Source: an uncultured Dehalococcoidales bacterium (GTDB lineage: Bacteria > Chloroflexota > Dehalococcoidia > Dehalococcoidales > UBA2162). Taken from it: DNA of 64,000 bases. The translations under genes were made by a program, and so were the position numbers. The notes below the pieces were generated by a model. The model had not been told where the DNA came from and searched no databases. It saw only the letters and a list, made by a program, of their open reading frames with translations. Positions 1 through 64,000 of this stretch are shown here, piece after piece. The DNA is taken from NCBI GenBank assembly GCA_964453525.1, contig CAYVOV010000003.1:2099-66098 (forward strand), written 5' to 3'. Each line of letters starts with the position of its first letter. Within the stretch, counting starts at the first letter, position 1.

Positions 1-325
1 ACTAATAGAATCCACAAACGTTATGAATTTTGCGAAAGAAAAGTGTTCGTTAAGGAAGTATGGCCGGCTCCTTAGATAGCAGGAATGATGCAAGCACTAC
101 CCGGATTTAAAACGAATTGTAACTGTCGCATCGACTATCTCTGCCATCAGCTACCGGCTGCAACACCCTGGCAAAAACGGTGGTCTTACTTATCTGGACA
201 CTCCCCTAACGAAAGAATTTTGACTGATTCAATTGAAATGACCTGTATGGATAAAACACATACGGGCTCAAGAGAATTCTCACCTTGAAGGTTTGTCGAT
301 AGTATAGCCTGTTACCCGGTTATTA

Positions 326-1114
326 TTAAGACGAAGATGGTTGAGGCGGTGAGGTTGGCGACGCTTGGCTGTTACCTTTCAGCGGATGAATCATATCTTG
401 ATAGGCACGCATCATCCTCGCGCCTTTCAAATCACCTTTATCCAGCAGATCCTGATATATTTTTTTGCGGGCTTGCTCTATGGTAAGTCCGTCACTTGTC
501 AGCTCGGTTATACGAATCCAGTACGTTTTTTCGAGGTCTCTCATTTTAGACTCTAAACCAAACCTCAGGATTGCATTACGTTCTTCATCAGAAAGCCTCT
601 CTCTTTTGGGTCGTTTCCGTTGTTCAGCTTCAATAATTGCCTGAAGCACCTGCCGGAGCAAAACTATATCGTTGTTCTCTTCCTCGATATTGGCCTCTTC
701 TCTTTTGCGGTATTCCATTCTTTGATTCATCAGATACTCAAGCGCAAAGCGGACATGATCAATTGCTCCTCCATTCTTTATCAGATGATCATAAACAAGT
801 AATGCAACCTCAAGCACTGCCTGGCGTTTGCGGTCAGCATCCTCATGCCCCGGAAAATACAGCTTACCTGTCATCAGTCGCCTTAACCCATGGGGCTTTG
901 CCAATACTGTCTCGAACTCTTCTTTGGTAGTACCACATGTTCTAGCAAAGAGTTCCAGGTTGTGGTCCCGGTCTGGATTACCCCTTTTGAAAAAACTTCT
1001 AACGAAAGCGTAACGCTTTTCAAAATCAGGGCCAAGCTGTTTCCATTGCCGATAATATTTGTAAACAGTAGACACCTTCATCCCTAGTTTTTTGGCGACC
1101 TCGACCGGTCTCAT
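326..1114 (-). CDS. hypothetical HTH-containing protein of an integrated element
   Basis: 262-aa ORF. The N-terminus VAKKLGMKVSTVYKYYRQWK reads as a helix-turn-helix. The frame stays open about 40 codons upstream (to ~1237) without ATG/GTG/TTG. Confidence 0.45.
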   Translation of the reverse strand: MRPVEVAKKLGMKVSTVYKYYRQWKQLGPDFEKRYAFVRSFFKRGNPDRDHNLELFARTCGTTKEEFETVLAKPHGLRRLMTGKLYFPGHEDADRKRQAVLEVALLVYDHLIKNGGAIDHVRFALEYLMNQRMEYRKREEANIEEENNDIVLLRQVLQAIIEAEQRKRPKRERLSDEERNAILRFGLESKMRDLEKTYWIRITELTSDGLTIEQARKKIYQDLLDKGDLKGARMMRAYQDMIHPLKGNSQASPTSPPQPSSS

Positions 1115-1770
1115 TCCCTGATCAAAGAGTTCAAAGCACCTTTCTCTTAAGGATCGCCCTCTTTCGTCACGCTTTATAGGGTATTTGCGAGAATTCCTAA
1201 AACCAAATATCTTCTTAAGTTTCGTAACTATCTCCTTTTAAAACAATGATTAACGTTATCTCATCGGTGAGTCAGGCAATAATAGTGATGGCGAGTGATA
1301 TTAGGGCAAGATGTCTATACCTTTAATGGTGGAAGACTGTGGTAGCAAGCATAAATTCCAGTTAAACTACACAAGGACGTCTATACTTCTTAACCTTGAA
1401 CCTAGACTTGGAGGCAACCACATTGCCCTTTCGAGAGACTCAATTACTTGCTAGAAGTAGGCAACGTTCCATACATTGAAGCCTACTCCATCCTATATAT
1501 CGTCCAGTTACAGACTGGGGTCAGAGTAAGGATTGCCATTTTCGAAATGCGTCCTTTCTTATCTGACTACCGGATCTTGCATGATTATGCGCGATTATCG
1601 GTCACTGTTTGTATTATTGGAGTTGAGAGGATGTATTCGGGATTGATATAATCGCATTACCAAAGTGCCGCATCTTCGCACGATGCTTGTGTGCTGAAAG
1701 TGATACTTCGGGATTTTTGGGGAGCCACCAAGATTTTGCGGGGCCGACCGCATATCCTCCTGTTTTATTC

Positions 1771-1998
1771 CTATGGCGGCTCCCCAATTTTTGGGCTTTT
1801 CGGACGCCCACCGAGCTGACCCCACGATGCCAGCATTTCCTTATATTTTTTGCTCGTGGTCTTACCTCCTTTCCTTCCGATCCTTTTAGAGTGCTCAGAG
1901 CCGTACCGTCGGAGAGTCTCATTCCCCCCGCGATGACCAGCCGACCGAACATCGATTATTTTTTCCTTTGAATCGCCGTTGACATCTTTTCTCGGCAT
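1771..1998 (-). CDS. small KGG-repeat (stress-induced acidophilic repeat-like) protein
   Basis: 75-aa ORF with GHRGGNETLRRYGSEHSKRIGRKGGKTT, matching the GG..T....G.E....IG.KGG pattern. The other ORFs overlapping 1595-1998 look spurious. Confidence 0.45.
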   Translation of the reverse strand: MPRKDVNGDSKEKIIDVRSAGHRGGNETLRRYGSEHSKRIGRKGGKTTSKKYKEMLASWGQLGGRPKSPKIGEPP

Positions 1999-2082
1999 AT
2001 ATCACTCCCGATATTTGTTGGCCCAGCTTGTGCTGTTTCATGCACTCCTCCAGATATACAATTACACCCGTATGCTAATAAG

Positions 2083-2787
2083 TTGGAAAGTTCGTGTAAA
2101 AAGGATAGACTATGCGCAAAAGCCCGGCGTTTTGTAACTTTAATGTGGAATGAGAAACAGGTAGAAAGAAGTCTGTTTAATTGGAAAGATTGGCGTAAGT
2201 CTATTATCCGTCAATGGGTTTATGGCCCTGATCTCTGTAAACTTAGCCTGAGTGAGCTCGAATCTATTATTGATCCAATCTTTCGTGGACTAGGGTTAAG
2301 ACTCAAACCCTCATATATATACTGGATTTCATGCTGCTGTTCGGACTTCAACATGGATAGCCCGGAAACGTGGCATAATATCCTGATACCGTATTGGTAC
2401 GAGGAACTACAAAAGGCTTCTAGCGGCAATCCGATATTATATCGGGGCGGTACACGTGCGTATCCTCCAATTGTTTTCGACTATAGAATTAGAGAAGGAT
2501 ATCCGCTAACCGTAAATGTGAACCATCCACTTATCGATATATTGCATAGAACAACTGGCAGACCCAGAAGAAGTTCATCAAAACCGGGTCCTGTTCCAAG
2601 GTACTCAGATCGTTTGGCAATCAATTGTGCAGTCATGAAAAATAAGGGCGCTTCCTACGTCGAAATTGCTCGGGAATACGAACTAAAAACTACGAAACCC
2701 TATGATAGCGAGCAGAGTGATATTACAAGGTACCTAGTTAAGAAGGGGAATAGACTTCTAATAACAATAAACAAAGAATCCCGATAA
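2083..2787 (+). CDS. hypothetical protein with C-terminal HTH-like segment
   Basis: 234-aa ORF. The C-terminal GASYVEIAREYELKTT looks like an HTH. No family recognised. Confidence 0.35.
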   Translation: MESSCKKDRLCAKARRFVTLMWNEKQVERSLFNWKDWRKSIIRQWVYGPDLCKLSLSELESIIDPIFRGLGLRLKPSYIYWISCCCSDFNMDSPETWHNILIPYWYEELQKASSGNPILYRGGTRAYPPIVFDYRIREGYPLTVNVNHPLIDILHRTTGRPRRSSSKPGPVPRYSDRLAINCAVMKNKGASYVEIAREYELKTTKPYDSEQSDITRYLVKKGNRLLITINKESR

Positions 2788-2890
2788 AACAAATAATATA
2801 TTTGGAGGACACCAATACCACTCTTTGCCCAGAGACTTCATTTTATCGTTTTCAGAAAACTCCCAAACTTTGCTTCCATTCTTCAGGGGA

Positions 2891-2920
2891 AAAAAGCTAG
2901 CCTATCAGGCTAGCTTTTTT
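2891..2920. terminator. bidirectional intrinsic terminator hairpin
   Basis: Stem agctagcct (2895-2903), loop atc, stem aggctagct (2907-2915). An A-run lies 5' and a T-run 3'. It sits between convergent genes. Confidence 0.5.
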
Positions 2921-2958
2921 AATGATTGATACACACAAGGACTAATTCAACAAAATAC

Positions 2959-3939
2959 TCAACCCAATCCCAACCCCTCGACGGGACTTGCTCCATTTCG
3001 GTGGGCCTGAATAGCCTCCTCTCGCTTTAAGCCTTGAGTATAACGCCGACTCATTGTCAGGTCCTCGTGTCTTAGAAACAACTGAAGCAAGAATGAGTCT
3101 TTGGCACCTCGGAGATATTGTAAGGCACTAGTGTGCCGAAGGCGATGAACTCTCCCTCGCCCGCTCACTCCAGCTCTTTTCTTTAGGGAAACAAATGACG
3201 AAGCTAATCCGCTGACTGTGAACTGCTTGCCTTCTTCAGTTACCCAAAGAGCGTCGCTTTTCGCACGACGCCTCCTTTCCAACAGATAGAGCCAGATAGC
3301 TTTGGCTGTCTTGGAGGAAAACGGACATATGCCTACCTTGTTACCTTTACCAATGACTCGAACCCACTTTTGCTCCAGATTGAGGTCTGCGAGGTTCAAA
3401 TTCACCTGCTCACTCAAGCGCAAACCCGAGTCGATAAAGAGCAGAAGCATAGCTTTATTGCGCAGTCCGATAAACCGCGAACCAGTCTTGATGTCAAGTT
3501 CACAAACGGCAAGAAACCGCTTCAGTTCGTCTTTCTCATAAGGCTGGACGGGTGGAGGCAGTGGAGCCTTAAAATGAATATCCTTGACAGGGCTTTCCTC
3601 AACGAGCCCTTCCTCAATTCCCCAGTTAAATAAGCGCCTTAGCGCTTTGTAGTAAGGCCATGCTGTGGACGGTTTAGACCTAGAAAACCTATGGCTGCCA
3701 TTACCTGCGATATACTCAATGTTTCTTGAACCAACCCAAGATAAAAACTCTCTGATTCGCCTAGCGTCTAAAAAGTTAACGCTATCAGGCCAGCTCTGGG
3801 ATTTTGCGTAGGATAAGAAATGTTTCAGTAACTTATAATAATATTCGTGCGTGCGGAGCGCACGTCCTTCAGCTTGGAGGGAAAAGAGAAATCCCTCCAC
3901 AAAATCTACTAGGCCGATTGCTTTGTCACTCTTTTTCAC
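2959..3939 (-). CDS. tyrosine recombinase/integrase (integrase C, left element)
   Basis: 326 aa. Catalytic signature LRLSE ... HRLRHTSA ... LFLRHEDLTMSRRYT (R..H..R..Y). The start lies 110 bp from the 45-bp tRNA-derived repeat. Confidence 0.85.
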   Translation of the reverse strand: MKKSDKAIGLVDFVEGFLFSLQAEGRALRTHEYYYKLLKHFLSYAKSQSWPDSVNFLDARRIREFLSWVGSRNIEYIAGNGSHRFSRSKPSTAWPYYKALRRLFNWGIEEGLVEESPVKDIHFKAPLPPPVQPYEKDELKRFLAVCELDIKTGSRFIGLRNKAMLLLFIDSGLRLSEQVNLNLADLNLEQKWVRVIGKGNKVGICPFSSKTAKAIWLYLLERRRRAKSDALWVTEEGKQFTVSGLASSFVSLKKRAGVSGRGRVHRLRHTSALQYLRGAKDSFLLQLFLRHEDLTMSRRYTQGLKREEAIQAHRNGASPVEGLGLG

Positions 3940-3977
3940 CTTTCATTTGCGGTCGGCCCTATTTATTTATTTTTTCT

Positions 3978-4039
3978 TAGTCAACTGGTTGTCCTTAGTC
4001 TCAACCTACCTTTGGGGTATTAACATAGTCAACCGGTTG
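3978..4039. promoter_or_regulatory. repeated TAGTCAACnGGTTG motifs (candidate integrase C binding sites)
   Basis: tagtcaactggttg at 3978-3991 and tagtcaaccggttg at 4026-4039 (contains the palindrome caaccggttg). A degenerate ttagtctcaacc lies at 3996-4007. All sit between int C and the att repeat. Confidence 0.35.
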
Positions 4040-4044
4040 CCTAG

Positions 4045-5058
4045 CTTCGTGGTGAGCCGCGGAGGACTCGAACCTCCAACCGGCTGATTAAGAGGCGGGC
4101 ACACACGCTCAAACAGCTTAACAAACTGAGTGTCTCTCAGCTAGCGGAGTTAAGCAGTTTAAGCAAGGCTTACATCTCACAGGTTAAGCATGGAAAACGC
4201 TCGCCATCCCCGAAACTGCTCGAGATACTGGACGAGTTAGAAAGGCCAAAGAAGCCAGACAAAGACTACCTTGAGATATTCCTGCAATCCCGCCAAGCAA
4301 GGGGAGTAAGCCCAAAAACACTCCGGTATTACCAGGAAAGATTGTCTAAATTTGTCGATAGGGTCGAGTATACTCGCGCCACAAGGCAGGACATCGAGGA
4401 ATTTTTGAATTCAATCCCTCCGAACCAGTATGGCCTTGGTAATCGACACGCAACTTACCGTGCACTGAGAGCATTCTATAGGTGGCTGAGTAGCGAGTAT
4501 GAGTTACCCAATCCAGTAGCTGGAGTAGCCGCACCAATACTGGGTAAACCCATACTGCCCAGTCTCACCAGAGATCAGGTCGAGCTACTGATTCAGCATG
4601 CTGAGACTACACGTGACAGAGCCATAGTGGCACTATTTACTGAGAGTGGCTTGAGACTATCTGAGCTGGTCAGTATTACTCCAGATAAAATAGACTGGGA
4701 GTCACACACAGTGCAGATACTGGGTAAAGGCCGGAAAGAAGCTTTAGCGCCTTTCGGTGAGTTAACTGAAAAATATCTCAAGTCTTGGCTTCAGCAACAC
4801 CAGCCCAACGGTAACATCTGGGGACTCAACGAGTGGGGAATCGCCTCTATGCTCAGGAGACTGGAGTCAGCTACTGGAATACGATGTAATGCGCACGCCT
4901 TCAGAAGAACCTTCGCCTGCCTTCTTCGCAAGGCCGGTGTGGACGTAATGACTATCAAAGACTTGGGCCGGTGGGAAAGCCTAGAAATGGTGCAGAGGTA
5001 TACTAGATCGGTGAGATTCCAAGATAGCATGAGATTCTACAAAGCGCCACTTTCTTAA
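4045..5058 (+). CDS. tyrosine recombinase (integrase A) lacking its start codon in the integrated state
   Basis: Frame 1 is open from 4045 to the stop at 5056-5058. It encodes an XRE-like HTH (SVSQLAELSSLSKAYISQVKHGKR), a core-binding region and a catalytic domain (RLSE, HAFRRTFA, LGRWESLEMVQRYT). The first ATG/GTG/TTG is TTG at 4342. It is about two-thirds identical by eye to the integrase at 22840-23745. Confidence 0.8.
   Translation, partial: LRGEPRRTRTSNRLIKRRAHTLKQLNKLSVSQLAELSSLSKAYISQVKHGKRSPSPKLLEILDELERPKKPDKDYLEIFLQSRQARGVSPKTLRYYQERLSKFVDRVEYTRATRQDIEEFLNSIPPNQYGLGNRHATYRALRAFYRWLSSEYELPNPVAGVAAPILGKPILPSLTRDQVELLIQHAETTRDRAIVALFTESGLRLSELVSITPDKIDWESHTVQILGKGRKEALAPFGELTEKYLKSWLQQHQPNGNIWGLNEWGIASMLRRLESATGIRCNAHAFRRTFACLLRKAGVDVMTIKDLGRWESLEMVQRYTRSVRFQDSMRFYKAPLS
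4050..4094. repeat. distal att direct repeat (copy of tRNA-Lys nt 32-76)
   Basis: tggtgagccgcggaggactcgaacctccaaccggctgattaagag is identical 45/45 to 27311-27355. Confidence 0.9.
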
Positions 5059-5238
5059 AATGAGGGACTTAAAAGGATAGTGTTCATTGGACGGAGGAGG
5101 CAAGTAGTTCCTGTAAGAGGGCTTAGGCTAGGGGAATATAAAGTGCAGGTTTAATAATCAAGTGCATTAGAAGTTCTGTATGTCTTATTTTAGCCGTTAA
5201 CCTGCATAGTAATTCCAACGTAGAAGAATATATTCATT

Positions 5239-5934
5239 CTATAGATTGTTTGCGATTATAGGTAATTTATCCGCTAGCACTTTCTTATAATGTGGATTGC
5301 GATCACCAGTTGGCTCATGTGGTAGTGCGAGCCATACAAGTATATTATTGCCTACTACTAATTTAAAGGTTCCTTCACAGCAAAACTCTGCTAAGTTTTC
5401 TGGCATAGTGACATCTTGTGGTATAGCATAGGCGTGTCGAAGAACACGAAAGACAGGTTCACCAAGTGATATTAAAATGCAAGGTTGATATTTATTTACT
5501 ACACACTCCAGTTCTTGTTTACCGAATTCGACAAAGTAATAGTAAAGGAAACGCACCGTTTTCCAATCGTTCCTACTGCCATCTAGTTGAAAAAACTTAT
5601 TATGTAAGTAAAATTCAACCAAGGGATTATGAGCTAAATCCCGTGGTTTTTTAATAAAATAACGGTTTACTAAGTTCCAGGCTAGAATGCGCCTCCTGCT
5701 GAAGCCCAACGTTCTACAAATCTTACCGAATATGTATTTACTCAGTTGGCCAGACGTGTTATTTAAGTCCAGTACAGCAGGTATATACCTGGAACTTACT
5801 ATAGTGGGATCCTGACCTAAGAAAAGTACGTCAGCTGTTTTGCTTCCGCGGAACAACTCAGGGCTCCCCCGTTCAACAAGTAAATATTCTTGCATATTAA
5901 TTTCCGGTAGAAAGCTCATATAGTTTCTCCACAA
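5239..5934 (-). CDS. uracil-DNA glycosylase superfamily-like protein
   Basis: VLFLGQDPT (family-1-like GQDP motif), AWNLVNRYF, C-terminal LPHEPTG (HPS-like). An alternative ATG at 5895 lies 1 nt after the upstream stop. Confidence 0.5.
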   Translation of the reverse strand: MWRNYMSFLPEINMQEYLLVERGSPELFRGSKTADVLFLGQDPTIVSSRYIPAVLDLNNTSGQLSKYIFGKICRTLGFSRRRILAWNLVNRYFIKKPRDLAHNPLVEFYLHNKFFQLDGSRNDWKTVRFLYYYFVEFGKQELECVVNKYQPCILISLGEPVFRVLRHAYAIPQDVTMPENLAEFCCEGTFKLVVGNNILVWLALPHEPTGDRNPHYKKVLADKLPIIANNL

Positions 5935-7366
5935 TCCATATCATACCTTCGGTATCCCGACCGCAATACTTTTCCAGATCAATCATCACCTTTGCTCTGT
6001 CTTCCTCTGGTATTTCACCATAGTTGGCTGTAAGAAAGGATAAGCTAGCTACCTGGCCATCGGAAATATTCAAACCCTCGTATCCTTTGCCTGTTATTGC
6101 TGGAAGTACAGCCTTGAGTGATGCACTACCTTTCTGAGCGGGGTGATAATAATCAAATTTACTAAAAGGCTTTAGTAGGTCAACTAGCCGGTTGCATATC
6201 CGTTCAATCCAATCGTTATATTCAGGGAAAGCAGCTGCCATTTCCCGCAAACACCCCTCTTCAAATCCTTTGTTGTAGGCAATGATGCTCCCAGAATCCC
6301 CCAGTACCTTTCTAATCTCAGCAAGTAGACCAGGCCGTGGATCACCAGTATCATTTGTCAGGTACGAGTAGTGCACTGGCTCTGACTTTTCATCCCGGAC
6401 AACGTGTAAAGAATACTGGAATGGAACGTCTTGGTAAGGTTTTACTCCGTCAAACAGAGGTATTGCCGGCCCGATGGTCTCGAAATCGAGGTAATAAAGA
6501 GGGTATTCGAGTGAAGAGAGGAACTCTTTGATTCTTTCCTTGTCTACATGGGGCTCACTGCTTACAACAGCTGCCTTTTGAATAAGCTGCTTGCCGTTTA
6601 ATTTGTAGCTAACCGGTATTTCGCTAATGGTTGCTACACCATCGTTATACATTTCATACGCTTTCTTTCCACCCCAATATAGCGAGAAAATACTGTGTTC
6701 AGGTAGGTTTCCCCAGCAGTCTGTTAAAGGACACTCGTATGGATCTCGGCAGTACGGCCCGATTATCATTTCGGGACATACATCTTGGTTAATAATTTTT
6801 ATAATGCTATCTATTTTATCCTGTATATCTATGCTTGATTCATTTACTTTATCGGTAATGTCGTGGATATTAAAAAGGCCTTCTGGGTCTAACTCTCCTT
6901 CCCTGACGTACTGGTTATTGATTAGAGCCAAGTAACAATTCCTGATACTCAATCCGTACTGTACACAGCAATGGCGTTGAAAAGCCACGTCGTCGATATG
7001 GACTTTCTTGATATTGGTTGAACTCTTAACTTCGCATATGTTCCACTCATCTTCGCCGGCAGGAAAGAGGATATCCACCCTACAATAAAGCCCATCCGAC
7101 AAGATACCTGCTTCGAACAAAGGTTTTCTTTTACTCAGCATTTCCTTTGTCTTCTCTATGTTCTTTATAAAATCATCTTGAGGTATATAAATACCTCCAG
7201 GAAACAGTCTGTTTGCCAGATACCCGACTTCATGCCCTTGGTCGAATGTATACTGGGTAACTGCATCTGTTTCTGGTATTCGCTCCGGTTCATGGAACTG
7301 CATCCAGACGTACCTAGGGCACTGGAGACCGTTTAGATATTTCGATTTTGATAACAATAGAGACAT
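5897..7366 (-). CDS. DUF2779-like protein: N-terminal PD-(D/E)xK/Cas4-like nuclease with Cys cluster plus C-terminal DnaQ-like exonuclease
   Basis: LSKSKYLNGLQCPRYVW start. RVDILF..(14)..CEVKSS. Cys cluster CPEMIIGPYCRDPYECPLTDC. YYLDFETIGPAIP...PYQDVPFQYSLH. Confidence 0.7.
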   Translation of the reverse strand: MSLLLSKSKYLNGLQCPRYVWMQFHEPERIPETDAVTQYTFDQGHEVGYLANRLFPGGIYIPQDDFIKNIEKTKEMLSKRKPLFEAGILSDGLYCRVDILFPAGEDEWNICEVKSSTNIKKVHIDDVAFQRHCCVQYGLSIRNCYLALINNQYVREGELDPEGLFNIHDITDKVNESSIDIQDKIDSIIKIINQDVCPEMIIGPYCRDPYECPLTDCWGNLPEHSIFSLYWGGKKAYEMYNDGVATISEIPVSYKLNGKQLIQKAAVVSSEPHVDKERIKEFLSSLEYPLYYLDFETIGPAIPLFDGVKPYQDVPFQYSLHVVRDEKSEPVHYSYLTNDTGDPRPGLLAEIRKVLGDSGSIIAYNKGFEEGCLREMAAAFPEYNDWIERICNRLVDLLKPFSKFDYYHPAQKGSASLKAVLPAITGKGYEGLNISDGQVASLSFLTANYGEIPEEDRAKVMIDLEKYCGRDTEGMIWIVEKLYELSTGN

Positions 7367-7385
7367 TTTTCGCTTAGGAAAGAGG

Positions 7386-9581
7386 CTATTTAGTTAGTTT
7401 CCCTTTCCTTAACTTTCTACGTTTCTTTGTAGCTTTTGTCTTCTTGGTCTTGGGCATAAGGCTTGGATCCTCAAGAACAGCAGCTATTGTCCCAAACCAA
7501 TGAATATGCAGATAGTGAGCTCCACGTGTAGTCGCCAGATACAGTAATTTGTTATGAAGATCGGAACCAGTAAAATTGTTCTTACGGGCATTAGCTAATA
7601 TTACAGCATCATACTCTAGACCTTTAGAAAGATATATAGGGGAAACTGCCGTCTTGGTTCGTTCATAACCTGGCTTATCAAGCAGCATAGCGTCATCTAT
7701 GCCTTCCTTGCGAAGCTTCACTGCTAGTTGAGAAGCTTCACGTGATGTCTTACATAGTACAGCAATAGACTGAATTTCTTTGGTTTTCAAAGACCTGATA
7801 TCTTCTGCTATAGCTTTTACCATTTCTTTAGCGGATTTAGAACGTATCAGGAGAGGTTTCTCCCCATGGCGTTCGTAAGCAATGGCTTTAGGCAACCTGG
7901 GCGCCGTTAGCTTCAAAATTCGGTTTGCATATTTTGTTATCTCAGATGTTGTGCGATAGCTGATGCGGATATCTGTTCTGTGAGGACGCTCTTTAGAGAA
8001 TAATCCTTTTACTTCGCTCCAGTCCTTCATACCTCGATGGGGTAATAGACTCTGTCCAATATCACCAAGTATTGTAAATGATTTGTTAGCGGAATAAACG
8101 TACAAAAGCAATAGTTCAAGGGGTGAAACATCTTGAGCTTCATCTACAACTACGTGTTCAAATGAAGGATTACTCCGTCCCTTTCTGCTTCTTTCGTTAA
8201 TGCCGTTCAATAGATAATTCAAATAGCAAATTGCAGCTAGGTCTTCTAGTTTTAAACGTTTGGTCTTCCCTGATAATGCTTTGACGAAATAATCAGTTTC
8301 TTCTTCTGTAATGACACCTTTTGACATATTAAGCAGATAATCTCGATTTGATAAAAGTTTTAGGTAGGCATTTCTAAAGTCGAGTTCAGGCCAAAATTCA
8401 TCAAATTGACTTGTAATGGCTTTACGCCGTGAGTCATCTAACTTTGTTAATAATCCTCTTCTGAATTCTCGCTCAATATTCGATATAGCCATTCTACGTT
8501 GTTCATTAAGAGGTTGATTGCCCAATTCCTTGATTATCCTCCTGACTCTAGACCTACTAATGGTTACTACTCCGCTGACAATACTTGTAGAGTTGTTTAT
8601 GAATTCATTTCGCAGAGTCTGGACATACCTATCAAGAATATGCGCCATTTGGAGTGAAACCTTTTGTTTTGCTACCTTCACTTCCATGCCTAAGTCTTTT
8701 CTGGATCCCCTCAGCAATTTCTCAAGCAACTTGTCCTCAAATTGTCTTATGCGGCGAGGTAAAGTGCTGCGAAGCCACTCAGGAATAGTCATTTGCCTTA
8801 CTCTTTCAACGCCTAGACCTGGAAGCAAGTTAGAAACATATTTGAGAAATGCTCTACTGGGGCCAAAGAAGACAACCCTATTTGGTGAAATATCTAGGTC
8901 AAGTTCATTGAACGGTGATAGCAAATAAGCTATTCTATGAATACCTACTTCGCTTTTGCCGCTGCCTGCTACGCCTTGAATGATTAGAACTCGATATGGT
9001 GTTGATGCTATGAGTTCGTACTGCTCAGGCTGGATTGTAGCAACGATCTTCTTTAATTCAGTACCCTTTGACTCAGACAACTGCCGAGAAATTCGTGTTT
9101 GTTTAACAGGTGTTACCTTCTCTCCAGGTGGTAGTAAGGGGACTTCTACAACGTCTAGCAATGTAGATTGTTCAATCAATAATTCGCGTTTTAGATTAAC
9201 AACTACTTTAATTTTTCCAGATGGGCAGGTATACTCCCCGGCTAAAGGATTATAAAAAAGCTTACCTATAGGTGCCTGCCAATTAAAAACATAGTCCAGC
9301 GGAATGTGATACTCACCCAAATAGTAAGATTCAATATTGTCCTGAGTTGCCCCCTTTACAAAATCTATACGACCGAAATATGGACTTTGCCGGGCTTCTG
9401 ATAGATTCCGGATGTTCTCCTCTTTTTTCTGGCGCATGTCACGAGCAGCTTCACCAAACACAGGTGCTTCTTCTTTAGACATGCCTAGAAAGCGTTTATC
9501 TTCTTCTATAACCTCGTCAATACGTGATATACACCGCTCTAGGTTATTCTCTTCTTCAGTATATATATTTTCCTCTGTCAT
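7386..9581 (-). CDS. UvrD-like SF1 helicase with HelD-like N-terminal domain
   Basis: Walker A GVAGSGKSE, motif II VVVDEAQD, N-terminal SPYFGRIDF and NWQAPIGKLFY. The preferred start is ATG 9581, preceded by aggagga. The track ORF extends to 9728. Confidence 0.8.
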   Translation of the reverse strand: MTEENIYTEEENNLERCISRIDEVIEEDKRFLGMSKEEAPVFGEAARDMRQKKEENIRNLSEARQSPYFGRIDFVKGATQDNIESYYLGEYHIPLDYVFNWQAPIGKLFYNPLAGEYTCPSGKIKVVVNLKRELLIEQSTLLDVVEVPLLPPGEKVTPVKQTRISRQLSESKGTELKKIVATIQPEQYELIASTPYRVLIIQGVAGSGKSEVGIHRIAYLLSPFNELDLDISPNRVVFFGPSRAFLKYVSNLLPGLGVERVRQMTIPEWLRSTLPRRIRQFEDKLLEKLLRGSRKDLGMEVKVAKQKVSLQMAHILDRYVQTLRNEFINNSTSIVSGVVTISRSRVRRIIKELGNQPLNEQRRMAISNIEREFRRGLLTKLDDSRRKAITSQFDEFWPELDFRNAYLKLLSNRDYLLNMSKGVITEEETDYFVKALSGKTKRLKLEDLAAICYLNYLLNGINERSRKGRSNPSFEHVVVDEAQDVSPLELLLLYVYSANKSFTILGDIGQSLLPHRGMKDWSEVKGLFSKERPHRTDIRISYRTTSEITKYANRILKLTAPRLPKAIAYERHGEKPLLIRSKSAKEMVKAIAEDIRSLKTKEIQSIAVLCKTSREASQLAVKLRKEGIDDAMLLDKPGYERTKTAVSPIYLSKGLEYDAVILANARKNNFTGSDLHNKLLYLATTRGAHYLHIHWFGTIAAVLEDPSLMPKTKKTKATKKRRKLRKGKLTK

Positions 9582-9660
9582 AAATCCTTCCTCCTTTGTA
9601 CCACCCTTTAAACAGCATATGATATAAATAAGTCGAATTATCCTGGATAAAGTAAGTTTC

Positions 9661-10470
9661 TTACCATCCTCCGACTTCTTGCCACATTTCTTCGGCTGCT
9701 TCATCAATCCAATCTGGGAACATTTCATCTAAGTAGTCCAATATATCAGCACCAATCTGTTCCTGAAGATCAGTTGCCGATTTAGCAGCCCTTAAGGCAT
9801 CTGGTCCACAATAGAGTCGCTGATTATTAGTGCCTTTGCACCAATTTTCAATTTCATCCAAGACTGTTTGGAGAGACCTGCATGACCATGCTGCTAAATT
9901 TTGAACCGCGCGACAATCTATCTCGCTTAGGCATTTAGCAGCTCCTCTAGCTGTTGCTTCGTATATTAATGGCAATGGGAGCCTTTGAGGCTCGATCACT
10001 GTGATTCCCCAGAGTGCTGCGTAATGACGGCAATCATCACGTATGTTATGACCAGATAGAAGGAATCTATTCATCGGAATCTTTGCGTAGAATTGACTAC
10101 TACCCTGGAGAAAATCAAGACTTTTACTATTGAAAATTAGAAGTTCATTTTTTTCTAATTTGGTTGTTAGGTGTTTCAGTTCCCAGTGGGTCACGCAAGT
10201 AACGTCTCTTGTACCGCCATCTACCTCATGTCTAAGTCCCGAAGCACTACGCTGCTCTGCGAGGGAAGTAGAGCCTGCTTTCTCGCTAAGACGGATGCCG
10301 CGTCGCTCACAAAGGTCGTAAAAGAGGTCCTCGAAATTACGACCTCTCTCATATCCATGACCAGATATTCCCCCAACCTCTACAATTGCATAAACTCTAA
10401 CTATTAGGTCAAGGATATTCTCTGGAAATAGGTTGGAATAGTCCTTTACAATTGGCTTCTTCCACCACAT
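9661..10470 (-). CDS. predicted PD-(D/E)xK fold nuclease, family unknown
   Basis: 269 aa. FEDLFYDLCERRG ... HEVDGG-(13)-WELKH fits the E...D...ExK restriction-endonuclease-like core. Confidence 0.45.
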   Translation of the reverse strand: MWWKKPIVKDYSNLFPENILDLIVRVYAIVEVGGISGHGYERGRNFEDLFYDLCERRGIRLSEKAGSTSLAEQRSASGLRHEVDGGTRDVTCVTHWELKHLTTKLEKNELLIFNSKSLDFLQGSSQFYAKIPMNRFLLSGHNIRDDCRHYAALWGITVIEPQRLPLPLIYEATARGAAKCLSEIDCRAVQNLAAWSCRSLQTVLDEIENWCKGTNNQRLYCGPDALRAAKSATDLQEQIGADILDYLDEMFPDWIDEAAEEMWQEVGGW

Positions 10471-10481
10471 CCCTGAACCCT

Positions 10482-11792
10482 CTAAATAATGCGCTCGTCA
10501 GTAGCAATTTCCTCGGTTTCTTCATCTTCGGAAGTCGTTGGAAGCAAACGCTCAAGCTTTGGTAGAACGAACACTTCGTCTAATCGTGGTGCTTTATTAG
10601 TGTTACCAAGCTCTAATAGCCTATTTAGTATGCGCAAAAACTCCCTTGGATTAGGTCTTGTAGCTTCCCATGCTATTTTTAGAGACGCTTCCGTAAAGGG
10701 CGAAATACTATCTGTACGAGTGGGAAGCGCTACGGTTGAGTCATTGAGCATTCGTTCTGCAAGAAGATGCGCCGAACTAAACTCCTCGAGACCTTTAAGC
10801 ACAACTACAACAGGCTCATTAAGAGGATTGTCATAGTCTAGAGAAGGAAGGTCTTCGTGTTGCCACGCGTTTCTAAGGCGGTAATATGCACTGGGATGTA
10901 GCTGGAACACAAAGGATGCCCGGGAGGAAAATGGTTCAGCCTCAATTAACGCATCTCTAATGAATTTCACATTTCGCTCTATTTTGGAGGTTCCAGACAT
11001 TGATGTAAAATCCTCTACTTGGTCAATAAAGAAAGTAAAATGCTCCATTCCTGCTAATTCAGAGAACACAACAAGAATCTGCAGATATTTGAGTCCATTA
11101 CGATCATGATGCCAAGTGCCAACATCAGAAGCAAGGAATCTTTCTAATGCCTCTGTATCTGGTGTAGCAAGATGGTACATGAAATCTTCAAGCAAATTCC
11201 TGATGTCGAGAGTTACTGCCAGCTTCCGGAACCTATCCCTAATGGCTTCGACGATGGCAGTATCTTCACTACCTTCGACTGCCTTCCCAGCACTCACGAG
11301 CTTTGCTGCAGCTCGTTCTCTCAGTTTTGTGTGCGTACTTATGCCAGCATTATCCCGCGTCCGGAGAATAAATCGTGCCAAATTGAAAGCAGCGGCATCA
11401 ATACTCAAAATACCACCATAAGCCTTAGCAACAAATGTTACATATCCAGCAAGCACAGGATTAGCATTAGCGTCCTCATCTGAAATACCCAACGATGTTA
11501 AAGTCGATTTTCCGAAGTCTTGATTTATCTTTTTTGCTTCTTCGGCCATAAGCGTAGATTTTCCAAACCCGCGGGCCGACGGATCACCACTGGACACAGA
11601 CCAAACAGCACCAATAAGAGGCTGCCCATTCTCAAGTGGTGCTAATATGAACTTACGTAAAAATTCATTTCGCTGAAGCCCAAACATTTCGGGCACATAT
11701 ATGATTTCCGTGTCCTCTCCATAAGTGGCTTGACTAGGGAAAGGATTTTTCTTTAAACCGTATTGGATTTCATAATAAGATTTAATTGCCAT
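10482..11792 (-). CDS. AAA/ORC-ExeA-like P-loop ATPase with deviant Walker A
   Basis: 436 aa. N-terminal YGLKKNPF, SARGFGKST (Walker A-like), FTFFIDQVEDF (Walker B-like). Confidence 0.5.
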   Translation of the reverse strand: MAIKSYYEIQYGLKKNPFPSQATYGEDTEIIYVPEMFGLQRNEFLRKFILAPLENGQPLIGAVWSVSSGDPSARGFGKSTLMAEEAKKINQDFGKSTLTSLGISDEDANANPVLAGYVTFVAKAYGGILSIDAAAFNLARFILRTRDNAGISTHTKLRERAAAKLVSAGKAVEGSEDTAIVEAIRDRFRKLAVTLDIRNLLEDFMYHLATPDTEALERFLASDVGTWHHDRNGLKYLQILVVFSELAGMEHFTFFIDQVEDFTSMSGTSKIERNVKFIRDALIEAEPFSSRASFVFQLHPSAYYRLRNAWQHEDLPSLDYDNPLNEPVVVVLKGLEEFSSAHLLAERMLNDSTVALPTRTDSISPFTEASLKIAWEATRPNPREFLRILNRLLELGNTNKAPRLDEVFVLPKLERLLPTTSEDEETEEIATDERII

Positions 11793-11794
11793 TT

Positions 11795-13009
11795 TTAACC
11801 TCCATCAGAAATTGATAGTTTTATTAATCCAATTCGATGACCTCTTACTAGAACATAGCTTTCTCCTTGCGGTGGTGGGGTAAACGGCAACTCGGTATAA
11901 ATAGTCACCCCTGATTCTTCACGGTGTTCAATTATCCGTTCTAAACAAAGTGAGAATATTAAAGGTTGTATCCTCAAGTCCGTGCAAACGAGTGCCCGAA
12001 GAGGATAGATATCGATATATGTTTGTAATGAGCCGGACAATTTTTTATATGCAGATATTAATGACATCGTAAAATCATTTGAAACGTAAGACTGTCCATG
12101 ATGGGTAACTCCGGAAACAGAAGCCTCAGCGTTAAAAGACGGATCAGGCATGAAATCGCACGTCGAAAATATAACTCGTCCTGTAAAATCAGGATGAGAA
12201 GATGTTATAGCCACGCTGTAGAAATCTTGCGAACAACTAAATATATGCTGAAAAGTAACTGTATCAAAAAATAAGCCTTCTGATTTCAGGATGGCAGGCA
12301 CTACAATATTATCCTCTACTGTATCTACAATTTTCTTTACGTCAATATTTCGCATAGATGAAACACGATTCAGATACTCAACTTGTTCATCTACCTTTTC
12401 GTTGAATATGACAATTTTCTCCGCAGGGAAATCGATGGTTTTAAGCCTTGTAGTGCAGCTTTCGATTATTCTATTAGCCAACAGATCAGGATCAATAGGG
12501 AATTTCAGGCTTTGCCCAAGCTGTTTAATACTTGTTATATCAGGAATATACATTGGCGACTTGAGTAAACGTATAGTGAACGCTCTAAAGTAGGGATGAT
12601 TGTTCATCCATAAAAGTAATATAGAATCAAACGCTTTTCCACGACTATCCTTATATAAGCGTGCTATCTCCATACCTTTCTCTGTGACTTTGCAGGGCGT
12701 TTCTTTTAATCTTTCTACCTCGGACCTTTTACGAGGTAAAGGTCCCACTGTTATTAATCTAAGTTTATTTAGGTCTGTAAGAGCATCACGTGCTACTGTC
12801 CACATAACTTCACGTGATGGAGGAGCATGTCGTTTCGATGAGCTGTGAAGAGAACGGCGTACTTCATCAAATGTACAAGTGGATTTGGATAAGGAAATAA
12901 AACGGAGAGAATCAAGAAGCTGATCTATCCGTATCCTGGGGATAGAGTCTTTAATAATATCTTTATCCTGCATACAAATATTATATAATAATATGGGAGC
13001 GTTTGTCAA
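11795..13009 (-). CDS. hypothetical protein with N-terminal winged-helix-like segments
   Basis: 404-aa ORF (alternative start at 12973, MQDKDII). LNKLRLITVGPLPRKRSEVERLKETPCKVTEKGMEIA resembles a wHTH. First gene of the six-gene operon. Confidence 0.4.
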   Translation of the reverse strand: MTNAPILLYNICMQDKDIIKDSIPRIRIDQLLDSLRFISLSKSTCTFDEVRRSLHSSSKRHAPPSREVMWTVARDALTDLNKLRLITVGPLPRKRSEVERLKETPCKVTEKGMEIARLYKDSRGKAFDSILLLWMNNHPYFRAFTIRLLKSPMYIPDITSIKQLGQSLKFPIDPDLLANRIIESCTTRLKTIDFPAEKIVIFNEKVDEQVEYLNRVSSMRNIDVKKIVDTVEDNIVVPAILKSEGLFFDTVTFQHIFSCSQDFYSVAITSSHPDFTGRVIFSTCDFMPDPSFNAEASVSGVTHHGQSYVSNDFTMSLISAYKKLSGSLQTYIDIYPLRALVCTDLRIQPLIFSLCLERIIEHREESGVTIYTELPFTPPPQGESYVLVRGHRIGLIKLSISDGG

Positions 13010-13052
13010 TACCGTTTCATTAATTTTTGTGAATTTCTATTAATCTGGAAGG

Positions 13053-13081
13053 TTGACTTTTATCCGACAACTGAATATTAT
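13053..13081 (+). promoter_or_regulatory. sigma70-like promoter for the HTH/Hma-type operon
   Basis: TTGACT (13053-13058), 17-bp spacer, TATTAT (13076-13081). GGAGAG RBS lies before ATG 13115. Confidence 0.4.
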
Positions 13082-13114
13082 TACGACAACGGAACTTTTT
13101 GGAGAGAAGTTAGT

Positions 13115-13336
13115 ATGCCAGTTCTAGAAGATTATATAAGCGTTAATGAAGCTGCTGAGTTTCTCAAAGTTCATCCGGGCACTGTCAAGAGGCTTTGTCG
13201 TGAACGCAGGTTATCAGCCCACAAAGTCCATAATGGATGGCTAATCCACATTAACGATGTGCAGTCCTTTGCTAAGGAATATAACGGCCGGAGGGGAAGG
13301 CCAAGCAACATGGATATTAATAAAAGGGTAATTTGA
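13115..13336 (+). CDS. excisionase-family/MerR-like HTH DNA-binding protein
   Basis: ISVNEAAEFLKVHPGTVKRLCRERRLSAHKVHNGWLI matches the HTH_17/excisionase pattern. Its stop overlaps the helicase start (TGATG). Confidence 0.7.
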   Translation: MPVLEDYISVNEAAEFLKVHPGTVKRLCRERRLSAHKVHNGWLIHINDVQSFAKEYNGRRGRPSNMDINKRVI

Positions 13337-16300
13337 TGGCCAAACTTGAAGAACTGGTAGAAGGAGCCCTAGTCGAGGGAATAATTGCTGATAGCCCCGC
13401 TACTGTAATACATACGAAGTGGTTTGGTGAACAGGCTATAGAGCTAACGTACAAAAATGAACAAACGGGGACTGTCAGTAACCGTTTGTTATATCGATCA
13501 GATGAGGATGCACTCCGTCTCATAGAGACAACTTCTGCTTTGGTGTTTGATGGTGACGGCGAGACATTCCGATTAGCATCTGAAGCAAACCGCATTCGTC
13601 TCGCATACTTATTCGATCCAAGACTAGCTGTTCACGTTTCGCAAGTAGACCCATTGCCGCATCAAATAGCCGCCGTATACGAGGAAATGTTAATTAGACA
13701 ACCACTACGGTATCTCTTAGCTGACGATCCAGGTGCCGGTAAAACAATTATGGCTGGCCTATTTATAAAGGAGCTAATTCTTAGAGGAGACCTTGAAAGG
13801 TGCTTAGTCGTATGTCCTGCAAATCTCGCAGAGCAATGGCAAGATGAACTTAGCGAAAAATTCAAATTACACTTCGAGATTGTAGGGCGCGAACAAATAG
13901 AGAGTAGCCTCACCATTAATCCCTTTCTTGAAAAACCTTTCGTTATCAGCCGTATCGACCTTCTTAAACCGAGGAGAGATAAAAACGGTGAACTCGATGA
14001 ATCTAACCTTGATAGGTTAAAACAAGTGGAGTGGGACTTACTAGTTGTCGATGAAGCTCACAAAATGAGCGCCTCATTTGTTGGAGGAGATGTTAAATTA
14101 ACCGCGAGGTATAGGCTTGGTCAAATTCTGTGCGATCCACAGCATAGCCGTCATATCGTATTTCTCACTGCGACGCCTCATCATGGTAAAGAGGAAGATT
14201 TCCAGCTCTTCTTAGCTCTGCTAGACAAAGACCGCTTTGAAGGGCGCTTCAGAACAGGAGTTCATCGCGTAGATACCTCCGACATTATGCGACGGATGCT
14301 AAAGGAAGAACTTGTTGATTTCGAGGGGAAACCTTTATTTCCAGAGAGACGGGCGTATACAGTGAACTATGACCTGAGTCCATTAGAAGCACGGTTGTAT
14401 GCTGATGTAACTGAGTATGTACGTACTGAGATGAATAGAGCTGACGAGTTGGCAGAAGTAGGTTCACATCGTCGGACAGTGATTGGCTTTGCACTTACGG
14501 TTCTACAGAGACGCTTAGCCTCCTCACCGGAAGCTATATACCAATCCTTACGACGGCGTCGGGAGCGGCTGGAAAAAAGGATTGAGGAGGAAAGACATAA
14601 GAAGCAAGCAGCGGAGCTCGACCTTACTTCCGGACTTAGAGCAATTGACGAAGAGGAGATGGATGACCTTCCAGACAGAGAGACGGAAGAACTTGAAGAC
14701 CAAGTAGTTGATCTGGCATCAAATGCCCGTACTATCGCTGAACTTGAACTTGAGATTATCCGTTTAAAGGAACTAGAGAAGCTAGCTAAGGAGGTCAGAC
14801 AAAGTGACACCGACCGTAAGTGGGAGGAGCTTCGTGATCTGCTCTTGAATCGTGCTGAGATGTTTGACCAGAAGGGACGAAGAAGAAAGCTCATTATATT
14901 CTCTGAGCATCGGGACACCCTTAGGTATTTGGCTAGCAAAGTACGGAATCTGTTGGGTGATCCTACTGCAATAATTGAGATACATGGTGGGATGGGACGT
15001 GTAGAGAGAAGGAAAGCACAAAATACTTTTATTAACGACCCTACTGCTGAAATATTAATTGCCACTGATGCAGCAGGCGAGGGTATAAACCTACAACGCG
15101 CCCATCTTATGGTTAATTATGACCTTCCCTGGAATCCAAATCGTATCGAACAGAGATTTGGACGTATCCATCGTCTAGGACAGCGTGAAGTCTGTCATCT
15201 ATGGAATCTTGTTGCATATCAGACGCGTGAAGGTGCAGTCTTCCGTCGCCTTTTTGAGAAACTGGAGTCACAACGTCAAGCATTAAAGGATAAGGTATTT
15301 GATGTTCTAGGGAGAGTCTTTGACGAAATCCCACTGCGTAATCTTCTTATGGATGCAATTCGCTATGGAGACCAACCTGAAGTAAGAGCAAGGTTGGAAG
15401 AGCGAATCGATGAACTTATGAGTCCTGAACACTATAGAGAGCTTATTGAGCGATTTGCTTTGGCAACTGACACGATTGATACTACTCGTTTACAATCTCT
15501 GATGGAAGATATGGAGAGAGCTGAAGCGCTACGGCTCCAGCCCCACTTTATTGCATCCTTCTTTACAGATGCGTTTCAGCGACTAGGTGGCTCAATTAGA
15601 GAGCGGGAATCTCAGCGTTATGAAATCAGGCGGGTTCCACAAGAGATAATCAGGAGGGCCCGTCAAATCAGACGGGGGATCCCGCTGGTACACCGCTATG
15701 AACGAATAGTGTTTGAGAAAGAACGTATAAACGTAGATGAAAAACCCCCGGCTGAATTTGTAGCTCCAGGACATCCTCTGCTGGATGCCACAATTGACCT
15801 TACTTTGGAACGGCATAGTCAGCTTCTGCGTCGAGGCGCTCTTCTTGTTGATCCTAGGGAAGACGGGCCTAATACTTCAAGAGCCTTGTTATTTATTCAA
15901 CATGAGATTCACGATGGCAGAGTTGACAAGCAAGGACGAAACCGTACTGCCTCCAGGAAGCTGCATTTTGTAGAGATTTCTCAAAATGGGGAATCTCAGG
16001 ATGCTGGTGCTGCTCCCTATCTTGATTACCGATCATTAAATGATGATGAGGGAAAAGCGGTTAACCAACTTCTTCAACAGGCCTGGCTTCAAAAAGACAT
16101 TGAAGAGCAAGCTAAGGCTTATGCTATTGAATTCCTTGTGCCAAGACACTTTGAAGAAGTAAAAGCCTATCGGGAGTCGTTGGTATTGAAGACCATGGCA
16201 GCGGTGAAAGAACGCTTAACTAAGGAAATCCAATACTGGGATAAAAGGGCGGAGGAGTTGAAAGCTCAAGAACTAGCCGGTAAGAAGCCACGAATAAACT

Positions 16301-16881
16301 CTGCATTAGCACGCCGTCGTGCTGATGACCTCACTGACCGACTCCAGGCACGCATGAAAGAGCTCGAATTAGAAAGGCAACTGTCACCCCGGCCACCAGT
16401 GGTTGTCGGTGGTGCTCTTGTAGTTCCAGAGAAAGTGTTAGCACACATGCTAAATCGTCCTGTGCCAGACCGTGGGGGCGTAGAAAAAGATGTGGTAGAA
16501 GAGCTTGCTATGAAGGCGGTAGAAGAAGCCGAGAGAAAGACTGGGCGAATTCCTACTCGTATGCCGGTCAATAACCCTGGTTACGATATCGAATCAAGAG
16601 ATCCTGAGACTGGGCATCTACATTTTATTGAGGTAAAAGGACGCCAGGCTGATGCCGACATCGTACATATTACGAAGAACGAATGGCTTGTCGCCTTGAA
16701 CAAGAGGGGCATGTTTATTCTAGCTATTGGACGTGTTCGTGATAACCAAGTGGAGTCATTGCATTATATCCGTGACCCGATGGCCCGCGCTGTAGCCGGT
16801 GATCTGACTTTTGGTGTAACGGGTATTGATCTGAATATTAATGAACTACTGAAGTTGGAGACTGTGGAGGCTATACGATGA
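13333..16881 (+). CDS. SNF2-family helicase with C-terminal DUF3883 (PD-(D/E)xK-like) domain; Hma-type helicase
   Basis: DDPGAGKT, VVDEAHKM, LTATPHHG, ATDAAGEGINLQ, QRFGRIHRLGQ. C-terminal GYDIESRD...FIEVKGR...ITKNEW. Confidence 0.85.
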   Translation: MMAKLEELVEGALVEGIIADSPATVIHTKWFGEQAIELTYKNEQTGTVSNRLLYRSDEDALRLIETTSALVFDGDGETFRLASEANRIRLAYLFDPRLAVHVSQVDPLPHQIAAVYEEMLIRQPLRYLLADDPGAGKTIMAGLFIKELILRGDLERCLVVCPANLAEQWQDELSEKFKLHFEIVGREQIESSLTINPFLEKPFVISRIDLLKPRRDKNGELDESNLDRLKQVEWDLLVVDEAHKMSASFVGGDVKLTARYRLGQILCDPQHSRHIVFLTATPHHGKEEDFQLFLALLDKDRFEGRFRTGVHRVDTSDIMRRMLKEELVDFEGKPLFPERRAYTVNYDLSPLEARLYADVTEYVRTEMNRADELAEVGSHRRTVIGFALTVLQRRLASSPEAIYQSLRRRRERLEKRIEEERHKKQAAELDLTSGLRAIDEEEMDDLPDRETEELEDQVVDLASNARTIAELELEIIRLKELEKLAKEVRQSDTDRKWEELRDLLLNRAEMFDQKGRRRKLIIFSEHRDTLRYLASKVRNLLGDPTAIIEIHGGMGRVERRKAQNTFINDPTAEILIATDAAGEGINLQRAHLMVNYDLPWNPNRIEQRFGRIHRLGQREVCHLWNLVAYQTREGAVFRRLFEKLESQRQALKDKVFDVLGRVFDEIPLRNLLMDAIRYGDQPEVRARLEERIDELMSPEHYRELIERFALATDTIDTTRLQSLMEDMERAEALRLQPHFIASFFTDAFQRLGGSIRERESQRYEIRRVPQEIIRRARQIRRGIPLVHRYERIVFEKERINVDEKPPAEFVAPGHPLLDATIDLTLERHSQLLRRGALLVDPREDGPNTSRALLFIQHEIHDGRVDKQGRNRTASRKLHFVEISQNGESQDAGAAPYLDYRSLNDDEGKAVNQLLQQAWLQKDIEEQAKAYAIEFLVPRHFEEVKAYRESLVLKTMAAVKERLTKEIQYWDKRAEELKAQELAGKKPRINSALARRRADDLTDRLQARMKELELERQLSPRPPVVVGGALVVPEKVLAHMLNRPVPDRGGVEKDVVEELAMKAVEEAERKTGRIPTRMPVNNPGYDIESRDPETGHLHFIEVKGRQADADIVHITKNEWLVALNKRGMFILAIGRVRDNQVESLHYIRDPMARAVAGDLTFGVTGIDLNINELLKLETVEAIR

Positions 16882-19610
16882 CCTACCGCAAGAAGTTAAT
16901 AGAGGTAGCCATGCCTCTTGATGCTATTAACAACGCATCTGCTCACGAAAAAGCAGTGCGGCGTGGTCATCCATCCGCGCTCCATTTGTGGTGGGCGCGA
17001 AGACCTCTCGCTGCTTGTAGAGCAATACTCTTTGCCTCATTGGTTGATGATCCCAGTAATGACTTGCCCGAAAATGAGGCAAATAAGGAGCGAGAACGCT
17101 TGTTCCGTATACTTGAAGACCTTGTGAGATGGGAAAACATTAATAACGAAACGGTAATCGGTATGGCGAGGGAAGAGATAATTAGGAGTACGAGAGATAA
17201 TCCTCCTTCACTCATAGACCCCTTTTGTGGTGGAGGTGCTATACCGCTGGAAGCTCAACGCCTGGGATTAGAAGCCTATGCCTCTGACTTGAATCCAGTG
17301 GCTGTTCTGATTACCAAGGCACTTATTGAAATACCAGCTAAGTTTGTCGGAAAACCTCCGGTGAATCCGGATTCAAAGAAAGGTACCGGTAGTACTGCTG
17401 GCTGGAGAGGTGCTTCAGGTTTGGCAGCTGACGTGCGTTTCTACGGCCAATGGATGCACAATGAGGCGTGGAAGCGTATTGGTCATCTGTATCCCAAAGG
17501 ACCAAATGGGGAGACAGTCATCACTTGGCTATGGACAAGAACAGTAAAATGCCCCAATCCTGCATGTGGTACTCAAATGCCTTTAGTGCGGTCCTTCTGG
17601 CTATCCACGCAGAAAGGCAAAAGGGCTTGGGTAAAACCTATCTTGGATTTAGATAACAAGACAGTGCGGTTCGAAACGAGTATAAGTGACAGTGATGCAC
17701 CACAAGGAACAGTCAACCGTTTGGGAGCTCGCTGTATCCTATGTGGTACGGCAGTATCCTTTGACTACATTAGAGCAGAGGGTAAAGCAGGATGCATAAA
17801 TAGGCGGTTAATGGCAATGGTTGGTGAGAACCAACACGGACGTATCTATTTGTCTCCAGACAATAATCACGAAAGTATCGCGGTTTCTGCTGATCCTGAC
17901 TGGATTCCCGATACAGAGTTACCAGAACAAGCGCTCGGATTTCGTGTTCAATTATATGGTATTTCGAGGCATGCAGAACTTTTCACAAGCCGTCAGCTTG
18001 TATTCCTCTCTGTGCTATGTGATCTAGTAGAGGAGGCCCATCTTCAGGTTATTGAACACTCTGGGAGAGATGAAGAATATGCTAATGCGGTTACCACTTA
18101 CTTAGGTCTAACAGCAAGTAAAATAGTTGATTCATGTAATGCATTCTGTCGCTGGCGGTCCGATCATGCTACAGCAACCAACCTGTTCGCTCGTCCCACA
18201 TTGTCCATGCTATGGGACTTTGCCGAGGTAAACCCATTTCAATTTGTCAACTACGCAGATCTTGCATCTAAGAGTGCAGCCGTATTGGAAACACTCAGCT
18301 TAGGGAAGTTGCATAGTGTACCAGCTGGAGCAGTCAGTCAACTGGACGCCACACAAGCGCTTCCAGTTTCTATACCAGCTCTCATTGCCACTGACCCTCC
18401 ATATTACGATAATATCGGTTATGCAGACCTCTCTGATTTCTTTTATATATGGCTCCGTCGCATGTTGAAGAGCATTTATCCTGAATTGTTTTCAACCTTG
18501 CTAACACCAAAGAATCAAGAGCTTATAGCATCACCATACCGATTTGACGGAAGCAAACAGAAAGCAAAGGAGCATTTCGAAAATGGACTCGAGAAAAACT
18601 TTGTGCTTATGCGAACAAAGGCTGCCTCGGAGTATCCAGTTACACTCTATTATGCTTTCAAGCAAGCTGAGAATGACAATGGTAGCGACGCAAATAGTAA
18701 ATCAGAAGTTCCTACTCTTGCACAGGCATCCACAGGCTGGGAGACCATGCTTCAGGGCCTGTTAAGTGCTGGCTTTCAGATTACGGCTACTTGGCCAATG
18801 AGGACAGAGCTAGGTACGAGGATGCGTGGGATTTCGTCTAATGCCCTTGCTTCATCAGTCGTACTTGCTTTTAGACTCAAGCAGAAAGATGCGCCAATTG
18901 CTACACGAAGGGAATTTTTGGCTGCCTTGCGAAAGGATTTACCTCAAGAATTGAGAGTACTCATGAATGGTCGGGTAGCCCCGGTTGATCTAGCGCAGGC
19001 ATCCATTGGCCCAGGAATGGCCATCTTTTCTCGCTACAGCAAGGTACTAGAGGCGAATGGTTCAGCCATGACGGTGAGAACCGCTCTTCAGGAGATTAAT
19101 TATTTCCTAGAAGACTACCTAGCACAGCAGGAGGGAGACCTAGACGTAGAGAGCCAGTTCTGCGTTGTTTGGTTTCAACAATATGGCTCTAGAGAAGGCC
19201 CCTTTGGAGAGGCGGATGTGCTGTCAAGAGCTAAGGATGTCAGTGTTGATGGTCTGGCTCGTCTTGGTCTGGTCGATGCTGAAAGAGGTAAAGTACATCT
19301 AACCCTGCGAGAGAGTTATGAAGATGATTGGGATCCCAGAAATCAGTCGCGGATCACTGCTTGGGAAGCTTGCCAACGCCTAGTGTGGAGCCTGAATGAG
19401 AACGGGGAGCAGGAAACAGGTCGCTTGGCAAGACGATTGGGTGGTGTAGCTGAGCAAGCAAGACAACTGGCATATCGTCTCTACGGTATTGCTGACCGTA
19501 AGGGATGGGCTGAAGAGGCTTCCGGCTATAACGCTTTAGTATCTTCTTGGTCTGAAATACAAAAGGCAGCCGCTGCTGCCGCTGAGGAAGCTCAAGGGAG
19601 GATGATGTGA
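16878..19610 (+). CDS. DUF1156-family DNA methyltransferase (N6A/N4C type) with Zn ribbon
   Basis: N-terminal EKAVRRGHPSALHLWWARRPLAACRA. DPFCGGGAIPLEA (SAM site). CPNPACG...CILCG. IATDPPYYD motif IV. ATGA overlap with the helicase stop. Confidence 0.85.
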   Translation: MTYRKKLIEVAMPLDAINNASAHEKAVRRGHPSALHLWWARRPLAACRAILFASLVDDPSNDLPENEANKERERLFRILEDLVRWENINNETVIGMAREEIIRSTRDNPPSLIDPFCGGGAIPLEAQRLGLEAYASDLNPVAVLITKALIEIPAKFVGKPPVNPDSKKGTGSTAGWRGASGLAADVRFYGQWMHNEAWKRIGHLYPKGPNGETVITWLWTRTVKCPNPACGTQMPLVRSFWLSTQKGKRAWVKPILDLDNKTVRFETSISDSDAPQGTVNRLGARCILCGTAVSFDYIRAEGKAGCINRRLMAMVGENQHGRIYLSPDNNHESIAVSADPDWIPDTELPEQALGFRVQLYGISRHAELFTSRQLVFLSVLCDLVEEAHLQVIEHSGRDEEYANAVTTYLGLTASKIVDSCNAFCRWRSDHATATNLFARPTLSMLWDFAEVNPFQFVNYADLASKSAAVLETLSLGKLHSVPAGAVSQLDATQALPVSIPALIATDPPYYDNIGYADLSDFFYIWLRRMLKSIYPELFSTLLTPKNQELIASPYRFDGSKQKAKEHFENGLEKNFVLMRTKAASEYPVTLYYAFKQAENDNGSDANSKSEVPTLAQASTGWETMLQGLLSAGFQITATWPMRTELGTRMRGISSNALASSVVLAFRLKQKDAPIATRREFLAALRKDLPQELRVLMNGRVAPVDLAQASIGPGMAIFSRYSKVLEANGSAMTVRTALQEINYFLEDYLAQQEGDLDVESQFCVVWFQQYGSREGPFGEADVLSRAKDVSVDGLARLGLVDAERGKVHLTLRESYEDDWDPRNQSRITAWEACQRLVWSLNENGEQETGRLARRLGGVAEQARQLAYRLYGIADRKGWAEEASGYNALVSSWSEIQKAAAAAAEEAQGRMM

Positions 19611-19611
19611 C

Positions 19612-22413
19612 ATGGTTACTAAACTAACACCTTGGAAAGATGCTATAACACCACACCCAGATGTAGCTTCTGGTAGATATCTGCAGGCAGAATTTGCTGC
19701 TGACTTAGCTCAGGTACTTGAGGGTCGTGCTGATCCTGAGTACCAAGCTCCTGTCGAGTTCTATAATCGCACCTACATAACCTCCGGAATCAGGGGTCTG
19801 TTACGCTCAGCACTGGAGCGTCTTACTGGAAGTTGTGGCGAACCAGTAATCCAACTCAAAACCTCCTTCGGCGGCGGCAAGACACACAGTATGCTGGCGC
19901 TTTATCACCTGCTATCTGGTAATAAGCAACTGCTGAAGCTCAATCCGATTAAAGACTTATTAAAAGAAGTTGAGCTGGAAACTATCCCTAAGGCGGCATG
20001 TGCAGTGTTGGTTGGAACATACCTGGATCCGACAAGAGGGCAGCCTAAGGAGGAACTCGGGGGAGGTGAACTACGTACTTTATGGGGCGAGATGGCTTTT
20101 CAGCTCGCCGGGGTGAAGGGCTATCGTCTAGTCGATGAAGCAGACGCTAGTGGGAATGCTCCAGGTGGTAGGACTCTTGACCAACTGTTCAGTATGGTCG
20201 GCCCGTGTGTAATCTTAATAGATGAGCTAGTAGCATATATACGCAATATTGGACGAAGCCGTGGTCTACCTGGAGGAACCTTTGATTCTAACATGACATT
20301 CATACAGAATCTAACTGAATCCCTAAAAAGGGCTCCGAATGCTGTACTGGTTGCTGCCATACCGGAATCAAACATCGAGGTTGGTGGCCCAGAGGGTCTG
20401 CAGGTTCTACAACGTGTTGAGAAGACCTTTGAGCGTATATCAATTACCTGGACACCAGCAGAGGCTTACGAATCTTTTGAAATTGTTAGACGTAGGCTTT
20501 TTAGCGAGATACAAGATGAAGGCGCTAGGGAATCAACATGTGCTGCTTTTAGTCGCCTTTATCGCAGCAATTCAAATGATTTTCCAATCGAGTGCCGAGA
20601 GGTTGAATATGAAAGGCGGATGCAGGCCAGTTACCCAATTCATCCTGAAGTCTTTGATCGCCTATACGATGATTGGTCAACCTTGGAACGATTCCAGCGG
20701 ACAAGAGGTGTCCTAAGGCTGATGGCAGCTGTTATCCATCAACTATGGCAAGCAGGTGATGCCTACCCAATGATTATGGCAGGCTCCCTTCCCCTGTATG
20801 CTCCTCCGGTAAGAGATGAATTACTGAGATACCTTAATGACCAATGGACTCCTGTATTAAACGAAGTGGATGGCCTAGAATCTGAAGCTGCCCGAATTGA
20901 TAGTGAAAACCAAAGATTTGGCCAAATTCAGGCTGCCCGACGCCTTGCACGTACGGCATTTTTAGGAAGTGTGCCATTCAAGGCTACACGAGGTATTGAA
21001 GACGTGCGTGTTCGGCTTGGTGTTGTACAACCGGATGAATCAATATCTACCTATAATGATGCACTTGGACGCTTGCAGCAACGGCTTCAGTTTCTATACA
21101 CATCTGGTCAAGGTAGATATTGGTTTGATGTACAGCCTAATTTAACTCGTACTGTGGCCGATCGCTCATCACGTGTTTCAGAAAAAGAAATATATCACCA
21201 TCTTGAAGATGAACTGATTGGAATTATACGTAGTAAAGGTGATTTTGCTGGCATACATGTATGTCCTGAGAATACAGCGGACGTTCCGGATGAACCAGCG
21301 GCTCGCTTAGTAGTTCTCTCTCCTAGTTATCCCCACAAGCGTGCTAATGGTGAAAGTGCTGCTTTAACCCAGGCAAAACAAATTTTGGAGAATCGAGGTA
21401 ACTCACCAAGACGCTATAGGAACATGTTGGTCTTTGTTGCTGTTGATGAAGATGCCATCCAGATTCTAACGGACGAAACCAGACGCTATTTAGCCTGGCT
21501 TTCGATTCAGAAGGATTCCTTGGCATTGAACCTTGACAGAGCGCAGGAAAGACAAGTTAAAGAGGCTGTCGACAAGGGAGATAGGACTATTGCTGCTCAG
21601 CTTGACTCTGCTTATCAATGGGCCCTATCACCTAAACAAGAAGGAACCGGCCCACTTGAATGGGAAACTATCTTGTTGAAGGGTAATGACCTTGGGTCGA
21701 CGGGAGGATTAGTACAACGTGCATCGTATAGATTACAGAGCCAAGAGCTTCTCATTACAAGCTGGTCTCCAATTCATTTGTGTCGAGAATTAGACCAGTA
21801 TTTATGGAAAGAAGGGCAATCTCATATTAGTGTCAAACAGCTCTGGGAATACTTTGCCACATATCCATATCTCTCAAGACTTAGAGACCACGATGTTCTT
21901 TTAATGACTATTAAAGCAGGTGTTGTAACACGCGATTTCTTCGGATACGCAACTGGAGTTAAAGAAAAGAAAGGGTCAGAAGCCCCAGATTACATAGGAC
22001 TTACATTTGGGGGAATACCCCCTGGTGTTTACTATGATGAGAGCAGCGTATTAGTGAGGCCAAAAGTCGCTGAAAAAAGCATAAGAAAGGCTGAGATGAC
22101 CAGTGAAGAAGGTACTCAAGTTAAAACTGGTGAGACTGGAACGAAAGAGGAAGTAGAAGATAGGGTCGTTGTAAAAGCACCAAAGCGATTTTATGCTACC
22201 GTTCGCCTGAACCCAATGAGAATGTCAAGTGAAGCTGGAACCATTGGTCAGGAAGTTATACAACACTTACAAGCACTGCTTGGTGCAGATGTCCAAATTA
22301 CCCTAGATATTGAGGCGAATGTACCAGAAGGTGTTCCGGACCAAATCATTCGAATTGTGTCTGAAAACGCTCGGACTCTAAAATTTGAGAGCTTCGGATT
22401 TGAGGAAGAATAA
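19612..22413 (+). CDS. DUF499-family ATPase
   Basis: N-terminal LTPWKDAITPHPDVASGRYLQAEFAADLAQV. Walker A SFGGGKTHS. Walker B VILIDELVAY. Starts 1 nt after the methylase stop. Confidence 0.8.
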   Translation: MVTKLTPWKDAITPHPDVASGRYLQAEFAADLAQVLEGRADPEYQAPVEFYNRTYITSGIRGLLRSALERLTGSCGEPVIQLKTSFGGGKTHSMLALYHLLSGNKQLLKLNPIKDLLKEVELETIPKAACAVLVGTYLDPTRGQPKEELGGGELRTLWGEMAFQLAGVKGYRLVDEADASGNAPGGRTLDQLFSMVGPCVILIDELVAYIRNIGRSRGLPGGTFDSNMTFIQNLTESLKRAPNAVLVAAIPESNIEVGGPEGLQVLQRVEKTFERISITWTPAEAYESFEIVRRRLFSEIQDEGARESTCAAFSRLYRSNSNDFPIECREVEYERRMQASYPIHPEVFDRLYDDWSTLERFQRTRGVLRLMAAVIHQLWQAGDAYPMIMAGSLPLYAPPVRDELLRYLNDQWTPVLNEVDGLESEAARIDSENQRFGQIQAARRLARTAFLGSVPFKATRGIEDVRVRLGVVQPDESISTYNDALGRLQQRLQFLYTSGQGRYWFDVQPNLTRTVADRSSRVSEKEIYHHLEDELIGIIRSKGDFAGIHVCPENTADVPDEPAARLVVLSPSYPHKRANGESAALTQAKQILENRGNSPRRYRNMLVFVAVDEDAIQILTDETRRYLAWLSIQKDSLALNLDRAQERQVKEAVDKGDRTIAAQLDSAYQWALSPKQEGTGPLEWETILLKGNDLGSTGGLVQRASYRLQSQELLITSWSPIHLCRELDQYLWKEGQSHISVKQLWEYFATYPYLSRLRDHDVLLMTIKAGVVTRDFFGYATGVKEKKGSEAPDYIGLTFGGIPPGVYYDESSVLVRPKVAEKSIRKAEMTSEEGTQVKTGETGTKEEVEDRVVVKAPKRFYATVRLNPMRMSSEAGTIGQEVIQHLQALLGADVQITLDIEANVPEGVPDQIIRIVSENARTLKFESFGFEEE

Positions 22414-22446
22414 TCATTGCATTCGGACACTGCAGTTTGCCGTAAC

Positions 22447-22821
22447 TTAGCTTCCGATATGCCGCGCGCCCAATTCTTCTATTTCTTTTCGAGACCGAAC
22501 CACATTTTGGGGTAAACCAACAACCTTTGACTCTGAATAGGCATTACTACTAACTATCGTCCTTACTTGCTTTCCAATACTGCGACTATACTGGGTAAGG
22601 TCTTCCATTATTCTTAGTTGCTTAGCGTATAGGTCTACTATTGGCTTGAGCAAAGTTACCACCTGCTTGACTGCGTCTTCCACTTCACTCAGTCTCTGCT
22701 CAGTGGCTAGTCGAGCAGGTGTGTCTTGGGTAGTAGTCATCTGGTGGACAAACGTTTTGTGTCCCCTCAAACCTTGGGTATTCTTAAATTCTCTTCCGCA
22801 AATTTCACACTTAACACTCAT
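22447..22821 (-). CDS. classical C2H2 zinc-finger protein
   Basis: KCEICGREFKNTQGLRGHKTFVH fits Cx2Cx3Fx5Lx2Hx4H exactly. Starts 18 nt after the integrase B stop, on the same strand. Confidence 0.6.
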   Translation of the reverse strand: MSVKCEICGREFKNTQGLRGHKTFVHQMTTTQDTPARLATEQRLSEVEDAVKQVVTLLKPIVDLYAKQLRIMEDLTQYSRSIGKQVRTIVSSNAYSESKVVGLPQNVVRSRKEIEELGARHIGS

Positions 22822-22839
22822 TAGATTCCTCCTTAATAA

Positions 22840-23745
22840 TTATGTTTTCTCGTTTAAGAGAGAAGCCGGATAAAACTTCAGGCTATCATCAAAATCTACT
22901 GAACGGGTATACCGCTGCACCATTTCCAGGGATTCCCATCGTCCTAGATCTTTAATGGTCATGGTGTCTACTCCGGCTTTCCGAAGCAGACAGGCAAAGG
23001 TTCTCCTTAATGAATGAGCGTTACAGGTTATGCCTGTCTCTTTCTCAAGCCTGCGGAGCATCGAAGCGATTCCCCATCCAGTCAGCCCCCAAATGTTGCT
23101 ATCGCCAGGTTGGTACTCCTGTAGCCAGGCTCTCAGGTATTTTTCTGTCAGGTCACCGAATGCTGCATAAGCTTCCTTCCTCCCTTTTCCCAGTATTCGA
23201 ATAGTCCTGTTTGACCAGTTGATATGTCCAAGTAGAATATTCGCAAGCTCCGATAACCTTAATCCGCTCTCAACGAACAGGGCAACAATGGCTTTATCCC
23301 TTACGGAAGCCGCTTTTTCGATAAGGATAAGCACCTGCTCTTTTACTAACGCAGGAAATATAGGTTTACCCAGGATTGGAGCTGGCATACCCTCCATTGG
23401 ATTCGGAATGCCGTACTCACGGTTCAACCATTTATAGAGAGCTTTGATTGCCCGGTATGAAGCATGACGATTTCCCAATCCGTATTTATTAGGAGGAATA
23501 GTATTCAAGTACCGTTGTATATCTTGGCGGGTGGCATGCAGGATATCGACAGCACGGACTAACTTTGATAAGCGCTCACGATAATACCTGAAGGTCTTCG
23601 GGCTTACCCCCATTGATTCCCGCGATTGCAGGAATAACTCTAGGTAGTCCTTGTCCTCCACTTTGTGGCGCTTTAAATAGTCTCTTAGCGACATATAACG
23701 CTCTTGCAATAATGTTTGTGCCAACCGTGAGCTTACATAACGCAC
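22840..23745 (-). CDS. tyrosine recombinase (integrase B), intact
   Basis: 301 aa with its own ATG. RLSE, HSLRRTFA, LGRWESLEMVQRYT. Paralog of integrase A. Confidence 0.9.
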   Translation of the reverse strand: MRYVSSRLAQTLLQERYMSLRDYLKRHKVEDKDYLELFLQSRESMGVSPKTFRYYRERLSKLVRAVDILHATRQDIQRYLNTIPPNKYGLGNRHASYRAIKALYKWLNREYGIPNPMEGMPAPILGKPIFPALVKEQVLILIEKAASVRDKAIVALFVESGLRLSELANILLGHINWSNRTIRILGKGRKEAYAAFGDLTEKYLRAWLQEYQPGDSNIWGLTGWGIASMLRRLEKETGITCNAHSLRRTFACLLRKAGVDTMTIKDLGRWESLEMVQRYTRSVDFDDSLKFYPASLLNEKT

Positions 23746-23840
23746 GCTCCAGCTATAAATATGATATACTAGATTTAGAATATGAGGGGACGAATAATGT
23801 CTGTTAAATGGTTAAACTCTGGCTAATTTAGGGATAAAAA

Positions 23841-24467
23841 ATGAAACCACGGAAACCTAGTTGGTTTATAACGAATGTGCCTTGGGAGACCAAAAAGACA
23901 ATCTGGAAACTCTGGGAATCCGGAGTTACTATTATCGATACACTTGCCTATCTTGATGAGGATTCGCAAGTACACCCTGTGTTTAGTCGGCATACAATCA
24001 CCAGAGTGAGAAAGGAGTTAACAAAACTTCCTCTCGGTAAAATCACACAGCTACTATCTGAACTACCAGAAATAAAAGAATTTGTTGTAGAACTCAGACC
24101 TGACTACGCAGAGTATGAGTTGCATGAAGAGGAACAACGAGTTCAAGATTCTAACGAGCTTACGACTACAGCCTTAGTAATTGCTTCCAATCTTGGGAAA
24201 TATCGCAATGAGAACGCTGCTTATCGAGGTACTGCTATGGATACGGTGGGAGAACTAGTATATGGAGGCCAGTGGATAGGTGAACAACTGGCTAAGTTGG
24301 GAGACGTAGATAGGGCTTCAGCCGCCGAACTGCTGAAGCAACTGAAAGAGGAAGGGGAATTTCTTGAATTGGTAGCTATTGAGGATTGGGCTGAATTGAC
24401 AGACGATAAAATTACCGAGAACTTTATTCAGCGACTTATCGCTAGAGCACACAGAGGTAATTTCTAG
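23841..24467 (+). CDS. hypothetical acidic protein
   Basis: 208-aa ORF, no family recognised. Confidence 0.35.
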   Translation: MKPRKPSWFITNVPWETKKTIWKLWESGVTIIDTLAYLDEDSQVHPVFSRHTITRVRKELTKLPLGKITQLLSELPEIKEFVVELRPDYAEYELHEEEQRVQDSNELTTTALVIASNLGKYRNENAAYRGTAMDTVGELVYGGQWIGEQLAKLGDVDRASAAELLKQLKEEGEFLELVAIEDWAELTDDKITENFIQRLIARAHRGNF

Positions 24468-24552
24468 AGTGTATATCTTACAATTATTAATGAAAGTGAC
24501 AGCTAATTTTGAAGCTAGTATATTTATAGCTGTAGATAATATACGCTAACTG

Positions 24553-24581
24553 TTGACATACCTCCTTGAATGGTGTATTAT
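24553..24581 (+). promoter_or_regulatory. sigma70-like promoter
   Basis: TTGACA (24553-24558), 17-bp spacer, TATTAT (24576-24581). Confidence 0.45.
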
Positions 24582-24650
24582 TTTAGATGAGGAGTCAATT
24601 CTTGACTGCGCAGCAAGTTTGATACCTCAATGAATTGGAAAGGAGGTATC

Positions 24651-24812
24651 ATGGGTAAAGGAAAAGGTGGTAGCAGCTCGGCCAACCGTAATAACCAGAG
24701 AGCGAATGTCCATAATCCCAACAGCCCTGCCCACAAAGCGGCGAGAGACAACCGTAGCACGCAGCTTAACCCTAATAGTGCTGCCTATCGTAGCTCTCGG
24801 CAGGGTAAGTAA
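24651..24812 (+). CDS. small Asn/Pro-rich basic protein
   Basis: MGKGKGGSSSANRNNQRANVHNPNSPAHKAARDNRSTQLNPNSAAY. ATG 24651 follows aaggagg. The track start at 24630 is less likely. Confidence 0.4.
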   Translation: MGKGKGGSSSANRNNQRANVHNPNSPAHKAARDNRSTQLNPNSAAYRSSRQGK

Positions 24813-24862
24813 AGGATTAGGATAGGGGATATGGCTCCAGGTCTCTAACAGGAGGAAGTCTA

Positions 24863-25585
24863 GTGACACCGAAGAAAAGCGGGAAAAAAGGAATATACGA
24901 ATTTATGCCGTCCAGTATAGTGGAAATCCGCAAGCGCCTGAAATTATCTCAGGCTGCTATGGCGGATCTTTTGGATGTTCCTCCTAATACCCTTTCGCGG
25001 TGGGAGACCGGAGCCACTGTCCCCGACGCCAATTATCTTGCGCTAGTATACTCAGTAGCAAAAGAACACAATATTACACCGGTTTTCTTCGGCATACGTC
25101 GGGAATCGCAGCAGACTCAAAAATCTCGCTATAGATTAATCGTAATGTGGGATTTTCAGACCCTAGGAGTACCTGCAGACCAGGTTACTCAAGCTGACAC
25201 CTGGATTAGAACAGAAGTGCAAAGGAGATTCAGTGGGGTAAGCTTTCAGTTATTAAAAGCGTTTACGTACCCATATCAATCAAACGCGGCAGATATACTG
25301 GAAGACCTTGGTTGGCGTGTGTGGGAAGATGACACCGGCATAAGAGATGAAATCATTGACCAGTCACGTAGCGATAGCGGGCAGGAACCCACTGGTACTA
25401 TACTGGTGTTAATTACGCGGGACAATGGTTTTACTGACCTAATAGATGACCTGAAAGCACAGGGTGTACGGGTTTACCTGGTAGCTCCAGAATACTCGAG
25501 CCAAGAACTTATTGAGAAGGTAGGCCGCAGGCGCTGGATTCAATGGGAAAGAAGTGACTTTCCACTTTTGCCTTTACTATATTGA
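24863..25585 (+). CDS. XRE-family HTH fused to NYN/LabA-like (PIN-related) domain
   Basis: LKLSQAAMADLLDVPPNTLSRWETG (HTH_3). RLIVMWDFQT ... ILVLITRDNGFTDLIDDLKAQGVRVYLV (NYN pattern). Confidence 0.6.
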   Translation: MTPKKSGKKGIYEFMPSSIVEIRKRLKLSQAAMADLLDVPPNTLSRWETGATVPDANYLALVYSVAKEHNITPVFFGIRRESQQTQKSRYRLIVMWDFQTLGVPADQVTQADTWIRTEVQRRFSGVSFQLLKAFTYPYQSNAADILEDLGWRVWEDDTGIRDEIIDQSRSDSGQEPTGTILVLITRDNGFTDLIDDLKAQGVRVYLVAPEYSSQELIEKVGRRRWIQWERSDFPLLPLLY

Positions 25586-25635
25586 GCTATAGGAATAACG
25601 TATAATGATTCATTAAATAGTGAGGGAGGGCCACG

Positions 25636-26250
25636 ATGAGTGTCATAGATAACTTAGACTATAAGTCACCACTTATGCCGATTAAAGGATTATCTGAGTT
25701 AATCCCGGGCCCTTTAAGCAATTCTATAAGCAATTTTCGTAAGTATATCGCTTTAGCTAAGAGTAACATCATAGTAGGATCCTCTAAGATAGTACCGGGA
25801 GAACTAGGTTATCTTGCTAATAGAGATCTCCACAAAGGTGAAGAGGTATTTACAGTATTTGGTACGATAATTGGCCATCAAACAGAACAGCACTCTATTC
25901 AAATAGGATACGGAGTCCACATTGACCCACATACATATGGCGGACGTTACGTAAACCATCACTGCGAAGGAAATCTTATTATTAGATGGGATAATAGAGG
26001 GCTGCACCATTTCATAGCTTCGAAAGATATAAAGGTGGGCCAGGAAATATCCTATTCATATTGGAGAACCGAGCTTGAATGGAGTGAACCCGCTTCGGAG
26101 AATAAAGTTCGGTGTTCGTGTGGTTCACCAAATTGTACTGGTAATATATTATCCTTCCGTCAACTCTCACGTATGGAGAAAAAAAAGGCTTTTACGGAAG
26201 GTGGTATTGCGTGGTACCTATTTCAAGAGCTTGGAAGACCTGCAACATAA
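25636..26250 (+). CDS. SET-domain protein (lysine methyltransferase fold)
   Basis: GRYVNHHCEGN (NHSCxPN-like), EISYSY, post-SET CSCGSPNCTG. Confidence 0.7.
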   Translation: MSVIDNLDYKSPLMPIKGLSELIPGPLSNSISNFRKYIALAKSNIIVGSSKIVPGELGYLANRDLHKGEEVFTVFGTIIGHQTEQHSIQIGYGVHIDPHTYGGRYVNHHCEGNLIIRWDNRGLHHFIASKDIKVGQEISYSYWRTELEWSEPASENKVRCSCGSPNCTGNILSFRQLSRMEKKKAFTEGGIAWYLFQELGRPAT

Positions 26251-26355
26251 AATACATAAAGATTTGTGTAATTAAAGGTAATAAGTCCCATTTCCTTGTA
26301 AAGCTGAATGAAAATCCCTTATCTTCCACTCACTGAATAAAGAAGAGGAGGGAAA

Positions 26356-27174
26356 ATGAAACACAAAATGGAGCAACTTTGGATTTGGTTGGTCAGCAGA
26401 CCACTTGAACAAAGAATTCGAGCAGGAATTCTAACAGGTGGGTTTATATTCATCCTAATATATGTCCTATTATTTCTCCGTCAAAAGGAAGTATTTCTAG
26501 GTATAATCGCCTACTTTGGCTTTTGGCTTACTACTGAGACCTACTTGTGGAGTAAAAAAATTGAGAGATCACGCTTTGGCAATGAGAAAAGGCATGAATT
26601 CATTACTAACAAGATATTTACGGATATTCAACGTAGAATAGAACACGACGATCCCGAATTACAGATAGTATTGGCCACTTTGAATATCGAAGATCCAAGT
26701 CCCTATGAAGTTGAGTTTTTCTCCCGCAGTTATAAGGACAATATTAAAGATAACCCAGATGTATGTATGCAACGTCTGCATGAGGATTTCGACAATTACC
26801 TCAACTGGATGGAAGGTCTAGCAGTTTTGTGGAAAAAGGGGCTAATAGATGATGATGAACTCAAAGGACTTTGGAGCTACTACATGAAAAGACTAAGGGA
26901 GGCCGAAATAAATGAGGACACCTTGAAACAATATCTTAAAGATGTTTGGAAGTATGATGAGGTAAATGTTAAGCAGTTTTGTGGTTTACGTAGAGAGCAA
27001 ATCCAAAACAAACCTGCAACATGTCCCATAGAGAATAAGTTTATAGATCCGATTACAAGACCCATTTGGTTTTATATAAACAATCCGCTTTATGATTTTG
27101 AATTGACGCTAGTGGAATTAGCTAAGCACTGTCACGAACTTACGAGAAAAACTCAAGTTAAAAAACTTGATTAG
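26356..27174 (+). CDS. membrane-anchored hypothetical protein
   Basis: 272 aa. Two N-terminal hydrophobic helices (GILTGGFIFILIYVLLFL, LGIIAYFGFWL). Confidence 0.35.
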   Translation: MKHKMEQLWIWLVSRPLEQRIRAGILTGGFIFILIYVLLFLRQKEVFLGIIAYFGFWLTTETYLWSKKIERSRFGNEKRHEFITNKIFTDIQRRIEHDDPELQIVLATLNIEDPSPYEVEFFSRSYKDNIKDNPDVCMQRLHEDFDNYLNWMEGLAVLWKKGLIDDDELKGLWSYYMKRLREAEINEDTLKQYLKDVWKYDEVNVKQFCGLRREQIQNKPATCPIENKFIDPITRPIWFYINNPLYDFELTLVELAKHCHELTRKTQVKKLD

Positions 27175-27270
27175 AGAAATTAGACTAAAAGTTAAGCAGT
27201 TTGTTAAGCAAAATTGAGGCTAAAATCGCGAATTTTGTTAAGCAAACTGCTGAGTATACTGAGTAGCTGA

Positions 27271-27380
27271 AAGGAGAACCGTTAAAAATGAGGAAAATTA
27301 GCCTCAAAAATGGTGAGCCGCGGAGGACTCGAACCTCCAACCGGCTGATTAAGAGTCAGCTGCTCTGCCAGTTGAGCTAG
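27271..27380 (+). other. detached 5' module of integrase A (RBS, ATG, 8 codons) reading antisense through tRNA-Lys
   Basis: AGGAG at 27272-27276, ATG at 27288. MRKISLKN then enters the 45-bp repeat in frame. In the integrated state the frame stops at TAG 27378-27380 (30 codons). Confidence 0.7.
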
Positions 27381-27386
27381 CGGCCC
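27311..27386 (-). tRNA. tRNA-Lys: tRNA-Lys (anticodon CUU), CCA encoded
   Basis: Manual cloverleaf: acceptor GGGCCGC/GCGGCTC, D arm GCTC-AACTGGCA-GAGC, anticodon arm GCTGA-CTCTTAA-TCAGC, T arm GGAGG-TTCGAGT-CCTCC, ACCA tail. 76 nt. Confidence 0.9.
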
Positions 27387-27611
27387 ATGCTTAACAAGTC
27401 TATCATTTATACTAAAATCAGGCAAGAATTGCTACTTTTGATACTTGACATATATACAAATGGCTGAAATAATTTTTAATAAAGGGAATAATCAGACAGA
27501 ATAAATACGGAAGAGATAAGAACTCTTCCGTAACCTTTACGTCTGTATTCTGAATATTATGCTATTAAGGCCAGTATACCTTAAAGAAATGTACCCGTAA
27601 TGGAGTTATAA

Positions 27612-29585
27612 ATGGGAGCCGATGAAAAGAGAACTCTGCGCCAGCAGAAATTTCTTCAGGAGACCGGAGACCTTACCGAAAGCTTGAAGCAGTCAAATAG
27701 GTTGCTAGCTAAAACCAGTGAAAGGCTTAAAAAAGAGGTCGCCAGGCGTAAACAGGCGGAGGAACTGTATAGAATCCTGGCTGAAAGCTCGCCGGTTGGT
27801 ATCTACATTGTTCAGGACAACAAGTTTCAGTTTGTTAATCGCCAGTTCCAGGAATACAACGGTTACACTGAGAAAGAACTACTTAAGATGGACCCTTTAG
27901 ACCTTGTCTATCCTGAAGACCGAGATGGTGTCAGACAAAACGCAATTCAGATGCTGAAAGGAGATACGACCACTCCCTACGAGCTCCGGGTAATTAATAA
28001 GGATGGTACGATAAAGTGGGCTATGGAGACGGTCAGCTCGGTTGTCTATGAGGGGAAACGAGCTACTCTCGGTAACTTCATGGATATCACCAATCGAAAG
28101 CGTGTTGCGGCAGAGCTGGAGTTAAGGGCCCTGCTTCTGGACAGCGCCAGTGACTCAATCGTTTTGCACACTCCTGCTCCTGATGCGGTCATAGTCTATG
28201 CAAATGAGCAGTATTGTAAATCACACGGCTACAGCCGCGAAGAAATAATAGGAATGAATATTCGCCAGGTGGACCGTCCACTATCTGATGAACGCATTGA
28301 GTTTATAATAACAGAGATGGAGCAAAAAGGTGCGGCTGCATTTGAAGCCACTCATACCCGTAAAGACGGGTCGATAATCGAAGTGGAAGTACATGCCCGG
28401 CCTATTATTTCAGGTGGAACCAATTATGTTCTGAGTGTAGAGAGGGACATTACAGAACGCAAGAAGGCACAAGCAGCCCTCGCCGAAGAAGCAACCCGCC
28501 GTCGTATCCTTATCGATGGGTCCAGAGATGGGATTGTTGTCCTTGACCAGGACGGAAATGTATATGAGTCTAACAAGCGATTTGCCGAGATGCTCGGATA
28601 TACCCCGGAGGAAGTCAGTCAGCTCCAGGTGTTCGATTGGGAGTTTCTCTTTCCAAAAGAGCAAGTGATTGAAATGATCCGGACTGTTGATGAGGCTGGC
28701 GACCACTTTGAAACGCAACACCGCCGCAAGGATGGTACTATTTATGATGTTGAAATCAGCACCAACGCTGCTTATTTCGGGAAGCAGAAGCTGATTTTTT
28801 GCGTGTGCCGCGATATTACCGAACGCAAGCAGGCTGAGCAAAAGATAGCCGAACTTTATGAAAATGAGAAAGAATTACGCCAGAATCTGGAAGAAGAGAT
28901 AGCATGGCGTGTGGAATTCTCCAGAGCGCTGGTCCATGAACTGAAAACACCTCTCACCCCGATTTTAGCCGCCGGTGAGTTACTTTTTGACGAAATTCAC
29001 GAGGAATCTTTGCTCAAGCTGATTGAAAATATTCGCAGAAGTGCCAATAGGATGAGTACCAGAATTGATACACTGCTTGACCTGGCAAAGGGCGAGATGG
29101 ATATGCTCGAACTCGATTGCAGTACTGTGGACCTGTTAAATCTGATTAACCAGGTATACGATGAGATGTCCCCGCTTGCTTCCCGACAACAACTGTCTCT
29201 TTCTCTTGATATACCCCATTCATTACCTTCCATCTGGGCTGATGAGAGCCGCCTGGAGCAGGTTTTTACCAATCTTCTGACCAATGCCTTTAAATGGAGT
29301 CCGGAAGGAAGCAAGGTAACCTTAAAAGCTCAAAAACAGGATTCTGCTGTTAGAGTAGAGGTCAGTGACTCCGGTCCTGGGGTAGCCAGGGAAAACCGGA
29401 AGAAGATTTTCGAAGCATACTACCGCGTGAAGAGCGACACACCGCGCCGTGGCGGACTCGGACTTGGACTGGCCCTGTGCAAGACAATTGTAGAAACGCA
29501 CGGTGGGAAGATAGGGGTGAGTAGTGAAAAAGGCAAAGGCAGCACCTTCTATTTCACTTTACCTCTCGGTACCGCCGATGCCTAG
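27612..29585 (+). CDS. multi-PAS sensor histidine kinase
   Basis: 657 aa. Repeated PAS/PAC units (..RDITERK.. three times). HisKA HELKTPLT. HATPase GGLGLGLALCK. Confidence 0.85.
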   Translation: MGADEKRTLRQQKFLQETGDLTESLKQSNRLLAKTSERLKKEVARRKQAEELYRILAESSPVGIYIVQDNKFQFVNRQFQEYNGYTEKELLKMDPLDLVYPEDRDGVRQNAIQMLKGDTTTPYELRVINKDGTIKWAMETVSSVVYEGKRATLGNFMDITNRKRVAAELELRALLLDSASDSIVLHTPAPDAVIVYANEQYCKSHGYSREEIIGMNIRQVDRPLSDERIEFIITEMEQKGAAAFEATHTRKDGSIIEVEVHARPIISGGTNYVLSVERDITERKKAQAALAEEATRRRILIDGSRDGIVVLDQDGNVYESNKRFAEMLGYTPEEVSQLQVFDWEFLFPKEQVIEMIRTVDEAGDHFETQHRRKDGTIYDVEISTNAAYFGKQKLIFCVCRDITERKQAEQKIAELYENEKELRQNLEEEIAWRVEFSRALVHELKTPLTPILAAGELLFDEIHEESLLKLIENIRRSANRMSTRIDTLLDLAKGEMDMLELDCSTVDLLNLINQVYDEMSPLASRQQLSLSLDIPHSLPSIWADESRLEQVFTNLLTNAFKWSPEGSKVTLKAQKQDSAVRVEVSDSGPGVARENRKKIFEAYYRVKSDTPRRGGLGLGLALCKTIVETHGGKIGVSSEKGKGSTFYFTLPLGTADA

Positions 29586-29680
29586 AAATCTCTGGACTTT
29601 ATCTTCCGGCTCCCAACAAGACTCCATAAGTCACCGGCACGATTATCTACTGTGCTTGTACGTCTGCTCTTACTACAGCG

Positions 29681-30889
29681 TTATTTGATGCTGGCCTTCA
29701 AGTCCTGACGGCCTGTCATTGCCGCGGCGGTATCAAGGAAATCCTTTACTGAGTCACTCCGGTCTCTCAATTCCCGCAACTCGAGCCCGATTGGACTTAT
29801 AAAAGCCGGCCTATCCGCATATGTGCCGTGAAAGGCAAAGTAAGCTTGGTTAAGCTTCCTGATATAGTAGCCTTCTGAAGCAAGGTACTGCCGTTTCTGG
29901 TCCATGTATTCCTCGGCAAGCTCGATTTCTCCCCGGGCAAGGTATTCATCAACCGTTTTCCTTATTCCCCTCATCTCCAGGTTAAAATCAAATCCCTGTT
30001 CTGTAGTCTGATTGGCACCTGGTTCACCATATTCAGAATAGTATTTCTCATATACAATCGAGCCAATCTCATCACTAACCATACCGACCAGAGTCTCATT
30101 CATAGTAGCGATTTCATAATTCCGGGAGATACCGGAAGTATCAAGCACATAGCGAAAACCGAGCGGTTTAAAAGCAAGGTATAGATGCAGCCACTCCTCG
30201 ATAATGGTATTTATGGCATGCCGCAGGTTTGACTGGCTATCGACAAGGGAAGGATAGGTAGCGATGCCGCCAATCTCCGTTACCAGTGAGGAGACTCCTA
30301 GCTCATCAGCCTTTTCTTCAATTGCCTCTTTTTCATCGGTGACAAGACCGGACTTCAGGGTGAATTCTCTTATCGACTCTATTCTGTCTCTCGGCGAAAT
30401 AACAAGCAAGGAGGGTAGCTGCTCAAGCCTGAAATTCACCGGCGGAAAAGTGGACTCCGAATCCGTAAACGGATTAAAGATACCCTGCTCAGCCAGAGTG
30501 TCTCTTACCTGCCCTTCCATTATTTCCTCTACCACTTCAATCAAAGCCGTTTTCCGTTCCTGGAGCCTGTCCAGTTCGTCTTCCATTATCGCCGGGTCTA
30601 TCTTTTCATTTCCGGTTACAGCCATTCCTATCTCCGATTTCAGAGCTTTTATCCTTTTAACACAGTCGAAATACTCGATAACGAGTTGAATTTCATCATC
30701 GGTTTCCTCCTGCTTGCCGGAAAACCACCTGCCGATTTCCTGTGTCAGGGCTTCTGACTCCCATCCGGCAATACTGAAGCGGTACGGATTAACTATTGAA
30801 TTCAGGCGGGCATCAAAACTCCGGCTGGAAGCACAGCCGGTACTGAGAAGGGGAATTATTAATAAACCTGCAAGGATAATCGGTTTCAT
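29681..30889 (-). CDS. putative lipoprotein, function unknown
   Basis: The preferred start MKPIILAGLLIIPLLSTGCASS (lipobox) at 30889 avoids overlap with the MFS gene. The track ORF extends to 31003. Confidence 0.45.
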   Translation of the reverse strand: MKPIILAGLLIIPLLSTGCASSRSFDARLNSIVNPYRFSIAGWESEALTQEIGRWFSGKQEETDDEIQLVIEYFDCVKRIKALKSEIGMAVTGNEKIDPAIMEDELDRLQERKTALIEVVEEIMEGQVRDTLAEQGIFNPFTDSESTFPPVNFRLEQLPSLLVISPRDRIESIREFTLKSGLVTDEKEAIEEKADELGVSSLVTEIGGIATYPSLVDSQSNLRHAINTIIEEWLHLYLAFKPLGFRYVLDTSGISRNYEIATMNETLVGMVSDEIGSIVYEKYYSEYGEPGANQTTEQGFDFNLEMRGIRKTVDEYLARGEIELAEEYMDQKRQYLASEGYYIRKLNQAYFAFHGTYADRPAFISPIGLELRELRDRSDSVKDFLDTAAAMTGRQDLKASIK

Positions 30890-30923
30890 TTCTCTATAAT
30901 AGCAGTATATCAACCTCTGGCTG

Positions 30924-32219
30924 TCAAAGAGAAGCGCTCCCATCAATATTTGCCCCGGTTTTGGGAGGTTTATCAAGGAGAGCGCATATAAAACCGGCTC
31001 CAAGCAGGATAAGGGCGATTATAAAAACAGGGATATAGCTGCCATAATTATCAAAGATAAAAGCGGCAAGCAGAGGGCTGCCGGCACTGAAAATTGTTGT
31101 TACCGGAGTGGTAAAGCCCAGAATCCGGGCATAATGAGTTCGACCAAAGTAAGCCCCAAACAGGATTGGTAGCGCCACTATTATTCCCCCGCAGCTAATT
31201 CCGGTGATGACGGTATGCAGGTAAATGAGGGGGAGAATCCTGGCATTCATCAGGATGGCGATACCGACTGCAATCCCGATAAGACAGACGGCGGCAATAT
31301 GCCTGATTTCATACCTCGTGCCGAGAGCACCACTGGCAAGCTGCCCGATGATTGACATCCCGGCAAGTAAGCCGGCAACCGTAGCCGCCGTTATTGGAGC
31401 ATACCCCAGGTCCTGTAGATATGCCACCTGGTGGATAGTCAGGAAATTCAGGGTAAACATTGTTGTTGAGGCGAAGGCTAATGTCAGCCAGAAAGCCCGG
31501 GTCCGCAGGGCATCACCGGTCTTCCAGTCCACTGGTGTCTGATAAACCCGGCTGTGAGCCGGATTCTCTGATTCAGATTCTATGGTCGGGTCTTCCGCCC
31601 TTCCATCAGGCGTCTGTCCCATATCTTCAGGATTGTTCCTGACAAGTAATCCACCGGCAACAACAGCCAGCAACAGGTGGATCCCTGAGACGTACATCCA
31701 GGCAGGACGCCAGCCCTGGATGGAAATAATCCAGCCCAGTAACGGGGAAAAGATAAGACCGCCTACACCCCCTGAAGCAGAAATCAGGCTAATAGCCAGC
31801 GCCCTTCTCCTGACGAACCAGTTTGTTATAATCGAGTTAGCAGCGATGAATGAACCAAAGGACTGACCGGCGCCCATCAAGACGCTGTAAAAGAGATAGA
31901 CCTGCCAGATTTCACTGACCCGGGACATCCCCAGGGCACCGAGGACAATAACGATATTACCGAAAATCATGTTTCTCCTCGGGCCGAATTTAACGACACT
32001 AATCCCGACAAGCGGACCCAGCAGACCCATAACTATCCAGAAAGCAGTATAAGGTGCCGAAAGGAATGACCGGCTCCAGCCAAGGTCATCAGACATGTTA
32101 GGCAGGAATACGCCGTAGGCAATTACAACGTTACCCAGTGTGCTGCATATAGCCAGCATTGCTCCGGCAAGTGCCAGCCACCCGTAGAATCTCTGCTGCT
32201 TCAATGGTGTGGGAACCAT
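30924..32219 (-). CDS. MFS transporter
   Basis: 431 aa with about 12 hydrophobic segments and an MFS-like two-halves architecture. Confidence 0.75.
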   Translation of the reverse strand: MVPTPLKQQRFYGWLALAGAMLAICSTLGNVVIAYGVFLPNMSDDLGWSRSFLSAPYTAFWIVMGLLGPLVGISVVKFGPRRNMIFGNIVIVLGALGMSRVSEIWQVYLFYSVLMGAGQSFGSFIAANSIITNWFVRRRALAISLISASGGVGGLIFSPLLGWIISIQGWRPAWMYVSGIHLLLAVVAGGLLVRNNPEDMGQTPDGRAEDPTIESESENPAHSRVYQTPVDWKTGDALRTRAFWLTLAFASTTMFTLNFLTIHQVAYLQDLGYAPITAATVAGLLAGMSIIGQLASGALGTRYEIRHIAAVCLIGIAVGIAILMNARILPLIYLHTVITGISCGGIIVALPILFGAYFGRTHYARILGFTTPVTTIFSAGSPLLAAFIFDNYGSYIPVFIIALILLGAGFICALLDKPPKTGANIDGSASL

Positions 32220-32511
32220 GCCAACTCTTTCTAGGAAGAGGGGAAACTTCTAAGGAGAGCCTGCAAGAGAGGACTCTGGTTATTCTAGCACAAAGGCGTA
32301 GCAGTTAAAAAGACGCAGGTATATCAGACTCTATTATATCCTGCTTGTTGATGTCATTGAAAGCCAGGGATACAGACCGGATAAAATCGTATGGTACTAT
32401 TCGGTTTTGGTTGGTATAAATTTGTCACCCCCTTTATCCTCCTCAAACAGTACCCGTTTATTGTCGATATTATATTATTGTTTGAGGGGCAAGGGGTGAG
32501 GTAAAGAAAAA

Positions 32512-32735
32512 CAACCAGATACAAACAGAACCCAACCGTGGTTCTTCTCAATCTTAGTTGGAGACCCTTCGACAAGCTCAGGGTGAGTGGGAATGTGTGC
32601 CGCTCAGGGTGCGTGGGAATGTGTGCCGCTCATGGTGAGCCGTTAGCCTGTCCTGAGCGAAGCCGAAGGAAACCACAGCGGCGAAAGAAATATTGATCTT
32701 TATTGTTGCCTGTGCAACCATGATTAAGTAAAAGG
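32512..32735. repeat. left copy of ~200-bp inverted repeat (REP/MITE-like intergenic element)
   Basis: The reverse complement of 55545-55743 matches with only a few mismatches over the core, apart from a 26-bp internal duplication. Confidence 0.8.
32579..32630. repeat. 26-bp tandem duplication inside the repeat element
   Basis: cagggtgagtgggaatgtgtgccgct (32579-32604) and cagggtgcgtgggaatgtgtgccgct (32605-32630). The copy at 55.6 kb has a single unit. Confidence 0.85.
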
Positions 32736-32809
32736 AAATCGTAGGTAGTGTATCATTTTGAAATGCTTGAGCGTTGACAATGCTTGAGCGACAATGATAC
32801 GCTTAAAGT

Positions 32810-33028
32810 ATGGCAAAGCGTAAGAAGAAAGAACACGATTTCGCAATAACGGCTTTCCGTGTCGTTCAAGAGGCTACTGGACAAAATGAACCTGACTATT
32901 CTGCGTTAGGTCGCAAAGGTGGTTTAAAAGGCGGTAAGGCTAGAGCAGAAAAATTAACCCCTGAAAGACGAAGTGAGATAGCTAGAAAAGCTGCTCAAGC
33001 TAGGTGGAAGAAGGGGGAAGCTTCTTAG
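32810..33028 (+). CDS. small basic protein with GRKGG...ARW motif
   Basis: 72 aa. LGRKGGLKGGKARAEKLTPERRSEIARKAAQARWKK. Confidence 0.45.
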   Translation: MAKRKKKEHDFAITAFRVVQEATGQNEPDYSALGRKGGLKGGKARAEKLTPERRSEIARKAAQARWKKGEAS

Positions 33029-33836
33029 TATCTTTAGCCCTTTTAAGTTGTTTAATTGGTGGTTCGGGCGGCAAATCTTCGGGCATTGTGCCGCTTAGTT
33101 TTTCTATTGTTTGCCTTACTTCTTTCCCCACGAAATTATGTACTTGTTCTGCTTGTTTCTGACCATTAGCTCGCTCGCTTTTTAATCTTAACTCAGTTTG
33201 TGTAATTCTAAATTCGTTTGCTGCCAGTTCTGCCCGCCCTATACGGTCTAATAAGTCTTCTTTAGGCTCTATTCCTTTTACCTCTTTTATCTCTGATAAC
33301 CTTAGACCACCATACAAGCCCTGATAACCAGCATCATGGAAAAAGGCGTAATTTTCTATTCCGACACTTTTAGCTGCACTGTTTAGGTCTTTATTCGCAT
33401 CTCTCACCCTATCCCTAAGCATAAGGCGGTCTTCGGTTTCATTAAGTTGTTCTGTCAATTCTTGTTTACGAGTTTGAATGGCAAAATAGGCTTGTGCTAC
33501 TGCTATTTCAGGCTTTGATGGGTCGCCATTCATGGCAATCAAATAACAAGCGTACCGTGTTAGAACTACATCATCTATTTTTCTTTTTGCCGTACTTCCT
33601 AGAGCCACCATTTTGGCGATGTCGCCAAAATGGTGGCGGGATATGCCACCCGAGCTTTCACATGCCATCTTAGCTCGTTCAATCGCATCTTTAAATTTGC
33701 GCCACTCAACATACCCTAGTAATTTTTGCAAATCTCTTGCATGCCAATAATCAAAACCCTTGGAATCTCTGTGCTTAATTTCGTCTAGAAATCTTACGGT
33801 ATTTTCCCTGACGTATATGAGTTCATTATCTTCCAT
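33000..33836 (-). CDS. dinD: DNA-damage-inducible protein D homolog
   Basis: WHARDLQKLLGYVEWRKF...AKMACESSG...LTRYACYLIAMNGDPSKPEIAVAQAYFAIQTRKQE parallels E. coli DinD as I recall it. Confidence 0.75.
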   Translation of the reverse strand: MEDNELIYVRENTVRFLDEIKHRDSKGFDYWHARDLQKLLGYVEWRKFKDAIERAKMACESSGGISRHHFGDIAKMVALGSTAKRKIDDVVLTRYACYLIAMNGDPSKPEIAVAQAYFAIQTRKQELTEQLNETEDRLMLRDRVRDANKDLNSAAKSVGIENYAFFHDAGYQGLYGGLRLSEIKEVKGIEPKEDLLDRIGRAELAANEFRITQTELRLKSERANGQKQAEQVHNFVGKEVRQTIEKLSGTMPEDLPPEPPIKQLKRAKDTKKLPPSST

Positions 33837-33957
33837 ATACTCCTGCCTCTTTAGTTTTATTTATTAATTATAGCACAAATTGGCAAATATACAAAGTGCC
33901 ATACTTGAAAAATATGCAATGCCATATTATACTTGGTTTATAGCTAGGAGGTGCTAT

Positions 33958-34398
33958 ATGACTTACAGAAGAAGTATTGAAAGGCGCATAGAAAAAGAAC
34001 AGAACAAAATAAAAGAATTACAAGACGAGATTAATCGTTCTGAACTATTTATCCAAGGTTTGCAAGAGGCACTTAGAATATTACCTAAGGATAACAGCCG
34101 AACTCCTAGAAAGGGGAGGGGAGAGATACGTGAAGGCAGTGACATGGCAAAAGTACGAGACCTCATAAAGCAGACAGGGAGACCCATGAGAATTGAAGAA
34201 ATTGCGATTGGTCTTGGAAGACCCAATACAAAAGCTAATAAAATGTCTCTTGCTGGCTCTCTCGGCAGGTTAGTAAGAAAAGGAATAGTATTTAATCGCC
34301 CTCAAGCTAATACCTTCTCTCTTATTGGAGTGAAAGTAGATGAACTTCCTCCAGATTTCGGTGCTGAAGAAATACCAAATGATGATATTCAATTTTAA
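33958..34398 (+). CDS. hypothetical coiled-coil protein with C-terminal wHTH-like region
   Basis: ATG 33958 is preceded by aggagg. The track start at 33880 (TTG) is less likely. Confidence 0.35.
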   Translation: MTYRRSIERRIEKEQNKIKELQDEINRSELFIQGLQEALRILPKDNSRTPRKGRGEIREGSDMAKVRDLIKQTGRPMRIEEIAIGLGRPNTKANKMSLAGSLGRLVRKGIVFNRPQANTFSLIGVKVDELPPDFGAEEIPNDDIQF

Positions 34399-34430
34399 TT
34401 GAAACTGAACAAAAAATATGTGTATAATGC

Positions 34431-34459
34431 TTGACAAATGCTTGAGCGTATGCTATAAT
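34431..34459 (+). promoter_or_regulatory. consensus sigma70 promoter upstream of IS1-family transposase
   Basis: TTGACA (34431-34436), 17-bp spacer, TATAAT (34454-34459). Confidence 0.6.
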
Positions 34460-34487
34460 TTAATCAGTTAGAATAAAGGAATGAGAA

Positions 34488-35339
34488 ATGAATAAGCTGA
34501 ATTTAGAACGCCAAGCACAAATCATAAAAGTCCTCTGCGAAGGTAACTCAATACGCAGCACTGCTCGTATAACCAATTCTGCTGTCAACACAGTGGTCAA
34601 GCTACTTAGAGAAGTAGGTGCTGCCTGCCTGAATTATCAGGATGAAGTTATGCACAATCTACCGTGCAAGAAACTCCAATGTGACGAAATCTGGAGCTTT
34701 GTTTATGCCAAAGCCAAGAATGTGCCAGAAGAATACAATGGCAAGTTTGGCTACGGTGATGTTTGGACTTTCACAGCTATTGATGCTGATTCAAAACTAA
34801 TCCCTGGCTGGTTTGTGGGGCTTCGGAATGTGGATTGTGCTTATGCTTTCATTAATGACTTGAAAAGCAGGTTAGCTTATAGAGTCCAGCTAACTACCGA
34901 TGGACACGGAATGTATCTTGAAGCTATTGAACGCTCTTTCGGGGCTGACATAGATTACGCTATGTTAGTCAAAATTTATGGGCAAGACCCCGAACCTGAA
35001 AGGCGTTATAGTCCAGCTAAGTGCATTGGGGCTGATAAGAGGATTGTGCAGGGTAAACCAGATACTAAGGCAATTTCAACAAGCTATGTAGAACGGCAAA
35101 ACCTTACAATGAGAATGAGTATGCGTAGATTTACTAGATTAACTAATGCGTTCTCAAAGAAATTGGAAAATCATATCCTTGCTCTGGCTCTCTACTTCAT
35201 GTATTACAATTTCGCAAGACCACATAAGAGTCTCGCTAATCCATATCCAAGAACACCAGCTATGGCATCAGGATTAACGAATCATATTTGGACTATTGAA
35301 GAAATAGTGGGGATATTGGATAAGAGAGTTACTATTTAA
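34488..35339 (+). CDS. IS1-family transposase (single-ORF type)
   Basis: QCDEIWSFV, TTDGHGMY, STSYVERQNLTMRMSMRRFTRLTNAFSKK parallel IS1 InsB motifs. N-terminal HTH. No terminal inverted repeats found. Confidence 0.7.
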   Translation: MNKLNLERQAQIIKVLCEGNSIRSTARITNSAVNTVVKLLREVGAACLNYQDEVMHNLPCKKLQCDEIWSFVYAKAKNVPEEYNGKFGYGDVWTFTAIDADSKLIPGWFVGLRNVDCAYAFINDLKSRLAYRVQLTTDGHGMYLEAIERSFGADIDYAMLVKIYGQDPEPERRYSPAKCIGADKRIVQGKPDTKAISTSYVERQNLTMRMSMRRFTRLTNAFSKKLENHILALALYFMYYNFARPHKSLANPYPRTPAMASGLTNHIWTIEEIVGILDKRVTI

Positions 35340-35550
35340 TGGGTGTGTGTCTTACTGTACCATCTGCAAATGCGTGAATAATATCCAGTTTCTCCGTGCG
35401 ACCGAAAGAACGTTCACGTGTTATCATCGCTGGGTGACATACTTCAAGGTCTCTAGTATTAATCTTAAATAAATAGGTAATATTTTGCTTTGAAGTTTTT
35501 GCTTCTATATCGACATTTATTGGGAACTTAGATATAAATTTATCCAGCAA
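35332..35550 (-). CDS. hypothetical small protein
   Basis: 72-aa ORF, last gene of an AT-rich three-gene operon. Its 3' end overlaps the IS1 transposase end by 8 nt. Confidence 0.3.
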   Translation of the reverse strand: MLDKFISKFPINVDIEAKTSKQNITYLFKINTRDLEVCHPAMITRERSFGRTEKLDIIHAFADGTVRHTPIK

Positions 35551-35788
35551 ATCCGTAGACCTCTATCTCATTATCATCTATTTTGCGATATAAATATGGC
35601 TTATTATCTATCACAGAAAGGTAAAACTTATCTAGCTCCATCAACTTAGGATTCAAGACCACTGAATCATGTTCCGTAATGATTTCTTTTTCAGGTATAT
35701 CTCTTACCCTGTATAGATTTTCCGTAAAACGCCACTCCCCTTTGTTATATAATTGTTTTGGTTCAAGTAATGTTGATGTTCCACTCAT
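35540..35788 (-). CDS. hypothetical small protein
   Basis: 82-aa ORF. Overlaps both neighbouring genes (4 and 11 nt). Confidence 0.35.
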   Translation of the reverse strand: MSGTSTLLEPKQLYNKGEWRFTENLYRVRDIPEKEIITEHDSVVLNPKLMELDKFYLSVIDNKPYLYRKIDDNEIEVYGFAG

Positions 35789-36480
35789 AACACTGCCTCC
35801 ATCATCTTTCCAAATTCTTCTGCCTGATTCTTACATAAATTGAAAGAATACAATATGAATTCTTTCATATTGTCCACTGAATAATTAATTATTCGTGACT
35901 CACTAGCCTCTGTGTTAAGAAAAAGAAATAATGTAGGATGTCCCTTTTTAATTGTAAATACTTTAAACATGTTTTGCAATTGAGATATATCCATAGTACC
36001 ACTTTGATGATGTAGCTTTATATGTTCATAACTCATGTCCATTACCACACTGGAATCATAACATTTCTTAAATATTTCATTATCTTTAATGAATATATGC
36101 CTGTACTTCAATTCAAGTGTTTTGAAGTCATATTTTTCATTAACAGGAAAAATCCAATCCACTCTTAATTTCCTAGTAGAAAACTTGCCAAATGGCGCCA
36201 CTTTATTAATAGATTCAAGAGTGGATATGAATTTATTAATACAATCGTTTTCATTTTCAACATTTTCTGTAATTATTCCGCATGTCTCATAATCCCAGCG
36301 TATGCCAAACTTATTTTTTTCATCACGAACGATGATAGGTTGGTATTCCTCGTCTGATAGTTCTTCACCTAAGGTTTTACTAACATTATAAGAGTGTGTA
36401 TGAAGCTTCGCTTCTTCAGCGATATCCAATACTAATTCTAATCTACTTATTTCCATTTTAATTCGTTGTAATCGTATCAT
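35785..36480 (-). CDS. hypothetical protein
   Basis: 231-aa ORF, very AT-rich, no family recognised. Confidence 0.4.
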   Translation of the reverse strand: MIRLQRIKMEISRLELVLDIAEEAKLHTHSYNVSKTLGEELSDEEYQPIIVRDEKNKFGIRWDYETCGIITENVENENDCINKFISTLESINKVAPFGKFSTRKLRVDWIFPVNEKYDFKTLELKYRHIFIKDNEIFKKCYDSSVVMDMSYEHIKLHHQSGTMDISQLQNMFKVFTIKKGHPTLFLFLNTEASESRIINYSVDNMKEFILYSFNLCKNQAEEFGKMMEAVL

Positions 36481-36606
36481 TGCACTAATACTATGTCAAT
36501 ACAATAATACTAAAGGTTGATTACAATAATACTATCGATAATTCCAAAATGATACACTGCCAAATCGTAGGTAAAGTACAATCGTTTAGGCACTCTCCTA
36601 GTCAGG

Positions 36607-36900
36607 TTAAGGCAATTTATAATGCCCATCTTCAATTTTAACAAGGGAACCATCCTTTGACATACGACCCGCTATTCCCCTTACTGTATGGTGGAATCTG
36701 TGTCTCCCGTAACTTTTGGATAGTTCATGCTGTGTGAGTTGGATATGAGTTTGAATCCATTCGTAAATGTCGGCATTATAGGCATCACCCCCAAGAGCCA
36801 ATATTGCCGCAGGTATTCTTTTTCGCCAGAAACCATTGCATCGCCGCATCAATTCGCCCCCCTGCAATAATATTAATTTACCCTTCCACCTCAACCTCAA
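36607..36900 (-). CDS. small winged-helix-like protein (IS passenger)
   Basis: 97-aa ORF. ADIYEWIQTHIQLTQHELSKSYGRHRFHHTVRGIAGRMSKDGSLVKIEDGHYKL resembles an Mrr_N-type wHTH. Confidence 0.35.
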   Translation of the reverse strand: MRLRWKGKLILLQGGELMRRCNGFWRKRIPAAILALGGDAYNADIYEWIQTHIQLTQHELSKSYGRHRFHHTVRGIAGRMSKDGSLVKIEDGHYKLP

Positions 36901-37900
36901 AGGGTGTCAGGGTAGCATCATAAACAGGCTTTCCCCGCCTAACTGATGGTCTACGATATAGGCTGACTTTGTAGTCCTTATCAGGTATCATTTCAGGTCT
37001 GACTATATCATTCCAGTCTTTGAATGGCACTACCTTGCTCATAGCCTGAGCGGGTGGGACATTCCCGCAACCCTCATTCTGCTTGAAGTAATTATAATTA
37101 ATCAGCCAGCCATTAGTTAAAAGCCTGATAGTATCAATATCATCATACTTCTGGAATACCCTTGTTCTTTGCTCTAGTGTCTTGTGAAACCGCTCTATAA
37201 GGCTGGTGCTATGTTCTAAATCAAATGGTCCACCTGTCTTATGCTCTGACCACGCTCCAAAAGCCTCTTCCACTCCGACCAGATAAGACTTAAGCTTGTC
37301 TGTTACTACCACTTTTGGAGTTTTATTAGCACGCTTTGCCGCTTTAAGCATCAGGATTTTAGCGTCTCTCCCACTTCTTGTATATGAAACGTGTGAGGCT
37401 AAAAGGTATCTTGAATCAGCGTCTATTATGTCCCAAAAGTAAATATTGCGTCCTTTCAGCTTCATATAAGTCTCATCGGCAACCCACTTATTGCCAACAA
37501 TAGGGTGAAAATTTTTAGCCTGCCTGATAGCCTCTTTGGTAAATCTCTCTACCCAATTCCAATAGTTACTTTCACTCATATCAAGATTATGGTCTTGCCT
37601 GAATTGCTGCTGAATTCCATCGAGTGTCATACCGTTATAATACATACTTAAAGCAGAAGCTATCCGGCGGGCGGGTGTTTTCATTTTCTTAATTCTGGCA
37701 ACCATCTTTGCACTAGGCATTCTTTGAGTCTGATTAAAATTTAATCCACCACTACTTGAACCCATATTACCTCTAAATGATTTGCCGACATACCGGATAT
37801 GCCTTTGTATGACTTTATCGCCTTTGTGAATTGTCTCTACTTCATAATCATACCAATTGCCACTTCCAGGTGGAATTTCTTTTGCTCGAATAAAACTCAT
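36878..37900 (-). CDS. DDE transposase, IS6/IS240-like
   Basis: WVADETYMKLKG, YFWDIIDADSRY, VVTDKLKSY, LIERFHKTLEQR correspond to DDE_Tnp_IS240 motifs. Confidence 0.7.
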   Translation of the reverse strand: MSFIRAKEIPPGSGNWYDYEVETIHKGDKVIQRHIRYVGKSFRGNMGSSSGGLNFNQTQRMPSAKMVARIKKMKTPARRIASALSMYYNGMTLDGIQQQFRQDHNLDMSESNYWNWVERFTKEAIRQAKNFHPIVGNKWVADETYMKLKGRNIYFWDIIDADSRYLLASHVSYTRSGRDAKILMLKAAKRANKTPKVVVTDKLKSYLVGVEEAFGAWSEHKTGGPFDLEHSTSLIERFHKTLEQRTRVFQKYDDIDTIRLLTNGWLINYNYFKQNEGCGNVPPAQAMSKVVPFKDWNDIVRPEMIPDKDYKVSLYRRPSVRRGKPVYDATLTPFEVEVEG

Positions 37901-37940
37901 TATTGCCTTTCAATTATAACTATTTTATAATTAAGCACTC

Positions 37941-38129
37941 ATGACAGATAAAGATTGGAATACTTTTCTCAAATTTTTTCTTATTATAGTTATCATTGCC
38001 TTTGTGCTTTGGGCTTTAAGTGCTACTATTCAATTCCTCACAAATCATGTATTTTTATTCGGTATGCTTGTGGGATTAGTTGTCGGGGCGGGTATCACCT
38101 TCTTCGTCATGCGGTTTGTTAAACATTAA
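37941..38129 (+). CDS. small two-helix membrane protein (IS passenger)
   Basis: 62 aa, two hydrophobic helices. Its 3' end overlaps the convergent ORF at 38076-38474. Confidence 0.3.
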   Translation: MTDKDWNTFLKFFLIIVIIAFVLWALSATIQFLTNHVFLFGMLVGLVVGAGITFFVMRFVKH

Positions 38130-38474
38130 CTGCATTTTCTTTAATTCATTGGTATTTTCTTTTATTGCGAGAGTAATATTATCCAATTTAGACATTATCT
38201 CATTCGTTATTTCGCCTGATTTTGCACTTTGTTTCCGTTCAGTAACATAAAATAAACCAAATAGAGAAATAAATAAAAATGCCACAGGCACAAGCCATGG
38301 ATATTGCCGACTTTGGAGAGCTGCAAGCCATCCTTTCTCTATAAGTATCTTATAGAAACTTACATATAAAGGTGAGACCCAAGTAATGAAGGCACCTAAT
38401 AGAACGCTCCAAAATGTAAGTGATTTAGCCAACCCTATCACTCCTGAAAGGATTTGCCTAAAGAGTGATTTCAT
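38076..38474 (-). CDS. membrane protein (IS passenger)
   Basis: 132 aa, three hydrophobic segments. Confidence 0.35.
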   Translation of the reverse strand: MKSLFRQILSGVIGLAKSLTFWSVLLGAFITWVSPLYVSFYKILIEKGWLAALQSRQYPWLVPVAFLFISLFGLFYVTERKQSAKSGEITNEIMSKLDNITLAIKENTNELKKMQLMFNKPHDEEGDTRPDN

Positions 38475-38562
38475 AAGTCCCCCCCTTTAGGCTTATGGAT
38501 ATTATAACCTCCCTATTAGGCACTCTGCAAGAAGGTTGTACTTTACCAAATCGTATTCTATA

Positions 38563-38591
38563 TTGACAGGAGAGAATTTACATATTATAAT
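38563..38591 (+). promoter_or_regulatory. consensus sigma70 promoter
   Basis: TTGACA (38563-38568), 17-bp spacer, TATAAT (38586-38591). Confidence 0.6.
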
Positions 38592-38762
38592 TCAGCTGCT
38601 TCTACCAGTCAGCGTAATTAAAAGAAAATGACAAATTATTACTGGAACACACAGGTAATTATCCTTCACGTCATTCCGGCTACGGTCGTTGGAAGGGCCT
38701 GGTGTGTTTCCAGTTCTATTACATGAAGAAGTGACACGATAAATCTACAGGAAACAGCCAGG

Positions 38763-38794
38763 CCCGGGAAGCAAAAGTCCCGGGCTTTCTTATT
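38763..38794 (+). terminator. intrinsic terminator-like hairpin in the methyltransferase leader
   Basis: cccggga (38763-38769), 8-nt loop, tcccggg (38778-38784), then ctttcttatt. A 15-bp hairpin (38696-38711 with 38750-38764) precedes it. Confidence 0.4.
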
Positions 38795-38847
38795 ATACAG
38801 ATATATACGCAGGCTCCAGAGTAAAACAAATAAAAAGGAGGTGCACT

Positions 38848-39600
38848 GTGGTTGTGGACGAAACAGGAAGGTTTGAAGGATATGATCCCGTGTACTATGA
38901 CCTTACCTTCGGGGCACAGAAGACAGATGTCCGGTTCTATACCCGGCTTGTTAAGGAGGTTACCGGTAAAGTGCTGGAAATAGCCTGCGGCAGCGGCAGG
39001 GTCTACCTTGATTTACTGAAAGAAGGCGCTGATATTTACGGCATAGACCTTTCCGAAAAGATGCTGAGTGCGTTAAAGGAAAAAGCCGGAAAAACGGGAC
39101 TGGAACCGAAGGTCTATCTCGCCGATATGAGAGAATTCGAGCTGGATAATACATTCGACCTGATTATCATCCCGGCAAGGTCGTTTTTACATAATATAAC
39201 GATTGATGACCAGCTCAATACACTTAAAAGCTGCCGGAAGCATCTGGCAGTAAACGGCAGGCTGGTCCTCAACTTCTTTTATCCCAGCCGCGATGTTATG
39301 GCGAACAACTACGGGAAAGAAATGAAGCAGCTCTTCGACACGCCAGACGGTCAGGTAGAACTGGTACAGAAATCAGATTTTGCTGATGAGCCGGACCAGG
39401 TTATAGATATAATTTTCACCTGGAAAAAAGATGAACGCGAACTCTCCCGGTTCAGGTCAAAACTGTCATTCATTTACAAGCGTGAATTCGAGCTGCTGCT
39501 CAGGCTGGCAGGATTCACCAAATGGCAGGTGTACGGAGGATTTGAGTATCAGCCGCTGGAATCACACGACCAGGAAATGGTCTGGATAGTCGAAAAATAA
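38848..39600 (+). CDS. class I SAM-dependent methyltransferase
   Basis: VLEIACGSGR motif I. GTG start preceded by aggagg. Confidence 0.75.
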   Translation: MVVDETGRFEGYDPVYYDLTFGAQKTDVRFYTRLVKEVTGKVLEIACGSGRVYLDLLKEGADIYGIDLSEKMLSALKEKAGKTGLEPKVYLADMREFELDNTFDLIIIPARSFLHNITIDDQLNTLKSCRKHLAVNGRLVLNFFYPSRDVMANNYGKEMKQLFDTPDGQVELVQKSDFADEPDQVIDIIFTWKKDERELSRFRSKLSFIYKREFELLLRLAGFTKWQVYGGFEYQPLESHDQEMVWIVEK

Positions 39601-39606
39601 TTCGGA

Positions 39607-40380
39607 ATGAATATTACCGGAGGTAATGAAATGAAGGAAGCAAGACCGTGGCATGAAGACGATTCCTTCTGGGAAACCTGGGGACCTATTATGTTCTCAC
39701 CCGGCAGGATAGAAAACGCGAAAGATGAAGTGGATAAAGTTATCGACCTTTTGGAAATCAAACCGGGGGCACGGGTTCTTGACCTCTGCTGCGGAGTCGG
39801 GCGTCATTCCCTGGAACTGGCACGCCGCGGCTTTCAGGTAACCGGTGTCGACCGCACCCGCAGCTACCTGGACAAAGCTATAGCTCAGGCTACCGAAGAA
39901 AGCCTGAAGGTGGAGTTTATCCAGGAGGATATGCGGGACTTTTTACGAGCAGAGTCGTTCGACTGTGCAATAAGTATGTTTACATCGTTCAGTTATTTTG
40001 AGGACCCTGAAGAGGATAAAAAAGTTGTGGAAAATGTGTATAAGTCGTTGAATCCGGGAGGAGTTTTTATCCTGGATACTCAAGGTAAAGAAACGCTGGC
40101 ACGCAAATATCAGGAAAGGAACTGGAATGAGCGTGGCGGTGTAATATGGCTGGAGGAGAGGAAAGTAAGCCAGAACTGGAGCTGGATGTGGAACCGCTGG
40201 ATAATGTTCAGAGGCAATGAGCGAATCGAGAACGAGATTTCCCACCGTCTTTATGCCGCAACCGAGCTGATGGCTCTGCTGACCGGATGCGGGTTCAGCC
40301 GGGCTGAGGCTTACGGCGGCCTGGATGGTAGTCCTTACGACCACAAGGCACAGCGACTAATTGTTTTGGGGCATAAGTAA
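39607..40380 (+). CDS. class I SAM-dependent methyltransferase
   Basis: VLDLCCGVGRHS motif I. Tandem paralog of the upstream gene. The start may be ATG 39631. Confidence 0.75.
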   Translation: MNITGGNEMKEARPWHEDDSFWETWGPIMFSPGRIENAKDEVDKVIDLLEIKPGARVLDLCCGVGRHSLELARRGFQVTGVDRTRSYLDKAIAQATEESLKVEFIQEDMRDFLRAESFDCAISMFTSFSYFEDPEEDKKVVENVYKSLNPGGVFILDTQGKETLARKYQERNWNERGGVIWLEERKVSQNWSWMWNRWIMFRGNERIENEISHRLYAATELMALLTGCGFSRAEAYGGLDGSPYDHKAQRLIVLGHK

Positions 40381-40429
40381 GTAAACTGGAAGTATTTCAG
40401 GACTATCCTTCTCTTTAATTATTATATCC

Positions 40430-41100
40430 CCACCCCCGGTTCCGAAGTCCCCTTCAGGGTTTCGTCGTGAGCTCAGACGAACGGAGAATCCTTCAGGGTG
40501 AACCCCTCTCCTTAACAAGGCCTTGCCTCAAGAGTCATTCTGGAGTCCGCCTCTGGCGGACGAAGAATCTCAGGGTGGGGAGTCAAGGTAATCCCCTCCT
40601 CCCTGAGACCCTTCGCGGGGTTTACACTGTGCGGAGCGAATGTGCTCCAGGGTGACATGGACACACGACTTTTAGGGCAAGACTCCTTAGCAAGGAAGGG
40701 GGGATTTCAAAAAAGGCTTGATATGCTTCAGTGATTATTATTCGGTGAAGATATTTATAAGTCCTGATAGCATATCAATGGGAGGTGATTGGGCTCTTTT
40801 TACCAGAAAGCAGGTTAGTTTTAATGTGGATATGCCATATGAAAATGTTAGACTATCATTCCAGACCTGAGCGAGAGCCCAGTATTCAGGAACGAATTTG
40901 AATATAGATTCCCGCCTACGCGGGAATGACAAACGAAAAAACGGGGTGTGAATAGGAGCAAAGCCTCCCTAAAATACCTCCGCTGGGAGTTTAAGAGGGT
41001 GGTGGCGCTTAAGCGCCAACCACCCTCTTCTATAAACTTCCCCCTTCCCATTCAGGGGAAGGGGGAACAGGGGGTAGGGTTATATAGACTTTATCAAGGG
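40430..41100. repeat. cluster of REP-like hairpin elements
   Basis: Repeated ..cagggtg.. units. Hairpins ttcgtcgtgagctcagacgaa, gtccgcctctggcggac and ttcccgcctacgcgggaa. The ORFs called here are spurious. Confidence 0.5.
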
Positions 41101-41193
41101 TGGCGGGTGGGAATAGATAAAGTGAAGAAGCGAAGTGTTTCATTCAAAAAACTGAACAGTGCCGGGACCAGTTTAAGAAAAGCTGTTGGCTGG

Positions 41194-41310
41194 TTATTCC
41201 ATCCGCAGGACGGCTTTAGCCAGGTCCCAGGAGTAATCGTAGAGGTGAAGTCCCTTGCTGACGGCAATCAGCTCGCCGTCCTCGACGCCGATTTCGCTGA
41301 AAAGTTCTAC
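41194..41310 (-). pseudogene. C-terminal stub of a thymidylate-synthase-family gene
   Basis: The minus strand reads ELFSEIGVEDGELIAVSKGLHLYDYSWDLAKAVLRME-stop. It aligns with EYMADEIGVRDGELIALSKGLHLYKYSWEQ of the intact gene 80 bp away. No N-terminal part is present. Confidence 0.7.
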
Positions 41311-41388
41311 TCGACCTATTAGATTCTATTAAGCGCTAACACAAACGTAAATGGAAATTAATCTGAGAATGCAGTGGGAAAATTGGTT

Positions 41389-42105
41389 TTATTTTTGTCC
41401 AAATTTTAATTGCTTCCCATCTACTTCAAATGGAAACGCAAGCTGTTCTGTCCGCAACCAATCCATTCTAGCAGCTATACAAGCTTGTTCCCAGGAGTAC
41501 TTGTATAGATGCAATCCTTTGCTTAACGCAATCAATTCGCCGTCACGCACGCCAATCTCATCTGCCATATATTCCTTCAACATCTGGATAGCTGCAAGAT
41601 TTGAAGGAAAACCAGCCCACAGATCCCAAGAACGGAAATATACAAAAAAGTGCAGTCTGCCATCCCGAATTTTAGTGTCTATCCCTCGGAGGCATGGTGG
41701 GTCATCGAGTAAAATAGATTTACTATCACCAACTACCATATAAGCTTGATTGTTATAAGGGCCCTCCTTTTTATACATCTTAATTACTTCATCAATTTGC
41801 GATTCCAAATATTGACCATACGTATATTGCTCTCCTTCGGCTTTATGTGAGGTCATTAGATAGGGAAGGTACGCTTCTATATATTCCATAGATGTTGGTG
41901 GTGGTACACCTTGGGGCAGGTCAGGTATTAGTGGTTTTGTTCCTGGATTAAGAATCTCAACTACTACAAAGTCAAGTTCAATTCGTGTATGCCCAGCGTA
42001 GCTTCCCCTTTCAATAGTATATTTGTATCCTTCCGTCAAAGTCTTTCTTAAACAAAGAAACCATGCTTCGGATAAATCTCTAGCCTCAATTTTAAAAATA
42101 TTCAT
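41389..42105 (-). CDS. thymidylate synthase superfamily protein (archaeal-like type)
   Basis: PPCLRGID (catalytic Cys region), YFRSWDLWAGFPSNL, KGLHLY parallel ThyA PCH..FQFY, QRSCDVFLGLPFN, GDTHLY. AT-rich gene and flanks. Confidence 0.7.
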   Translation of the reverse strand: MNIFKIEARDLSEAWFLCLRKTLTEGYKYTIERGSYAGHTRIELDFVVVEILNPGTKPLIPDLPQGVPPPTSMEYIEAYLPYLMTSHKAEGEQYTYGQYLESQIDEVIKMYKKEGPYNNQAYMVVGDSKSILLDDPPCLRGIDTKIRDGRLHFFVYFRSWDLWAGFPSNLAAIQMLKEYMADEIGVRDGELIALSKGLHLYKYSWEQACIAARMDWLRTEQLAFPFEVDGKQLKFGQK

Positions 42106-42361
42106 TAATTCTTTAATCTATTACCTTATTAATTATCCTTTTAAAGATAGCATATTATATGCCAACTACCTTCATTCTATCAACTATTACAAATAGTATT
42201 TTTGTAATAATTTTCGAGATTCTAATATCGCAGAGACGAATTCATTATCAATAGTATTGAGGACTTTAACTTCTTTTAAAGTGAAAATGCCATTTATATA
42301 TGAAATTATACATGGAAAATAGTAGCATAGATATAAACTCATGCAACTATTAAAACCATTC

Positions 42362-43240
42362 CTACAGAGCCCTGAGATATTCGGGGCGGAGGTCGGACAT
42401 ATCTTTTCTTGCCAGGACATCAGAAATCAGTTTAACCGCCTCTTCCTTTTGTTCGGGCAGCCGTACCTTTATCGGCAGGTAGTTGGAGGCGTGATTGGCA
42501 GTGAAAAAGCAGTTCGTAAAATCTGAGTTCTCTATCATTATCTTCAGTTCTTCCAGTGCCTGGAATGGTGATATCAGGGTGAACCTGCCTTCTTCCCAGT
42601 CTTTGTAAAGCGGTGTTCCGGGTGTAAGCATAATTGTCAGGGCACCGGCGAAATCGGGGTCGATATCGGAGAGTATTTTCGCTGTCTGGAGGGCATGTTT
42701 TTTACTGCCCTCGACGCCACCGAGCCCCAGAATCACCGTCACCGAAGTGGTGATTCCCGCCTGTTTCAGCTTTCTTCCCGCCTCGACTATCTCGTCGTAG
42801 GTAGCCCCTTTTTTAATCTTCTTCAGGAGTTCTTCATCTCCCGTCTCCACTCCTAGGTAGGCTATTTTGAGGTTGAGTTCCCTCAATTCTATAAGCTCGT
42901 CAATGCTCTTAATCAGAGCGGCGCGTGGAGTGGAATAAGTCCCGATTCTCTCCAGATGAGGGAAGCTCCGGTTCAGGTGCTTAAGCACTTCAACCAGGAT
43001 TCTCCGGGGAGCAATCAGGGCATCCCCGTTTTCTAGGAACACATGGCTGACGCTGCGACTGTAAATCCGAGCCACCTCATCGATATCGCGCTTTATATCC
43101 TCGATATTCCTTATCCTGAATTTTATACCGGTATAGGTACCGCAGAAAGTGCAGGTATTATTTGAACAGCCGAGTGTTACGGGCAGTAAAAAGCTGTTTG
43201 CTTCACTCGGCGGGCGCACCTGTACCATTCTCTCGTCCAT
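42362..43240 (-). CDS. radical SAM protein
   Basis: Cys motif CSNNTCTFCG near the N-terminus, TIM-barrel-like length (292 aa). Confidence 0.75.
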   Translation of the reverse strand: MDERMVQVRPPSEANSFLLPVTLGCSNNTCTFCGTYTGIKFRIRNIEDIKRDIDEVARIYSRSVSHVFLENGDALIAPRRILVEVLKHLNRSFPHLERIGTYSTPRAALIKSIDELIELRELNLKIAYLGVETGDEELLKKIKKGATYDEIVEAGRKLKQAGITTSVTVILGLGGVEGSKKHALQTAKILSDIDPDFAGALTIMLTPGTPLYKDWEEGRFTLISPFQALEELKIMIENSDFTNCFFTANHASNYLPIKVRLPEQKEEAVKLISDVLARKDMSDLRPEYLRAL

Positions 43241-43248
43241 AATCTACC

Positions 43249-44013
43249 TCATCTCTTCCCGAAAAGGCTGTAAAACCTGTCTTCATACTCTTCAAAGAGA
43301 CCCCAGCGGTCAAGCTCGTCTTTCAGTTCTCCGGGGGCAAGGTCACCCCTGATAACCTGCTCGAACAGTTCATCAATCCTTTTTCTCGTGGCTACCGCCG
43401 TACCGTGGGAGTCCATATTCAGTAAACCCTGTCTCCCCAGTTGCCTGAGATTATGCGGTACCGAACTTCTTGTCACCTCGTAAATAAACTTCATCAGCGA
43501 CACGTCCCAGAGTTCATCTTCACCTTTTATTATTGCCGACAGGGGGTCATTACGTTTATCGATGTCTTCATTCAGCTTGTCCACCACCGAGCGAAGGTTA
43601 TCGGAGACGATATTGAGTCCTCCCGGCTCATTCTTATAGGTGTAAAACAGGCCCTGGAGACCTACCTCGTGTTCTTCGGCAAGCGCTTCGAAATATCTCC
43701 TGGCTTCGGTGCTGAATCCCTCAAGCCGGGAAAGGTAATAAGGAGTGACAATCTGGGGTCTTTCGGCAATTACCCTGCCTTCCCTGATCACGGTCTCGGT
43801 GATATCCTGTATAAGCTCGGAGTAAGCCGGCTCGGTGACAAGATAGTAATATATATTGGTAGTGCCGAAGGTATAGAGGTTCTGTCTGGGAGCCCTCAGT
43901 ACCTGCGTCTGCCTTACCGCGTATTCAATTCTCTTGTCTATATCCATTTCAGGTTTCTCCGGATTTCCTCCTTGCGGGTGGCCCGGCTCCGGTATTCCAG
44001 CAATATTCTCCAC
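43249..44013 (-). CDS. conserved hypothetical protein
   Basis: 254-aa ORF. The likely start is MDIDKRI at 43947. Confidence 0.4.
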   Translation of the reverse strand: MENIAGIPEPGHPQGGNPEKPEMDIDKRIEYAVRQTQVLRAPRQNLYTFGTTNIYYYLVTEPAYSELIQDITETVIREGRVIAERPQIVTPYYLSRLEGFSTEARRYFEALAEEHEVGLQGLFYTYKNEPGGLNIVSDNLRSVVDKLNEDIDKRNDPLSAIIKGEDELWDVSLMKFIYEVTRSSVPHNLRQLGRQGLLNMDSHGTAVATRKRIDELFEQVIRGDLAPGELKDELDRWGLFEEYEDRFYSLFGKR

Positions 44014-44324
44014 AGCCGGGAGATGTTTACCGGTAAAATTATCTTTTTCTCACTATTTTTACAGTATACCGCTTCATGACCGGGGTCAAGCGATACGTCT
44101 ATTTTTCTTCCTTCCACCACCGTATACATGTGAGGATTAACGGTGGGCAGGTTATACCACTTCTTTATCGGCACTATCGATATACAACAAATCAGGTCTG
44201 CCTTTTTACCAAGTTCCTCAGCCTTTGCTTTTATTTTCAAAGACTTCCGAATACAGTTGTTACCGAAAAGGAAATAAGGTTCCCGGTATATTTTATCGAT
44301 AAAGGAAGATAGCTCATCCACCAC
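43938..44324 (-). CDS. hypothetical protein
   Basis: 128-aa ORF in the same operon direction. Confidence 0.35.
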   Translation of the reverse strand: MVDELSSFIDKIYREPYFLFGNNCIRKSLKIKAKAEELGKKADLICCISIVPIKKWYNLPTVNPHMYTVVEGRKIDVSLDPGHEAVYCKNSEKKIILPVNISRLWRILLEYRSRATRKEEIRRNLKWI

Positions 44325-44327
44325 AGT

Positions 44328-44939
44328 TCACTCTATAGCCAGTAGCTCTTGCTTGTATTCATTAAGGTGGGTAATGTATGCGGCATCAAGCTGAATCTGT
44401 ATCTTCCGCCATTCCTGCTGAAACTGCGGCTGTTTTTCCACATCTATCTTCGTTCCCATTAAAGGATTCATCTGCTGCTGCATTGCCTGCTGTATCTTGT
44501 TTTCCATATCAGCTTTTAACGACTGATAAGCCTGTTGTCTCTGCTTTTCACCTTCTTCGGCATAGTGGTTAAAGAGGTATCTTATCTTGCTGTAAACATT
44601 TTCCACGGTTACCTTATCGGTTTTCAGCAGCTTTACTCCATCCATCACTCTCCGGTTATTCTTCTTCTCAATGTCATTCTTTGGCAGGCTTAAGTTCCTG
44701 GTCAGTACATCCATTGCGCCTTTGACAACATACTTCCTGGTAGCTTCCTCATACTGCCTTAACTCAACGACGAGGTTGGAGTCTTCCCTGAGATACTTTG
44801 CCGCCAGTTTTTCTCCTTCAGGGACGTATTTCCATCCCAGACGCTCCTCATCGGTTGCCTCACCTATCTGTTTGGCTTTCTCTAGCGCTATCTCCCGGGC
44901 GCTTCTTATCTCATCATCCATAATTGTAATAGCCACCAT
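44328..44939 (-). CDS. hypothetical coiled-coil protein
   Basis: 203-aa ORF. Confidence 0.4.
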   Translation of the reverse strand: MVAITIMDDEIRSAREIALEKAKQIGEATDEERLGWKYVPEGEKLAAKYLREDSNLVVELRQYEEATRKYVVKGAMDVLTRNLSLPKNDIEKKNNRRVMDGVKLLKTDKVTVENVYSKIRYLFNHYAEEGEKQRQQAYQSLKADMENKIQQAMQQQMNPLMGTKIDVEKQPQFQQEWRKIQIQLDAAYITHLNEYKQELLAIE

Positions 44940-45300
44940 TTCATAATTCGGTGACTCTCAATATGATTATACTATATACACGGGAAAGCTCAAAGAACAA
45001 CAGGTTGCCATCCCAATCCCTGTCCATTCTACCTGGTTTTAATATGGTAACCCCTTACCCCGCCTGTCAAAGCCTTGTGCGGCGGGCAGGCCTTTATCCC
45101 TCGTTCGACTGAACTCAGTTCTGGTGACATCACTGGAACCATGTCGAAGTCTCCCTTTTGAAAAAGGGGAGAGGGAATAGTGTAGAGAAAGGGGCTTTCA
45201 CCCCTTTTAATAAAGTTCCTGACTTTCCCTGGAGAATAAACGGATGGGGGAAGCACAGTGGTACTCCCCCCTTATAAGTTGATGCAATCAGGTGAGAAGA

Positions 45301-45441
45301 TTATCCTTTGCCGATTCTGAACATCTTGGTGCCGCAGGTTGGGCACGTCCCCTGGGTAGCGGGTTTACCGTTCTTCATCGTGATGCTTTTTGCATCCTTC
45401 ATTTCCCTCTTTTTTCGGCATTTAACACAATACGCTTCCAA
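45301..45441 (-). CDS. small zinc-ribbon protein (DUF5679-like), absent from the ORF track
   Basis: TTG start after ggag. The ORF reads (M)EAYCVKCRKKREMKDAKSITMKNGKPATQGTCPTCGTKMFRIGKG, 46 codons with two CxxC pairs. Confidence 0.6.
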   Translation of the reverse strand: MEAYCVKCRKKREMKDAKSITMKNGKPATQGTCPTCGTKMFRIGKG

Positions 45442-45485
45442 GAGATTTTTCTCCTTTCTGCTGTTTTGTTACTACTATTTCAGGC

Positions 45486-47255
45486 TCAGTATCCCATCTT
45501 CTCCTTTAAATCCTGGTCAATCCATACATAGTAGCTCCAGAGCGTCTGGTCATCGATGCCCAGAGAGCCTTCACCATGGTAGTTCTGCAGCCACGGCCAC
45601 CATAAGGTATATGCCTTCGGTACCGGCAGCCAGACTGCCACACACTCTTCGAGAATAAACGGGACTGCTTCTTTCAGCAAAGCGGCATACTTCGTATCGT
45701 CTTTGGCAACGCAGAGGCGCTGCTCGTTATAAATACGTCTGGTGTATGGATGCTCAAAGTAGCTGAAGCAGTCGAAGCTTTCCTTGCGGGTATTGTGCAT
45801 ATCATAGGGGAATAAAGCAGTAGGAGAGGCGGTATAGACACCCTGCTCGTAAGACCTGTCCCTCTTCATGCTCCGGGCTACGCCTGATTCCACCTGCTCA
45901 ATCTCAAGCTCAACTCCAACCTTGGCGAAGTACTCTTTGATTATAGCCAGGAAATCAGTCTCGGCAGCCGAACCGGAAAGTATCGAGCACTTGAAGCCAT
46001 CGGGGTAGCCTGCCTCGGCTAAAAGCTGCTTTGCCTTATCAGGTTTGTAGGTAAACAGCTCCGGGACCGTGCACTCCGAACCCTCCTGGGTTGGTTCTTT
46101 CGGCATTTCGTCTAGCGGTGTATAGAAGGGCTCCCAAGCCTTGTAGGGCGGGTACGGAGTACCCAGCAGGTTGGCGTCACCATCGTAGTAGTCATCTATT
46201 ATTTCCTGCTGGTTTATTGCCAGAGTCAACGCCTGACGGACCTTGAGGTCCTTGAAAGGCAGTTCTTCTTTATCAACCCTGAAGTATAGCTGGTTGTCCC
46301 TGCCACTTATCTCCTTGGACTTCAAATCAGGAAATTGTTTCATCAGCAGCCGGGCATCGTCGAGAGAGAGTGTCATCCAGAAAGAGGTATCGACCTTGCC
46401 GCTACGCAGTGCTGCCACCTGGGTCGAAGCGTCAGTTATTATAAGTTGTTTGACAGTATCCACGTAAGGCAGCCTGTTCTTGGGGTGCAGTGGGTCGAAC
46501 TGCCAGTAATTGGGATTCTTCTGATAAGTTATGGAGCTGCCGGAAACATAGTCTGTCAGTATAAACGCCCCGGTCCCACAGACATTTTTCCAGTCCTTCA
46601 TATCCCCATACGTTTCTATTACTTCACGCGGGAGTATGTAAGCCCAGGCGGAACTGTAGATAACACCGGCCACACCCAGAGCATGTGGCTCGAATTCGAT
46701 TTCAAGCGTCCAATCATCAAGAGCCCTCGCCTCGACCAGTTTCTCATCCTCCGGGCCGATTACAGTATGGACACCTTTAGTCCAGAGACGGGTGATACCC
46801 CAGGCTACGTCTTCAGCGGTGAGCTCCCGGCCGTTCATCGGCGGTTTATCCCACCAGTGGACTCCTTTCCGTATCTGGAAACGCAGGGTCCTGTCATCCT
46901 TGTATTCCCAGCTTTCGCATAACTGACCTGTTAGCAGGTCCTTAAAACCAAGACAACCGGAGGCCCAGTCTGTTTCTCCGGTACCGGCCGGTCCCTTTGC
47001 CCAGTCTCCCATCAGCAGTTCTTCGTTACACGTGAAGAGGGTTTTGCATTCCATCATAAAATTGTAATACGGGTCGAAGCCGAAAGGCTCACTGAAGACG
47101 TAGGTGAGTGTTCCGCCGTACTTCGGCTCTTCGGGGAGCGATAAACCTCCTTCTCCTTCTTCCTCTTCTGTCTCCGCAGGACCGCACGACGCTATTATAA
47201 GAGATAGCACCATAAGGCAACTTATCAACAACAAAGTGATCTTTTTTAAACTCAC
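45486..47255 (-). CDS. ABC transporter substrate-binding lipoprotein (family 5, peptide/nickel type)
   Basis: 589 aa. Signal peptide with lipobox LIIASC. Length and composition are typical of SBP_bac_5. Confidence 0.75.
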   Translation of the reverse strand: MSLKKITLLLISCLMVLSLIIASCGPAETEEEEGEGGLSLPEEPKYGGTLTYVFSEPFGFDPYYNFMMECKTLFTCNEELLMGDWAKGPAGTGETDWASGCLGFKDLLTGQLCESWEYKDDRTLRFQIRKGVHWWDKPPMNGRELTAEDVAWGITRLWTKGVHTVIGPEDEKLVEARALDDWTLEIEFEPHALGVAGVIYSSAWAYILPREVIETYGDMKDWKNVCGTGAFILTDYVSGSSITYQKNPNYWQFDPLHPKNRLPYVDTVKQLIITDASTQVAALRSGKVDTSFWMTLSLDDARLLMKQFPDLKSKEISGRDNQLYFRVDKEELPFKDLKVRQALTLAINQQEIIDDYYDGDANLLGTPYPPYKAWEPFYTPLDEMPKEPTQEGSECTVPELFTYKPDKAKQLLAEAGYPDGFKCSILSGSAAETDFLAIIKEYFAKVGVELEIEQVESGVARSMKRDRSYEQGVYTASPTALFPYDMHNTRKESFDCFSYFEHPYTRRIYNEQRLCVAKDDTKYAALLKEAVPFILEECVAVWLPVPKAYTLWWPWLQNYHGEGSLGIDDQTLWSYYVWIDQDLKEKMGY

Positions 47256-47719
47256 AATTTATCCTCCTTCAAATACAAATATATATCAGAAATGAGGCAT
47301 CTTTGATTTTAAACTGAATCATATCAAAACCATACCTCCTTATTTGCCGACCCCGCTATAGGACTGCCCTGGTTAGTGAACCGTTACTTAACTGCCAGGC
47401 TGGGAAAGAAAACCCACAGTGTGCAGGACTGTATAGCAGGGCCAGCATCAGTTTATTATTCACCTGTGAATGTGATAAGAACATATCTGCTGACCAATAA
47501 TATTAACGATAGTTCTACAAAAAGTCAACATTTTTGCATAATAATGAATAACTTGTTTACCCCAATGAGCGTGCGAATACATTCTTGATTATATATTCAG
47601 TATGAAAAGAGAAACGGAATACAGAAGGAGTTTGGATTATAAAATAATACAAATATATGGGTTGATTATAAAAATGACAGAGGATAGCAGTCTATTCTTA
47701 CCGACTACCAGTAACCGGG

Positions 47720-49564
47720 TTATTCCGAGTCGGAGGCGCTCAGGGTCTCATACATCTGGGCGTAAAGACCCTTCTTGGCCAGCAGCTCTTTATGGTTGCC
47801 TATCTCGGCGATTTTCCCCTGCTCAAGTGCCACAATGCGGTCGGCACTGGTGATTGTTGACAGCCGGTGAGCAATAATGAGACAGGTGCGCCCCTTAGCC
47901 AGGTTGCGGAGCGACCTCTGCATGATACGCTCTGTATTTGTATCTACGTTGGAGGTAGCTTCATCGAGTATCATAATCGGCGGGTCAGCCAGGATTGCCC
48001 TGGCTAGGCAAACAAGCTGGCGCTGCCCGGCACTGAGGTTGCCGCCCCTTTCTCCTACCGGGGTATCGTAGCCACGGTCGAGGTGTGAAATAAAGTCATG
48101 AACTCCCGCCGCTCTGGCTGCCTCGATAACATCTTCATGGCTGGCGTCAAGGCGTCCGTAGCGGATATTATCCTCGATAGTACCGGAAAAGAGAAAGGCA
48201 TCCTGCGGAACAATGCCTATCTGTTTTCTCAACGATTCCTGGGTGATCGAGCCCACGCTGTAACCATCAACTGTAATCTCACCCTTTTCTATCTCATAGA
48301 AGCGGGAGGTCAGGTTCATCAGGCTGCTCTTTCCGGCACCCGTCCGGCCGACGAAGGCGACCGTCTCTCCCGGGTTGACGGTCAGGTTGATGTTGTGGAG
48401 TACCTCGACATCGGGCTCATAGGCAAAGCTTACATCATTAAACTTCAGTTCGCCTTTTATCGGCGGTAACTCAACCGCCCCGGGTTTATCGTTGATTTCA
48501 GGCTTGACATCGAGAAGCTCGAAGATTCGCGCCCCGGAAGCCATCGCTCGCTGGAGTTCCGTGTACTGCATTGTCAATTGCATCACCGGCTCAAAGAAAC
48601 GCTGGATATAGAGGATAAACATCAGCAAAACGCCCACTCCCATCGTCCCGGCCAGGACCTGATAGCCGCCGAAGATAATCAGCAGTGCGTAGGCAATGGC
48701 GGTCGTTATCTGTACGGTGGGCATCATCAGCGCCTGTAACCTGACGGCGCTGATATTGGCATTAAGGTGGTCTCTGTTGACGCTGTCGAACTGCCTGGCA
48801 TTCACCTGCTCCCGGGACAGACTCTGGACAACACGTACCCCGGAGATGCTTTCCTGAAGCTGGTCATTAACCACGGCAATAGCCTGGCGCACCCGGATGA
48901 AAGCGCGGCGGGCATATTTTTGCCAGATGAAAATAGCCAGACCCAGTAATGGCACCACGGAGAGAGTAATAAGGGCTAACCGGGGATTCATGACAATCAT
49001 GACGATGGTGATACCAACCAGGGTGAGAATGCTGGTGAATATGTTCAGAACACCGTTGGTAACGACTTCCTGCAACTGACCGACATCGTTTTGCACGCGG
49101 GACATAAGCTTGCCCACCTTGTTGTGGTCGAAGAAGCTGAGCGATAGCCGGTGCAGGTGATTAAACATCTCGGTACGCATTCTAAAGAGTATCGATTGAC
49201 CTGCATAGGCAAGAAAGAGAGTGGACATGTACTCCCCGCCCCACATCAGCAGCATCACCACCACCATAGCAATGACGATAATATTGAGCCCGGAAAGGTT
49301 GCCCTGCTCAATAAACCTGTCGGTGGCAATACCCACCATGGCGGGTATTGCAAGCTGGGCAAGGGTGCGAACCACCATGCCAATGGCACCCAGAGCCATC
49401 CATTTTTTAACCGGCGCCAGGTATCGGGGCAGTCTGGCTACGACCTTGCTATCGTATAGTTTACCCAGTTCCTCTTCTTCGTCAATATCGAGGGCACTGT
49501 GCAACCTGCCCCCGTGAGGCCCGCCGTGACCACCGCCACCGCCAAATCCGCCGCCGTGAAACAT
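47720..49564 (-). CDS. ABC exporter, fused permease/ATPase
   Basis: GRTGAGKSS, LSAGQRQ, ILDEATS. N-terminal Gly-rich tail and six TM segments. Confidence 0.85.
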   Translation of the reverse strand: MFHGGGFGGGGGHGGPHGGRLHSALDIDEEEELGKLYDSKVVARLPRYLAPVKKWMALGAIGMVVRTLAQLAIPAMVGIATDRFIEQGNLSGLNIIVIAMVVVMLLMWGGEYMSTLFLAYAGQSILFRMRTEMFNHLHRLSLSFFDHNKVGKLMSRVQNDVGQLQEVVTNGVLNIFTSILTLVGITIVMIVMNPRLALITLSVVPLLGLAIFIWQKYARRAFIRVRQAIAVVNDQLQESISGVRVVQSLSREQVNARQFDSVNRDHLNANISAVRLQALMMPTVQITTAIAYALLIIFGGYQVLAGTMGVGVLLMFILYIQRFFEPVMQLTMQYTELQRAMASGARIFELLDVKPEINDKPGAVELPPIKGELKFNDVSFAYEPDVEVLHNINLTVNPGETVAFVGRTGAGKSSLMNLTSRFYEIEKGEITVDGYSVGSITQESLRKQIGIVPQDAFLFSGTIEDNIRYGRLDASHEDVIEAARAAGVHDFISHLDRGYDTPVGERGGNLSAGQRQLVCLARAILADPPIMILDEATSNVDTNTERIMQRSLRNLAKGRTCLIIAHRLSTITSADRIVALEQGKIAEIGNHKELLAKKGLYAQMYETLSASDSE

Positions 49565-51363
49565 TATTCTTCTCCTCCGGATTCTTTATCGGAATCTTCA
49601 CCGGCTCCATTATCAACAAGAAGCTGCGATTGATATACCTGATGATAGAGTTCATTCTTAGCCATCAGTTCACTGTGTTTACCTTTTTCAATGAGCTGAC
49701 CATCCTTGAGCATCAGGATAAGGTCGGCGTTCTTTATTATCGGCAGACGGTGGGTGATAATGAAGGTAGTCCGCCCCTTAATCAGGCTATTCAAAGCCTG
49801 GCGGATGAGACGTTCGGTCTCAGCATCAACGCTGGACATCGAGTCATCCAGGATAAGGATGCTTGGATTTATCAGCAGCGTCCGGGCGATAGCCAGCCGT
49901 TGCTTCTCGCCGCCGGAGAGAGTTAGTCCCCGTTCACCCACCCAGGTATCATAGCCATCAGGAAGGCTCTCAATAAAATCATGAAGATGGGCTGCTTTTG
50001 ATACGGCTATTATCTGCTCCATATCAGCATTCACCGCTCCATAGGAAATATTGTCCTTTATAGTCCCGGAAAACAGGAATATATCCTGCTGGGCAATCCC
50101 CACGTTACGGCGTAATGAGGCTATTGTCATATCACGGATATCTGTATTATCTATCTTGATACTCCCCGCCGTGACATCATAAAACCTCGGCAGCAGGTTG
50201 GCTATGGTACTCTTGCCGCTGCCCGAACCACCGAGTAAAGCCACCAGGTTACCGGGTTTTACGCTGAAGCTTACATTATTGAGCGTCGGAGCCATCGAAT
50301 CATAGCTGAAGGTGACACCTTCAAAAGTTACCTCACCCTCAACCTTTCCTATATCAATGGCACCCGGGTTTTCCTTAACTGCGGATTCGGTATCAAGTAT
50401 CTCCAGGATGCGCTGCCCGGCCGAAACGGTACGGGAAAGCAGGTTACCCATCATTCCCAGGCGGCGGACCGGCATCACGAGCATGCTAATATAGAGTATG
50501 AATGCGGTAAGGTCCCCTGGAGTCATAAATCCGGCTGCAACCTGGCGTCCGCCATACCAGAGAATAAGCACTGTGGGCAGCCCCATGAAAAACAGCATAA
50601 GAGGCAGGTTGAAAGCCATCTGCCGGGCAACGTCGATGTGCTCGTTATAAAGCAATGTTGCCTGGCCAGAGAATTTCCTGTCCTCTTCCTTCTGGCGTGA
50701 GAAAGCCTTCACTATTCTGACCCCGGTGAGGCTCTCCTCGAGTATCGTCCCCAGGGTAGCCATAAGCTCCTGGATCTTGAGCCAGATAGGGCGGAGACGG
50801 TTGCTGAAGGTAATCGTCCGCCAGGCAATAAGGGGCATAAAGGCAAGAGTCAGCAAAGCAAGCTGCCAGTTCGTAATAAACAGGATACAAGAGACGGCAA
50901 CAAGCATGATAACCAGTTGAGCGATGCCGAGTATTCCCATTCCAAAGAACATCCGTATCGCTTCAACATCAACAGTAGCCCGTGACATCAATTGTCCCGT
51001 CTGTGCCTGGTCATGATAAGCGAAACTAAGGCGCTGTAACCGCTCGTAGATGGCGTTTCTAATATCATAGGATGTTTTCTGGGAAACAGTCTGGCTGAGG
51101 AAGGTCTGACCGTAGTCCGAAATCCCCCTCAGGGCGCTGGAAGCAATAACAGTCGCGGCAACCAGCCAGATAGCTGTCTCCCGCGGCATTTGCCACCACA
51201 GGAAACCACTTTCGGTTACCTTGAGAGCAGTATCGATGCCGTTCCCGAGCATCTTTGGTACAATCAGGCCAAAAGCGGTGCTGAGTGCCAGACAGATAAA
51301 GGCAAGGACCAACCAGCCCCAGCGACTCCTGACAAAAACTATTAAACGCAGTATCGTTTTCAT
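49564..51363 (-). CDS. ABC exporter, fused permease/ATPase (heterodimer partner)
   Basis: GGSGSGKST, LSGGEKQR, ILDDSMS. Its stop overlaps the start of the downstream partner. Confidence 0.85.
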   Translation of the reverse strand: MKTILRLIVFVRSRWGWLVLAFICLALSTAFGLIVPKMLGNGIDTALKVTESGFLWWQMPRETAIWLVAATVIASSALRGISDYGQTFLSQTVSQKTSYDIRNAIYERLQRLSFAYHDQAQTGQLMSRATVDVEAIRMFFGMGILGIAQLVIMLVAVSCILFITNWQLALLTLAFMPLIAWRTITFSNRLRPIWLKIQELMATLGTILEESLTGVRIVKAFSRQKEEDRKFSGQATLLYNEHIDVARQMAFNLPLMLFFMGLPTVLILWYGGRQVAAGFMTPGDLTAFILYISMLVMPVRRLGMMGNLLSRTVSAGQRILEILDTESAVKENPGAIDIGKVEGEVTFEGVTFSYDSMAPTLNNVSFSVKPGNLVALLGGSGSGKSTIANLLPRFYDVTAGSIKIDNTDIRDMTIASLRRNVGIAQQDIFLFSGTIKDNISYGAVNADMEQIIAVSKAAHLHDFIESLPDGYDTWVGERGLTLSGGEKQRLAIARTLLINPSILILDDSMSSVDAETERLIRQALNSLIKGRTTFIITHRLPIIKNADLILMLKDGQLIEKGKHSELMAKNELYHQVYQSQLLVDNGAGEDSDKESGGEE

Positions 51364-51425
51364 TTCACAATAACTTCTTTAAAGTCGGCCAATACAGGCC
51401 CCGACTAAAGCGAGTTATAAGTTGG

Positions 51426-51956
51426 TCAAACTTCCAGGATATCGTCATAAGCACGGGAAAGAACTTTCCGCATACGGTTCAGCTTTTTGGTGTCTGCCGT
51501 GCGCGCCTTATCTCTGAGCAGTCCGGCAAGTTTTCTAAGCTCGCTCATCGTCTTACTTACGTCATCAGTATTTTCCGGATTCCACCAGCTTTCTATCTGG
51601 TTTCTGATTCTCTCTGCGAACTCCTTTTGCTCATCCAGAAAGCCGAGTCCCTCATCGGTTACGGTGTATACTTTTTTACCTTCCTGCTCACCGGAGGTGA
51701 CATAGCCCATTTCCTCAAGCATCTGGAGAGTCGGATAGACGCTGCCCGGGCTGGGCGTATAGAAGTTGTGGAAGCGTTCCTGCAGCGCCCGGATAATCTC
51801 ATATCCATAGCTCGGCTTATCCTTAAGGTGCTCTAGCAGGATGTACTTAAAATCTCCCCGCTGGAACGGTCTTCCCCGTCCCGGCCCGTGGAATAGGTGT
51901 TTCTGGTGACGTCTCTCCATAAAGATTCTCAGCCTTGACCCGGGTGGAAGTAGCAT
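51426..51956 (-). CDS. PadR-family transcriptional regulator
   Basis: FKYILLEHLKDKPSYGYEIIRAL...SPGSVYPTLQMLEEMGYV. The likely true start is MERRHQK at 51920. Confidence 0.8.
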   Translation of the reverse strand: MLLPPGSRLRIFMERRHQKHLFHGPGRGRPFQRGDFKYILLEHLKDKPSYGYEIIRALQERFHNFYTPSPGSVYPTLQMLEEMGYVTSGEQEGKKVYTVTDEGLGFLDEQKEFAERIRNQIESWWNPENTDDVSKTMSELRKLAGLLRDKARTADTKKLNRMRKVLSRAYDDILEV

Positions 51957-51984
51957 ATAACGATATATCGTTATATGCTACTTC
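51947..51984. promoter_or_regulatory. 38-bp perfect palindrome, candidate PadR operator
   Basis: gaagtagcatataacgatatatcgttatatgctacttc equals its own reverse complement. It lies 27 bp upstream of ATG 51920. Confidence 0.6.
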
Positions 51985-52099
51985 AATTTTAAGACACTTT
52001 ATTATCATTGTCAAGTAGATAGGATTTGTCTGTCGTGTTATATTAACCATAATAATCCGGGCAGTACGGTATTACAAATTTGTTACTTGATGTGCGTTT

Positions 52100-53563
52100 A
52101 TGAGAATATCTAAAGGTGTGATGAAGTGGTCAGTTATACCGGTAGTTATTGCCCTTTACAGCCAGCTTGTCTTCCCGGGAACGGTAATTGCTGCCCCGGA
52201 TAACGGTACGCAGGTGAAAGAGCTCAACTTTGTTTTTCTTCACGGCGCCGGCGGTAATACCTGCTCTTTTCAACTTCTCGAGGACTATATATTCGATGAG
52301 GCATATAAATATATTTCCAGGTACAAACGGACCAACCCCGGCACCGAGGTCCGGATTAACACTCTAAAGCGATGTTACCCGGGCTATATGGATATCAAGA
52401 GCTGGGCAAGGAATATTGCCGATAGCATCAATGAGTATCTGCCGAAAAAGAAAAACCTGATTCTGGTGGGACACAGCATGGGAGGAAAGACGGCCCTCTA
52501 CGCTGTGGCTAACAACATTGGCGGTATTGCCGAAAGAGTGGCAATGGTTGTTACAATAAACAGTCCGGTTAAGGGGCTGAACAGGTATTTCGTAACCGGC
52601 GGCGGCTCGGTTTACGATTACCTGCAGGCTCTGTGGCATCTCCTTGACCAGGGAGTATCCACTTCCGTGGCTTTTCATGATAGCTCGGAAGACGGCGACT
52701 GGGTCGCAACAAATAAGCACTGGCTGGCGTTTATCTCCGGTGAATCGGCCCCGCTGAGCAAACAGTTCGATTTTACCGGAGTCGACCCCTGGCCGAGAGA
52801 CATGGACGACGGTCTGGTGCCTCTTTCCGCTCAATACGCGGAGGGAGCCGATGTTATTTACTACGGAAGCCTCGGGCACAGCGATTTCGCCGGGATGGAT
52901 TCTATTTCGGAATTTATTGGCGATACAATCCTGCGTTACATTTTCGGCGATTATATAGATTTCTCCGTTTTCTCCAGGAGCGGTATTTTAAACCATAAAG
53001 CTGACTGGCTGTTGGGAACTGACCACTGGTATGATACCGTCGGCGGAATGCCTTCAAGCAGCGATACCGTAGTGCATAGAAACGAGTCATATTTCAAATG
53101 GCAAGAGTGGGAGGATGTGGTCGGTGAATGTCCGGCCGGAGCAAAACGGGATAAATTTTATGTCAGCCGCGTTTCCTCCGCATTCCTGACCGGCCTTCAG
53201 GAAGCGCGCTGGAATTCTGATAATGTTGAAGACTGCCGGCTCTACCTGAGAACCAGGGCTGCGCCCCGCAACACTGTTGAAGTGAACTGGAGTATCCACG
53301 AGCAGGGACTGTTATCACCTCAGAAAGAGCGTGATTATTATGAAGTGAAAATAGTCGCTGGCACCCCGCTCACCAGCATCAAAGGTATTACCTGGGAAAC
53401 ATATGATCCACTCGACCCCAGAATTAAAATATCATCGGAGGCGCAGAGTCCTTTCCGCTGGTTTAAGGCTGAATGGAGGGTTTACTCTATAGAGACCCGG
53501 AAAAGAAAGGTCATTGATGAGATGTCCGGGGAGATTATACCGGGCACTGGTGGCAGCAGTTGA
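52100..53563 (+). CDS. secreted alpha/beta hydrolase (lipase/esterase-like) with C-terminal extension
   Basis: N-terminal signal-like segment. Nucleophile elbow GHSMGG. Confidence 0.6.
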   Translation: MRISKGVMKWSVIPVVIALYSQLVFPGTVIAAPDNGTQVKELNFVFLHGAGGNTCSFQLLEDYIFDEAYKYISRYKRTNPGTEVRINTLKRCYPGYMDIKSWARNIADSINEYLPKKKNLILVGHSMGGKTALYAVANNIGGIAERVAMVVTINSPVKGLNRYFVTGGGSVYDYLQALWHLLDQGVSTSVAFHDSSEDGDWVATNKHWLAFISGESAPLSKQFDFTGVDPWPRDMDDGLVPLSAQYAEGADVIYYGSLGHSDFAGMDSISEFIGDTILRYIFGDYIDFSVFSRSGILNHKADWLLGTDHWYDTVGGMPSSSDTVVHRNESYFKWQEWEDVVGECPAGAKRDKFYVSRVSSAFLTGLQEARWNSDNVEDCRLYLRTRAAPRNTVEVNWSIHEQGLLSPQKERDYYEVKIVAGTPLTSIKGITWETYDPLDPRIKISSEAQSPFRWFKAEWRVYSIETRKRKVIDEMSGEIIPGTGGSS

Positions 53564-53583
53564 CAGGCTCACTTCCCGGACTT

Positions 53584-54336
53584 TTAAGAATCACCCGGTG
53601 ATAAATCACGGCGGCTGTGTGTTGCCGCATTCTGTAAGATAAGGCCGGTAAATAATAAAAATACACCGGTGAACCATTCTTGTGTCCTGACAAGAAGCCA
53701 GACGCCGCCGGCAGCTACTATTACCCCGAATACCCACCCAATCCAGCCGGAGATACGTGTCACCTTTTCATAATTGCCGGTCAGTTTCCAGAGCAGTGCT
53801 CTTAGCACTCTACCCATATCCAGTGGAAAACCGGGAACAAGGTGAAAAAAGGTAAGCATCAGATAGATAAATGCCAGCCACTGGATTAGTACGTTAATAA
53901 CTATGTGTCCGGTGGCGGCAAACGCCGTATAAATGATAAAGAATACTCCGGCTATCATCACGTTTATCAGCATTCCGCTGACTGCCAGCAGCAGGTCAAG
54001 CGAGGGGCAGGAGGACTCTTTATTCACTTCATGGACCGCGCCAAAGGCAAAAAGTGTCACCCGCTTCACGGCAATGCCTCGGTTTACGGCAATGAAATTG
54101 AGAACAAACTCTCGGGTGGTTATTCCAAAGAAGAAAAGCACACTGGCGGCTATACCCAGTATTATCCGGTACCTGAGGGAATAGTCCGTAGAGAACTGTG
54201 TTATCACGGCGGCGGTAATAGATGCAAAGGCAAGCAGCCAAGTGTAATGCAGCCGCACCCGTACACCGAGAATCCGGCTGAGATACGGAACAACCAGTTC
54301 ACTTCTCCTGAAAAAAGATGGAATCCGTTCCTTCAT
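53584..54336 (-). CDS. M50 (site-2 protease)-like membrane protein lacking HExxH
   Basis: HLVPGFPLDMGRVL (NxxPxxxLDG-like) is present. The expected HExxH position reads REFVL. Confidence 0.45.
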   Translation of the reverse strand: MKERIPSFFRRSELVVPYLSRILGVRVRLHYTWLLAFASITAAVITQFSTDYSLRYRIILGIAASVLFFFGITTREFVLNFIAVNRGIAVKRVTLFAFGAVHEVNKESSCPSLDLLLAVSGMLINVMIAGVFFIIYTAFAATGHIVINVLIQWLAFIYLMLTFFHLVPGFPLDMGRVLRALLWKLTGNYEKVTRISGWIGWVFGVIVAAGGVWLLVRTQEWFTGVFLLFTGLILQNAATHSRRDLSPGDS

Positions 54337-54428
54337 AGCTACAGGATAGTATATCCAACGGCGGGTATTACGGCAAGAAAGGGTGAGGGAGGAATAAATT
54401 ATGAAGGCTGTATGTGTTTGTTCCCTTT

Positions 54429-55214
54429 TTACTGGCTTACCACAGCCAGGAACGCTTTGACGTACGGGACCACTAGGTCGCTCTGGACTATAGCCGTGAT
54501 GTGGTTAAAACCGGTCATAGAGATAAAAGCTGCCCGCGGCATGTGTTCAACACTTTCCCTGGCTCCGGCATGGAACGGGTCAAGGTCGCCGCAGTAGACG
54601 AGACATGGCACCGGTATTCCCGCCAGGTCCTGGTTGGTCAGTGGTAGAGTGTCAAGGAGGCCTGACTGCATCGTGATGGACGCCTCTGCATCCCTGGCTA
54701 GTAACTCACTCCTTTCCTCGGGTGACAGGGAACACCCGAGCAGATTTTCCATCCACTGTATATAAGCTTCAGGGTCGGTGCGGAGTAATTTATACCCTTC
54801 TATTGATATATTGATTGCCTTGACCATTTCATCAGGCCATTCGTATGGAGTCATACCCCCGAGGATGAAACTACAGAACCGTGCGGCGTGGCGGGTGGCA
54901 AGTGTAAATCCTACCGTAGCCCCCATAGAGTAACCGAAGTAATGCGCCCTGGTTGTTCCCAGCGCATCAAGTACAGCTACCACGTCATCTGACATCCCGG
55001 TCCTGTGGCTAGATACTTCATCAGGCTTATCACTCCGCCCGTGTCCCCGGAAATCAAGTAAAATCAGCTGAAATTCATCCTTAAGGCCATCCGTGTAACC
55101 CCATTCCCGCCACATATCCAGAGTGTAACTGCCTCCATGTCCCAGCACCAGAGGCGGGCCTTCTCCCTCAACCTCATAATAGATACGAACGCCTTGATTT
55201 TCTGCATATGGCAT
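54429..55214 (-). CDS. alpha/beta hydrolase
   Basis: HGGS oxyanion region, GYSMGA nucleophile elbow, 261 aa. Confidence 0.75.
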   Translation of the reverse strand: MPYAENQGVRIYYEVEGEGPPLVLGHGGSYTLDMWREWGYTDGLKDEFQLILLDFRGHGRSDKPDEVSSHRTGMSDDVVAVLDALGTTRAHYFGYSMGATVGFTLATRHAARFCSFILGGMTPYEWPDEMVKAINISIEGYKLLRTDPEAYIQWMENLLGCSLSPEERSELLARDAEASITMQSGLLDTLPLTNQDLAGIPVPCLVYCGDLDPFHAGARESVEHMPRAAFISMTGFNHITAIVQSDLVVPYVKAFLAVVSQ

Positions 55215-55238
55215 ATGCTACCTTCTTTTCCGGAGAGA

Positions 55239-55424
55239 CTACGCCTTTAAAATATCCTTGTGCCTTAACGCCCGCTCCAGTGACGGTTTCATCTTCATCT
55301 CGCGGAACTCCTTGATGGCGAAGTCGAGGTGCTCGAGGGCTTCTTTCTCTTCATCCGGGTAGTACTCTAGCAACAACTCGGCAAGCTGAAGCCGGGTAAG
55401 GGTGATTTCAGGGCGGAATATCAT
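55239..55424 (-). pseudogene. possible C-terminal TPR-type fragment of a larger regulator
   Basis: A 61-aa ORF resembling only the terminal helices (LAELLLEYYPDEEKEALEHLDFAIKEFREMKM). It lies next to the right inverted repeat. Confidence 0.3.
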
Positions 55425-55544
55425 TTGTACATACCCGGATTATCAGCCTGACACCTGGGACACTTCATATTTTGCGTTTCCGTACCTGATGAGTGCCTAT
55501 AGTCTATGACCGCCGATAATTATTGTCAAGCAATCGGAATTTCG

Positions 55545-55743
55545 CCTTTTACTTAATCATGGTTGCACAGGCAACAATGAATATCAATATTTCTTTTGCC
55601 GTTGTGGTTTCCTTCGGCTTCGCTCAGGACAGGCTAACGGCTCACCATGAGCGGCACACATTCCCACTCACCCTGAGCTTGTCGAAGGGTCTCCAACTAA
55701 GATTGAGAAGAACCGAATTTTGGGTTCTGTTCGGTTTTGGTTG
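55545..55743. repeat. right copy of ~200-bp inverted repeat
   Basis: Reverse complement of 32512-32735, minus the 26-bp duplication. I counted 4 mismatches in the last 60 bp and none in the central ~120 bp. Confidence 0.8.
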
Positions 55744-55897
55744 AATGAAGTGCTATCCATTTTTATTTTATCTATTCCCACTCACCGCTCTTGAAGAAGC
55801 TAAAGAGAGGAGAGGTAAAAGATACTAACCAGTGCAAGAAGAACCATACATAATCGGTGTTGTATATAAGTGCACTATCTGCTATAGTTGATGCGCA

Positions 55898-58800
55898 ATG
55901 TCACTTTTCTTCTCGGAGTGGCACCTCATTTTTAGAAGAACCCTGGCTAACTGGCGTCTCCTCTCGACGTTAATGGTCGGGGTTCTCGTTGCCGTCGCTC
56001 TGCTCTCGTCCACACCGCTCTACTCAAACGCCATAAATGACCTGGGATTGAAGCGTGCCCTGCGGGAAAGCCAGATTGAGCTGCTTGATATGCAGGTCTG
56101 GGTTCCGAGTGATTACGTCAACTATCAAAGTTATATTGAAGCGGGAGAATTCATTGACCGGCAGGTATCGCGTAATATCAGTCCGATAATTCGCCAGGAA
56201 GAGACATGGATAAAGAGCCAGAGCTACTACGCAGGCTGGGAAGGTCGCCCCATCCCTACCGGTGAAATGAGACCCACCGGATATTTTCAAGTTTTCAGCA
56301 ATCTTAAAGACCATATATCAATAGTAGAAGGTCGGTACGCTGAACCGGTCGTCGCCGGCTTTACCCGGGAAGAGCTTGAGGACCCTGATTTTGCCGTTGA
56401 AGGCATGATTGGCAGCGAGACGGCAGAAATTTTCGGAGTAGGTGTCGGCGACCGTCTGATTTTCATAACCGGCTATGGTGCGGATGAAAGACGGATAAAG
56501 ATTGAGCTTACGGCCATCATAAACCCCATTGACCTCGATGAGGAATATTGGCTGCTGAAAAAGGATGTCTTTACCGCACCACCGGATGAAGGCCAGGTAG
56601 CATCAATCTTCGTCCCCGAGCAAACGCTTTTTGAAGGTGTTGCCCGTGTTATTCCTGCTTCCAGAGCATCATGTTACTGGTTCTATTTTGTGGATATTAA
56701 CAAAATAGACTCCCAGAATGCCGGTAGAATCAATAATGCTGTTGAGCGTATGGAGCGTCAGCTACTGACGAATCTGCCGAAGAGTGGAATGCTCACCTCA
56801 CTGAATGCCGTTATCAGTCAGTACCAGGATAAGCTGATGTATACCCAGATACCGCTCTTCCTTATCGTTTCCCAGATTGTTGCCATCATTTTGTACTATC
56901 TTGTCACGGTAGCCAATATGCTCATCGAACGTCAGGCCGGTGAAATCGCTTTACTCAGGAGCCGGGGTGCCAGCACACGGCAAATCACAAGCATTTATTT
57001 CATGGAGGGCCTGCTCATAACCGCAATCGGTGGTGCCGTCGGTCCGTTTCTGGGTGCCCTTGTCTTCAGCGTGCTGGGTATGACAGACTCTTTTTACTCC
57101 CTGACCGGTGGCGGGCTTCTCCCCGTCAGGTTTTCAGGTACCGTGTTTATACTGGCGGTTGTGGCGGCAGTGCTCTGTTTACTTACTATTCTGGTGCCTG
57201 CAATCCAGGCGGCGCGCCGTAGTGTAGTGCACCAGAGACAGCAGGCTGCCCGTCCGCCCTCTAAGCCGTTCTGGCAGCGCTTTTACCTGGACCTGGTGAT
57301 ACTTGTCTTCGGCGGAATACTGTACTGGGAACTGAGAGAACGCGGTTCACTGATGACAATGGATATCTTCGGGGGGATGAATGTAGACCCGTTACTGCTG
57401 GTAGCACCGATGCTGATATTACTTGCCGTTGCCATTGTATTTCTCCGGCTTTTTCCGATTATTATCAACCTAGTAACGAAACTCGGCACATTTCTGGGAA
57501 ATGCTCCGGCGTTATTGAGTCTATGGCAAATGGCGCGAAACCCTGTCCACTACGGTCGGCTGATTCTCCTGCTGATTATGGCAGCCAGTGTGGGTATGTT
57601 TTCCGCTACCTTTCTCGGCACCCTGGAGCGCAGTTATAATGAACGGACTTTGTACATCGCCGGGGGCGATGTTCGCCTTCAGGGATTATATGACTGGACC
57701 AGTCCGAAGGAGGTGCTCAGGCAGCGTTATTCGGAACTGGAAGGAGTGGAGGAAGTCAGTTTCGTTTACCGGGTCGGCGGGAGGGTTGGTACCCTGTTTA
57801 CGGAAACGGAATTCGATATGCTGGCCGTTGATGCTGCGAGTATAAGTAAAATTGCCTGGTACCGTGATGACTTTGCCGCCAAATCTCTCCCGGAGCTGAT
57901 GAAACCCGTGGCAGAAGATGAACCGCTCAAGCAGGGAATAGACCTTCCCGAGGGTACTGAGAGACTCGGTGTCTGGGTATTCCCGGAGGAGGGGAGTCCG
58001 GAGTTAAGCGTTTTTGCCAGGATAAAGGATGGACTGGGACGCTATAAGGACCATGAACTCGGCTTAACTGATAAAGCTGGCTGGCAGTACCTGGAGGTGA
58101 AACTTACCGCGTTTGGTACCGATGACCCGCCGCCACCTCCTCTCAGTCTCACCTGTGTCCACGTAAGGTATGAAGGGAGAAGTAGATACTGGGGGAGTCC
58201 CGGAGGTGTTTATTTTGACGACCTCCAGGTTCGGGGTTCTTTCTCTCCGCAACCGGTGGTAATCGAGGATTTTGAGGATATTGCGGAATGGACTCTGATG
58301 ATGGATGAGTCCTCGGGAGCAATTTCTTCGATAGGCGTCGGGACTGACAAGTTGGTATTGAACGATGAAGTGGTTCACAGCGGGACTTCTTCCGCACAGT
58401 TAAGCTGGGCGCACCGTAGAGGTTATGCGAGAAAGGGCATTTTTGCCAATGCGGATATCAGACCTCTTGCTGCCGTAGCCAGCCGCTCTTTCCTGGACCG
58501 TGCCAAGGTTGAGATTGGCGACCCGGTAAATATTCGCATTCCAGGAGAGTTTATTCCGGTGGTAATCACGGATGTTGCCGACTATTTCCCAACTCTGGAC
58601 CCGGCAGCAAAAGGATTTATGATTGTTAATCTTGACCGCCTGCTCAGCCCGAGAAACACACTTGATAGTAACGCTAACAGTCCCAACGAAGCCTGGCTCA
58701 AGGTTACCGATGATGAAGAACTGAGGAAGGCAACAATCGATAAGCTTAACTTCGGGAATTATAAAGCCAGGGAATTGTATGATAAAGAGGAGATGCTGTC

Positions 58801-59257
58801 GGAGTTGAAATCTGACCCGCTGGCCGGCGCCGGCTGGGGAGGGATGCTCCTGATAGCTTTTCTAGGGGTTGTCCTCGTCAGCAGCCTTGGCTTTATAGTC
58901 TATAACTATCTTTCCGCCCAGAGCAGGCAGCTTGATTTTGCCATCCTGAGAACACTGGGATTTTCCTTACGCCAGATAATCGGAGTGGTCTGTTTCGAGC
59001 AACTCTTTATTATTATCGTCGGAATGGGAATAGGGACCCTTATCGGTGAAAGGCTCAGTTATGTCATGCTGCCATTCCTCCAGCTAACGGAAAAAGGTGA
59101 AAGGGTATTACCGCCTTTCTTGCTTACCATTAACTGGCAGACAATTGGAATTGCCTACGCTATTCTGGCTATTGCATTCATCATCACCATTTCTATGGTG
59201 GTTTTATTCTTCTACAGGGTGGCTATTCACCAGACGCTGAGGATGGGAGATGTGTAA
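55898..59257 (+). CDS. ABC transporter permease, FtsX/MacB type, large
   Basis: 1119 aa. Two FtsX-like four-helix modules separated by large extracytoplasmic regions. Confidence 0.75.
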   Translation: MSLFFSEWHLIFRRTLANWRLLSTLMVGVLVAVALLSSTPLYSNAINDLGLKRALRESQIELLDMQVWVPSDYVNYQSYIEAGEFIDRQVSRNISPIIRQEETWIKSQSYYAGWEGRPIPTGEMRPTGYFQVFSNLKDHISIVEGRYAEPVVAGFTREELEDPDFAVEGMIGSETAEIFGVGVGDRLIFITGYGADERRIKIELTAIINPIDLDEEYWLLKKDVFTAPPDEGQVASIFVPEQTLFEGVARVIPASRASCYWFYFVDINKIDSQNAGRINNAVERMERQLLTNLPKSGMLTSLNAVISQYQDKLMYTQIPLFLIVSQIVAIILYYLVTVANMLIERQAGEIALLRSRGASTRQITSIYFMEGLLITAIGGAVGPFLGALVFSVLGMTDSFYSLTGGGLLPVRFSGTVFILAVVAAVLCLLTILVPAIQAARRSVVHQRQQAARPPSKPFWQRFYLDLVILVFGGILYWELRERGSLMTMDIFGGMNVDPLLLVAPMLILLAVAIVFLRLFPIIINLVTKLGTFLGNAPALLSLWQMARNPVHYGRLILLLIMAASVGMFSATFLGTLERSYNERTLYIAGGDVRLQGLYDWTSPKEVLRQRYSELEGVEEVSFVYRVGGRVGTLFTETEFDMLAVDAASISKIAWYRDDFAAKSLPELMKPVAEDEPLKQGIDLPEGTERLGVWVFPEEGSPELSVFARIKDGLGRYKDHELGLTDKAGWQYLEVKLTAFGTDDPPPPPLSLTCVHVRYEGRSRYWGSPGGVYFDDLQVRGSFSPQPVVIEDFEDIAEWTLMMDESSGAISSIGVGTDKLVLNDEVVHSGTSSAQLSWAHRRGYARKGIFANADIRPLAAVASRSFLDRAKVEIGDPVNIRIPGEFIPVVITDVADYFPTLDPAAKGFMIVNLDRLLSPRNTLDSNANSPNEAWLKVTDDEELRKATIDKLNFGNYKARELYDKEEMLSELKSDPLAGAGWGGMLLIAFLGVVLVSSLGFIVYNYLSAQSRQLDFAILRTLGFSLRQIIGVVCFEQLFIIIVGMGIGTLIGERLSYVMLPFLQLTEKGERVLPPFLLTINWQTIGIAYAILAIAFIITISMVVLFFYRVAIHQTLRMGDV

Positions 59258-59290
59258 AAAGGTACTTATGCCAGATTACGGAGAGAGAAT

Positions 59291-60202
59291 ATGATGGCTG
59301 ATTATCACGATGATAGTAACTATATAGTCTGTGAAGACCTGTTTAAAATCTACAAGATAGCCGACCTCGAGGTCGTTGCCCTGCGGGGACTGGACCTTCT
59401 TGTGAAGCGGGGCGAGCTAATGGCTATTGTCGGCGCCAGCGGCAGTGGCAAGACTACCCTGCTGAATATCCTCGGCGGACTGGACAGTCCGACAGCCGGA
59501 AGAGTAATGGTTGGCAGGACCAACCTGCTCACCATAACCCCCCGCAGTCTGGTCAGATACCGGCGGGAAGACGTTGGCTTCGTCTGGCAGCAGACCGGGA
59601 GAAACCTCATTCCTTATCTCACGGCGTTTCAGAATGTGGAATTGCCTCTTTCCCTGCTGGGGTGGCCTCAAAGAAAGCGCAAGCAACGCGTCAGCGAAGT
59701 ACTTGAAGCAGTGGGGCTGGCTGACCGGATGCATCATAAGCCAGAGCGGTTATCAGGTGGTGAACAGCAGCGGGTGGCTATCGCCGTGGCGCTGGCTCAT
59801 AATCCGCCGCTTTTGCTGGCTGACGAACCGACCGGAGAGCTGGACAGCCATTCCGCCGCTAATATCCTTGACGTCTTTCGCTCCTTGAATGAGGCCTATA
59901 GGATTACAATCGTAATCGTGACCCATGATATGTCTGTCACCGGCAAAGTCCAGCGCGTCGTCACCATCCGTGACGGTAGAACCAGTCTGGAATCCGTCCG
60001 GGGAACAGGCTCTGTTTCAATAGATAAAGAAGCGCCGGAAACCTATGAGGAATTTATTGTCCTGGATGGCTTCGGACGTCTTCAAATCCCTCAGGAGTAC
60101 GTGGATAAATTGAAATTGAAAGGAAGAGTGAAGGTTCATCTTGAGAACGACCATATTACAGTCTGGCCGGAGGATAATGACAGGGGAGAAGACAGGCAAT
60201 GA
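59291..60202 (+). CDS. ABC transporter ATP-binding protein with C-terminal extension
   Basis: GASGSGKTT, LSGGEQQR, LLADEPTGELD. Confidence 0.85.
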   Translation: MMADYHDDSNYIVCEDLFKIYKIADLEVVALRGLDLLVKRGELMAIVGASGSGKTTLLNILGGLDSPTAGRVMVGRTNLLTITPRSLVRYRREDVGFVWQQTGRNLIPYLTAFQNVELPLSLLGWPQRKRKQRVSEVLEAVGLADRMHHKPERLSGGEQQRVAIAVALAHNPPLLLADEPTGELDSHSAANILDVFRSLNEAYRITIVIVTHDMSVTGKVQRVVTIRDGRTSLESVRGTGSVSIDKEAPETYEEFIVLDGFGRLQIPQEYVDKLKLKGRVKVHLENDHITVWPEDNDRGEDRQ

Positions 60203-60876
60203 CTGCACCGCTGGTTTTAGCAAGTAACCTTGAAAGAGTATTCAACCTGGGCAGTGAGCAGATAAGGGCCATCCATGGTGTTGACATGGAGGTTACTTCA
60301 GGTCGGCTAATGGTAATCACCGGGCGGTCAGGCTCGGGAAAAACGACCCTGCTTAATCTGCTCGGTGGGCTGGACACTCCCACATCCGGTGCCGTTTATT
60401 TTCAGGAGCAGGACCTGTCAGGACTCTCGGAATGGGAGTTGACGCAGCTACGCCGCCGTCATATCGGCTTTATCTTTCAGTCCTTCGGTCTGCTCTCCTT
60501 GCTTTCGGCCTATGAAAATGTAGAGCTTCCCCTGCGAATCAGCGAGTGGGACAGGGCGGAGCGGCAGAAAAGAGCGGCGGACTGTCTTGAGATGGTGGGC
60601 CTGAGCAGTCGTTCCCATCACCGACCATACGAACTATCAGGTGGCGAGTTACAGCGGGTGGCTGTGGCCCGGGCTATTGCTCACCGGCCTGCCCTTATAC
60701 TTGCCGATGAGCCGACCGGTGAGCTGGACCTGGCAAAGGGGGCGGAAATCATCAGATTGCTAAAAGAGATAGCTGCCGAAGAAAATGTGGGTATAGTGGT
60801 TGCCACCCATGATGAAGCAATGGCGGAGATTGCCGACGTGACAAGGCAATTAAGCGACGGTACTTTCATTACTTAA
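60199..60876 (+). CDS. ABC transporter ATP-binding protein
   Basis: GRSGSGKTT, LSGGELQR, ILADEPTGELD. ATGA overlap with the upstream gene. Confidence 0.85.
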   Translation: MTAPLVLASNLERVFNLGSEQIRAIHGVDMEVTSGRLMVITGRSGSGKTTLLNLLGGLDTPTSGAVYFQEQDLSGLSEWELTQLRRRHIGFIFQSFGLLSLLSAYENVELPLRISEWDRAERQKRAADCLEMVGLSSRSHHRPYELSGGELQRVAVARAIAHRPALILADEPTGELDLAKGAEIIRLLKEIAAEENVGIVVATHDEAMAEIADVTRQLSDGTFIT

Positions 60877-60991
60877 ATTATCATTAGCGTCCGGTCAAGA
60901 TGACTGCTTTACACGGTGAAATCTGCTTGACTCCGGGTGATTGGGGCCGTCCATGTCACCCTGAACGTATCAATTATAAAAGTGTAACAGC

Positions 60992-62572
60992 TTACGCCAC
61001 ATGACTAATCCTGGCGCCTCTGAGTTCAACTCTCTTTCTCGCTTCCGTGAGGTCAATTGCCTCTTTGTTGAGGTTGACTCCCTGGCTTTCCAGCGTCCTC
61101 CTGAGGGTCGGGATGTCCACCTGTCTGGGCGATATCCCCTGCTTCACGGCAATTGCGGCGGCCGTACCGGCCGCCTGTCCCCAGTGCATACAAGGCACCA
61201 TCCCGCGACACGGTCCCGGTTCATGTGCCATATAGGTCATTGAAATCGTCTGTCCGGCAACGAGGAGCCTGTTGATATCTTTAGGAATAAGACAGCGGTA
61301 CGGAACACCGAAAACTGTCTGGAAATATGAAACGTCACTTATCTGGCGGTGGTATTTCTCATTTCCCTGACTGCCATCCGAAGGATGCATAATCCATCCC
61401 CGGTCTTCCGATACTTCCGGGTCCGGCCAGGTAAGGGTAATCAGGCAGATATCATCATCAAAAGTACGGCCATCACGTATATCTTTTCTGGTCGGAACAT
61501 AGTCCCCTATTATTCGCCTGGAATCCTGCAACCCAATACTGTGAGCGGTATCGATAAGGAAGGATGCTTCGAATCCGGGGACGGTCTTCAGGAACTGAAC
61601 AAATTGCCGAATACGCTTTCTTCCATCAAGCTCTGCCTGACAGACGTCCTCGGCGTTCCAGGGGAAGCGTTTGAAGATATGAATAATGTCAAAGTATCCG
61701 ATTCCACGCTCTATGGCTGACGGAGAAACCCCGCAGATGCTGAAACCTTCCCGTCCCCAGCCGGTCTGCCAGTCAGGCGGAAGGTCACCTTTTTTCTTGG
61801 CTTCTTTAACATGTGAGAACCATCCACCCATACCCTGTATCGAAGCCATATTTGTCCCATCGAAATCTCCGGGGGGCACACCGGAGCCGGGCGTGAAGTC
61901 ATCCGGATGCTCCCTGGCGTAATCCGCTATCTTCTGGTAATTGATACCTCCCACCCGGAACAGCATTATCATAGCCATTAAATAGCCGCTCTGCGGAAGC
62001 TTATCGATTGGCGCTCCAGCCCTTGCCGCTATATCGGCATCACCGGTGGCATCTATTACCACATCGGCCAGTATCGCCTGCCGCCCGGACTTGTTTTCAA
62101 TGATAATACCCTTGATTTCCCGGTTTTCAACGATGGCATCGACAGTCCAGGTGTTTGTCAGCATTTTGGCGCCGGATTCCTCCACCATATCAGTGGCTAT
62201 ATATTTCCACTCTTCAGGGTCGATTGAAATATGGTAGGTAAGCGGAGCAATACCGGTTTCCGGAGTTTGTGTCCGATATCTTTCGAGTAATTTCGCCGCC
62301 CCGATATCATCCAGCCTTTCGGCAAATTCTTTTGAAAACCCGGTTAAGATATCGGTGGCGCCACCGAACCAGACCTGAAATGATGCGGTAGCCATCCCGC
62401 CGAGAAAAGAATTACGCTCAACGAGGAGCACGTTGGCGCCGTTTCTGGCAGCGCAAACGGCCGCTGCTAGTCCTGCTGGATCACTACCGGCAACCACAAC
62501 ATCTACTTTTTTATATACCGGTGTATTGCGAGCTGCCTCTTTTACGAATTTGATATCACCCTTTACCATCAC
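60992..62572 (-). CDS. FAD-dependent oxidoreductase
   Basis: N-terminal dinucleotide-binding DVVVAGSDPAGLAAAVCAARNGANVLLVERNSFLGG. Confidence 0.6.
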   Translation of the reverse strand: MMVKGDIKFVKEAARNTPVYKKVDVVVAGSDPAGLAAAVCAARNGANVLLVERNSFLGGMATASFQVWFGGATDILTGFSKEFAERLDDIGAAKLLERYRTQTPETGIAPLTYHISIDPEEWKYIATDMVEESGAKMLTNTWTVDAIVENREIKGIIIENKSGRQAILADVVIDATGDADIAARAGAPIDKLPQSGYLMAMIMLFRVGGINYQKIADYAREHPDDFTPGSGVPPGDFDGTNMASIQGMGGWFSHVKEAKKKGDLPPDWQTGWGREGFSICGVSPSAIERGIGYFDIIHIFKRFPWNAEDVCQAELDGRKRIRQFVQFLKTVPGFEASFLIDTAHSIGLQDSRRIIGDYVPTRKDIRDGRTFDDDICLITLTWPDPEVSEDRGWIMHPSDGSQGNEKYHRQISDVSYFQTVFGVPYRCLIPKDINRLLVAGQTISMTYMAHEPGPCRGMVPCMHWGQAAGTAAAIAVKQGISPRQVDIPTLRRTLESQGVNLNKEAIDLTEARKRVELRGARISHVA

Positions 62573-62726
62573 ATACCTCCTTACTTACGGCTCTGTGTAT
62601 TGAGCAGTGTAGATGGAGGCGGTGAAGTTGTCAATATCGCTCGGGCTGCTGGCAATCCGGTGAGCTGAATGATAAGACGGGTAATTTGTTTTTTGTATTT
62701 GCCTTACCTTTTATCCTGGTTATACC

Positions 62727-63434
62727 TTACGCCGAATCTTTAAACTGGTAGCCTACTCCGGGAACAGTGAGTATGTATCTGGGTTCCGTTGAGTCATCTT
62801 CGAGCTTGTTTCGCAGGCGGCGGATGAAGACATGAAGATACTCTCTTTCTTCCATGTATTCAGGACCCCATACCCTGTTGAGAAGATGAGTATGGGTGAG
62901 GACTTTCCCGGCATTTGTGACGAGTTCCTGTAAAAGGTTGTATTCTGTAGGTGTCAGTGTAACTTCTTTTTCAGCCACGTTTATTTGTCTTCGGGCGAAA
63001 TTAATGCTCAGGTCACCGCTGTGAAAGGAAGGTTCTGCCGGAGCGGCAGTGATTTCCTGGGTACGGCGTAATACTGCCTGAACTCTGGCTACGAGCTCAT
63101 CTTTACCGAATGGTTTGGTGATATAGTCGTCGGCACCGAGGTTCAGGCACTTCACTTTATCGTCCTGGTTACCCCGGGCACTGAGTATAATAATCGGAAC
63201 CTGAGACCACTGACGGGTCTGGCGGCAGACTTCCATACCATCGATAAAGGGCATCATGATATCGAGAATTACCAGGTCGGGTAGTTCAGATTCGATTGCC
63301 TTGAGAGCTTCGGCACCGTCCATTGCCACCAGTACTTCAAAACTATTATCTTTCAGGGTGGCACGGAGGAATTTTATTATGCTCAGTTCATCGTCCGCTA
63401 TCAGGATGCGTTTTTTCTTCATGCCGTATCTCAC
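62727..63434 (-). CDS. OmpR/PhoB-family response regulator
   Basis: Receiver domain (DLVILDIMMP, K in ITKPF) plus winged-helix output (LTPTEYNLL...VPGVGYQF). Confidence 0.85.
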   Translation of the reverse strand: MRYGMKKKRILIADDELSIIKFLRATLKDNSFEVLVAMDGAEALKAIESELPDLVILDIMMPFIDGMEVCRQTRQWSQVPIIILSARGNQDDKVKCLNLGADDYITKPFGKDELVARVQAVLRRTQEITAAPAEPSFHSGDLSINFARRQINVAEKEVTLTPTEYNLLQELVTNAGKVLTHTHLLNRVWGPEYMEEREYLHVFIRRLRNKLEDDSTEPRYILTVPGVGYQFKDSA

Positions 63435-63483
63435 ATGGGTGTATATCCTTTTTACTATTAAAGTAGTTCACAGAGTTTACAGG

Positions 63484-64000
63484 TTATCGGACCTCTCTTT
63501 TTTTCAAGACTCTGAGCAGGGCGTCTCTGAATTCCTCAACGGAGGAAATCGGCTCCTGTAGTTCTTTTGGTAGACTGGAAAGCGCCGTTTTGCCGCCATC
63601 GGACTTTTTAGCTGCTAATTCATGGAGTAGTTTGTGCTCTCTGGCCAGGCTGCTGACAAGCTCGTTAAATTGCTCCTGCATTCGTTCGGTTTGTTCTACA
63701 ACATTCCTCTGTAGAGTTTCGTAACGGTTCTTTTCAAGCAGCGACTGGTGAAATCTATCTATAGCGTTGTTCAATTTATCCTGTATCTCGTCATGGTCAA
63801 AGGGCTTGGTGATATAATCGGCAGCTCCTAGCTGCATAGCATTGATAGCAGTTTGCATATCGGCAACGGCAGTAACCATAATCACGCAGCAATCGGTGTG
63901 GTCATTAGCCAGTTTTTTAAGCACATCTATACCGGACATATTCGGCATCATTATATCCAGTAGCATAATCCTGGCTTCATCCAGTGACAGTTTATACAGG
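63484..64000 (-). CDS. response-regulator receiver protein, 5' end outside window
   Basis: LLDIMMPNMSGID...ADYITKPF. The frame stays open to the window edge. Confidence 0.7.
   Translation of the reverse strand, partial: LYKLSLDEARIMLLDIMMPNMSGIDVLKKLANDHTDCCVIMVTAVADMQTAINAMQLGAADYITKPFDHDEIQDKLNNAIDRFHQSLLEKNRYETLQRNVVEQTERMQEQFNELVSSLAREHKLLHELAAKKSDGGKTALSSLPKELQEPISSVEEFRDALLRVLKKREVR

What the first reader, a model, noticed from the sequence alone, without database searches (positions are those of the whole stretch)
4045..5058. Integrase A is partitioned by integration: its RBS and ATG lie 23 kb away, next to the tRNA
Frame 1 is open from 4045 to 5058. It encodes an HTH, a core-binding region (DKDYLEIFLQSRQARGVSPKTLRYYQERL, aligned to the N-terminal part of the intact paralog) and the catalytic domain. 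It has no ATG/GTG/TTG before 4342. At the other end of the island, AGGAG (27272-27276) and ATG (27288) open a frame that enters the 45-bp repeat in the same phase: t27311 and t4050 are both third codon positions. Circularisation would therefore create one 343-codon gene, MRKISLKN-GEPRRTRTSNRLIK-RRAHTLKQLNKLSVSQ.... In the chromosome the 5' module runs antisense through the tRNA and stops after 30 codons. attP inside the int ORF is the known SSV1-type arrangement of archaeal viruses and plasmids. I know of no description in a bacterial, Chloroflexi-type island. It implies the element is locked in unless integrase B or a non-canonical start supplies activity.
Basis: partly seen in the sequence, partly recalled or inferred. 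Interest (0 to 1): 0.8.

Follow-up and report, generated by a model that had tools for sequence, protein, structure and literature searches.

The report
Integrase gene beheaded by its integration
A 23-kb mobile island in a Dehalococcoidia-type bacterium carries an integrase gene whose ribosome-binding site and start codon were moved to the island's other end when it inserted into a tRNA gene. This self-switching-off design was previously described only in archaeal viruses and plasmids, and here it is shared by a whole family of bacterial elements.

Summary
An exact 45-bp repeat (4050-4094 = 27311-27355) is the 3' part of tRNA-Lys(CTT). The integrase A frame is open from 4045, runs through the repeat, and has no ATG/GTG/TTG before 4342. 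AGGAG plus ATG 27288 enter the other repeat copy in the same phase. Joining the ends gives a 343-aa protein: a disordered tail, an HTH, a core-binding domain and a catalytic domain.

The arrangement is family-wide. In 52 distinct Chloroflexota loci, the integrase frame stays open through an antisense tRNA fragment directly upstream of the HTH. In 14 of 15 islands with both ends visible (tRNAs for eight amino acids), the tRNA-proximal end supplies an in-phase start codon preceded by a purine-rich Shine-Dalgarno-like run. The other two frames do so in 5 of 30 cases.

Small relatives place a consensus promoter and an Xis-like gene directly before this leader. A few contigs show leader, core and integrase contiguous.

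The protein is Xer-like, not SSV-family, so this is an independent bacterial version of the archaeal "suicidal integrase" design. A 2021 review calls that design exclusive to archaea.

Not shown: a circular form of this element, use of the leader ATG, or how excision occurs. An HTH-less paralogue, integrase B, is conserved in the one closely related element examined.

The parts
4050..4094 (+). Distal att core: displaced copy of the 3' 45 nt of tRNA-Lys(CTT), read antisense. It lies in frame as codons 9-23 (GEPRRTRTSNRLIK) of integrase A.
   Evidence: Exact repeat of 27311-27355; frame.
4045..5058 (+). Integrase A body: open frame of 337 codons plus stop, with no canonical start before TTG 4342. 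It is preceded by an in-frame TAG at 4042-4044.
   Evidence: Pfam PF00589 at 1.2e-25. Catalytic R210, K234, H290, R293, W316 and Y325 are invariant in alignment A1.
4099..4242 (+). XRE-type HTH domain of integrase A (residues 25-72). Helix 1 starts two residues after the core-encoded segment.
   Evidence: HTH_3 at 5.7e-6. The AlphaFold2 model has helices 25-33, 36-43, 47-54 and 62-72; residues 1-22 have pLDDT below 50.
4267..4500 (+). SAM-like core-binding domain (residues about 81-158). The annotated start TTG 4342 (residue L106) falls inside it.
   Evidence: PF02899 and PF13495 hits. L106 is invariant in A1. P0019 is the 238-aa public call.
4561..5010 (+). Tyrosine-recombinase catalytic domain of integrase A (residues 179-328).
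   Evidence: PF00589. Closest solved relatives are XerA 4a8e and XerD 1a0p.
4149..4190 (+). Two GTTAAGCA motifs (4149-4156, 4183-4190) on the integrase side of the core. They lie inside HTH codons (ELS and QVKH) and are candidate arm-type sites.
27191..27244 (+). Three direct GTTAAGCA motifs (27191, 27203, 27237) on the leader side of the core, in non-coding DNA. They are candidate arm-type sites. A fourth copy lies at 26968.
   Evidence: The window has 8 copies against 1.97 expected; none of 100 shuffles reached 8. In related loci the motif is about 330-fold enriched in this arm.
27272..27310 (+). Detached 5' module of integrase A: AGGAG (27272-27276), ATG 27288 and leader codons MRKISLKN. 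It enters the core in the same phase as the distal ORF.
27311..27355 (+). tRNA-proximal att core: a 45-bp repeat copy inside the intact tRNA gene.
27311..27386 (-). Intact tRNA-Lys(CTT), the integration target, regenerated by the island.
   Evidence: ARAGORN.
27288..27380 (+). Stub ORF left in the chromosome: leader, antisense tRNA, and a stop after 30 codons.
22840..23745 (-). Integrase B: an intact paralogue 67% identical to integrase A over 281 aa, with no HTH and its own start codons. It is part of a backbone module (zinc finger, IntB, protein X) shared with the related element L001.
13333..22413 (+). Island cargo: a complete Hma (helicase, methylase, ATPase) anti-phage system.
   Evidence: PADLOC HmaA, HmaB and HmaC, each at E = 0 and full length.

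Best explanation
The segment 4050-27355 is a 23.3-kb integrative island in the 3' end of tRNA-Lys(CTT). Its attP core lies inside the integrase A ORF, at codons 9-23.

**In the circular form.** The two island ends are joined. AGGAG, ATG 27288 and the MRKISLKN leader are then followed directly by the 45-bp core, translated from the tRNA antisense strand as a disordered, basic tail. The HTH, core-binding and catalytic domains follow, giving a 343-aa integrase. This protein can be made only from the joined form.

**On integration.** Recombination with the tRNA, probably at the anticodon-loop end of the identity block, sends the Shine-Dalgarno sequence, ATG and leader to the tRNA-proximal end. The integrase body ends up 23 kb away, behind the displaced tRNA fragment and an in-frame TAG. 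Integration therefore switches integrase A off and stabilises the insert.

**Arm sites.** The nearly invariant HTH probably binds the GTTAAGCA repeats that flank the core on both arms.

**Excision.** Re-excision would need a complete integrase in trans (a sibling or incoming element), a rebuilt leader-core-int junction through tandem accretion, the HTH-less paralogue IntB, or rare non-canonical initiation.

**Shown:** the anatomy, its conservation across the family, and the existence of contiguous genes in relatives. **Inferred:** use of the leader ATG, silence of the integrated gene, HTH binding to the motif, and the route of excision.
For: **Anatomy in the window.**

**Family evidence.**
- In 52 distinct HTH-integrase loci, nearly all from Dehalococcoidia or other Chloroflexota, an antisense-tRNA peptide lies directly upstream of the HTH and the frame is always open through it. 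Examples are GEPRRTRTSNRLIKS, GVPGGIRTHDPLLRRQ, GAGDGIRTRDSLLG, WQRLDLNQRPKAYE, ERETGFEPATACLEGR and GAPKGIRIP.
- These peptides use all three frames relative to the T-loop. No start codon is conserved after the core.

**Two-ended islands.**
- 14 of 15 have an in-phase ATG or GTG that is open through the repeat at the tRNA-proximal end, with leaders of 7-28 codons. The targets are tRNA-Lys, Arg, Gly, SeC, Glu, Met, Asn and Gln.
- The other two frames meet the same test in 5 of 30 cases, p = 9e-7.
- All 14 starts are preceded by a purine-rich run containing GAGG, GGAG or GGGG within the 22 nt upstream. The reconstituted proteins are 343-366 aa in 13 of them; L068 is frameshifted.

**Structure.** In the AlphaFold2 model residues 1-22 are disordered and HTH helix 1 starts at residue 25. 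A start must therefore lie at or upstream of the core.

**Small relatives.**
- Elements of 3.9-5 kb carry an HTH_17 Xis-like gene whose 3' end overlaps the leader ATG.
- A perfect TTGACA-17-TATAAT promoter lies in front of that gene in L040.

**Contiguous versions.**
- L100 shows promoter, xis, leader MRKVKQIVKQ, core and int in one piece.
- L001 has MGRISYKN, core and int contiguous.
- L084 and L085 were found with a pattern that requires the leader motif, a T-loop and the HTH in one stretch.

**Motif.** GTTAAGCA is about 330-fold enriched in the leader arm. Its spacing to the T-loop is conserved at 33-36 nt in five loci (spacings counted by hand from the sequences printed; enrichment).
Against: - No circular junction or empty site could be examined for this element, because no reads were available.
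- The simple scan finds no sigma-70-like promoter between 26900 and the leader. The AGGAG sits 11 nt before the ATG, which is rather far.
- About 23 of 52 relatives have ATG or TTG at the first Leu of the conserved LLNK, and about 16 at the next Leu. These could serve as internal starts in those elements, though not in this one, which reads CAG CTT AAC AAA CTG (counts read by eye from the printed alignment).
- Some integrated copies have a start in the flank, for example GTG two codons before the core in D. alkenigignens. Integration therefore does not always remove every start.
- At least one contiguous junction (L084) looks like a tandem or accretion product, with a partial core copy 577 bp upstream, rather than a free circle.
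- One of the 15 islands (L062, cut by the contig end) has a stop immediately before the core.
- IntB is intact, so the element may not depend on integrase A.
Confidence: 0.8

Rival explanations
1. The att core lies in the 5' untranslated region, not in the gene. On this view the integrase starts at an internal codon after the core (near LLNK, or at the annotated TTG 4342). The open frame through the tRNA fragment and the distal ATG would then be incidental. Integration would at most separate the gene from a promoter, as in ICEclc or ICEKp1.
For: - Many gene calls start at MLNKL..., LGVSQ... or MSKAY....
- About 44% of the 52 loci have ATG or TTG at the first Leu of LLNK (read by eye).
- The public annotation of this window starts at TTG 4342 (P0019).
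- HTH-less relatives such as IntB exist, so an HTH is not needed for a recombinase of this fold.
Against: - The window has no ATG/GTG/TTG between the core and 4342. Position 4342 is invariant L106 inside the core-binding domain.
- The internal start-type codons are not conserved, and they sit at hydrophobic helix-1 positions where a Leu/Met exchange is expected.
- HTH helix 1 (residues 25-33) would be truncated.
- An untranslated core would not explain three observations: 14 of 15 in-phase starts against 5 of 30 in the other frames, a purine-rich Shine-Dalgarno-like run in front of every one of the 14, and frames kept despite leader lengths of 7-28 codons and three different phases relative to the tRNA.
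Confidence: 0.1
2. Integrase A is a relic that no longer matters, and integrase B is the working recombinase of the island. On this view the island integrates and excises through IntB, or is simply immobile.
For: - IntB is intact, has its own start codons and keeps the catalytic residues.
- It is 78% identical to the second integrase of the related element L001 and sits in a syntenic module.
- Integrase A cannot be translated conventionally in the present state.
Against: - The repeat that delimits the island abuts and enters the integrase A frame, not IntB.
- No tRNA-like fragment lies near IntB.
- Integrase A is uninterrupted over 337 codons with all catalytic residues.
- Most two-ended relatives, including those of 3.9-10 kb, have only the HTH-type integrase.
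- The two ideas are compatible: IntB may be the excision or resolution enzyme of a system in which integrase A performs integration.
Confidence: 0.07
3. Chance: a start codon happens to lie in phase upstream of a tRNA gene, and the integrase simply lost its 5' end.
For: For a single locus, an in-phase start before a stop is not rare. The control frames show it in about one case in six.
Against: - The pattern is repeated in 14 of 15 diverged islands on tRNAs for eight amino acids.
- Leaders are homologous (MRKVKQ, MRKISLKN, MGRISYKN, MDRISVKQ) and preceded by purine-rich Shine-Dalgarno-like runs.
- A shared GTTAAGCA motif flanks the core.
- Contiguous versions exist.
Confidence: 0.03

Closest known systems
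SSV-type 'suicidal' integrases of archaeal viruses and plasmids (SSV1, pTN3, pT26-2)
   Same: - The attP core lies inside the integrase ORF.
- The target is a tRNA gene.
- Integration partitions the gene into an N part next to the intact tRNA and a C part at the far end.
- Excision is then expected to need a complete integrase from elsewhere (PMC8371274 and PMC7253208).
   Different: - The protein family is different: Xer-like PF00589 with a SAM-like domain and an N-terminal XRE HTH. Pfam returned no hit to the PF16795 family that the review assigns to SSV-type integrases.
- The hosts are bacterial, Dehalococcoidia and other Chloroflexota.
- The cut is at codons 9-23, so only the translation start and a disordered tail are removed and every folded domain stays in one piece.
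- In small relatives an Xis-like gene and a promoter are split off with the leader.
Myxococcus phage Mx8 IntP
   Same: This is a bacterial element whose integrase ORF extends across attP in a tRNA gene, so integration alters the integrase gene. It is cited in PMC4383910, with Tojo et al. 1996 in its reference list.
   Different: In Mx8 the 3' end is affected and the protein keeps its start while gaining a different C-terminus. Here the 5' end, including the start codon, is removed.
Integration-dependent immunity of mycobacteriophages (BPs, Brujita, Charlie)
   Same: - attP, overlapping a tRNA 3' end, lies inside a coding sequence of an operon that also contains int.
- The tRNA-derived core is translated.
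- Integration changes what is expressed and acts as a genetic switch (PMC9262239).
   Different: - There the split gene is the repressor, cut at its 3' end to remove a degradation tag, and the integrase ORF itself stays whole.
- Here the split ORF is the integrase's own 5' end. The C-terminus reads ...RFYKAPLS and carries no ssrA-like tag.
State-dependent integrase promoters of ICEclc and ICEKp1
   Same: Joining the element ends places a promoter from the far end in front of int, so integrase expression differs between the excised and integrated states. This favours the integrated state (PMC13023037).
   Different: In those ICEs only transcription is rewired. The ORF and its start codon remain intact, and int is still transcribed in the integrated state from the tRNA promoter. 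Here the ribosome-binding site and start codon themselves are displaced.
Xer-type tyrosine recombinases (XerA, XerC, XerD)
   Same: These are the closest in sequence and fold: 4a8e XerA at 5e-19 and 1a0p XerD at 3e-14. NCBIfam XerA, XerC and XerD models hit, but below their cut-offs.
   Different: The protein is not a chromosome-dimer resolvase. It scores far below the equivalog cut-offs (140 bits against 220 for XerA), carries an extra N-terminal HTH, is encoded on a tRNA-flanked island, and exists with many different tRNA specificities.

Membership tests
Suicidal / SSV-type integrases (functional class) | The recombination core (attP) lies inside the integrase ORF. | tested here: met
   The 45-bp core forms codons 9-23 of the reconstituted ORF, in the same phase at both copies. 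The same holds in 14 of 15 related islands.
Suicidal / SSV-type integrases (functional class) | Integration splits the gene into an N part and a C part at opposite ends of the element. | tested here: met
   The SD, ATG and leader lie at 27272-27310 and the body at 4095-5058, 23.2 kb apart. The N part is only 22 codons.
Suicidal / SSV-type integrases (functional class) | The split gene yields no active enzyme, and excision needs an intact copy. | not testable with these tools
   Only the absence of a canonical start before 4342 is shown. Activity was not measured.
SSV integrase sequence family (Pfam PF16795, Phage_integr_3) | Sequence membership in PF16795. | tested here: not met
   Pfam hits at E up to 0.1 are PF00589, PF02899, PF13495, PF01381, PF13560, PF00376 and PF11932; PF16795 is not among them. 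The review assigns PF16795 to suicidal integrases.
SSV integrase sequence family (Pfam PF16795, Phage_integr_3) | Archaeal host. | tested here: not met
   The 78 related genome loci are almost all Dehalococcoidia or other Chloroflexota MAGs, plus Dehalogenimonas alkenigignens. A few short contigs are binned as archaea or Planctomycetota.
Tyrosine recombinase / phage integrase superfamily | Catalytic domain with the R-K-H-R-(H/W)-Y residues. | tested here: met
   PF00589 at 1.2e-25. R210, K234, H290, R293, W316 and Y325 are invariant across 26 sequences.
tRNA-integrated genomic island (Islander-type definition) | An intact tDNA plus a displaced tDNA fragment as direct repeats, with an integrase gene between them. 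| tested here: met
   tRNA-Lys at 27311-27386, its 45-nt 3' fragment at 4050-4094, and two integrase genes inside.
tRNA-integrated genomic island (Islander-type definition) | Demonstrated mobility (empty site or circular form). | not testable with these tools
   No reads and no second strain were available. For relatives only, contiguous leader-core-int contigs exist (L001, L084, L085, L100), and some of these may be tandem junctions.
Mx8 IntP-type arrangement | attP lies in the 3' end of int, and integration changes the C-terminus. | tested here: not met
   The core is at codons 9-23. The 3' end (stop at 5056-5058) is about 960 bp from the core.
Integration-dependent immunity (BPs type) | [quoted passage not shown] | tested here: not met
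   The core is inside int itself, and the C-terminus ...RFYKAPLS has no -LAA-like tag. No separate repressor gene spans the core.
XerA/XerC/XerD chromosome resolvases | Score above the NCBIfam equivalog cut-off. | tested here: not met
   XerA_Arch scores 139.7 bits against a cut-off of 220, XerC 114 against 335, and XerD 97 against 330.

The most novel reading that the evidence does not exclude
Dehalococcoidia and other Chloroflexota harbour a large, previously undescribed family of integrative elements with these features:
- The Xer-like, HTH-fused integrase is deliberately 'decapitated' by integration. This would be a bacterial counterpart of archaeal suicidal integrases that arose independently.
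- The antisense strand of the target tRNA is translated as a disposable N-terminal tail.
- This design has let the family retarget to tRNAs for at least eight amino acids while keeping the reading frame.
- The promoter, Xis-like gene and start codon stay beside the tRNA while the enzyme body is exiled to the far end.
- Re-arming would occur by tandem accretion, by a sibling element, or by the HTH-less paralogue IntB.
Probability: 0.7. Interest if true: 0.8.

Novelty: new variant of a known kind. Interest (0 to 1): 0.72.

Why it matters
- **Domain distribution.** The field currently states that integrases which disrupt their own gene are exclusive to archaea and uses this to argue for archaeal-specific evolution (PMC8371274). 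A widespread bacterial family with the same logic, built from an unrelated Xer-like scaffold, would show that the design is convergent and therefore probably adaptive: a built-in off switch that stabilises the insert.
- **A tractable model.** Dehalogenimonas alkenigignens is cultured, and its island is only about 9.5 kb. It could be used to ask how such elements ever leave.
- **Annotation.** Many of these genes are mis-annotated, either truncated or given random N-termini, in Dehalococcoidia genomes.
- **Island mapping.** The split gene gives a precise way to delimit islands in these genomes. In this window the island carries an Hma defence system.
- **Retargeting.** The family is a natural series of one integrase scaffold retargeted to many tRNA cores, with a conserved HTH and arm motif. 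This is useful for studying, and perhaps engineering, integrase specificity.

Tried and rejected
- **IMG/VR viral contigs** searched with the family alignment gave no relative. These elements are not catalogued as viruses.
- **Metagenome pattern scan.** It found only two contigs, and one of them (L084) looks like a tandem junction rather than a free circle. Free circular forms therefore remain undemonstrated.
- **Contigs of the closest homologue**, P0001 (82% identity), show an integrase followed by an IS110 transposase and chromosomal-looking genes, with no second end. They were not informative.
- **A third copy of the tRNA fragment**, which would delimit the neighbouring IntC island, was not found in the window.
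- **Promoter upstream of the window's leader.** The simple scan found none. The leader may be co-transcribed with the plus-strand genes 23841-27174; this is an inference.
- **Internal start near LLNK, or TTG 4342 as the true start.** Considered and rejected for the reasons given under the rival explanations.
- **Membership in the SSV family.** Rejected on Pfam and PDB comparisons.
- **Literature.** Six full-text searches for a bacterial description returned only archaeal suicidal-integrase papers, Mx8, mycobacteriophage integration-dependent immunity and ICE promoter switching. Subscription-only literature is not covered, so prior description cannot be fully excluded.
Full report
**1. The observation**

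The window contains one tRNA gene, tRNA-Lys(CTT), at 27311-27386 on the minus strand. Its 3' 45 nt (27311-27355, tRNA positions 32-76) recur exactly at 4050-4094. No third copy exists, even allowing 3 mismatches.

Reading the plus strand, frame 1 is open from 4045 (TAG at 4042-4044) to the stop at 5056-5058. It passes through the repeat as GEPRRTRTSNRLIK. The first ATG/GTG/TTG is TTG 4342. Only rare near-cognate codons (CTG 4084, ATT 4087, CTG 4126 and others) precede it.

At the other copy, AGGAG (27272-27276) and ATG 27288 open MRKISLKN, which enters the repeat in the same phase. T27311 and T4050 are both third codon positions. This frame then runs antisense through the tRNA and stops after 30 codons.

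Joining 27288-27355 to 4095-5058 gives a 343-codon ORF. It contains HTH_3 (residues 30-68), a SAM-like core-binding domain (82-157) and a Phage_integrase domain (179-328). The public annotation of this locus is a 238-aa protein starting at TTG 4342 (P0019). That start is residue L106, which is invariant in the family and lies inside the core-binding domain.

**2.

A protein search returned 2204 hits. Many of the top hits are 340-360 aa long and cover 98-100% of the reconstituted protein.

Their N-termini are antisense translations of tRNA 3' halves placed directly before the HTH. Examples are GEPRRTRTSNRLIKS, GEPHRNRTCNLLIKS, GVPGGIRTHDPLLRRQ, GAGDGIRTRDSLLG, EAPGTRTRNRLIKS, PGLEPGTYCLEG and GRDSNPSGRLQRP. 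What precedes the tRNA-derived part is highly variable. This is as expected if gene callers extend integrated copies into random flanking DNA.

One protein, P0002, begins MGRISYKN-GEPHRSRTCNLLIKS. This is the same leader as the window's MRKISLKN. Its contig L001 shows leader, core and integrase body contiguous with no complete tRNA.

**3. Systematic test on genomes**

A genome scan gave 78 loci. Nearly all are from Dehalococcoidia or other Chloroflexota MAGs.

In 52 distinct loci of the HTH type, the integrase frame is open through the whole tRNA-derived segment. No start codon is conserved between the core and the HTH. About 23 loci have ATG or TTG at the first Leu of the conserved LLNK (count read by eye). 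The window has none at this position, which reads CAG CTT AAC AAA CTG.

Twelve loci show both the fragment next to int and the intact downstream tRNA on the opposite strand. Eleven of them have, at the tRNA-proximal end, a start codon in the same phase as the distal ORF and an open frame through the repeat.

Three further islands were fetched independently through protein look-ups (L094 tRNA-Lys, L095 tRNA-Arg, L096 tRNA-Gln). They behave the same way.

The total is 14 of 15 islands, on tRNA-Lys, Arg, Gly, SeC, Glu, Met, Asn and Gln. As an internal control, the two other frames satisfy the same criterion in 5 of 30 cases (Fisher p = 9e-7).

All 14 starts are preceded by a purine-rich run containing GAGG, GGAG or GGGG within the 22 nt upstream. 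Leaders are 7-28 codons long. The reconstituted proteins are 343-366 aa, except for one frameshifted copy.

Leaders are recognisably related:

| Locus | Leader |
|---|---|
| L040, L060 | MRKVKQ... |
| L068 | VRKVKQ... |
| L008 | MDRISVKQKVKQ |
| L095 | MTTVKQSVKQ |
| window | MRKISLKN |

The one exception, L062, is cut by the contig end and has a stop just before the core.

One of the positive islands is in a cultured organism, Dehalogenimonas alkenigignens (L002; 9.5-kb island). There, MNPKIKQTVKQTRKPT lies next to tRNA-Lys and the integrase body lies 9.5 kb away.

**4. Why the start must lie upstream of the core**

An AlphaFold2 model built on a 26-sequence alignment has mean pLDDT 77. It places residues 1-22 (leader plus core-encoded peptide) in a disordered tail with pLDDT below 50. 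HTH helix 1 spans residues 25-33.

The folded protein thus begins immediately after the core. The core is constrained by the tRNA and cannot evolve a start codon of its own. Placing the start on the far side of the core, and translating the tRNA antisense strand as a tolerated tail, explains the open frames in three different phases relative to the T-loop.

**5. Architecture of the attachment region**

GTTAAGCA occurs 8 times in the window against 1.97 expected; none of 100 shuffles reached 8. The copies are distributed as follows:

- Three direct copies lie 74-120 nt before the core on the leader side.
- A fourth lies further upstream, at 26968.
- Two lie 99 and 133 nt after the start of the distal core, inside HTH codons.

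In related loci nearly all copies of the motif sit in these two arms, often as pairs 12 nt apart. This is about 330-fold enrichment on the leader arm. In five loci the proximal copy is 33-36 nt from the T-loop TCGAAC. I counted these spacings by hand from the sequences printed.

The HTH recognition helix is almost invariant while the cores differ with the target tRNA. I therefore infer that the HTH reads these arm-type sites. This is not shown.

**6. What is split off with the leader**

Small relatives (L060 3.9 kb, L009 4.5 kb, L040 5.0 kb) consist of three elements:

- the integrase;
- a gene in the position expected for a replication protein. Only the L060 copy has a clear Pfam hit (AAA_25); the L040 copy has none;
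- a 58-aa Xis-like gene whose 3' end overlaps the leader ATG. The L040 and L009 copies hit HTH_17, the L060 copy has no Pfam hit, and the L002 gene has a precomputed HTH_17 hit.

In L040 a perfect TTGACA-17-TATAAT promoter precedes that gene. In L060 the match is 10 of 12.

Contig L100 (protein P0099) shows the whole unit in one piece: the same perfect promoter, xis, an overlapping ATG with leader MRKVKQIVKQ..., then core and integrase.

A metagenome pattern scan that required the leader motif, a T-loop and the HTH found two more contiguous junctions:

- In L085 the xis frame runs without a stop through the core into int.
- L084 has a partial core copy 577 bp upstream, so it is better read as a tandem or accretion junction than as a free circle.

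Contiguous genes therefore exist in nature. Free circles as such are not demonstrated.

**7. The window's own element**

It lacks the xis-like gene. The leader follows four plus-strand genes (23841-27174) and a 113-nt spacer that carries the motif copies. The simple scan finds no promoter there.

The cargo is a complete Hma defence system (HmaA, HmaB and HmaC, each at E = 0), a UvrD-like helicase and a DUF2779 protein.

The backbone includes a C2H2 zinc-finger protein, integrase B, an unknown protein, an HTH_3 plus NYN protein and a SET-domain protein. Integrase B is 67% identical to integrase A over 281 aa. It has no HTH and has its own start codons.

The module of zinc finger, IntB and unknown protein is syntenic with L001, where IntB is 78% identical. 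IntB is therefore a conserved component and not debris. No tRNA-like sequence lies next to it.

**8. Mechanism proposed**

*Shown:*
- the attP core lies in codons 9-23 of int;
- in the integrated state the Shine-Dalgarno sequence, ATG and leader sit next to the regenerated tRNA, and the body sits at the far end behind an in-frame stop;
- this geometry is conserved across the family.

*Inferred:*
- the integrase is made only when the ends are joined, in an incoming or excised circle or in a tandem junction. Integration then turns it off and stabilises the insert;
- the HTH binds the GTTAAGCA arm sites;
- excision needs an integrase supplied in trans, an accretion junction, IntB, or rare non-canonical initiation.

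*Caveats:*
- some integrated relatives have a chance start in the flank, for example GTG two codons before the core in D. alkenigignens;
- many have Met or TTG-Leu in helix 1. The off switch may therefore be leaky in some lineages.

**9. Comparison with what is known**

Functionally this is the SSV-type, or suicidal, arrangement. [quoted passage not shown]

The present protein is not in that family. It combines PF00589, a SAM-like domain and an HTH_3. Its closest solved relatives are XerA and XerD, and it scores far below the Xer equivalog cut-offs.

Bacterial analogues exist for parts of the logic:

- Mx8 IntP extends across attP at its 3' end (PMC4383910).
- Mycobacteriophages with integration-dependent immunity carry attP inside the repressor gene of a rep-int operon (PMC9262239).
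- ICEKp1 and ICEclc switch int promoters between states (PMC13023037).

None of these removes the integrase's own start codon. Six full-text searches found no bacterial description. The library lacks most subscription journals, so this is not proof of absence.

**10. Verdict**

I rate it a new variant of a known kind: convergent, bacterial and at the extreme 5' end of the gene.

Confidence that the gene is genuinely split by integration and translated from the leader ATG is about 0.8. Interest is 0.72.

Noticed in passing
window 13333-22413: The island's main cargo is a complete Hma anti-phage system. HmaA (SNF2 helicase), HmaB (DUF1156 methylase) and HmaC (DUF499 ATPase) each match the PADLOC model at E = 0 over their full length.
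   Followed up: partly
window 2959-4049: A third, unrelated integrase (326 aa, minus strand, 2959-3939) starts 110 bp outside the distal repeat. Between it and the repeat are two copies of AGTCAAC(T/C)GGTTG (3979-3991, 4027-4039). Their palindrome CAACCGGTTG resembles the core's CAACCGGCTG. This is probably an older neighbouring island at the same tRNA-Lys; its other end is not in the window.
   Followed up: partly
window 22447-24467 and L001 5841-8021: A module of C2H2 zinc-finger protein, HTH-less integrase B and an unknown protein is syntenic between this island and a related element (IntB 78% identical). These larger elements therefore consistently carry two paralogous recombinases. The role of the second one is unknown.
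   Followed up: partly
window 27289-27306 (minus strand): The complement of the leader ORF forms a terminator-like hairpin followed by a T-run, directly after the tRNA-Lys 3' end. The element may supply a terminator for the tRNA gene it regenerates. The stem has only 5 pairs, so this is weak.
   Followed up: no
window 27388-27395 (minus strand): One more GTTAAGCA copy, inverted, lies 2 nt beyond the tRNA 5' end on the chromosomal side. It may be chance or a remnant; the D. alkenigignens locus has nothing comparable.
   Followed up: no
L085 1-300: In this 1.6-kb metagenome contig the Xis-like ORF runs in frame, with no stop and no separate start, through the tRNA-Arg-derived core into the integrase. 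This predicts an Xis-Int fusion protein.
   Followed up: no
L084 2305-2327 and 2882-2920; L099 271-330: Some contiguous leader-core-int junctions look like accretion products. L084 has a 23-nt partial core copy 577 bp upstream, which delimits a mini element without an integrase. L099 keeps only about 35 nt of leader arm next to a chromosomal-looking gene. Such junctions would re-arm the integrase in the integrated state.
   Followed up: partly
L069, L073, L076-L079 (about 9865-10001 in L069): HTH-less relatives of integrase B (48-51% identity) sit immediately after an intact tRNA-SeC in the sense orientation. This is the classical arrangement, with the start codon just past the tRNA 3' end. 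It is the opposite orientation to the HTH subfamily.
   Followed up: no
L002 16077-17967 and 19248-19415: The 9.5-kb D. alkenigignens island carries an AEP-type primase, a small-terminase-like gene (Terminase_2) and an HTH_17 Xis-like gene. This gene set is reminiscent of phage satellites.
   Followed up: no
L006 8455-9775; L086 9697-10020: In these loci the integrase frame is open upstream into the 3' end of a different tyrosine-recombinase gene. This indicates tandem islands at one tRNA, and it produces spurious fusion ORFs in annotations.
   Followed up: no
window 7386-13009: A UvrD/GajB-like helicase (780 aa) is followed by three ORFs (269, 436 and 404 aa) with no Pfam or PADLOC match, all on the minus strand inside the island. 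This may be a second, uncharacterised defence module.
   Followed up: partly
window 32576-32627: A tandem duplication of a 26-nt unit (GCTCAGGGTG[A/C]GTGGGAATGTGTGCC) lies outside the island. It was not examined.
   Followed up: no

Follow-up and report, generated by a model that had tools for sequence, protein, structure and literature searches.

We propose that three adjacent genes from an uncultured Dehalococcoidales bacterium, which we call g1, g2 and g3, are a candidate ATPase-nuclease defence cassette, with the genes g4 and g5-g6 as modular accessories. We infer the function from genomic context and put the probability of this reading at about 0.6. All six genes lie in the 64,000-nt stretch of DNA that we analysed (the window), and the preliminary description had treated them as a single system. 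That view did not hold up, as only g1-g3 are constant across genomes. The relevant features of the window are as follows.

11795-12973, minus strand: g1, 392 aa counted from the ATG
10482-11792, minus strand: g2, 436 aa
9661-10470, minus strand: g3, 269 aa
7386-9581, minus strand: g4, 731 aa
5897-7366, minus strand: g5, 489 aa
5239-5919 (226 aa) or 5239-5895 (218 aa), minus strand: g6
12980..13017, minus strand: conserved promoter and putative operator of the core cassette (12/12 consensus, conserved motif)
13115..22413, plus strand: HTH_17 gene and HmaA-HmaB-HmaC, the divergent neighbour, given as context only (PADLOC, Pfam)
27311..27386, minus strand: tRNA-Lys(CTT), the island's integration site (ARAGORN and the repeat)
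4050..4094, plus strand: far boundary of the island, formed by a distal att repeat (45 nt copied from the tRNA-Lys 3' end)

The trio g1, g2 and g3 was found together in all 42 loci with sufficient DNA, from a set of 61 related loci in at least six phyla. Loci with the trio come from Myxococcota, Planctomycetota, Chloroflexota (including Dehalococcoides mccartyi VS), Acidobacteriota, Deltaproteobacteria and Alphaproteobacteria. In the loci examined, g1 is adjacent to g2 without exception, and even a divergent cassette from Azospirillum (37% identity) keeps the trio, permuted to g2-g1-g3. The other three genes come and go. Where at least 1.5 kb of DNA is available past g3, g4, g5 and g6 are all absent from 17 of the 21 loci. 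A relative that is 88-91% identical (L063) has g1-g3 followed by g5-g6, and g4 is cleanly missing (2.27 kb). Another locus (L011) has g1-g4 and no g5-g6 in the roughly 470 nt up to the end of the contig. The conserved unit is g1-g3 only, and g4, g5 and g6 are optional add-ons. The preliminary description had set against itself the case in which the six genes are not syntenic in other genomes and occur instead as housekeeping repair genes. This case holds partly: the six-gene synteny is not seen in other genomes, but the genes do not behave as housekeeping repair genes.

Within the window, all six ORFs were found as first described, co-directional and with identical gaps: from g1 to g6, the spacing is 2, 11, 79 and 19 nt, and the last junction is either a 23-nt overlap or a 1-nt gap. 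The 404 aa first given for g1 can be reached only from an upstream TTG, which is part of the -35 hexamer of the promoter; the ATG start gives 392 aa. No terminator-like sites were found on the minus strand within the g1-g6 run, and the six genes are probably transcribed jointly in the source genome. This layout, with its short gaps and single strong promoter, is what one would expect if all six genes formed one obligate six-component defence against base-modified or uracil-containing invader DNA. A strong ribosome-binding site for g4, 79 nt past g3, fits as well, as does the apparent ancestry of g4 in its subclade (see below). Nevertheless, we consider an obligate six-component system very improbable, given the 17 loci that lack g4-g6, the precise loss of g4 from the 88-91% identical relative, the lack of g5-g6 in the roughly 470 nt left on the L011 contig, and the occurrence of g5-g6, and of g6, apart from the core. 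We instead view the locus as a probable mosaic of separable modules behind one strong promoter, on a 23.3-kb tRNA-Lys island that also bears Hma.

The core carries its own conserved promoter and a direct-repeat operator motif. Upstream of g1 there is a -35 hexamer TTGACA, an 18-nt spacer and a -10 hexamer TATAAT (score 12/12). The ATG of g1 lies 6 nt past the -10 hexamer, so the transcript is probably leaderless. Two direct repeats (AAACGGTA and AAACGCTCCC, 13 nt apart) overlap the -35 hexamer, and the consensus of the putative operator is AAACGnTc-N5-AAACGnTCCC. The motif precedes g1 in 31 of 33 non-redundant loci, its variable base co-varies between the two repeats, and it occurs once in the window. 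In close relatives, homology stops just 5' of the promoter and operator.

None of the three core proteins has a match in Pfam, NCBIfam, PADLOC v2, PHROGs or PDB sequences. For g1, an AlphaFold2 model (pLDDT 86.7, pTM 0.85) predicts a winged helix at the N-terminus, a helical middle section and a C-terminal region that is winged-helix-like. The N-terminus is a MarR-like winged helix (local Foldseek probability of 0.95-0.99), and whole-chain Foldseek matches to RPC62, MukF and JetA are weak. The predicted architecture resembles that of the Wadjet and MukBEF kleisins (JetA and MukF), but the scores are not significant (E of 0.03-0.09, TM of 0.19-0.24) and there is no SMC-type ATPase partner, so we rejected g1 as a kleisin. 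In our view, g1 probably binds DNA, serves as an adaptor subunit and also autoregulates the core cassette. It would bind both AAACGnTCC repeats over the -35 hexamer and restrain expression.

By its motifs, g2 is a divergent P-loop ATPase. It has a Walker A motif (RGFGKST, residues 74-80) without the first Gly of GxxxxGK[ST], and a Walker B motif (DQVED, residues 257-261) about 175 aa past Walker A. These motifs agree with the deviant Walker A of the original call, but assignment to the AAA class would come from weak matches in remote relatives: 3 of 44 weakly match PF10923 (BrxC_BrxD, best 9e-5) and 3 of 44 match AAA_16. There was no match of g2 itself to PF10923 or to PADLOC's BrxD at E ≤ 0.1, and hhalign comparisons with one BrxC and with HmaC were negative. 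A distant relationship to the BrxC/BrxD (ORC/Cdc6-type) ATPases is possible. BrxD, like g2, is a stand-alone ATPase (about 430 aa), and the cassette adjoins PglW, BrxC or BrxHI at some loci and is sometimes linked to a helicase, as BrxD is to BrxHI. In contrast to BREX, g2 always has g1 and g3 alongside, neither of which belongs to BREX, and the cassette also occurs without BREX genes. The family has 175 representatives among 1.84 billion proteins, and its 60-70% identity across phyla is unusually high for a defence gene. In the proposed cassette, g2 would act as an ATP-driven switch or loader.

We predict that g3 is the nuclease effector of the core. It has no profile match either, but 33 sequences share E47, D84 and E97-L-K99 without exception, and these residues form the E...D...(D/E)xK pattern of PD-(D/E)xK nucleases, so the initial identification stands as a motif-level call. 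As the probable nuclease, g3 would cut the DNA of the invader or, in an abortive response, that of the host. All six of the initial domain assignments were kept in this way, two via family models, two via structure prediction and two via motifs only.

It was also first suggested that no named defence system fits these genes, and the PADLOC v2.0.0 models bear this out. With them, g1, g2, g3 and g6 gave no match at E ≤ 0.1, g4 hit just the generic UvrD-type models (GajB at 3e-12 and RTasHel at 9e-15), and the only match of g5 is Cas4 (6e-6). The PADLOC v2.0.0 signature profiles for Gabija, Hachiman, Shango, Mokosh, DISARM, BREX, Dpd, Druantia, Wadjet, Lamassu, and the HEC and PDC candidates are not matched, so we rejected all of these. 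Like Gabija (GajA/GajB), PARIS (AriA/AriB), HEC-01 to HEC-04 and McrBC, the cassette would join an NTPase to a nuclease, fused or separate, in a defence-island setting. One subclade of the cassette has a UvrD-family helicase downstream, as GajB is in Gabija, and the HEC systems were discovered in Hma loci. Unlike these systems, the cassette has an obligatory third subunit with multiple predicted winged helices, and g1, g2 and g3 match none of their PADLOC models. As a further difference, g2 shows no sign of being an ABC/OLD ATPase (a coiled-coil SMC architecture is absent as well), and g3 is a PD-(D/E)xK motif protein rather than a TOPRIM protein. A partner such as GajA or HamA is lacking as well.

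The six genes are in a mobile island. A 45-nt perfect direct repeat (4050-4094 is identical to 27311-27355) bounds 23.3 kb that contain integrase genes at 4342-5058 and 22840-23745 and have a lower G+C content than the remainder of the window. The divergent neighbour is a full HmaABC operon (13336-22413; PADLOC E=0 for each of HmaA, HmaB and HmaC) with the Pfam domains SNF2/NOV_C, DUF1156 and DUF499. This confirms the original placement of the genes in a tRNA island, divergent from an Hma-type system. An HmaA SNF2 helicase, an HmaB DUF1156 methylase and an HmaC DUF499 ATPase in one locus are found only in this neighbouring operon, and we rejected the six genes as Hma components. Additional defence genes embedded within or beside Hma have been documented (10.1101/2024.01.29.577857).

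Elsewhere, too, the core usually lies beside defence genes, as judged on about 20 loci without a formal background rate. Hma is the neighbour in the window and in L011. The other neighbours are Mokosh and an Hma-like system (L001), type I restriction-modification (L002), BrxC (L005), type IIG restriction-modification (L012), PglW (L025), a type III methyltransferase (L026), DpdE/DruE (L028), AbiEii with RmrA (L004), and BrxHI (L036). Most of these carry a methyltransferase or are of the BREX or Hma type, so the core might be a non-autonomous auxiliary or backup to the modification-based system next to it (Hma, BREX or restriction-modification), for instance by sensing anti-restriction proteins or adding a nuclease. 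The weak resemblance of remote g2 relatives to BrxC/BrxD would fit with this. Also, auxiliary nucleases around BREX and DUF499 systems have been described (PMC12839542), and PARIS has been discussed as a precedent for an auxiliary role (PMC12839542; 10.1101/2024.01.29.577857). We consider such dependence unlikely. The neighbouring systems are many and unrelated (they include Mokosh, AbiE and DpdE/DruE), and the cassette comes with a conserved promoter of its own and a sharp homology boundary. At three loci (L015, L033 and L009) the core is amid ordinary genes only, which speaks for independent function. As a defence cassette often found beside modification-based defences, g1-g3 would instead provide a second layer.

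The distribution of the cassette could also be explained if g1-g3 served the mobile element that carries it, by addiction or stabilisation, by exclusion of competitors, or in a step of recombination or transposition. The cassette is highly conserved yet patchy across phyla, with sharp module boundaries and its own promoter, and some carriers are integrative islands with integrases, as in the window. In D. mccartyi VS, the cassette is within an integrated element that has an integrase and ArdC, and this context fits a mobile-element function too. However, the carrier elements vary between loci, and no terminal repeats or terminal inverted repeats were seen around the cassette. There were no matches in 2.9 million viral contigs, in 50,697 phage genomes or in PHROGs, and 72,556 plasmid records gave a single match, to a replicon of 1.8 Mb. 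We rejected a Tn7/Mu-like transposition module, as the model of g1 contains winged-helix and helical regions only, with no RNase H/DDE fold, and there is no similarity to transposases. Overall, service to the mobile element seems quite unlikely to us, and we prefer a defence role for g1-g3.

The first accessory, g4, appears from its sequence to be a HelD-like SF1 helicase or translocase. This agrees with its original identification: g4 scores 313.6 bits against NCBIfam's HelD_BACSU model, carries UvrD Pfam domains (UvrD_C at 1.5e-12), and has the motifs GSGKS and DEAQD. The score is below the cut-off of 419 bits for this equivalog (NF041464), so we do not consider g4 a HelD equivalog. Like the HelD/HelR RNA-polymerase recycling ATPases, g4 has its Walker A motif intact, and its alignment with HelD_BACSU spans the N-terminal and 1A domains, but unlike them it follows a nuclease cassette on a mobile island. 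It recurs once, in L011, with 51% identity and an identical 79-nt gap, and in L012 it has shrunk to a 55-nt remnant. Because it is present in L011 and left a remnant in L012, g4 appears to be ancestral to this subclade. As it comes and goes among close relatives, g4 is not the host's housekeeping HelD. We suggest that this HelD-like translocase was joined to the core in one subclade only.

The second accessory is the translationally coupled pair g5-g6. As first described, g5 is a DUF2779 protein with two putative nuclease domains. It matches PF11074 with E=4.8e-43 (146.9 bits, against a cut-off of 23.3), its N-terminal half is Cas4-like, and it has the D...ExK and DxE motifs of this architecture (D98, E112-x-K114 and D294-x-E296). 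We therefore interpret g5 as a fusion of Cas4-like PD-(D/E)xK and DUF2779 (DnaQ-like 3'-5' exonuclease) domains. Earlier work describes this family as RNase H-like and as carrying a Cas4-like domain (PMC3985635, PMC13621843).

For g6, the match to Pfam's UDG family (PF03167) is 14.1 bits (E=0.05), below the gathering cut-off of 24.3, and no UDG came up when PDB sequences were searched with a profile. The AlphaFold2 model (pLDDT 77, with low pLDDT in the active-site loops) nevertheless predicts a UDG-superfamily fold, with the alpha/beta fold, the motif-A loop and the motif-B histidine, and the top 50 Foldseek matches in the PDB are all UDG, UdgX, SMUG1 or MUG/TDG, which upholds the earlier call of a UDG-fold protein. 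The best match is the family-4 UDG of S. tokodaii (E=3.8e-6, probability 1.0, TM of 0.45-0.55), and the motifs GQDPT and PHEPTG are nearly invariant. The g5-g6 pair recurs twice, in L063 and in L069, which lacks the core. Also, g6 occurs alone, once directly after HmaC.

Given the predicted fold, g6 is a candidate defence DNA glycosylase. Brig1 and Brig2 are experimentally shown defence glycosylases of the UDG fold (PMC11078745; 10.1101/2025.10.29.685425). Like them, g6 is small, has a predicted UDG fold, and is found in defence islands and mobile elements and near BREX-type systems, and the best structural neighbour reported for Brig1 is also the S. tokodaii enzyme. But g6 has UNG-like GQDP and H-x-P-x-G motifs and no sequence similarity to Brig1 (hhalign probability 0.2%, BLASTP E=4.7, against the Brig1 sequence in the supplement of its paper), so we rejected membership in the Brig1 family by sequence. 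Unlike Brig1 and Brig2, g6 frequently shows translational coupling to a DUF2779 dual nuclease. By analogy to these glycosylases, g6 probably excises an unusual base from invader DNA, and g5, as a Cas4/DnaQ-type dual nuclease, probably degrades the DNA that g6 has damaged. The original suggestion of an attack on modified DNA is a reasonable lead for g5-g6. However, because the conserved unit is g1-g3, the glycosylase cannot define that unit's mechanism.

The resemblance of g4 to HelD and the UDG fold of g6, with its UNG-like GQDP and His motifs, could also be taken to mean that the six genes are clustered housekeeping DNA repair genes (HelD, UDG and repair nucleases), and DUF2779 is quasi-essential in a minimal Mycoplasma (PMC13621843). 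We consider this extremely unlikely. All six genes are inside the att-flanked, low-G+C island, g4 falls short of the HelD equivalog cut-off, the g6 family comprises just 26 of 5.8 billion clusters and is found in variable contexts throughout, and a pattern scan found the g1-g3 cassette in only 9 of 185,579 species genomes.

At somewhat less than even odds, we would go further and suggest that g1-g3 are a previously undescribed, autonomous anti-phage or anti-plasmid system: an operator-controlled module that crosses phyla as a unit, from promoter to stop codon, and docks beside modification-based defences, and to which some lineages recruit helicase and glycosylase-nuclease add-ons. If so, g1-g3 would be three defence protein families without database representation, and the add-ons would extend the range of the system to phages with modified DNA.

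Independent gene calls on a contig identical to the window (L010) place six genes on the minus strand, from the 5' gene (g1) to the last (g6):

11795-12973, minus strand: g1, winged-helix protein, 392 aa
10482-11792, minus strand: g2, P-loop ATPase, 436 aa
9661-10470, minus strand: g3, PD-(D/E)xK-motif protein, 269 aa
7386-9581, minus strand: g4, HelD-like helicase, 731 aa
5897-7366, minus strand: g5, Cas4-like and DUF2779 protein, 489 aa
5239-5919, minus strand: g6, UDG-like protein, 226 aa

These six open reading frames lie where the preliminary description had put them, with the spacings that it gave from g1 to g5 (2, 11, 79, and 19 nt); g5 and g6 overlap by 23 nt, or are separated by 1 nt if g6 starts at 5895. 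Its 404-aa winged-helix protein is only partly right: an AlphaFold2 model of g1 does contain a winged helix, but the start was misplaced. At 13009-12980 (minus strand) there is a promoter that matches the sigma-70 consensus at 12 of 12 positions (TTGACA, 18 nt, TATAAT). Its -10 element ends 6 nt before the ATG of g1; the TTG start of the 404-aa form is thus part of the promoter (its -35 hexamer), and g1, with 392 aa from the ATG, probably has a leaderless transcript. No terminator-like site was found inside the gene run on this strand, and g4 has a strong ribosome-binding site. Given these features and the perfect promoter, it is plausible that g1-g6 are one transcription unit in this genome.

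The preliminary description had read these genes as a single system, and comparison with related loci does not bear this out: only g1-g3 are kept together in other genomes, while g4-g6 come and go. We scanned an alignment of g2 against 185,579 genomes, each standing for one species, and against JGI metagenomes, and added contigs encoding relatives to the scans, for a total of 61 loci with a g2 relative. By tblastn, each of the 42 loci that offer enough DNA has g1, g2, and g3 together; the others are truncated at contig ends or degenerate. The hosts are Myxococcota, Planctomycetota, Chloroflexota, Acidobacteriota, Deltaproteobacteria, and Alphaproteobacteria, and cultivated carriers that are open to experiment include Dehalococcoides mccartyi VS (from the Chloroflexota), Pyxidicoccus caerfyrddinensis, and Azospirillum brasilense. 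Identity to the window's proteins across loci is 60-70% for g2, 50-60% for g3, and 40-50% for g1. The trio on A. brasilense p1 (L066; NZ_CP032346.1, ~630,300-636,500) is divergent, with a g2 that is 37% identical and a permuted gene order of g2-g1-g3 (ATPase, winged-helix protein, nuclease).

Where 1.5 kb or more of sequence follows g3 (21 loci), the other three genes are all missing in 17. L011 has g4 only (51% identical, and no g5-g6 in the ~470 nt up to the contig end), with the same 79-nt gap as in the window. In L063, where g1-g3 are 88-91% identical, g5-g6 are present and g4 is cleanly absent (2.27 kb). In L012 (10830-11089), with g1-g3 proteins at 82-90% identity to those of the window, the g3-g4 spacer is kept and g4 is reduced to its first ~55 nt; this remnant indicates that the helicase was lost recently. 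The g5-g6 pair is found without the core in L069. In L059 and L060 (1-12552), HmaC is followed after 20 nt by a relative of g6, and g6 relatives stand alone in L061/L062 and L067/L068. We conclude that the conserved unit is the three-gene cassette g1-g3, that g4 is a lineage-restricted helicase accessory, and that g5-g6 form a separable, Brig-like module in which a putative glycosylase is paired with a nuclease.

Several of these loci have other features. Next after the trio of L066 comes a UvrD-type helicase of 925 aa, only a remote relative of g4, and a 172-aa ORF after g3 is conserved in L064 and L065. Degenerate core copies are seen in L055 and L009 (Pirellulales) and in L007 (an alphaproteobacterial MAG): g2 of L055 ends after residue 131 and g3 is missing, and L007 has frameshifts in g1-g3. 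The Hma-type system of L059/L060 has embedded Trypsin_2 and 215-aa genes, and a reverse transcriptase gene (RVT_1) comes after the g6 relative. In L061/L062, the g6 relative is divergent from an uncharacterised run (an HTH_17 protein, a 748-aa protein, a radical SAM enzyme, and a 374-aa fusion of UDG and SocA_Panacea), which may be another glycosylase-containing system. In L067/L068, it adjoins a 587-aa NT5C (deoxyribonucleotidase-domain) protein and an MBL-fold RNase-like protein and has no DUF2779 partner.

The cassette also carries its own upstream sequence. In an alignment of the regions upstream of g1, the homology of close relatives ends abruptly ~45 nt before the ATG, and the segment that is kept (window 12980-13017, minus strand) consists of the promoter and two direct repeats. 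The consensus of this element is AAACGnTc-TTGAC-AAACGcTCCCa, then a -10-like element (general form AAACGnTc-N5-AAACGnTCCC), and it overlaps the consensus -35. A comparison upstream of g1 across loci L001-L064 finds the element in 31 of 33 non-redundant loci, including ones with a g1 of ~40% identity. The variable base changes in step in the two repeats (C/C, T/T, or A/A), and the window has one copy of the motif. The conserved element and the sharp edge of homology set g1-g3 apart as a self-contained module. The element may also be an operator to which a winged-helix protein binds, with g1 as the simplest candidate.

None of the three core proteins matches Pfam, NCBIfam 20.0, PADLOC v2.0.0 (including its HEC and PDC candidates), PHROGs, or PDB sequences, which agrees with the earlier view that these genes fall outside the named systems. 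We also found no description of the trio in the literature on DUF2779, Hma-embedded systems, HelD-like defence, or ORC-Cdc6/REase conflict systems. The model of g1 (pLDDT 86.7, pTM 0.85) shows a MarR-like winged helix at the N terminus, is helical in the middle, and has a beta and winged-helix-like region at the C terminus, so g1 presumably binds DNA. Its weak whole-chain structural matches are RPC62, MukF, and JetA. A Wadjet-like system was rejected, as there is no SMC and the similarity to kleisins is not significant, and so was a Tn7-like transposition module, as g1 lacks the DDE fold. Outside the N-terminal winged helix, many polar, Cys, and His residues of g1 are invariant or nearly so (C94, D145, C173, H243, C272, H291, H292, C330, C343, E361, and E371); they may mark a metal site, an active surface, or an interaction surface.

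g2, described previously as a deviant-Walker-A AAA ATPase, is a P-loop ATPase (Walker A RGFGKST and Walker B DQVED, with ~175 aa between) that may belong to the AAA class. The g2 profile is matched by only 175 representatives at 50% identity among 1.84 billion proteins. Among 44 full-length remote relatives, Pfam reports BrxC_BrxD in three (best 9e-5) and AAA_16 in three. BrxD is an ORC/Cdc6-type AAA+ ATPase and the partner of the BrxHI helicase (PMC12839542). Alignments of the g2 profile (hhalign) to one BrxC sequence and to the HmaC sequence were negative, and we treat a possible relationship to BrxC/BrxD as a lead only. The assignment of g3 to the PD-(D/E)xK proteins is supported by invariant motif residues (E47, D84, and E97-x-K99) in a 33-member family, so g3 is a predicted nuclease. 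A Pfam scan of all 33 members (E ≤ 5) gave only noise.

The accessory proteins are largely as first described. g4 scores 314 bits against HelD_BACSU from NCBIfam, under the cut-off of 419, and also has UvrD domains and GSGKS and DEAQD motifs, in line with a HelD-like SF1 ATPase. g5 has a DUF2779 match (E = 5e-43) and a Cas4-like N-terminal half, as expected of a DUF2779 dual nuclease, and agrees with the published fusion of PD-(D/E)xK and DnaQ-like exonuclease domains (PMC3985635; PMC13621843). For g6, the Pfam UDG match has E = 0.05 only, and a profile search against PDB sequences found nothing significant. The UDG fold is instead predicted from an AlphaFold2 model (pLDDT 77): all 50 best Foldseek hits in PDB are UDG-superfamily enzymes, led by the family-4 UDG of S. 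tokodaii (E = 3.8e-6). The motifs GQDPT and PHEPTG are nearly invariant, and an hhalign comparison of the g6 profile to an E. coli Ung sequence aligned only a 12-residue GQDP motif.

As proposed, the genes lie in a tRNA island, divergent from an Hma system. The 3' end of tRNA-Lys recurs as a perfect 45-nt direct repeat (att-type; 4050-4094 and 27311-27355) that bounds a 23.3-kb island with two tyrosine-recombinase genes, g1-g6, and Hma. The divergent operon is an HTH_17 gene, then HmaA, HmaB, and HmaC, which make up a complete Hma (PADLOC E = 0). G+C is 40-47% over most of the island vs. ~50% in the right-hand part of the window, from ~48 kb onward. In view of the island location and the patchy distribution, a housekeeping repair cluster was rejected. 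A third integrase (2959-3939) lies just beyond the distal repeat, outside the island, which suggests that islands are stacked in tandem at this tRNA. The island also contains a 240-aa ORF (24863-25585) whose N-terminal HTH, ~80 residues only, matches PADLOC RmrA models (E = 3e-8).

Genes adjoining the core
Window, L011: Hma
L001: Mokosh MkoA/B and DUF499/DUF1156 system
L002: type I restriction-modification
L004: AbiEii and RmrA
L005: BrxC
L008: BrxL-like
L012: type IIG restriction-modification-like
L022: CHAT-TPR protein
L025: PglW
L026: type III methyltransferase
L028: DpdE and DruE helicases
L036: BrxHI
L009, L015, L033: ordinary genes
L064 (D. mccartyi VS CP001827.1, 223,008-244,186; core at ~233,000-236,400): integrated element with integrase, ArdC-N, Dcm methylase, UvrD-PD-(D/E)xK helicase-nuclease, and Vsr

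The link of the core to defence is guilt by association in ~20 loci, without a formal enrichment test. Additional defence genes in or beside Hma are a documented pattern (10.1101/2024.01.29.577857), and auxiliary nucleases are likewise documented near BREX and DUF499 systems (PMC12839542). No relatives of the core were found in viral contigs, phage genomes, PHROGs, or BFVD.

UDG-fold glycosylases have been shown by experiment to act in defence: Brig1 targets alpha-glucosyl-hmC (PMC11078745) and Brig2 targets modified thymidines (10.1101/2025.10.29.685425). The best structural neighbour of Brig1, as of g6, is the S. tokodaii UDG. However, g6 and Brig1 share no sequence similarity (an hhalign comparison with the g6 profile was negative), and the parts of the Brig1 and Brig2 papers that were consulted describe no pairing with a dedicated nuclease like that of g5-g6. 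The g5-g6 pair suggests that defence glycosylases of the UDG fold can be hard-wired to a dedicated nuclease, and the position of a UDG-like gene right behind HmaC suggests a role of glycosylases as accessories of Hma and BREX-related systems.

We propose g1-g3 as a candidate for a new defence module of the ATPase-nuclease type, with a putative operator of its own. The locus is an example of defence operons put together from exchangeable modules, and cautions that a tight operon in a single genome should not be equated with one system. If g1-g3 does work in defence, it would add three uncharacterised protein families and a well-defined regulatory site to the prokaryotic immune repertoire.

Follow-up and report, generated by a model that had tools for sequence, protein, structure and literature searches.

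A three-gene cassette encoding an ORC/Cdc6-like ATPase, a multi-winged-helix protein and a predicted PD-(D/E)xK nuclease is a candidate for an uncatalogued immune system

[quoted passage not shown] In the Ssp system, the multi-wHTH DNA-recognition protein SspB is paired with SspC, an ATPase of the Cdc6/ORC clade (PMC10853773). BrxC and BrxD (PF10923) are ATPases of the same clade found in defence loci. Auxiliary nucleases gather around BREX and BREX-related loci (PMC12839542), and systems embedded with Hma have been described (Payne et al. preprint). Type IV McrBC has no methyltransferase; its PD-(D/E)xK nuclease is a separate protein, licensed by an AAA+ partner that depends on NTP. Little is understood so far of how ATPases of the ORC/Cdc6 type recognise DNA and how they license an effector.

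The locus considered here lies in the window, i.e., the whole 64-kb stretch of DNA that was analysed. Three genes, designated A, B and C, are located on the minus strand and tightly packed, with spacings of 2 nt and 11 nt, and form a cassette of 3.4 kb (Table 1). We consider this trio a good candidate for an uncatalogued immune system. An earlier sequence-only reading had seen a sensor/effector module in it; domain content and the defence-island context make the trio a candidate for this role.

Table 1. Coordinates of the cassette features in the window.
Feature	Position	Strand	Description
Tandem direct repeat, operator-like, AAACGGTATTGAC / AAACGCTCCC	12995..13017	-	Starts 13 nt apart, overlapping the -35 hexamer
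Promoter TTGACA-18 nt-TATAAT	12980..13009	-	12/12 match to the sigma-70 consensus
Gene A	11795..12973	-	392 aa, multi-winged-helix protein
Gene B	10482..11792	-	436 aa, ORC/Cdc6-clade AAA+ ATPase (by model), deviant P-loop xARGFGK[ST], 'DQVED' Walker B
YGLKKNPF motif, B residues 11-18	11739..11762	-	N16, P17, F18 invariant in the core clade
Walker A SARGFGKST, B residues 72-80	11553..11579	-	R74, G75, F76, G77, K78, S79, T80 invariant
Walker B FFIDQVED, B residues 254-261	11010..11033	-	D257, Q258, V259, E260, D261 invariant in the core clade
Gene C	9661..10470	-	269 aa, predicted PD-(D/E)xK nuclease N-terminal half
Catalytic core HEVD-(12)-ELK of C	10171..10230	-	Invariant residues, translation confirmed; HEVD residues 81-84 (10219-10230), WELKH residues 96-100 (10171-10185)
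C-to-helicase spacer	9582..9660	-	79 nt; 3' edge of the trio, outside the cassette

The three genes are not chance open reading frames, since each has 168–188 clusters of homologues at E ≤ 1e-3 (168 for A, 188 for C) and the quoted motif residues are invariant in alignments of 40–45 sequences. All motifs of the ATPase and the nuclease named in the sequence-only reading are present in the confirmed translations. One gene boundary had to be corrected. The 404-aa ORF given for A starts at a TTG that begins with the first base of the promoter −35 box; the true start is the ATG at 12973, which yields 392 aa and agrees with the homologues and with the start called independently on a contig of identical sequence. 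The 79-nt gap described before the helicase gene was exact, the ATG of this HelD-like helicase being at 9581. The spacer carries the ribosome-binding site of the helicase gene, AAAGGAGG, and a palindrome, TTATCCAGGATAA. Its minus strand showed nothing resembling a promoter or terminator, and in this particular genome the helicase may be co-transcribed with the trio.

When A, B and C were compared with Pfam, NCBIfam, PADLOC and PHROGs, no meaningful match was found; the only Pfam hit of C, an F-box associated one, is spurious. There was no match to PDB sequences in single-sequence and profile searches and none to PADLOC-DB v2.0.0 at E ≤ 0.1 in a run that detected the adjacent Hma genes with E = 0. 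The literature on BREX diversity, on Hma-embedded systems and on Dnd/Orc-Cdc6 systems provided thematic precedents, and the family itself is not described there. Thus, the earlier statement that the trio has no recognisable family holds for sequence searches against characterised families, but not for the fold of B, which points to the ORC/Cdc6 clade of AAA+ proteins. A match to a known family, or loss of the PD-(D/E)xK residues among homologues, would have spoken against the sequence-only reading; no such family was matched, and these residues are conserved.

At the fold level, B appears to belong to the ORC/Cdc6 clade of AAA+ ATPases, judging by its AF2 model (pLDDT 86, pTM 0.86). The best PDB matches of the model were archaeal ORC2/Cdc6 and human ORC proteins, in line with the 'ORC-style' label given to this ATPase earlier; the similarity to the best of them is modest (1w5t ORC2, E 5e-4, TM 0.40/0.44). 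ORC4, RdrA, BrxC (9zdx) and TnsC were also among the fold matches. The core of a P-loop NTPase is recognisable from the invariant K78 and D257, from the strand order of the model and from the location of the motifs on strands 60–65 and 251–257. A six-helix insert (residues 131–246), which may correspond to the initiator-specific helical insert after strand 2, is located between strands 113–119 and 251–257. In a family alignment of 41 sequences reaching down to 17% identity, P17, G75, K78, D257, H299 and W310 are invariant, and E260 and R279, the latter a possible arginine finger, are nearly so. The P-loop had been called deviant; position 72 varies among homologues, R74–T80 being fixed, and its Walker A lysine is kept in every clade. 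The 'DQVED' Walker B, in which Gln occupies the position of the usual catalytic Glu, is kept in most of the divergent-clade copies examined, with DQVEN and DQLED as variants. The family of B is small (196 representatives among 1.84 billion). Given this rarity, abundance allows no inference of selection for defence.

The AF2 model of A (pLDDT 89.3, pTM 0.87) contains an N-terminal MarR/PadR-like wHTH at residues 16–96 and, at the C-terminus, at least one further helix-helix-helix-strand-strand unit. Local fold matches to MarR/PadR-type wHTH proteins (probability 0.82–1.0 across about 95 columns) give substance to the winged-helix hints noted before; weak MukF/JetA-like matches were also found. 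A Foldseek search of the PDB gave no full-length match, whole-protein similarities lacking significance (best E 7e-3, TM about 0.2). FokI is absent from the top 50 fold matches, and the BFVD viral structure library gave local wHTH matches only. The residues D9, P12, R39, R62, D63, H126, Y128, R176, D237, R326 and E371 are kept in all clades. An enzymatic role of A was considered and rejected: the candidate motifs 'STCDF' and 'HHG' are kept in the core clade and not in the divergent clades, and A is therefore treated as non-enzymatic. Mean column identity is 75% for B, 66% for C and 53% for A. Being the fastest-evolving component, A fits a specificity subunit. It is predicted to bind DNA and to act as an adaptor and autoregulator.

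On the basis of its residues, C is a predicted PD-(D/E)xK nuclease. The E..D-(13)-ExK core read in it earlier exists as a motif, E47 being located upstream of both HEVD and WELKH, but the spacing was miscounted, as 12 residues separate D84 and E97. Invariant in 41 homologues are E47, H81, E82, D84, E97, K99, H100, K107 and N108, and the E/D/ExK residues are also kept in clades at about 21–25% identity. The C-terminal region is conserved as well and ends in an invariant GGW. In a clade with four genes, the positional analogue of C is homologous to it (hhalign probability 94.8%) and has the E/D/ExK residues as 'ETD...EAK'; L072_C retains HEID...EAK.

The cassette has a predicted promoter of its own, conserved at the 5' edge of the mobile unit. 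The ATG of A sits 6 nt past the −10 box, which makes a leaderless mRNA probable, as far as can be judged from the sequence; a −10 box followed by ATG at 6–9 nt recurs in relatives. The direct repeats (consensus AAACGnTC..) look like an autoregulatory operator. Their bipartite element has a single occurrence in the 64-kb window, where 0 would be expected. In other loci, 27 distinct upstream segments carry the same element, which precedes A by 31–59 nt (roughly 45 nt). Some loci, such as L026 and L028, have three or four repeat copies. The repeats co-vary between clades, which provides a handle on the DNA specificity of the winged-helix subunit. When the window is compared with the L006 locus, homology starts at 13023, just outside the first repeat, spans the C–helicase spacer and takes in no more than the first 54 nt of the helicase gene.

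The trio recurs in about 50 loci without the helicase, DUF2779 and UDG-like genes that follow it in the window. This agrees with the suggestion that it is a unit separate from the downstream genes, and a six-gene operon including them was rejected. Clustering of neighbours across loci revealed no conserved fourth gene family, so these three genes are regarded as local neighbours. Of 37 loci, 36 have A upstream of B, and C follows B in all 39 loci where this was assessed. Divergent clades retain all three components in varying arrangement: the order is B-A-C in Azospirillum (37% identity), A-B-C in L072/L073 (about 25% identity) and B'-A-B-C' in L056–L060. Identity of 60–66% across Chloroflexota, Myxococcota, Planctomycetota, Rokubacteria and delta-proteobacterial MAGs points to horizontal spread of the trio. 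Among isolates, copies were found in Dehalococcoides mccartyi VS (DhcVS_244-246) and in Pyxidicoccus; no published mention of DhcVS_244-246 was found. A scan of genome contigs with a single-protein query recovered 1 locus.

In nearly every long locus, the trio is located in a defence island, and its neighbours are mostly defence genes. The window copy adjoins Hma. Elsewhere, the trio lies with AbiE and BREX-1, directly upstream of brxA (L069), beside PglW (L019), beside a helicase-PLD gene and a DUF499/DUF1156 system (Pyxidicoccus), or near Dcm-UvrD/PDDEXK-Vsr together with ArdC and an integrase (Dehalococcoides VS). DruE-like and DpdE proteins, type IIG RM, type III MTase and TmtA were also found next to it, and 94 further neighbours include AbiEii and GmrSD_N. 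Possibly, the trio is a non-autonomous accessory or back-up module of BREX-like ATPase-and-methylase systems (Hma, DUF499/DUF1156, BREX), for example sensing their inhibition or giving them a nuclease arm. Its positions beside Hma, DUF499 and DUF1156, brxA and PglW are consistent with this, as are the scores of distant B relatives near the cut-off of the BrxC_BrxD profile and the known clustering of auxiliary nucleases at BREX-type loci (PMC12839542; for Hma embedding, Payne et al. preprint). However, BREX genes adjoin the trio in only a minority of loci, and most loci have no BREX-like or Hma-like neighbour at all; the clustering shows no conserved partner, the promoter and operator of the trio are its own and conserved, and its orientation relative to the neighbouring system varies, being divergent from Hma in the window. 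We consider an accessory role unlikely.

In some loci, the trio lies amid housekeeping genes or beside genes for ParA, RepB, a relaxase or a primase, settings that are equally compatible with the upkeep of a mobile element. The trio could be a module by which integrative or plasmid-like elements are maintained or replicated, with B as an initiator acting together with A on iteron-like repeats and C as a nicking or resolution nuclease. The direct repeats adjoining the operon, with their three or four copies in some loci, could be iterons instead of an operator and also recall the archaeal origin-recognition boxes by cdc6; ParA/CbiA, RepB, a MobL relaxase, a RepB primase, integrases and ParE/Phd are among the neighbours, and the window copy sits near tRNA-Lys, in an island enclosed by three tyrosine recombinase genes. 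Against this, a homologue was found in only 1 of 72,556 plasmid records, that one being a 1.8-Mb chromid, and no phage copy was revealed by an IMG/VR scan with B or by tblastn of 50,697 phage genomes. In overlapping the −35 and −10 region, the repeats are placed like operators, and no AT-rich unwinding element between inverted boxes was apparent beside them at first sight. The surrounding elements differ from locus to locus, so that the trio behaves like their cargo, not like part of their backbone. We know of no bacterial replicon that uses an ORC-type initiator. Such a module seems to us quite improbable.

A Tn7-like targeting module, domesticated and now devoid of its transposase, with C corresponding to TnsA, B to TnsC and A to TniQ/TnsD, is suggested by the architecture of TnsA (about 270 aa with an N-terminal PD-(D/E)xK domain), by the wHTH domains used by TniQ/TnsD, by the FGLxxxPF-type N-terminus common to ExeA and TniB-like AAA_22 ATPases and by the TnsC structures ranking 13–16 among the fold matches of B (E 0.04–0.07), but it is hardly credible, as ORC/Cdc6 proteins match B better, Pfam gave no match to the TnsA, TnsC, TniB or TniQ families, a DDE transposase is not a regular neighbour across about 50 loci, the trio lacks flanking terminal inverted repeats and inter-locus homology has its limits at the promoter and just downstream of C, the last two observations having also ruled against a transposon with terminal repeats.

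We lean slightly towards regarding the trio as an autonomous, horizontally mobile and self-regulated three-gene anti-foreign-DNA system, which would be restriction-like and free of a methyltransferase. Its own promoter would drive the cassette, probably as a leaderless mRNA. The AAACGnTC.. repeats, a conserved cis element, would be the operator for a sequence-specific DNA binder encoded by the cassette. This binder would keep expression low, and the N-terminal winged helix of A is the likeliest candidate for it. A and B may assemble an ATP-dependent DNA-recognition complex; the helical C-terminal region of B is not assigned to a winged helix. B would act as a slow ATP switch, a loader or clamp of the ORC/TnsC/BrxC type, and not as a fast motor, as its motifs and fold suggest: Lys78 and Asp257 are invariant, and Gln stands at the catalytic-Glu position of 'DQVED'. 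The A–B complex would then recruit or license C, whose conserved residues are those of a PD-(D/E)xK endonuclease, to cut the recognised DNA. With A as the specificity subunit, the target might be DNA that is modified, an intermediate of replication or entry, or a protein of a phage or plasmid. The trio includes neither a methyltransferase nor any other obvious self marker by which own and foreign DNA could be told apart, which speaks against this reading.

A fuller joint reading can be put forward tentatively, at somewhat under an even chance by our estimate. The trio would found an uncatalogued defence family, in which an ORC/Cdc6-type switch with a natural Walker-B Gln and a rapidly evolving multi-winged-helix specificity subunit load on foreign DNA and license a dedicated PD-(D/E)xK nuclease; the same subunit would repress the operon via co-evolving direct-repeat operators, and the family would have at least four architectures (A-B-C, B-A-C, B'-A-B-C and possibly A-B followed by OLD/TOPRIM). 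If true, this adds a defence system built on an ORC/Cdc6-type ATPase, a clade that includes BrxC, BrxD, RdrA and TnsC. The cassette is small and self-contained, has its own promoter and operator, and is present in isolates (D. mccartyi VS, Pyxidicoccus), which makes it practical to test. Its importance is tempered by the rarity of the family and by the fact that the logic of NTPase, nuclease and DNA binder is familiar among predicted conflict systems.

When compared with BREX, B resembles BrxC and BrxD as an ORC/Cdc6-clade ATPase in defence loci, and BrxC (9zdx) is among its fold matches. Two distant relatives of B, P0332 and P0342, score 22.0 and 19.3 bits with PF10923 against a cut-off of 22.2; however, B itself has no PF10923 or PADLOC match at E ≤ 0.1, and a profile–profile comparison of B with one BrxC sequence gave no match. 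The B family is set apart from BrxC/BrxD by two signatures, its 'DQVED' Walker B and its GLxxNPFP N-terminus, and the trio includes no PglZ, PglX, BrxA, BrxB or BrxHI. With McrBC, the trio shares the logic of an AAA+ protein licensing a separate nuclease, whereas Pfam and PADLOC gave no match to the McrB (AAA_5) or McrC families, the model places B in the ORC/Cdc6 clade and not in the McrB clade, and the trio has a third, obligatory multi-wHTH subunit. Like the trio, the Orc/Cdc6, REase-ASCH and triple-wHTH operons occur in mobile, defence-linked neighbourhoods (PMC10853773). An ASCH domain was not detected in C at the sequence level with Pfam; A has no PADLOC match to DndG, DptG or SspB, and its fold matches do not include FokI. 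The trio may or may not be of this operon type, which was compared by a one-sentence description given without accessions. Finally, the A–B pair is similar to SspB–SspC in joining a multi-wHTH DNA-recognition protein to a Cdc6/ORC-clade ATPase; in the trio, which has neither PADLOC matches to SspB/SspC nor the SspA/SspD modification genes, a predicted nuclease replaces the modification apparatus.

The three minus-strand genes, A (multi-winged-helix protein), B (ORC/Cdc6-like ATPase), and C (predicted PD-(D/E)xK-type nuclease), are separated by only 2 nt and 11 nt, and the trio is best read as a nuclease system directed against foreign DNA that would be autonomous, self-regulated, and under NTPase control. 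Translation located every motif of B and C quoted in the sequence-only reading, and the 79-nt gap that it placed between the trio and the helicase gene was found as well, the helicase ATG being at 9581. Overall, its observation of the genes, motifs, and gap is confirmed, and its interpretation of the trio as a sensor/effector module without a recognisable family is supported. The start of A is the exception. The 404-aa form proposed earlier begins at TTG 13009, exactly where a perfect TTGACA-18 nt-TATAAT promoter starts; the start is therefore placed at ATG 12973. The resulting length of 392 aa is common to almost all A homologues, and the same start was called independently on an identical contig.

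Coordinates of the trio, its motifs, and identified neighbouring genes (window positions for genes, residue numbers for motifs)
Feature	Position	Strand	Details
Gene A	11795-12973	-	ATG start, 392 aa; 11795-13009 if counted from TTG
Gene B	10482-11792	-	436 aa
Gene C	9661-10470	-	269 aa
YGLKKNPF	B residues 11-18		
SARGFGKST (Walker A)	B residues 72-80		
FFIDQVED (Walker B)	B residues 254-261		
HEVD	C residues 81-84		
WELKH	C residues 96-100		
DUF2779/Cas4-like protein	5897-7366	-	Pfam
HelD-like UvrD helicase	7386-9581	-	NCBIfam HelD_BACSU, E 1.7e-93, below its cut-off
Complete Hma system	13333-22413	+	PADLOC E = 0 for HmaA, HmaB, HmaC
HmaA	13333-16881	+	
HmaB	16878-19610	+	
HmaC	19612-22413	+	

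None of the three proteins gave a meaningful match in Pfam, PADLOC-DB, NCBIfam, or PHROGs, or among PDB sequences in single-sequence or profile searches; the neighbours of the trio (Hma, HelD-like, and DUF2779/Cas4-like proteins) were cleanly identified in the same family scans. Among 5.8 billion proteins, homologue clusters number 168-188 per trio protein and are all named 'hypothetical' with the exception of one evidently spurious JGI label, and an exhaustive profile search recovered 196 representatives of the B family among 1.84 billion. Averaged over the alignment columns, identity amounts to 75% in B, 66% in C, and 53% in A. The trio family is rare yet well conserved.

The ORFs of ~65 related loci were scanned with an HMM for each trio protein. 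Upstream of B, A was present in 36 of 37 loci; downstream, C was present in 39 of 39, and the A-B-C order was kept wherever the contig extent permitted. The three-way linkage is strict. In the closest relative, locus L006, DNA homology spans positions 13023 to 9527, starting just outside the promoter and ending 54 nt inside the helicase gene, of which L006 has only an 18-codon stub. All three parts are retained in divergent clades: the order is B-A-C in Azospirillum brasilense (37% identity) and A-B-C in L072 and L073 (~25% identity), while L056-L060 contain four genes, B'-A-B-C'. Here C' (231-237 aa) is homologous to C (hhalign probability of 94.8%) and retains the E/D/ExK residues. In this variant, also seen in L063, two ATPase paralogues lie on either side of the A homologue, and both have an intact Walker A and DQVED.

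Locus L052 carries a decayed cassette (8820-10447), in which A is split, B is cut off after ~148 aa, and C is missing; the upstream repeat element is still intact, at 8776. A distant B-like ATPase, P0384, is found on L074 (160-3906) and L075 (402-4147), with a weak A-like fragment upstream of it in L075. In both loci the place after it is taken by an OLD-family ABC ATPase-TOPRIM nuclease instead of C, and in L074 a NERD protein follows as well. This single cluster on two contigs may represent an effector swap.

The trio is located in a defence-island context. The Hma system of the window is divergent from the trio and is preceded by an ORF for a 73-aa HTH_17 (Xis/AlpA-like) protein (13115-13336, plus strand). 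Downstream of the trio on its own strand, the helicase, DUF2779/Cas4-like, and weak UDG-like genes occupy 5239-9581; they are unlinked to the trio in other loci and may form a separate candidate module. Three tyrosine recombinase genes (2959-3939, 4342-5058, and 22840-23745) bracket the defence genes of the window, and a tRNA-Lys(CTT) is located nearby at 27311-27386, which suggests an integrated genomic island. Just outside the island, on the plus strand, 24863-25585 encodes an HTH_3 protein whose C-terminus matches an NYN domain, and 25636-26250 encodes a SET-domain protein. Elsewhere, one long locus has AbiEi/AbiEii and a type 1 BREX operon beside the trio, Pyxidicoccus has a helicase-PLD pair and a DUF499/DUF1156 system, and Dehalococcoides mccartyi VS has Dcm-UvrD/PDDEXK-Vsr, ArdC, and an integrase. 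SNF2-NOV_C, PglW, DruE-like with DpdE, type IIG RM, type III methylase, and TmtA also occur in the long loci, and 94 further neighbours include AbiEii and GmrSD_N, as well as plain housekeeping genes. Clustering of all neighbouring ORFs revealed no fourth conserved gene family, so the helicase, DUF2779, and UDG-like genes are only local neighbours. A role of the trio as an accessory to BREX-like or Hma-like systems would suit the loci where such systems adjoin it; with most loci lacking a BREX-like or Hma-like neighbour and no conserved partner found in the clustering, it is considered less probable than an autonomous nuclease system.

No copy of the trio turned up among IMG/VR contigs or 50,697 phage genomes, and the only homologue among 72,556 plasmid records is on a chromid. 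The named hosts belong to Chloroflexota, Myxococcota, Planctomycetota, Rokubacteria, and Alphaproteobacteria, together with a delta-proteobacterial MAG. Since identity across phyla is 60-66%, the data point to horizontal transfer of the trio between them.

Alignment of the upstream DNA revealed two direct repeats before A, AAACGnTC(t) and AAACGnTCCCA, with starts 13 nt apart; their distance to the ATG is 31-59 nt, in most cases 42-47 nt. They are present in 27 distinct upstream segments of loci whose coding DNA is only ~65% identical, and the window copy (12995-13017) is the sole match in 64 kb, where zero is expected. The repeats, and not the -35 hexamer, are the conserved feature: several loci have CTGGAC or CCAGAA against TTGACA in the window. 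The variable base n tends to agree between both repeats (T/T in 6 segments, A/A in 2, C/C in 10, G/C in 8, and A/T in 1), these counts being phylogenetically non-independent. A -10-like box follows the repeats, and the mRNA is probably leaderless, because the ATG is only 6-9 nt further on. Divergent clades have other direct repeats before the first gene, namely two copies of GCGAGAGATCCCATTTAAT in L057 and two of TTCTCGCC in L070. Separately, the 79-nt gap contains a perfect palindrome, TTATCCAGGATAA, at 9639-9651; a related TTTATCC(T/G).. motif is found at the start of gene A (12962-12984) and, 97 nt away, at a promoter-like site on the plus strand ahead of the HTH_17 ORF (13059-13081).

The simplest reading of the repeats is a putative operator for a sequence-specific protein encoded by the cassette, most plausibly bound by the winged helix of A. 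The repeat element also marks where the mobile unit ends on its 5' side. Alternatively, the repeats could be iteron-like. Repeats of that kind, together with an ORC-like ATPase, would be in line with a module that maintains or replicates mobile elements, a reading rated lower than the nuclease system, given the scarcity of the trio in phage and plasmid records. The conserved operator-like element, first noticed in this analysis, provides a concrete handle for testing the cassette.

The AF2 model of B is confident (pLDDT of 86, pTM of 0.86), and its best PDB match is archaeal ORC2/Cdc6 (1w5t, E 5e-4, full-length TM of 0.40/0.44); human ORC4, RdrA, BrxC, and TnsC are among the other top matches. 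These fold matches support the earlier 'ORC-style' assignment, with modest TM-scores. Residues 131-246 form an insert of six helices that separates core strands two and three. Some distant B relatives reach 22.0 bits on PF10923 (BrxC_BrxD), for which the cut-off is 22.2. P17, G75, K78, D257, H299, and W310 are invariant in the family down to 17% identity, and E260 and R279 are nearly so; the alignment also bears out the lack of conservation at the opening Gly/Ala of GxxxxGK[ST]. In most of the copies examined, the Walker B sequence is hhhDQVED; close variants are DQVEN in Azospirillum and DQLED in L072. Given that Gln occupies the usual position of the catalytic Glu, with a Glu two residues on, we infer from Walker B that B would be a slow ATP switch and not a motor. 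A domesticated Tn7-like module, with which the TnsC match would agree, is likewise rated lower than the nuclease system, TnsC being outranked by ORC2/Cdc6.

In C, E47, H81, E82, D84, E97, K99, H100, K107, and N108 are invariant, and the triad is retained in divergent clades; the PD-(D/E)xK residues are conserved among homologues, and C is predicted to be a nuclease. The model of A is also confident (pLDDT of 89, pTM of 0.87). Its N-terminal winged helix resembles regulators of the MarR, PadR, and ZitR types (probability of 0.82-1.0 over ~95 columns) and is followed by a helical middle; the C-terminus holds a second helix-helix-helix-strand-strand unit and a beta-rich region of small size. At the whole-protein level, only two kleisins, MukF and JetA, matched, and weakly (E 7e-3 to 0.2, TM ~0.2), and the BFVD viral structure library gave no match beyond local wHTH ones. 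Among the residues of A conserved in every clade are several winged-helix arginines, and no obvious catalytic set emerges.

In the proposed mechanism, A would serve as both the DNA-binding specificity subunit and the repressor, binding the repeats, B as an ORC/Cdc6-type ATP switch, and C as the nuclease effector. The three proteins would form a complex in which C is licensed in an ATP-dependent manner against a presumed target. Probable docking elements for such a complex are TDxIPR, conserved at the N-terminus of A, and the C-terminal motifs DDRL of B and GGW of C. The cassette has no methyltransferase by which self could be told from non-self.

The tests run ruled out the trio as a BREX, McrBC, Ssp, or Tn7-like system, or as any PADLOC v2 system or candidate, and no mention of the isolate homologues DhcVS_244-246 was found in the literature searched. 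The trio is a rare candidate conflict module combining an NTPase, a nuclease, and a DNA binder. It may belong to the Orc/Cdc6, REase-ASCH, and DndG-like triple-wHTH operons predicted to be anti-invader systems (PMC10853773), with which it shares the domain logic. Unlike them, however, it has no ASCH domain in C at the sequence level and no detectable relationship of A with DndG or SspB.
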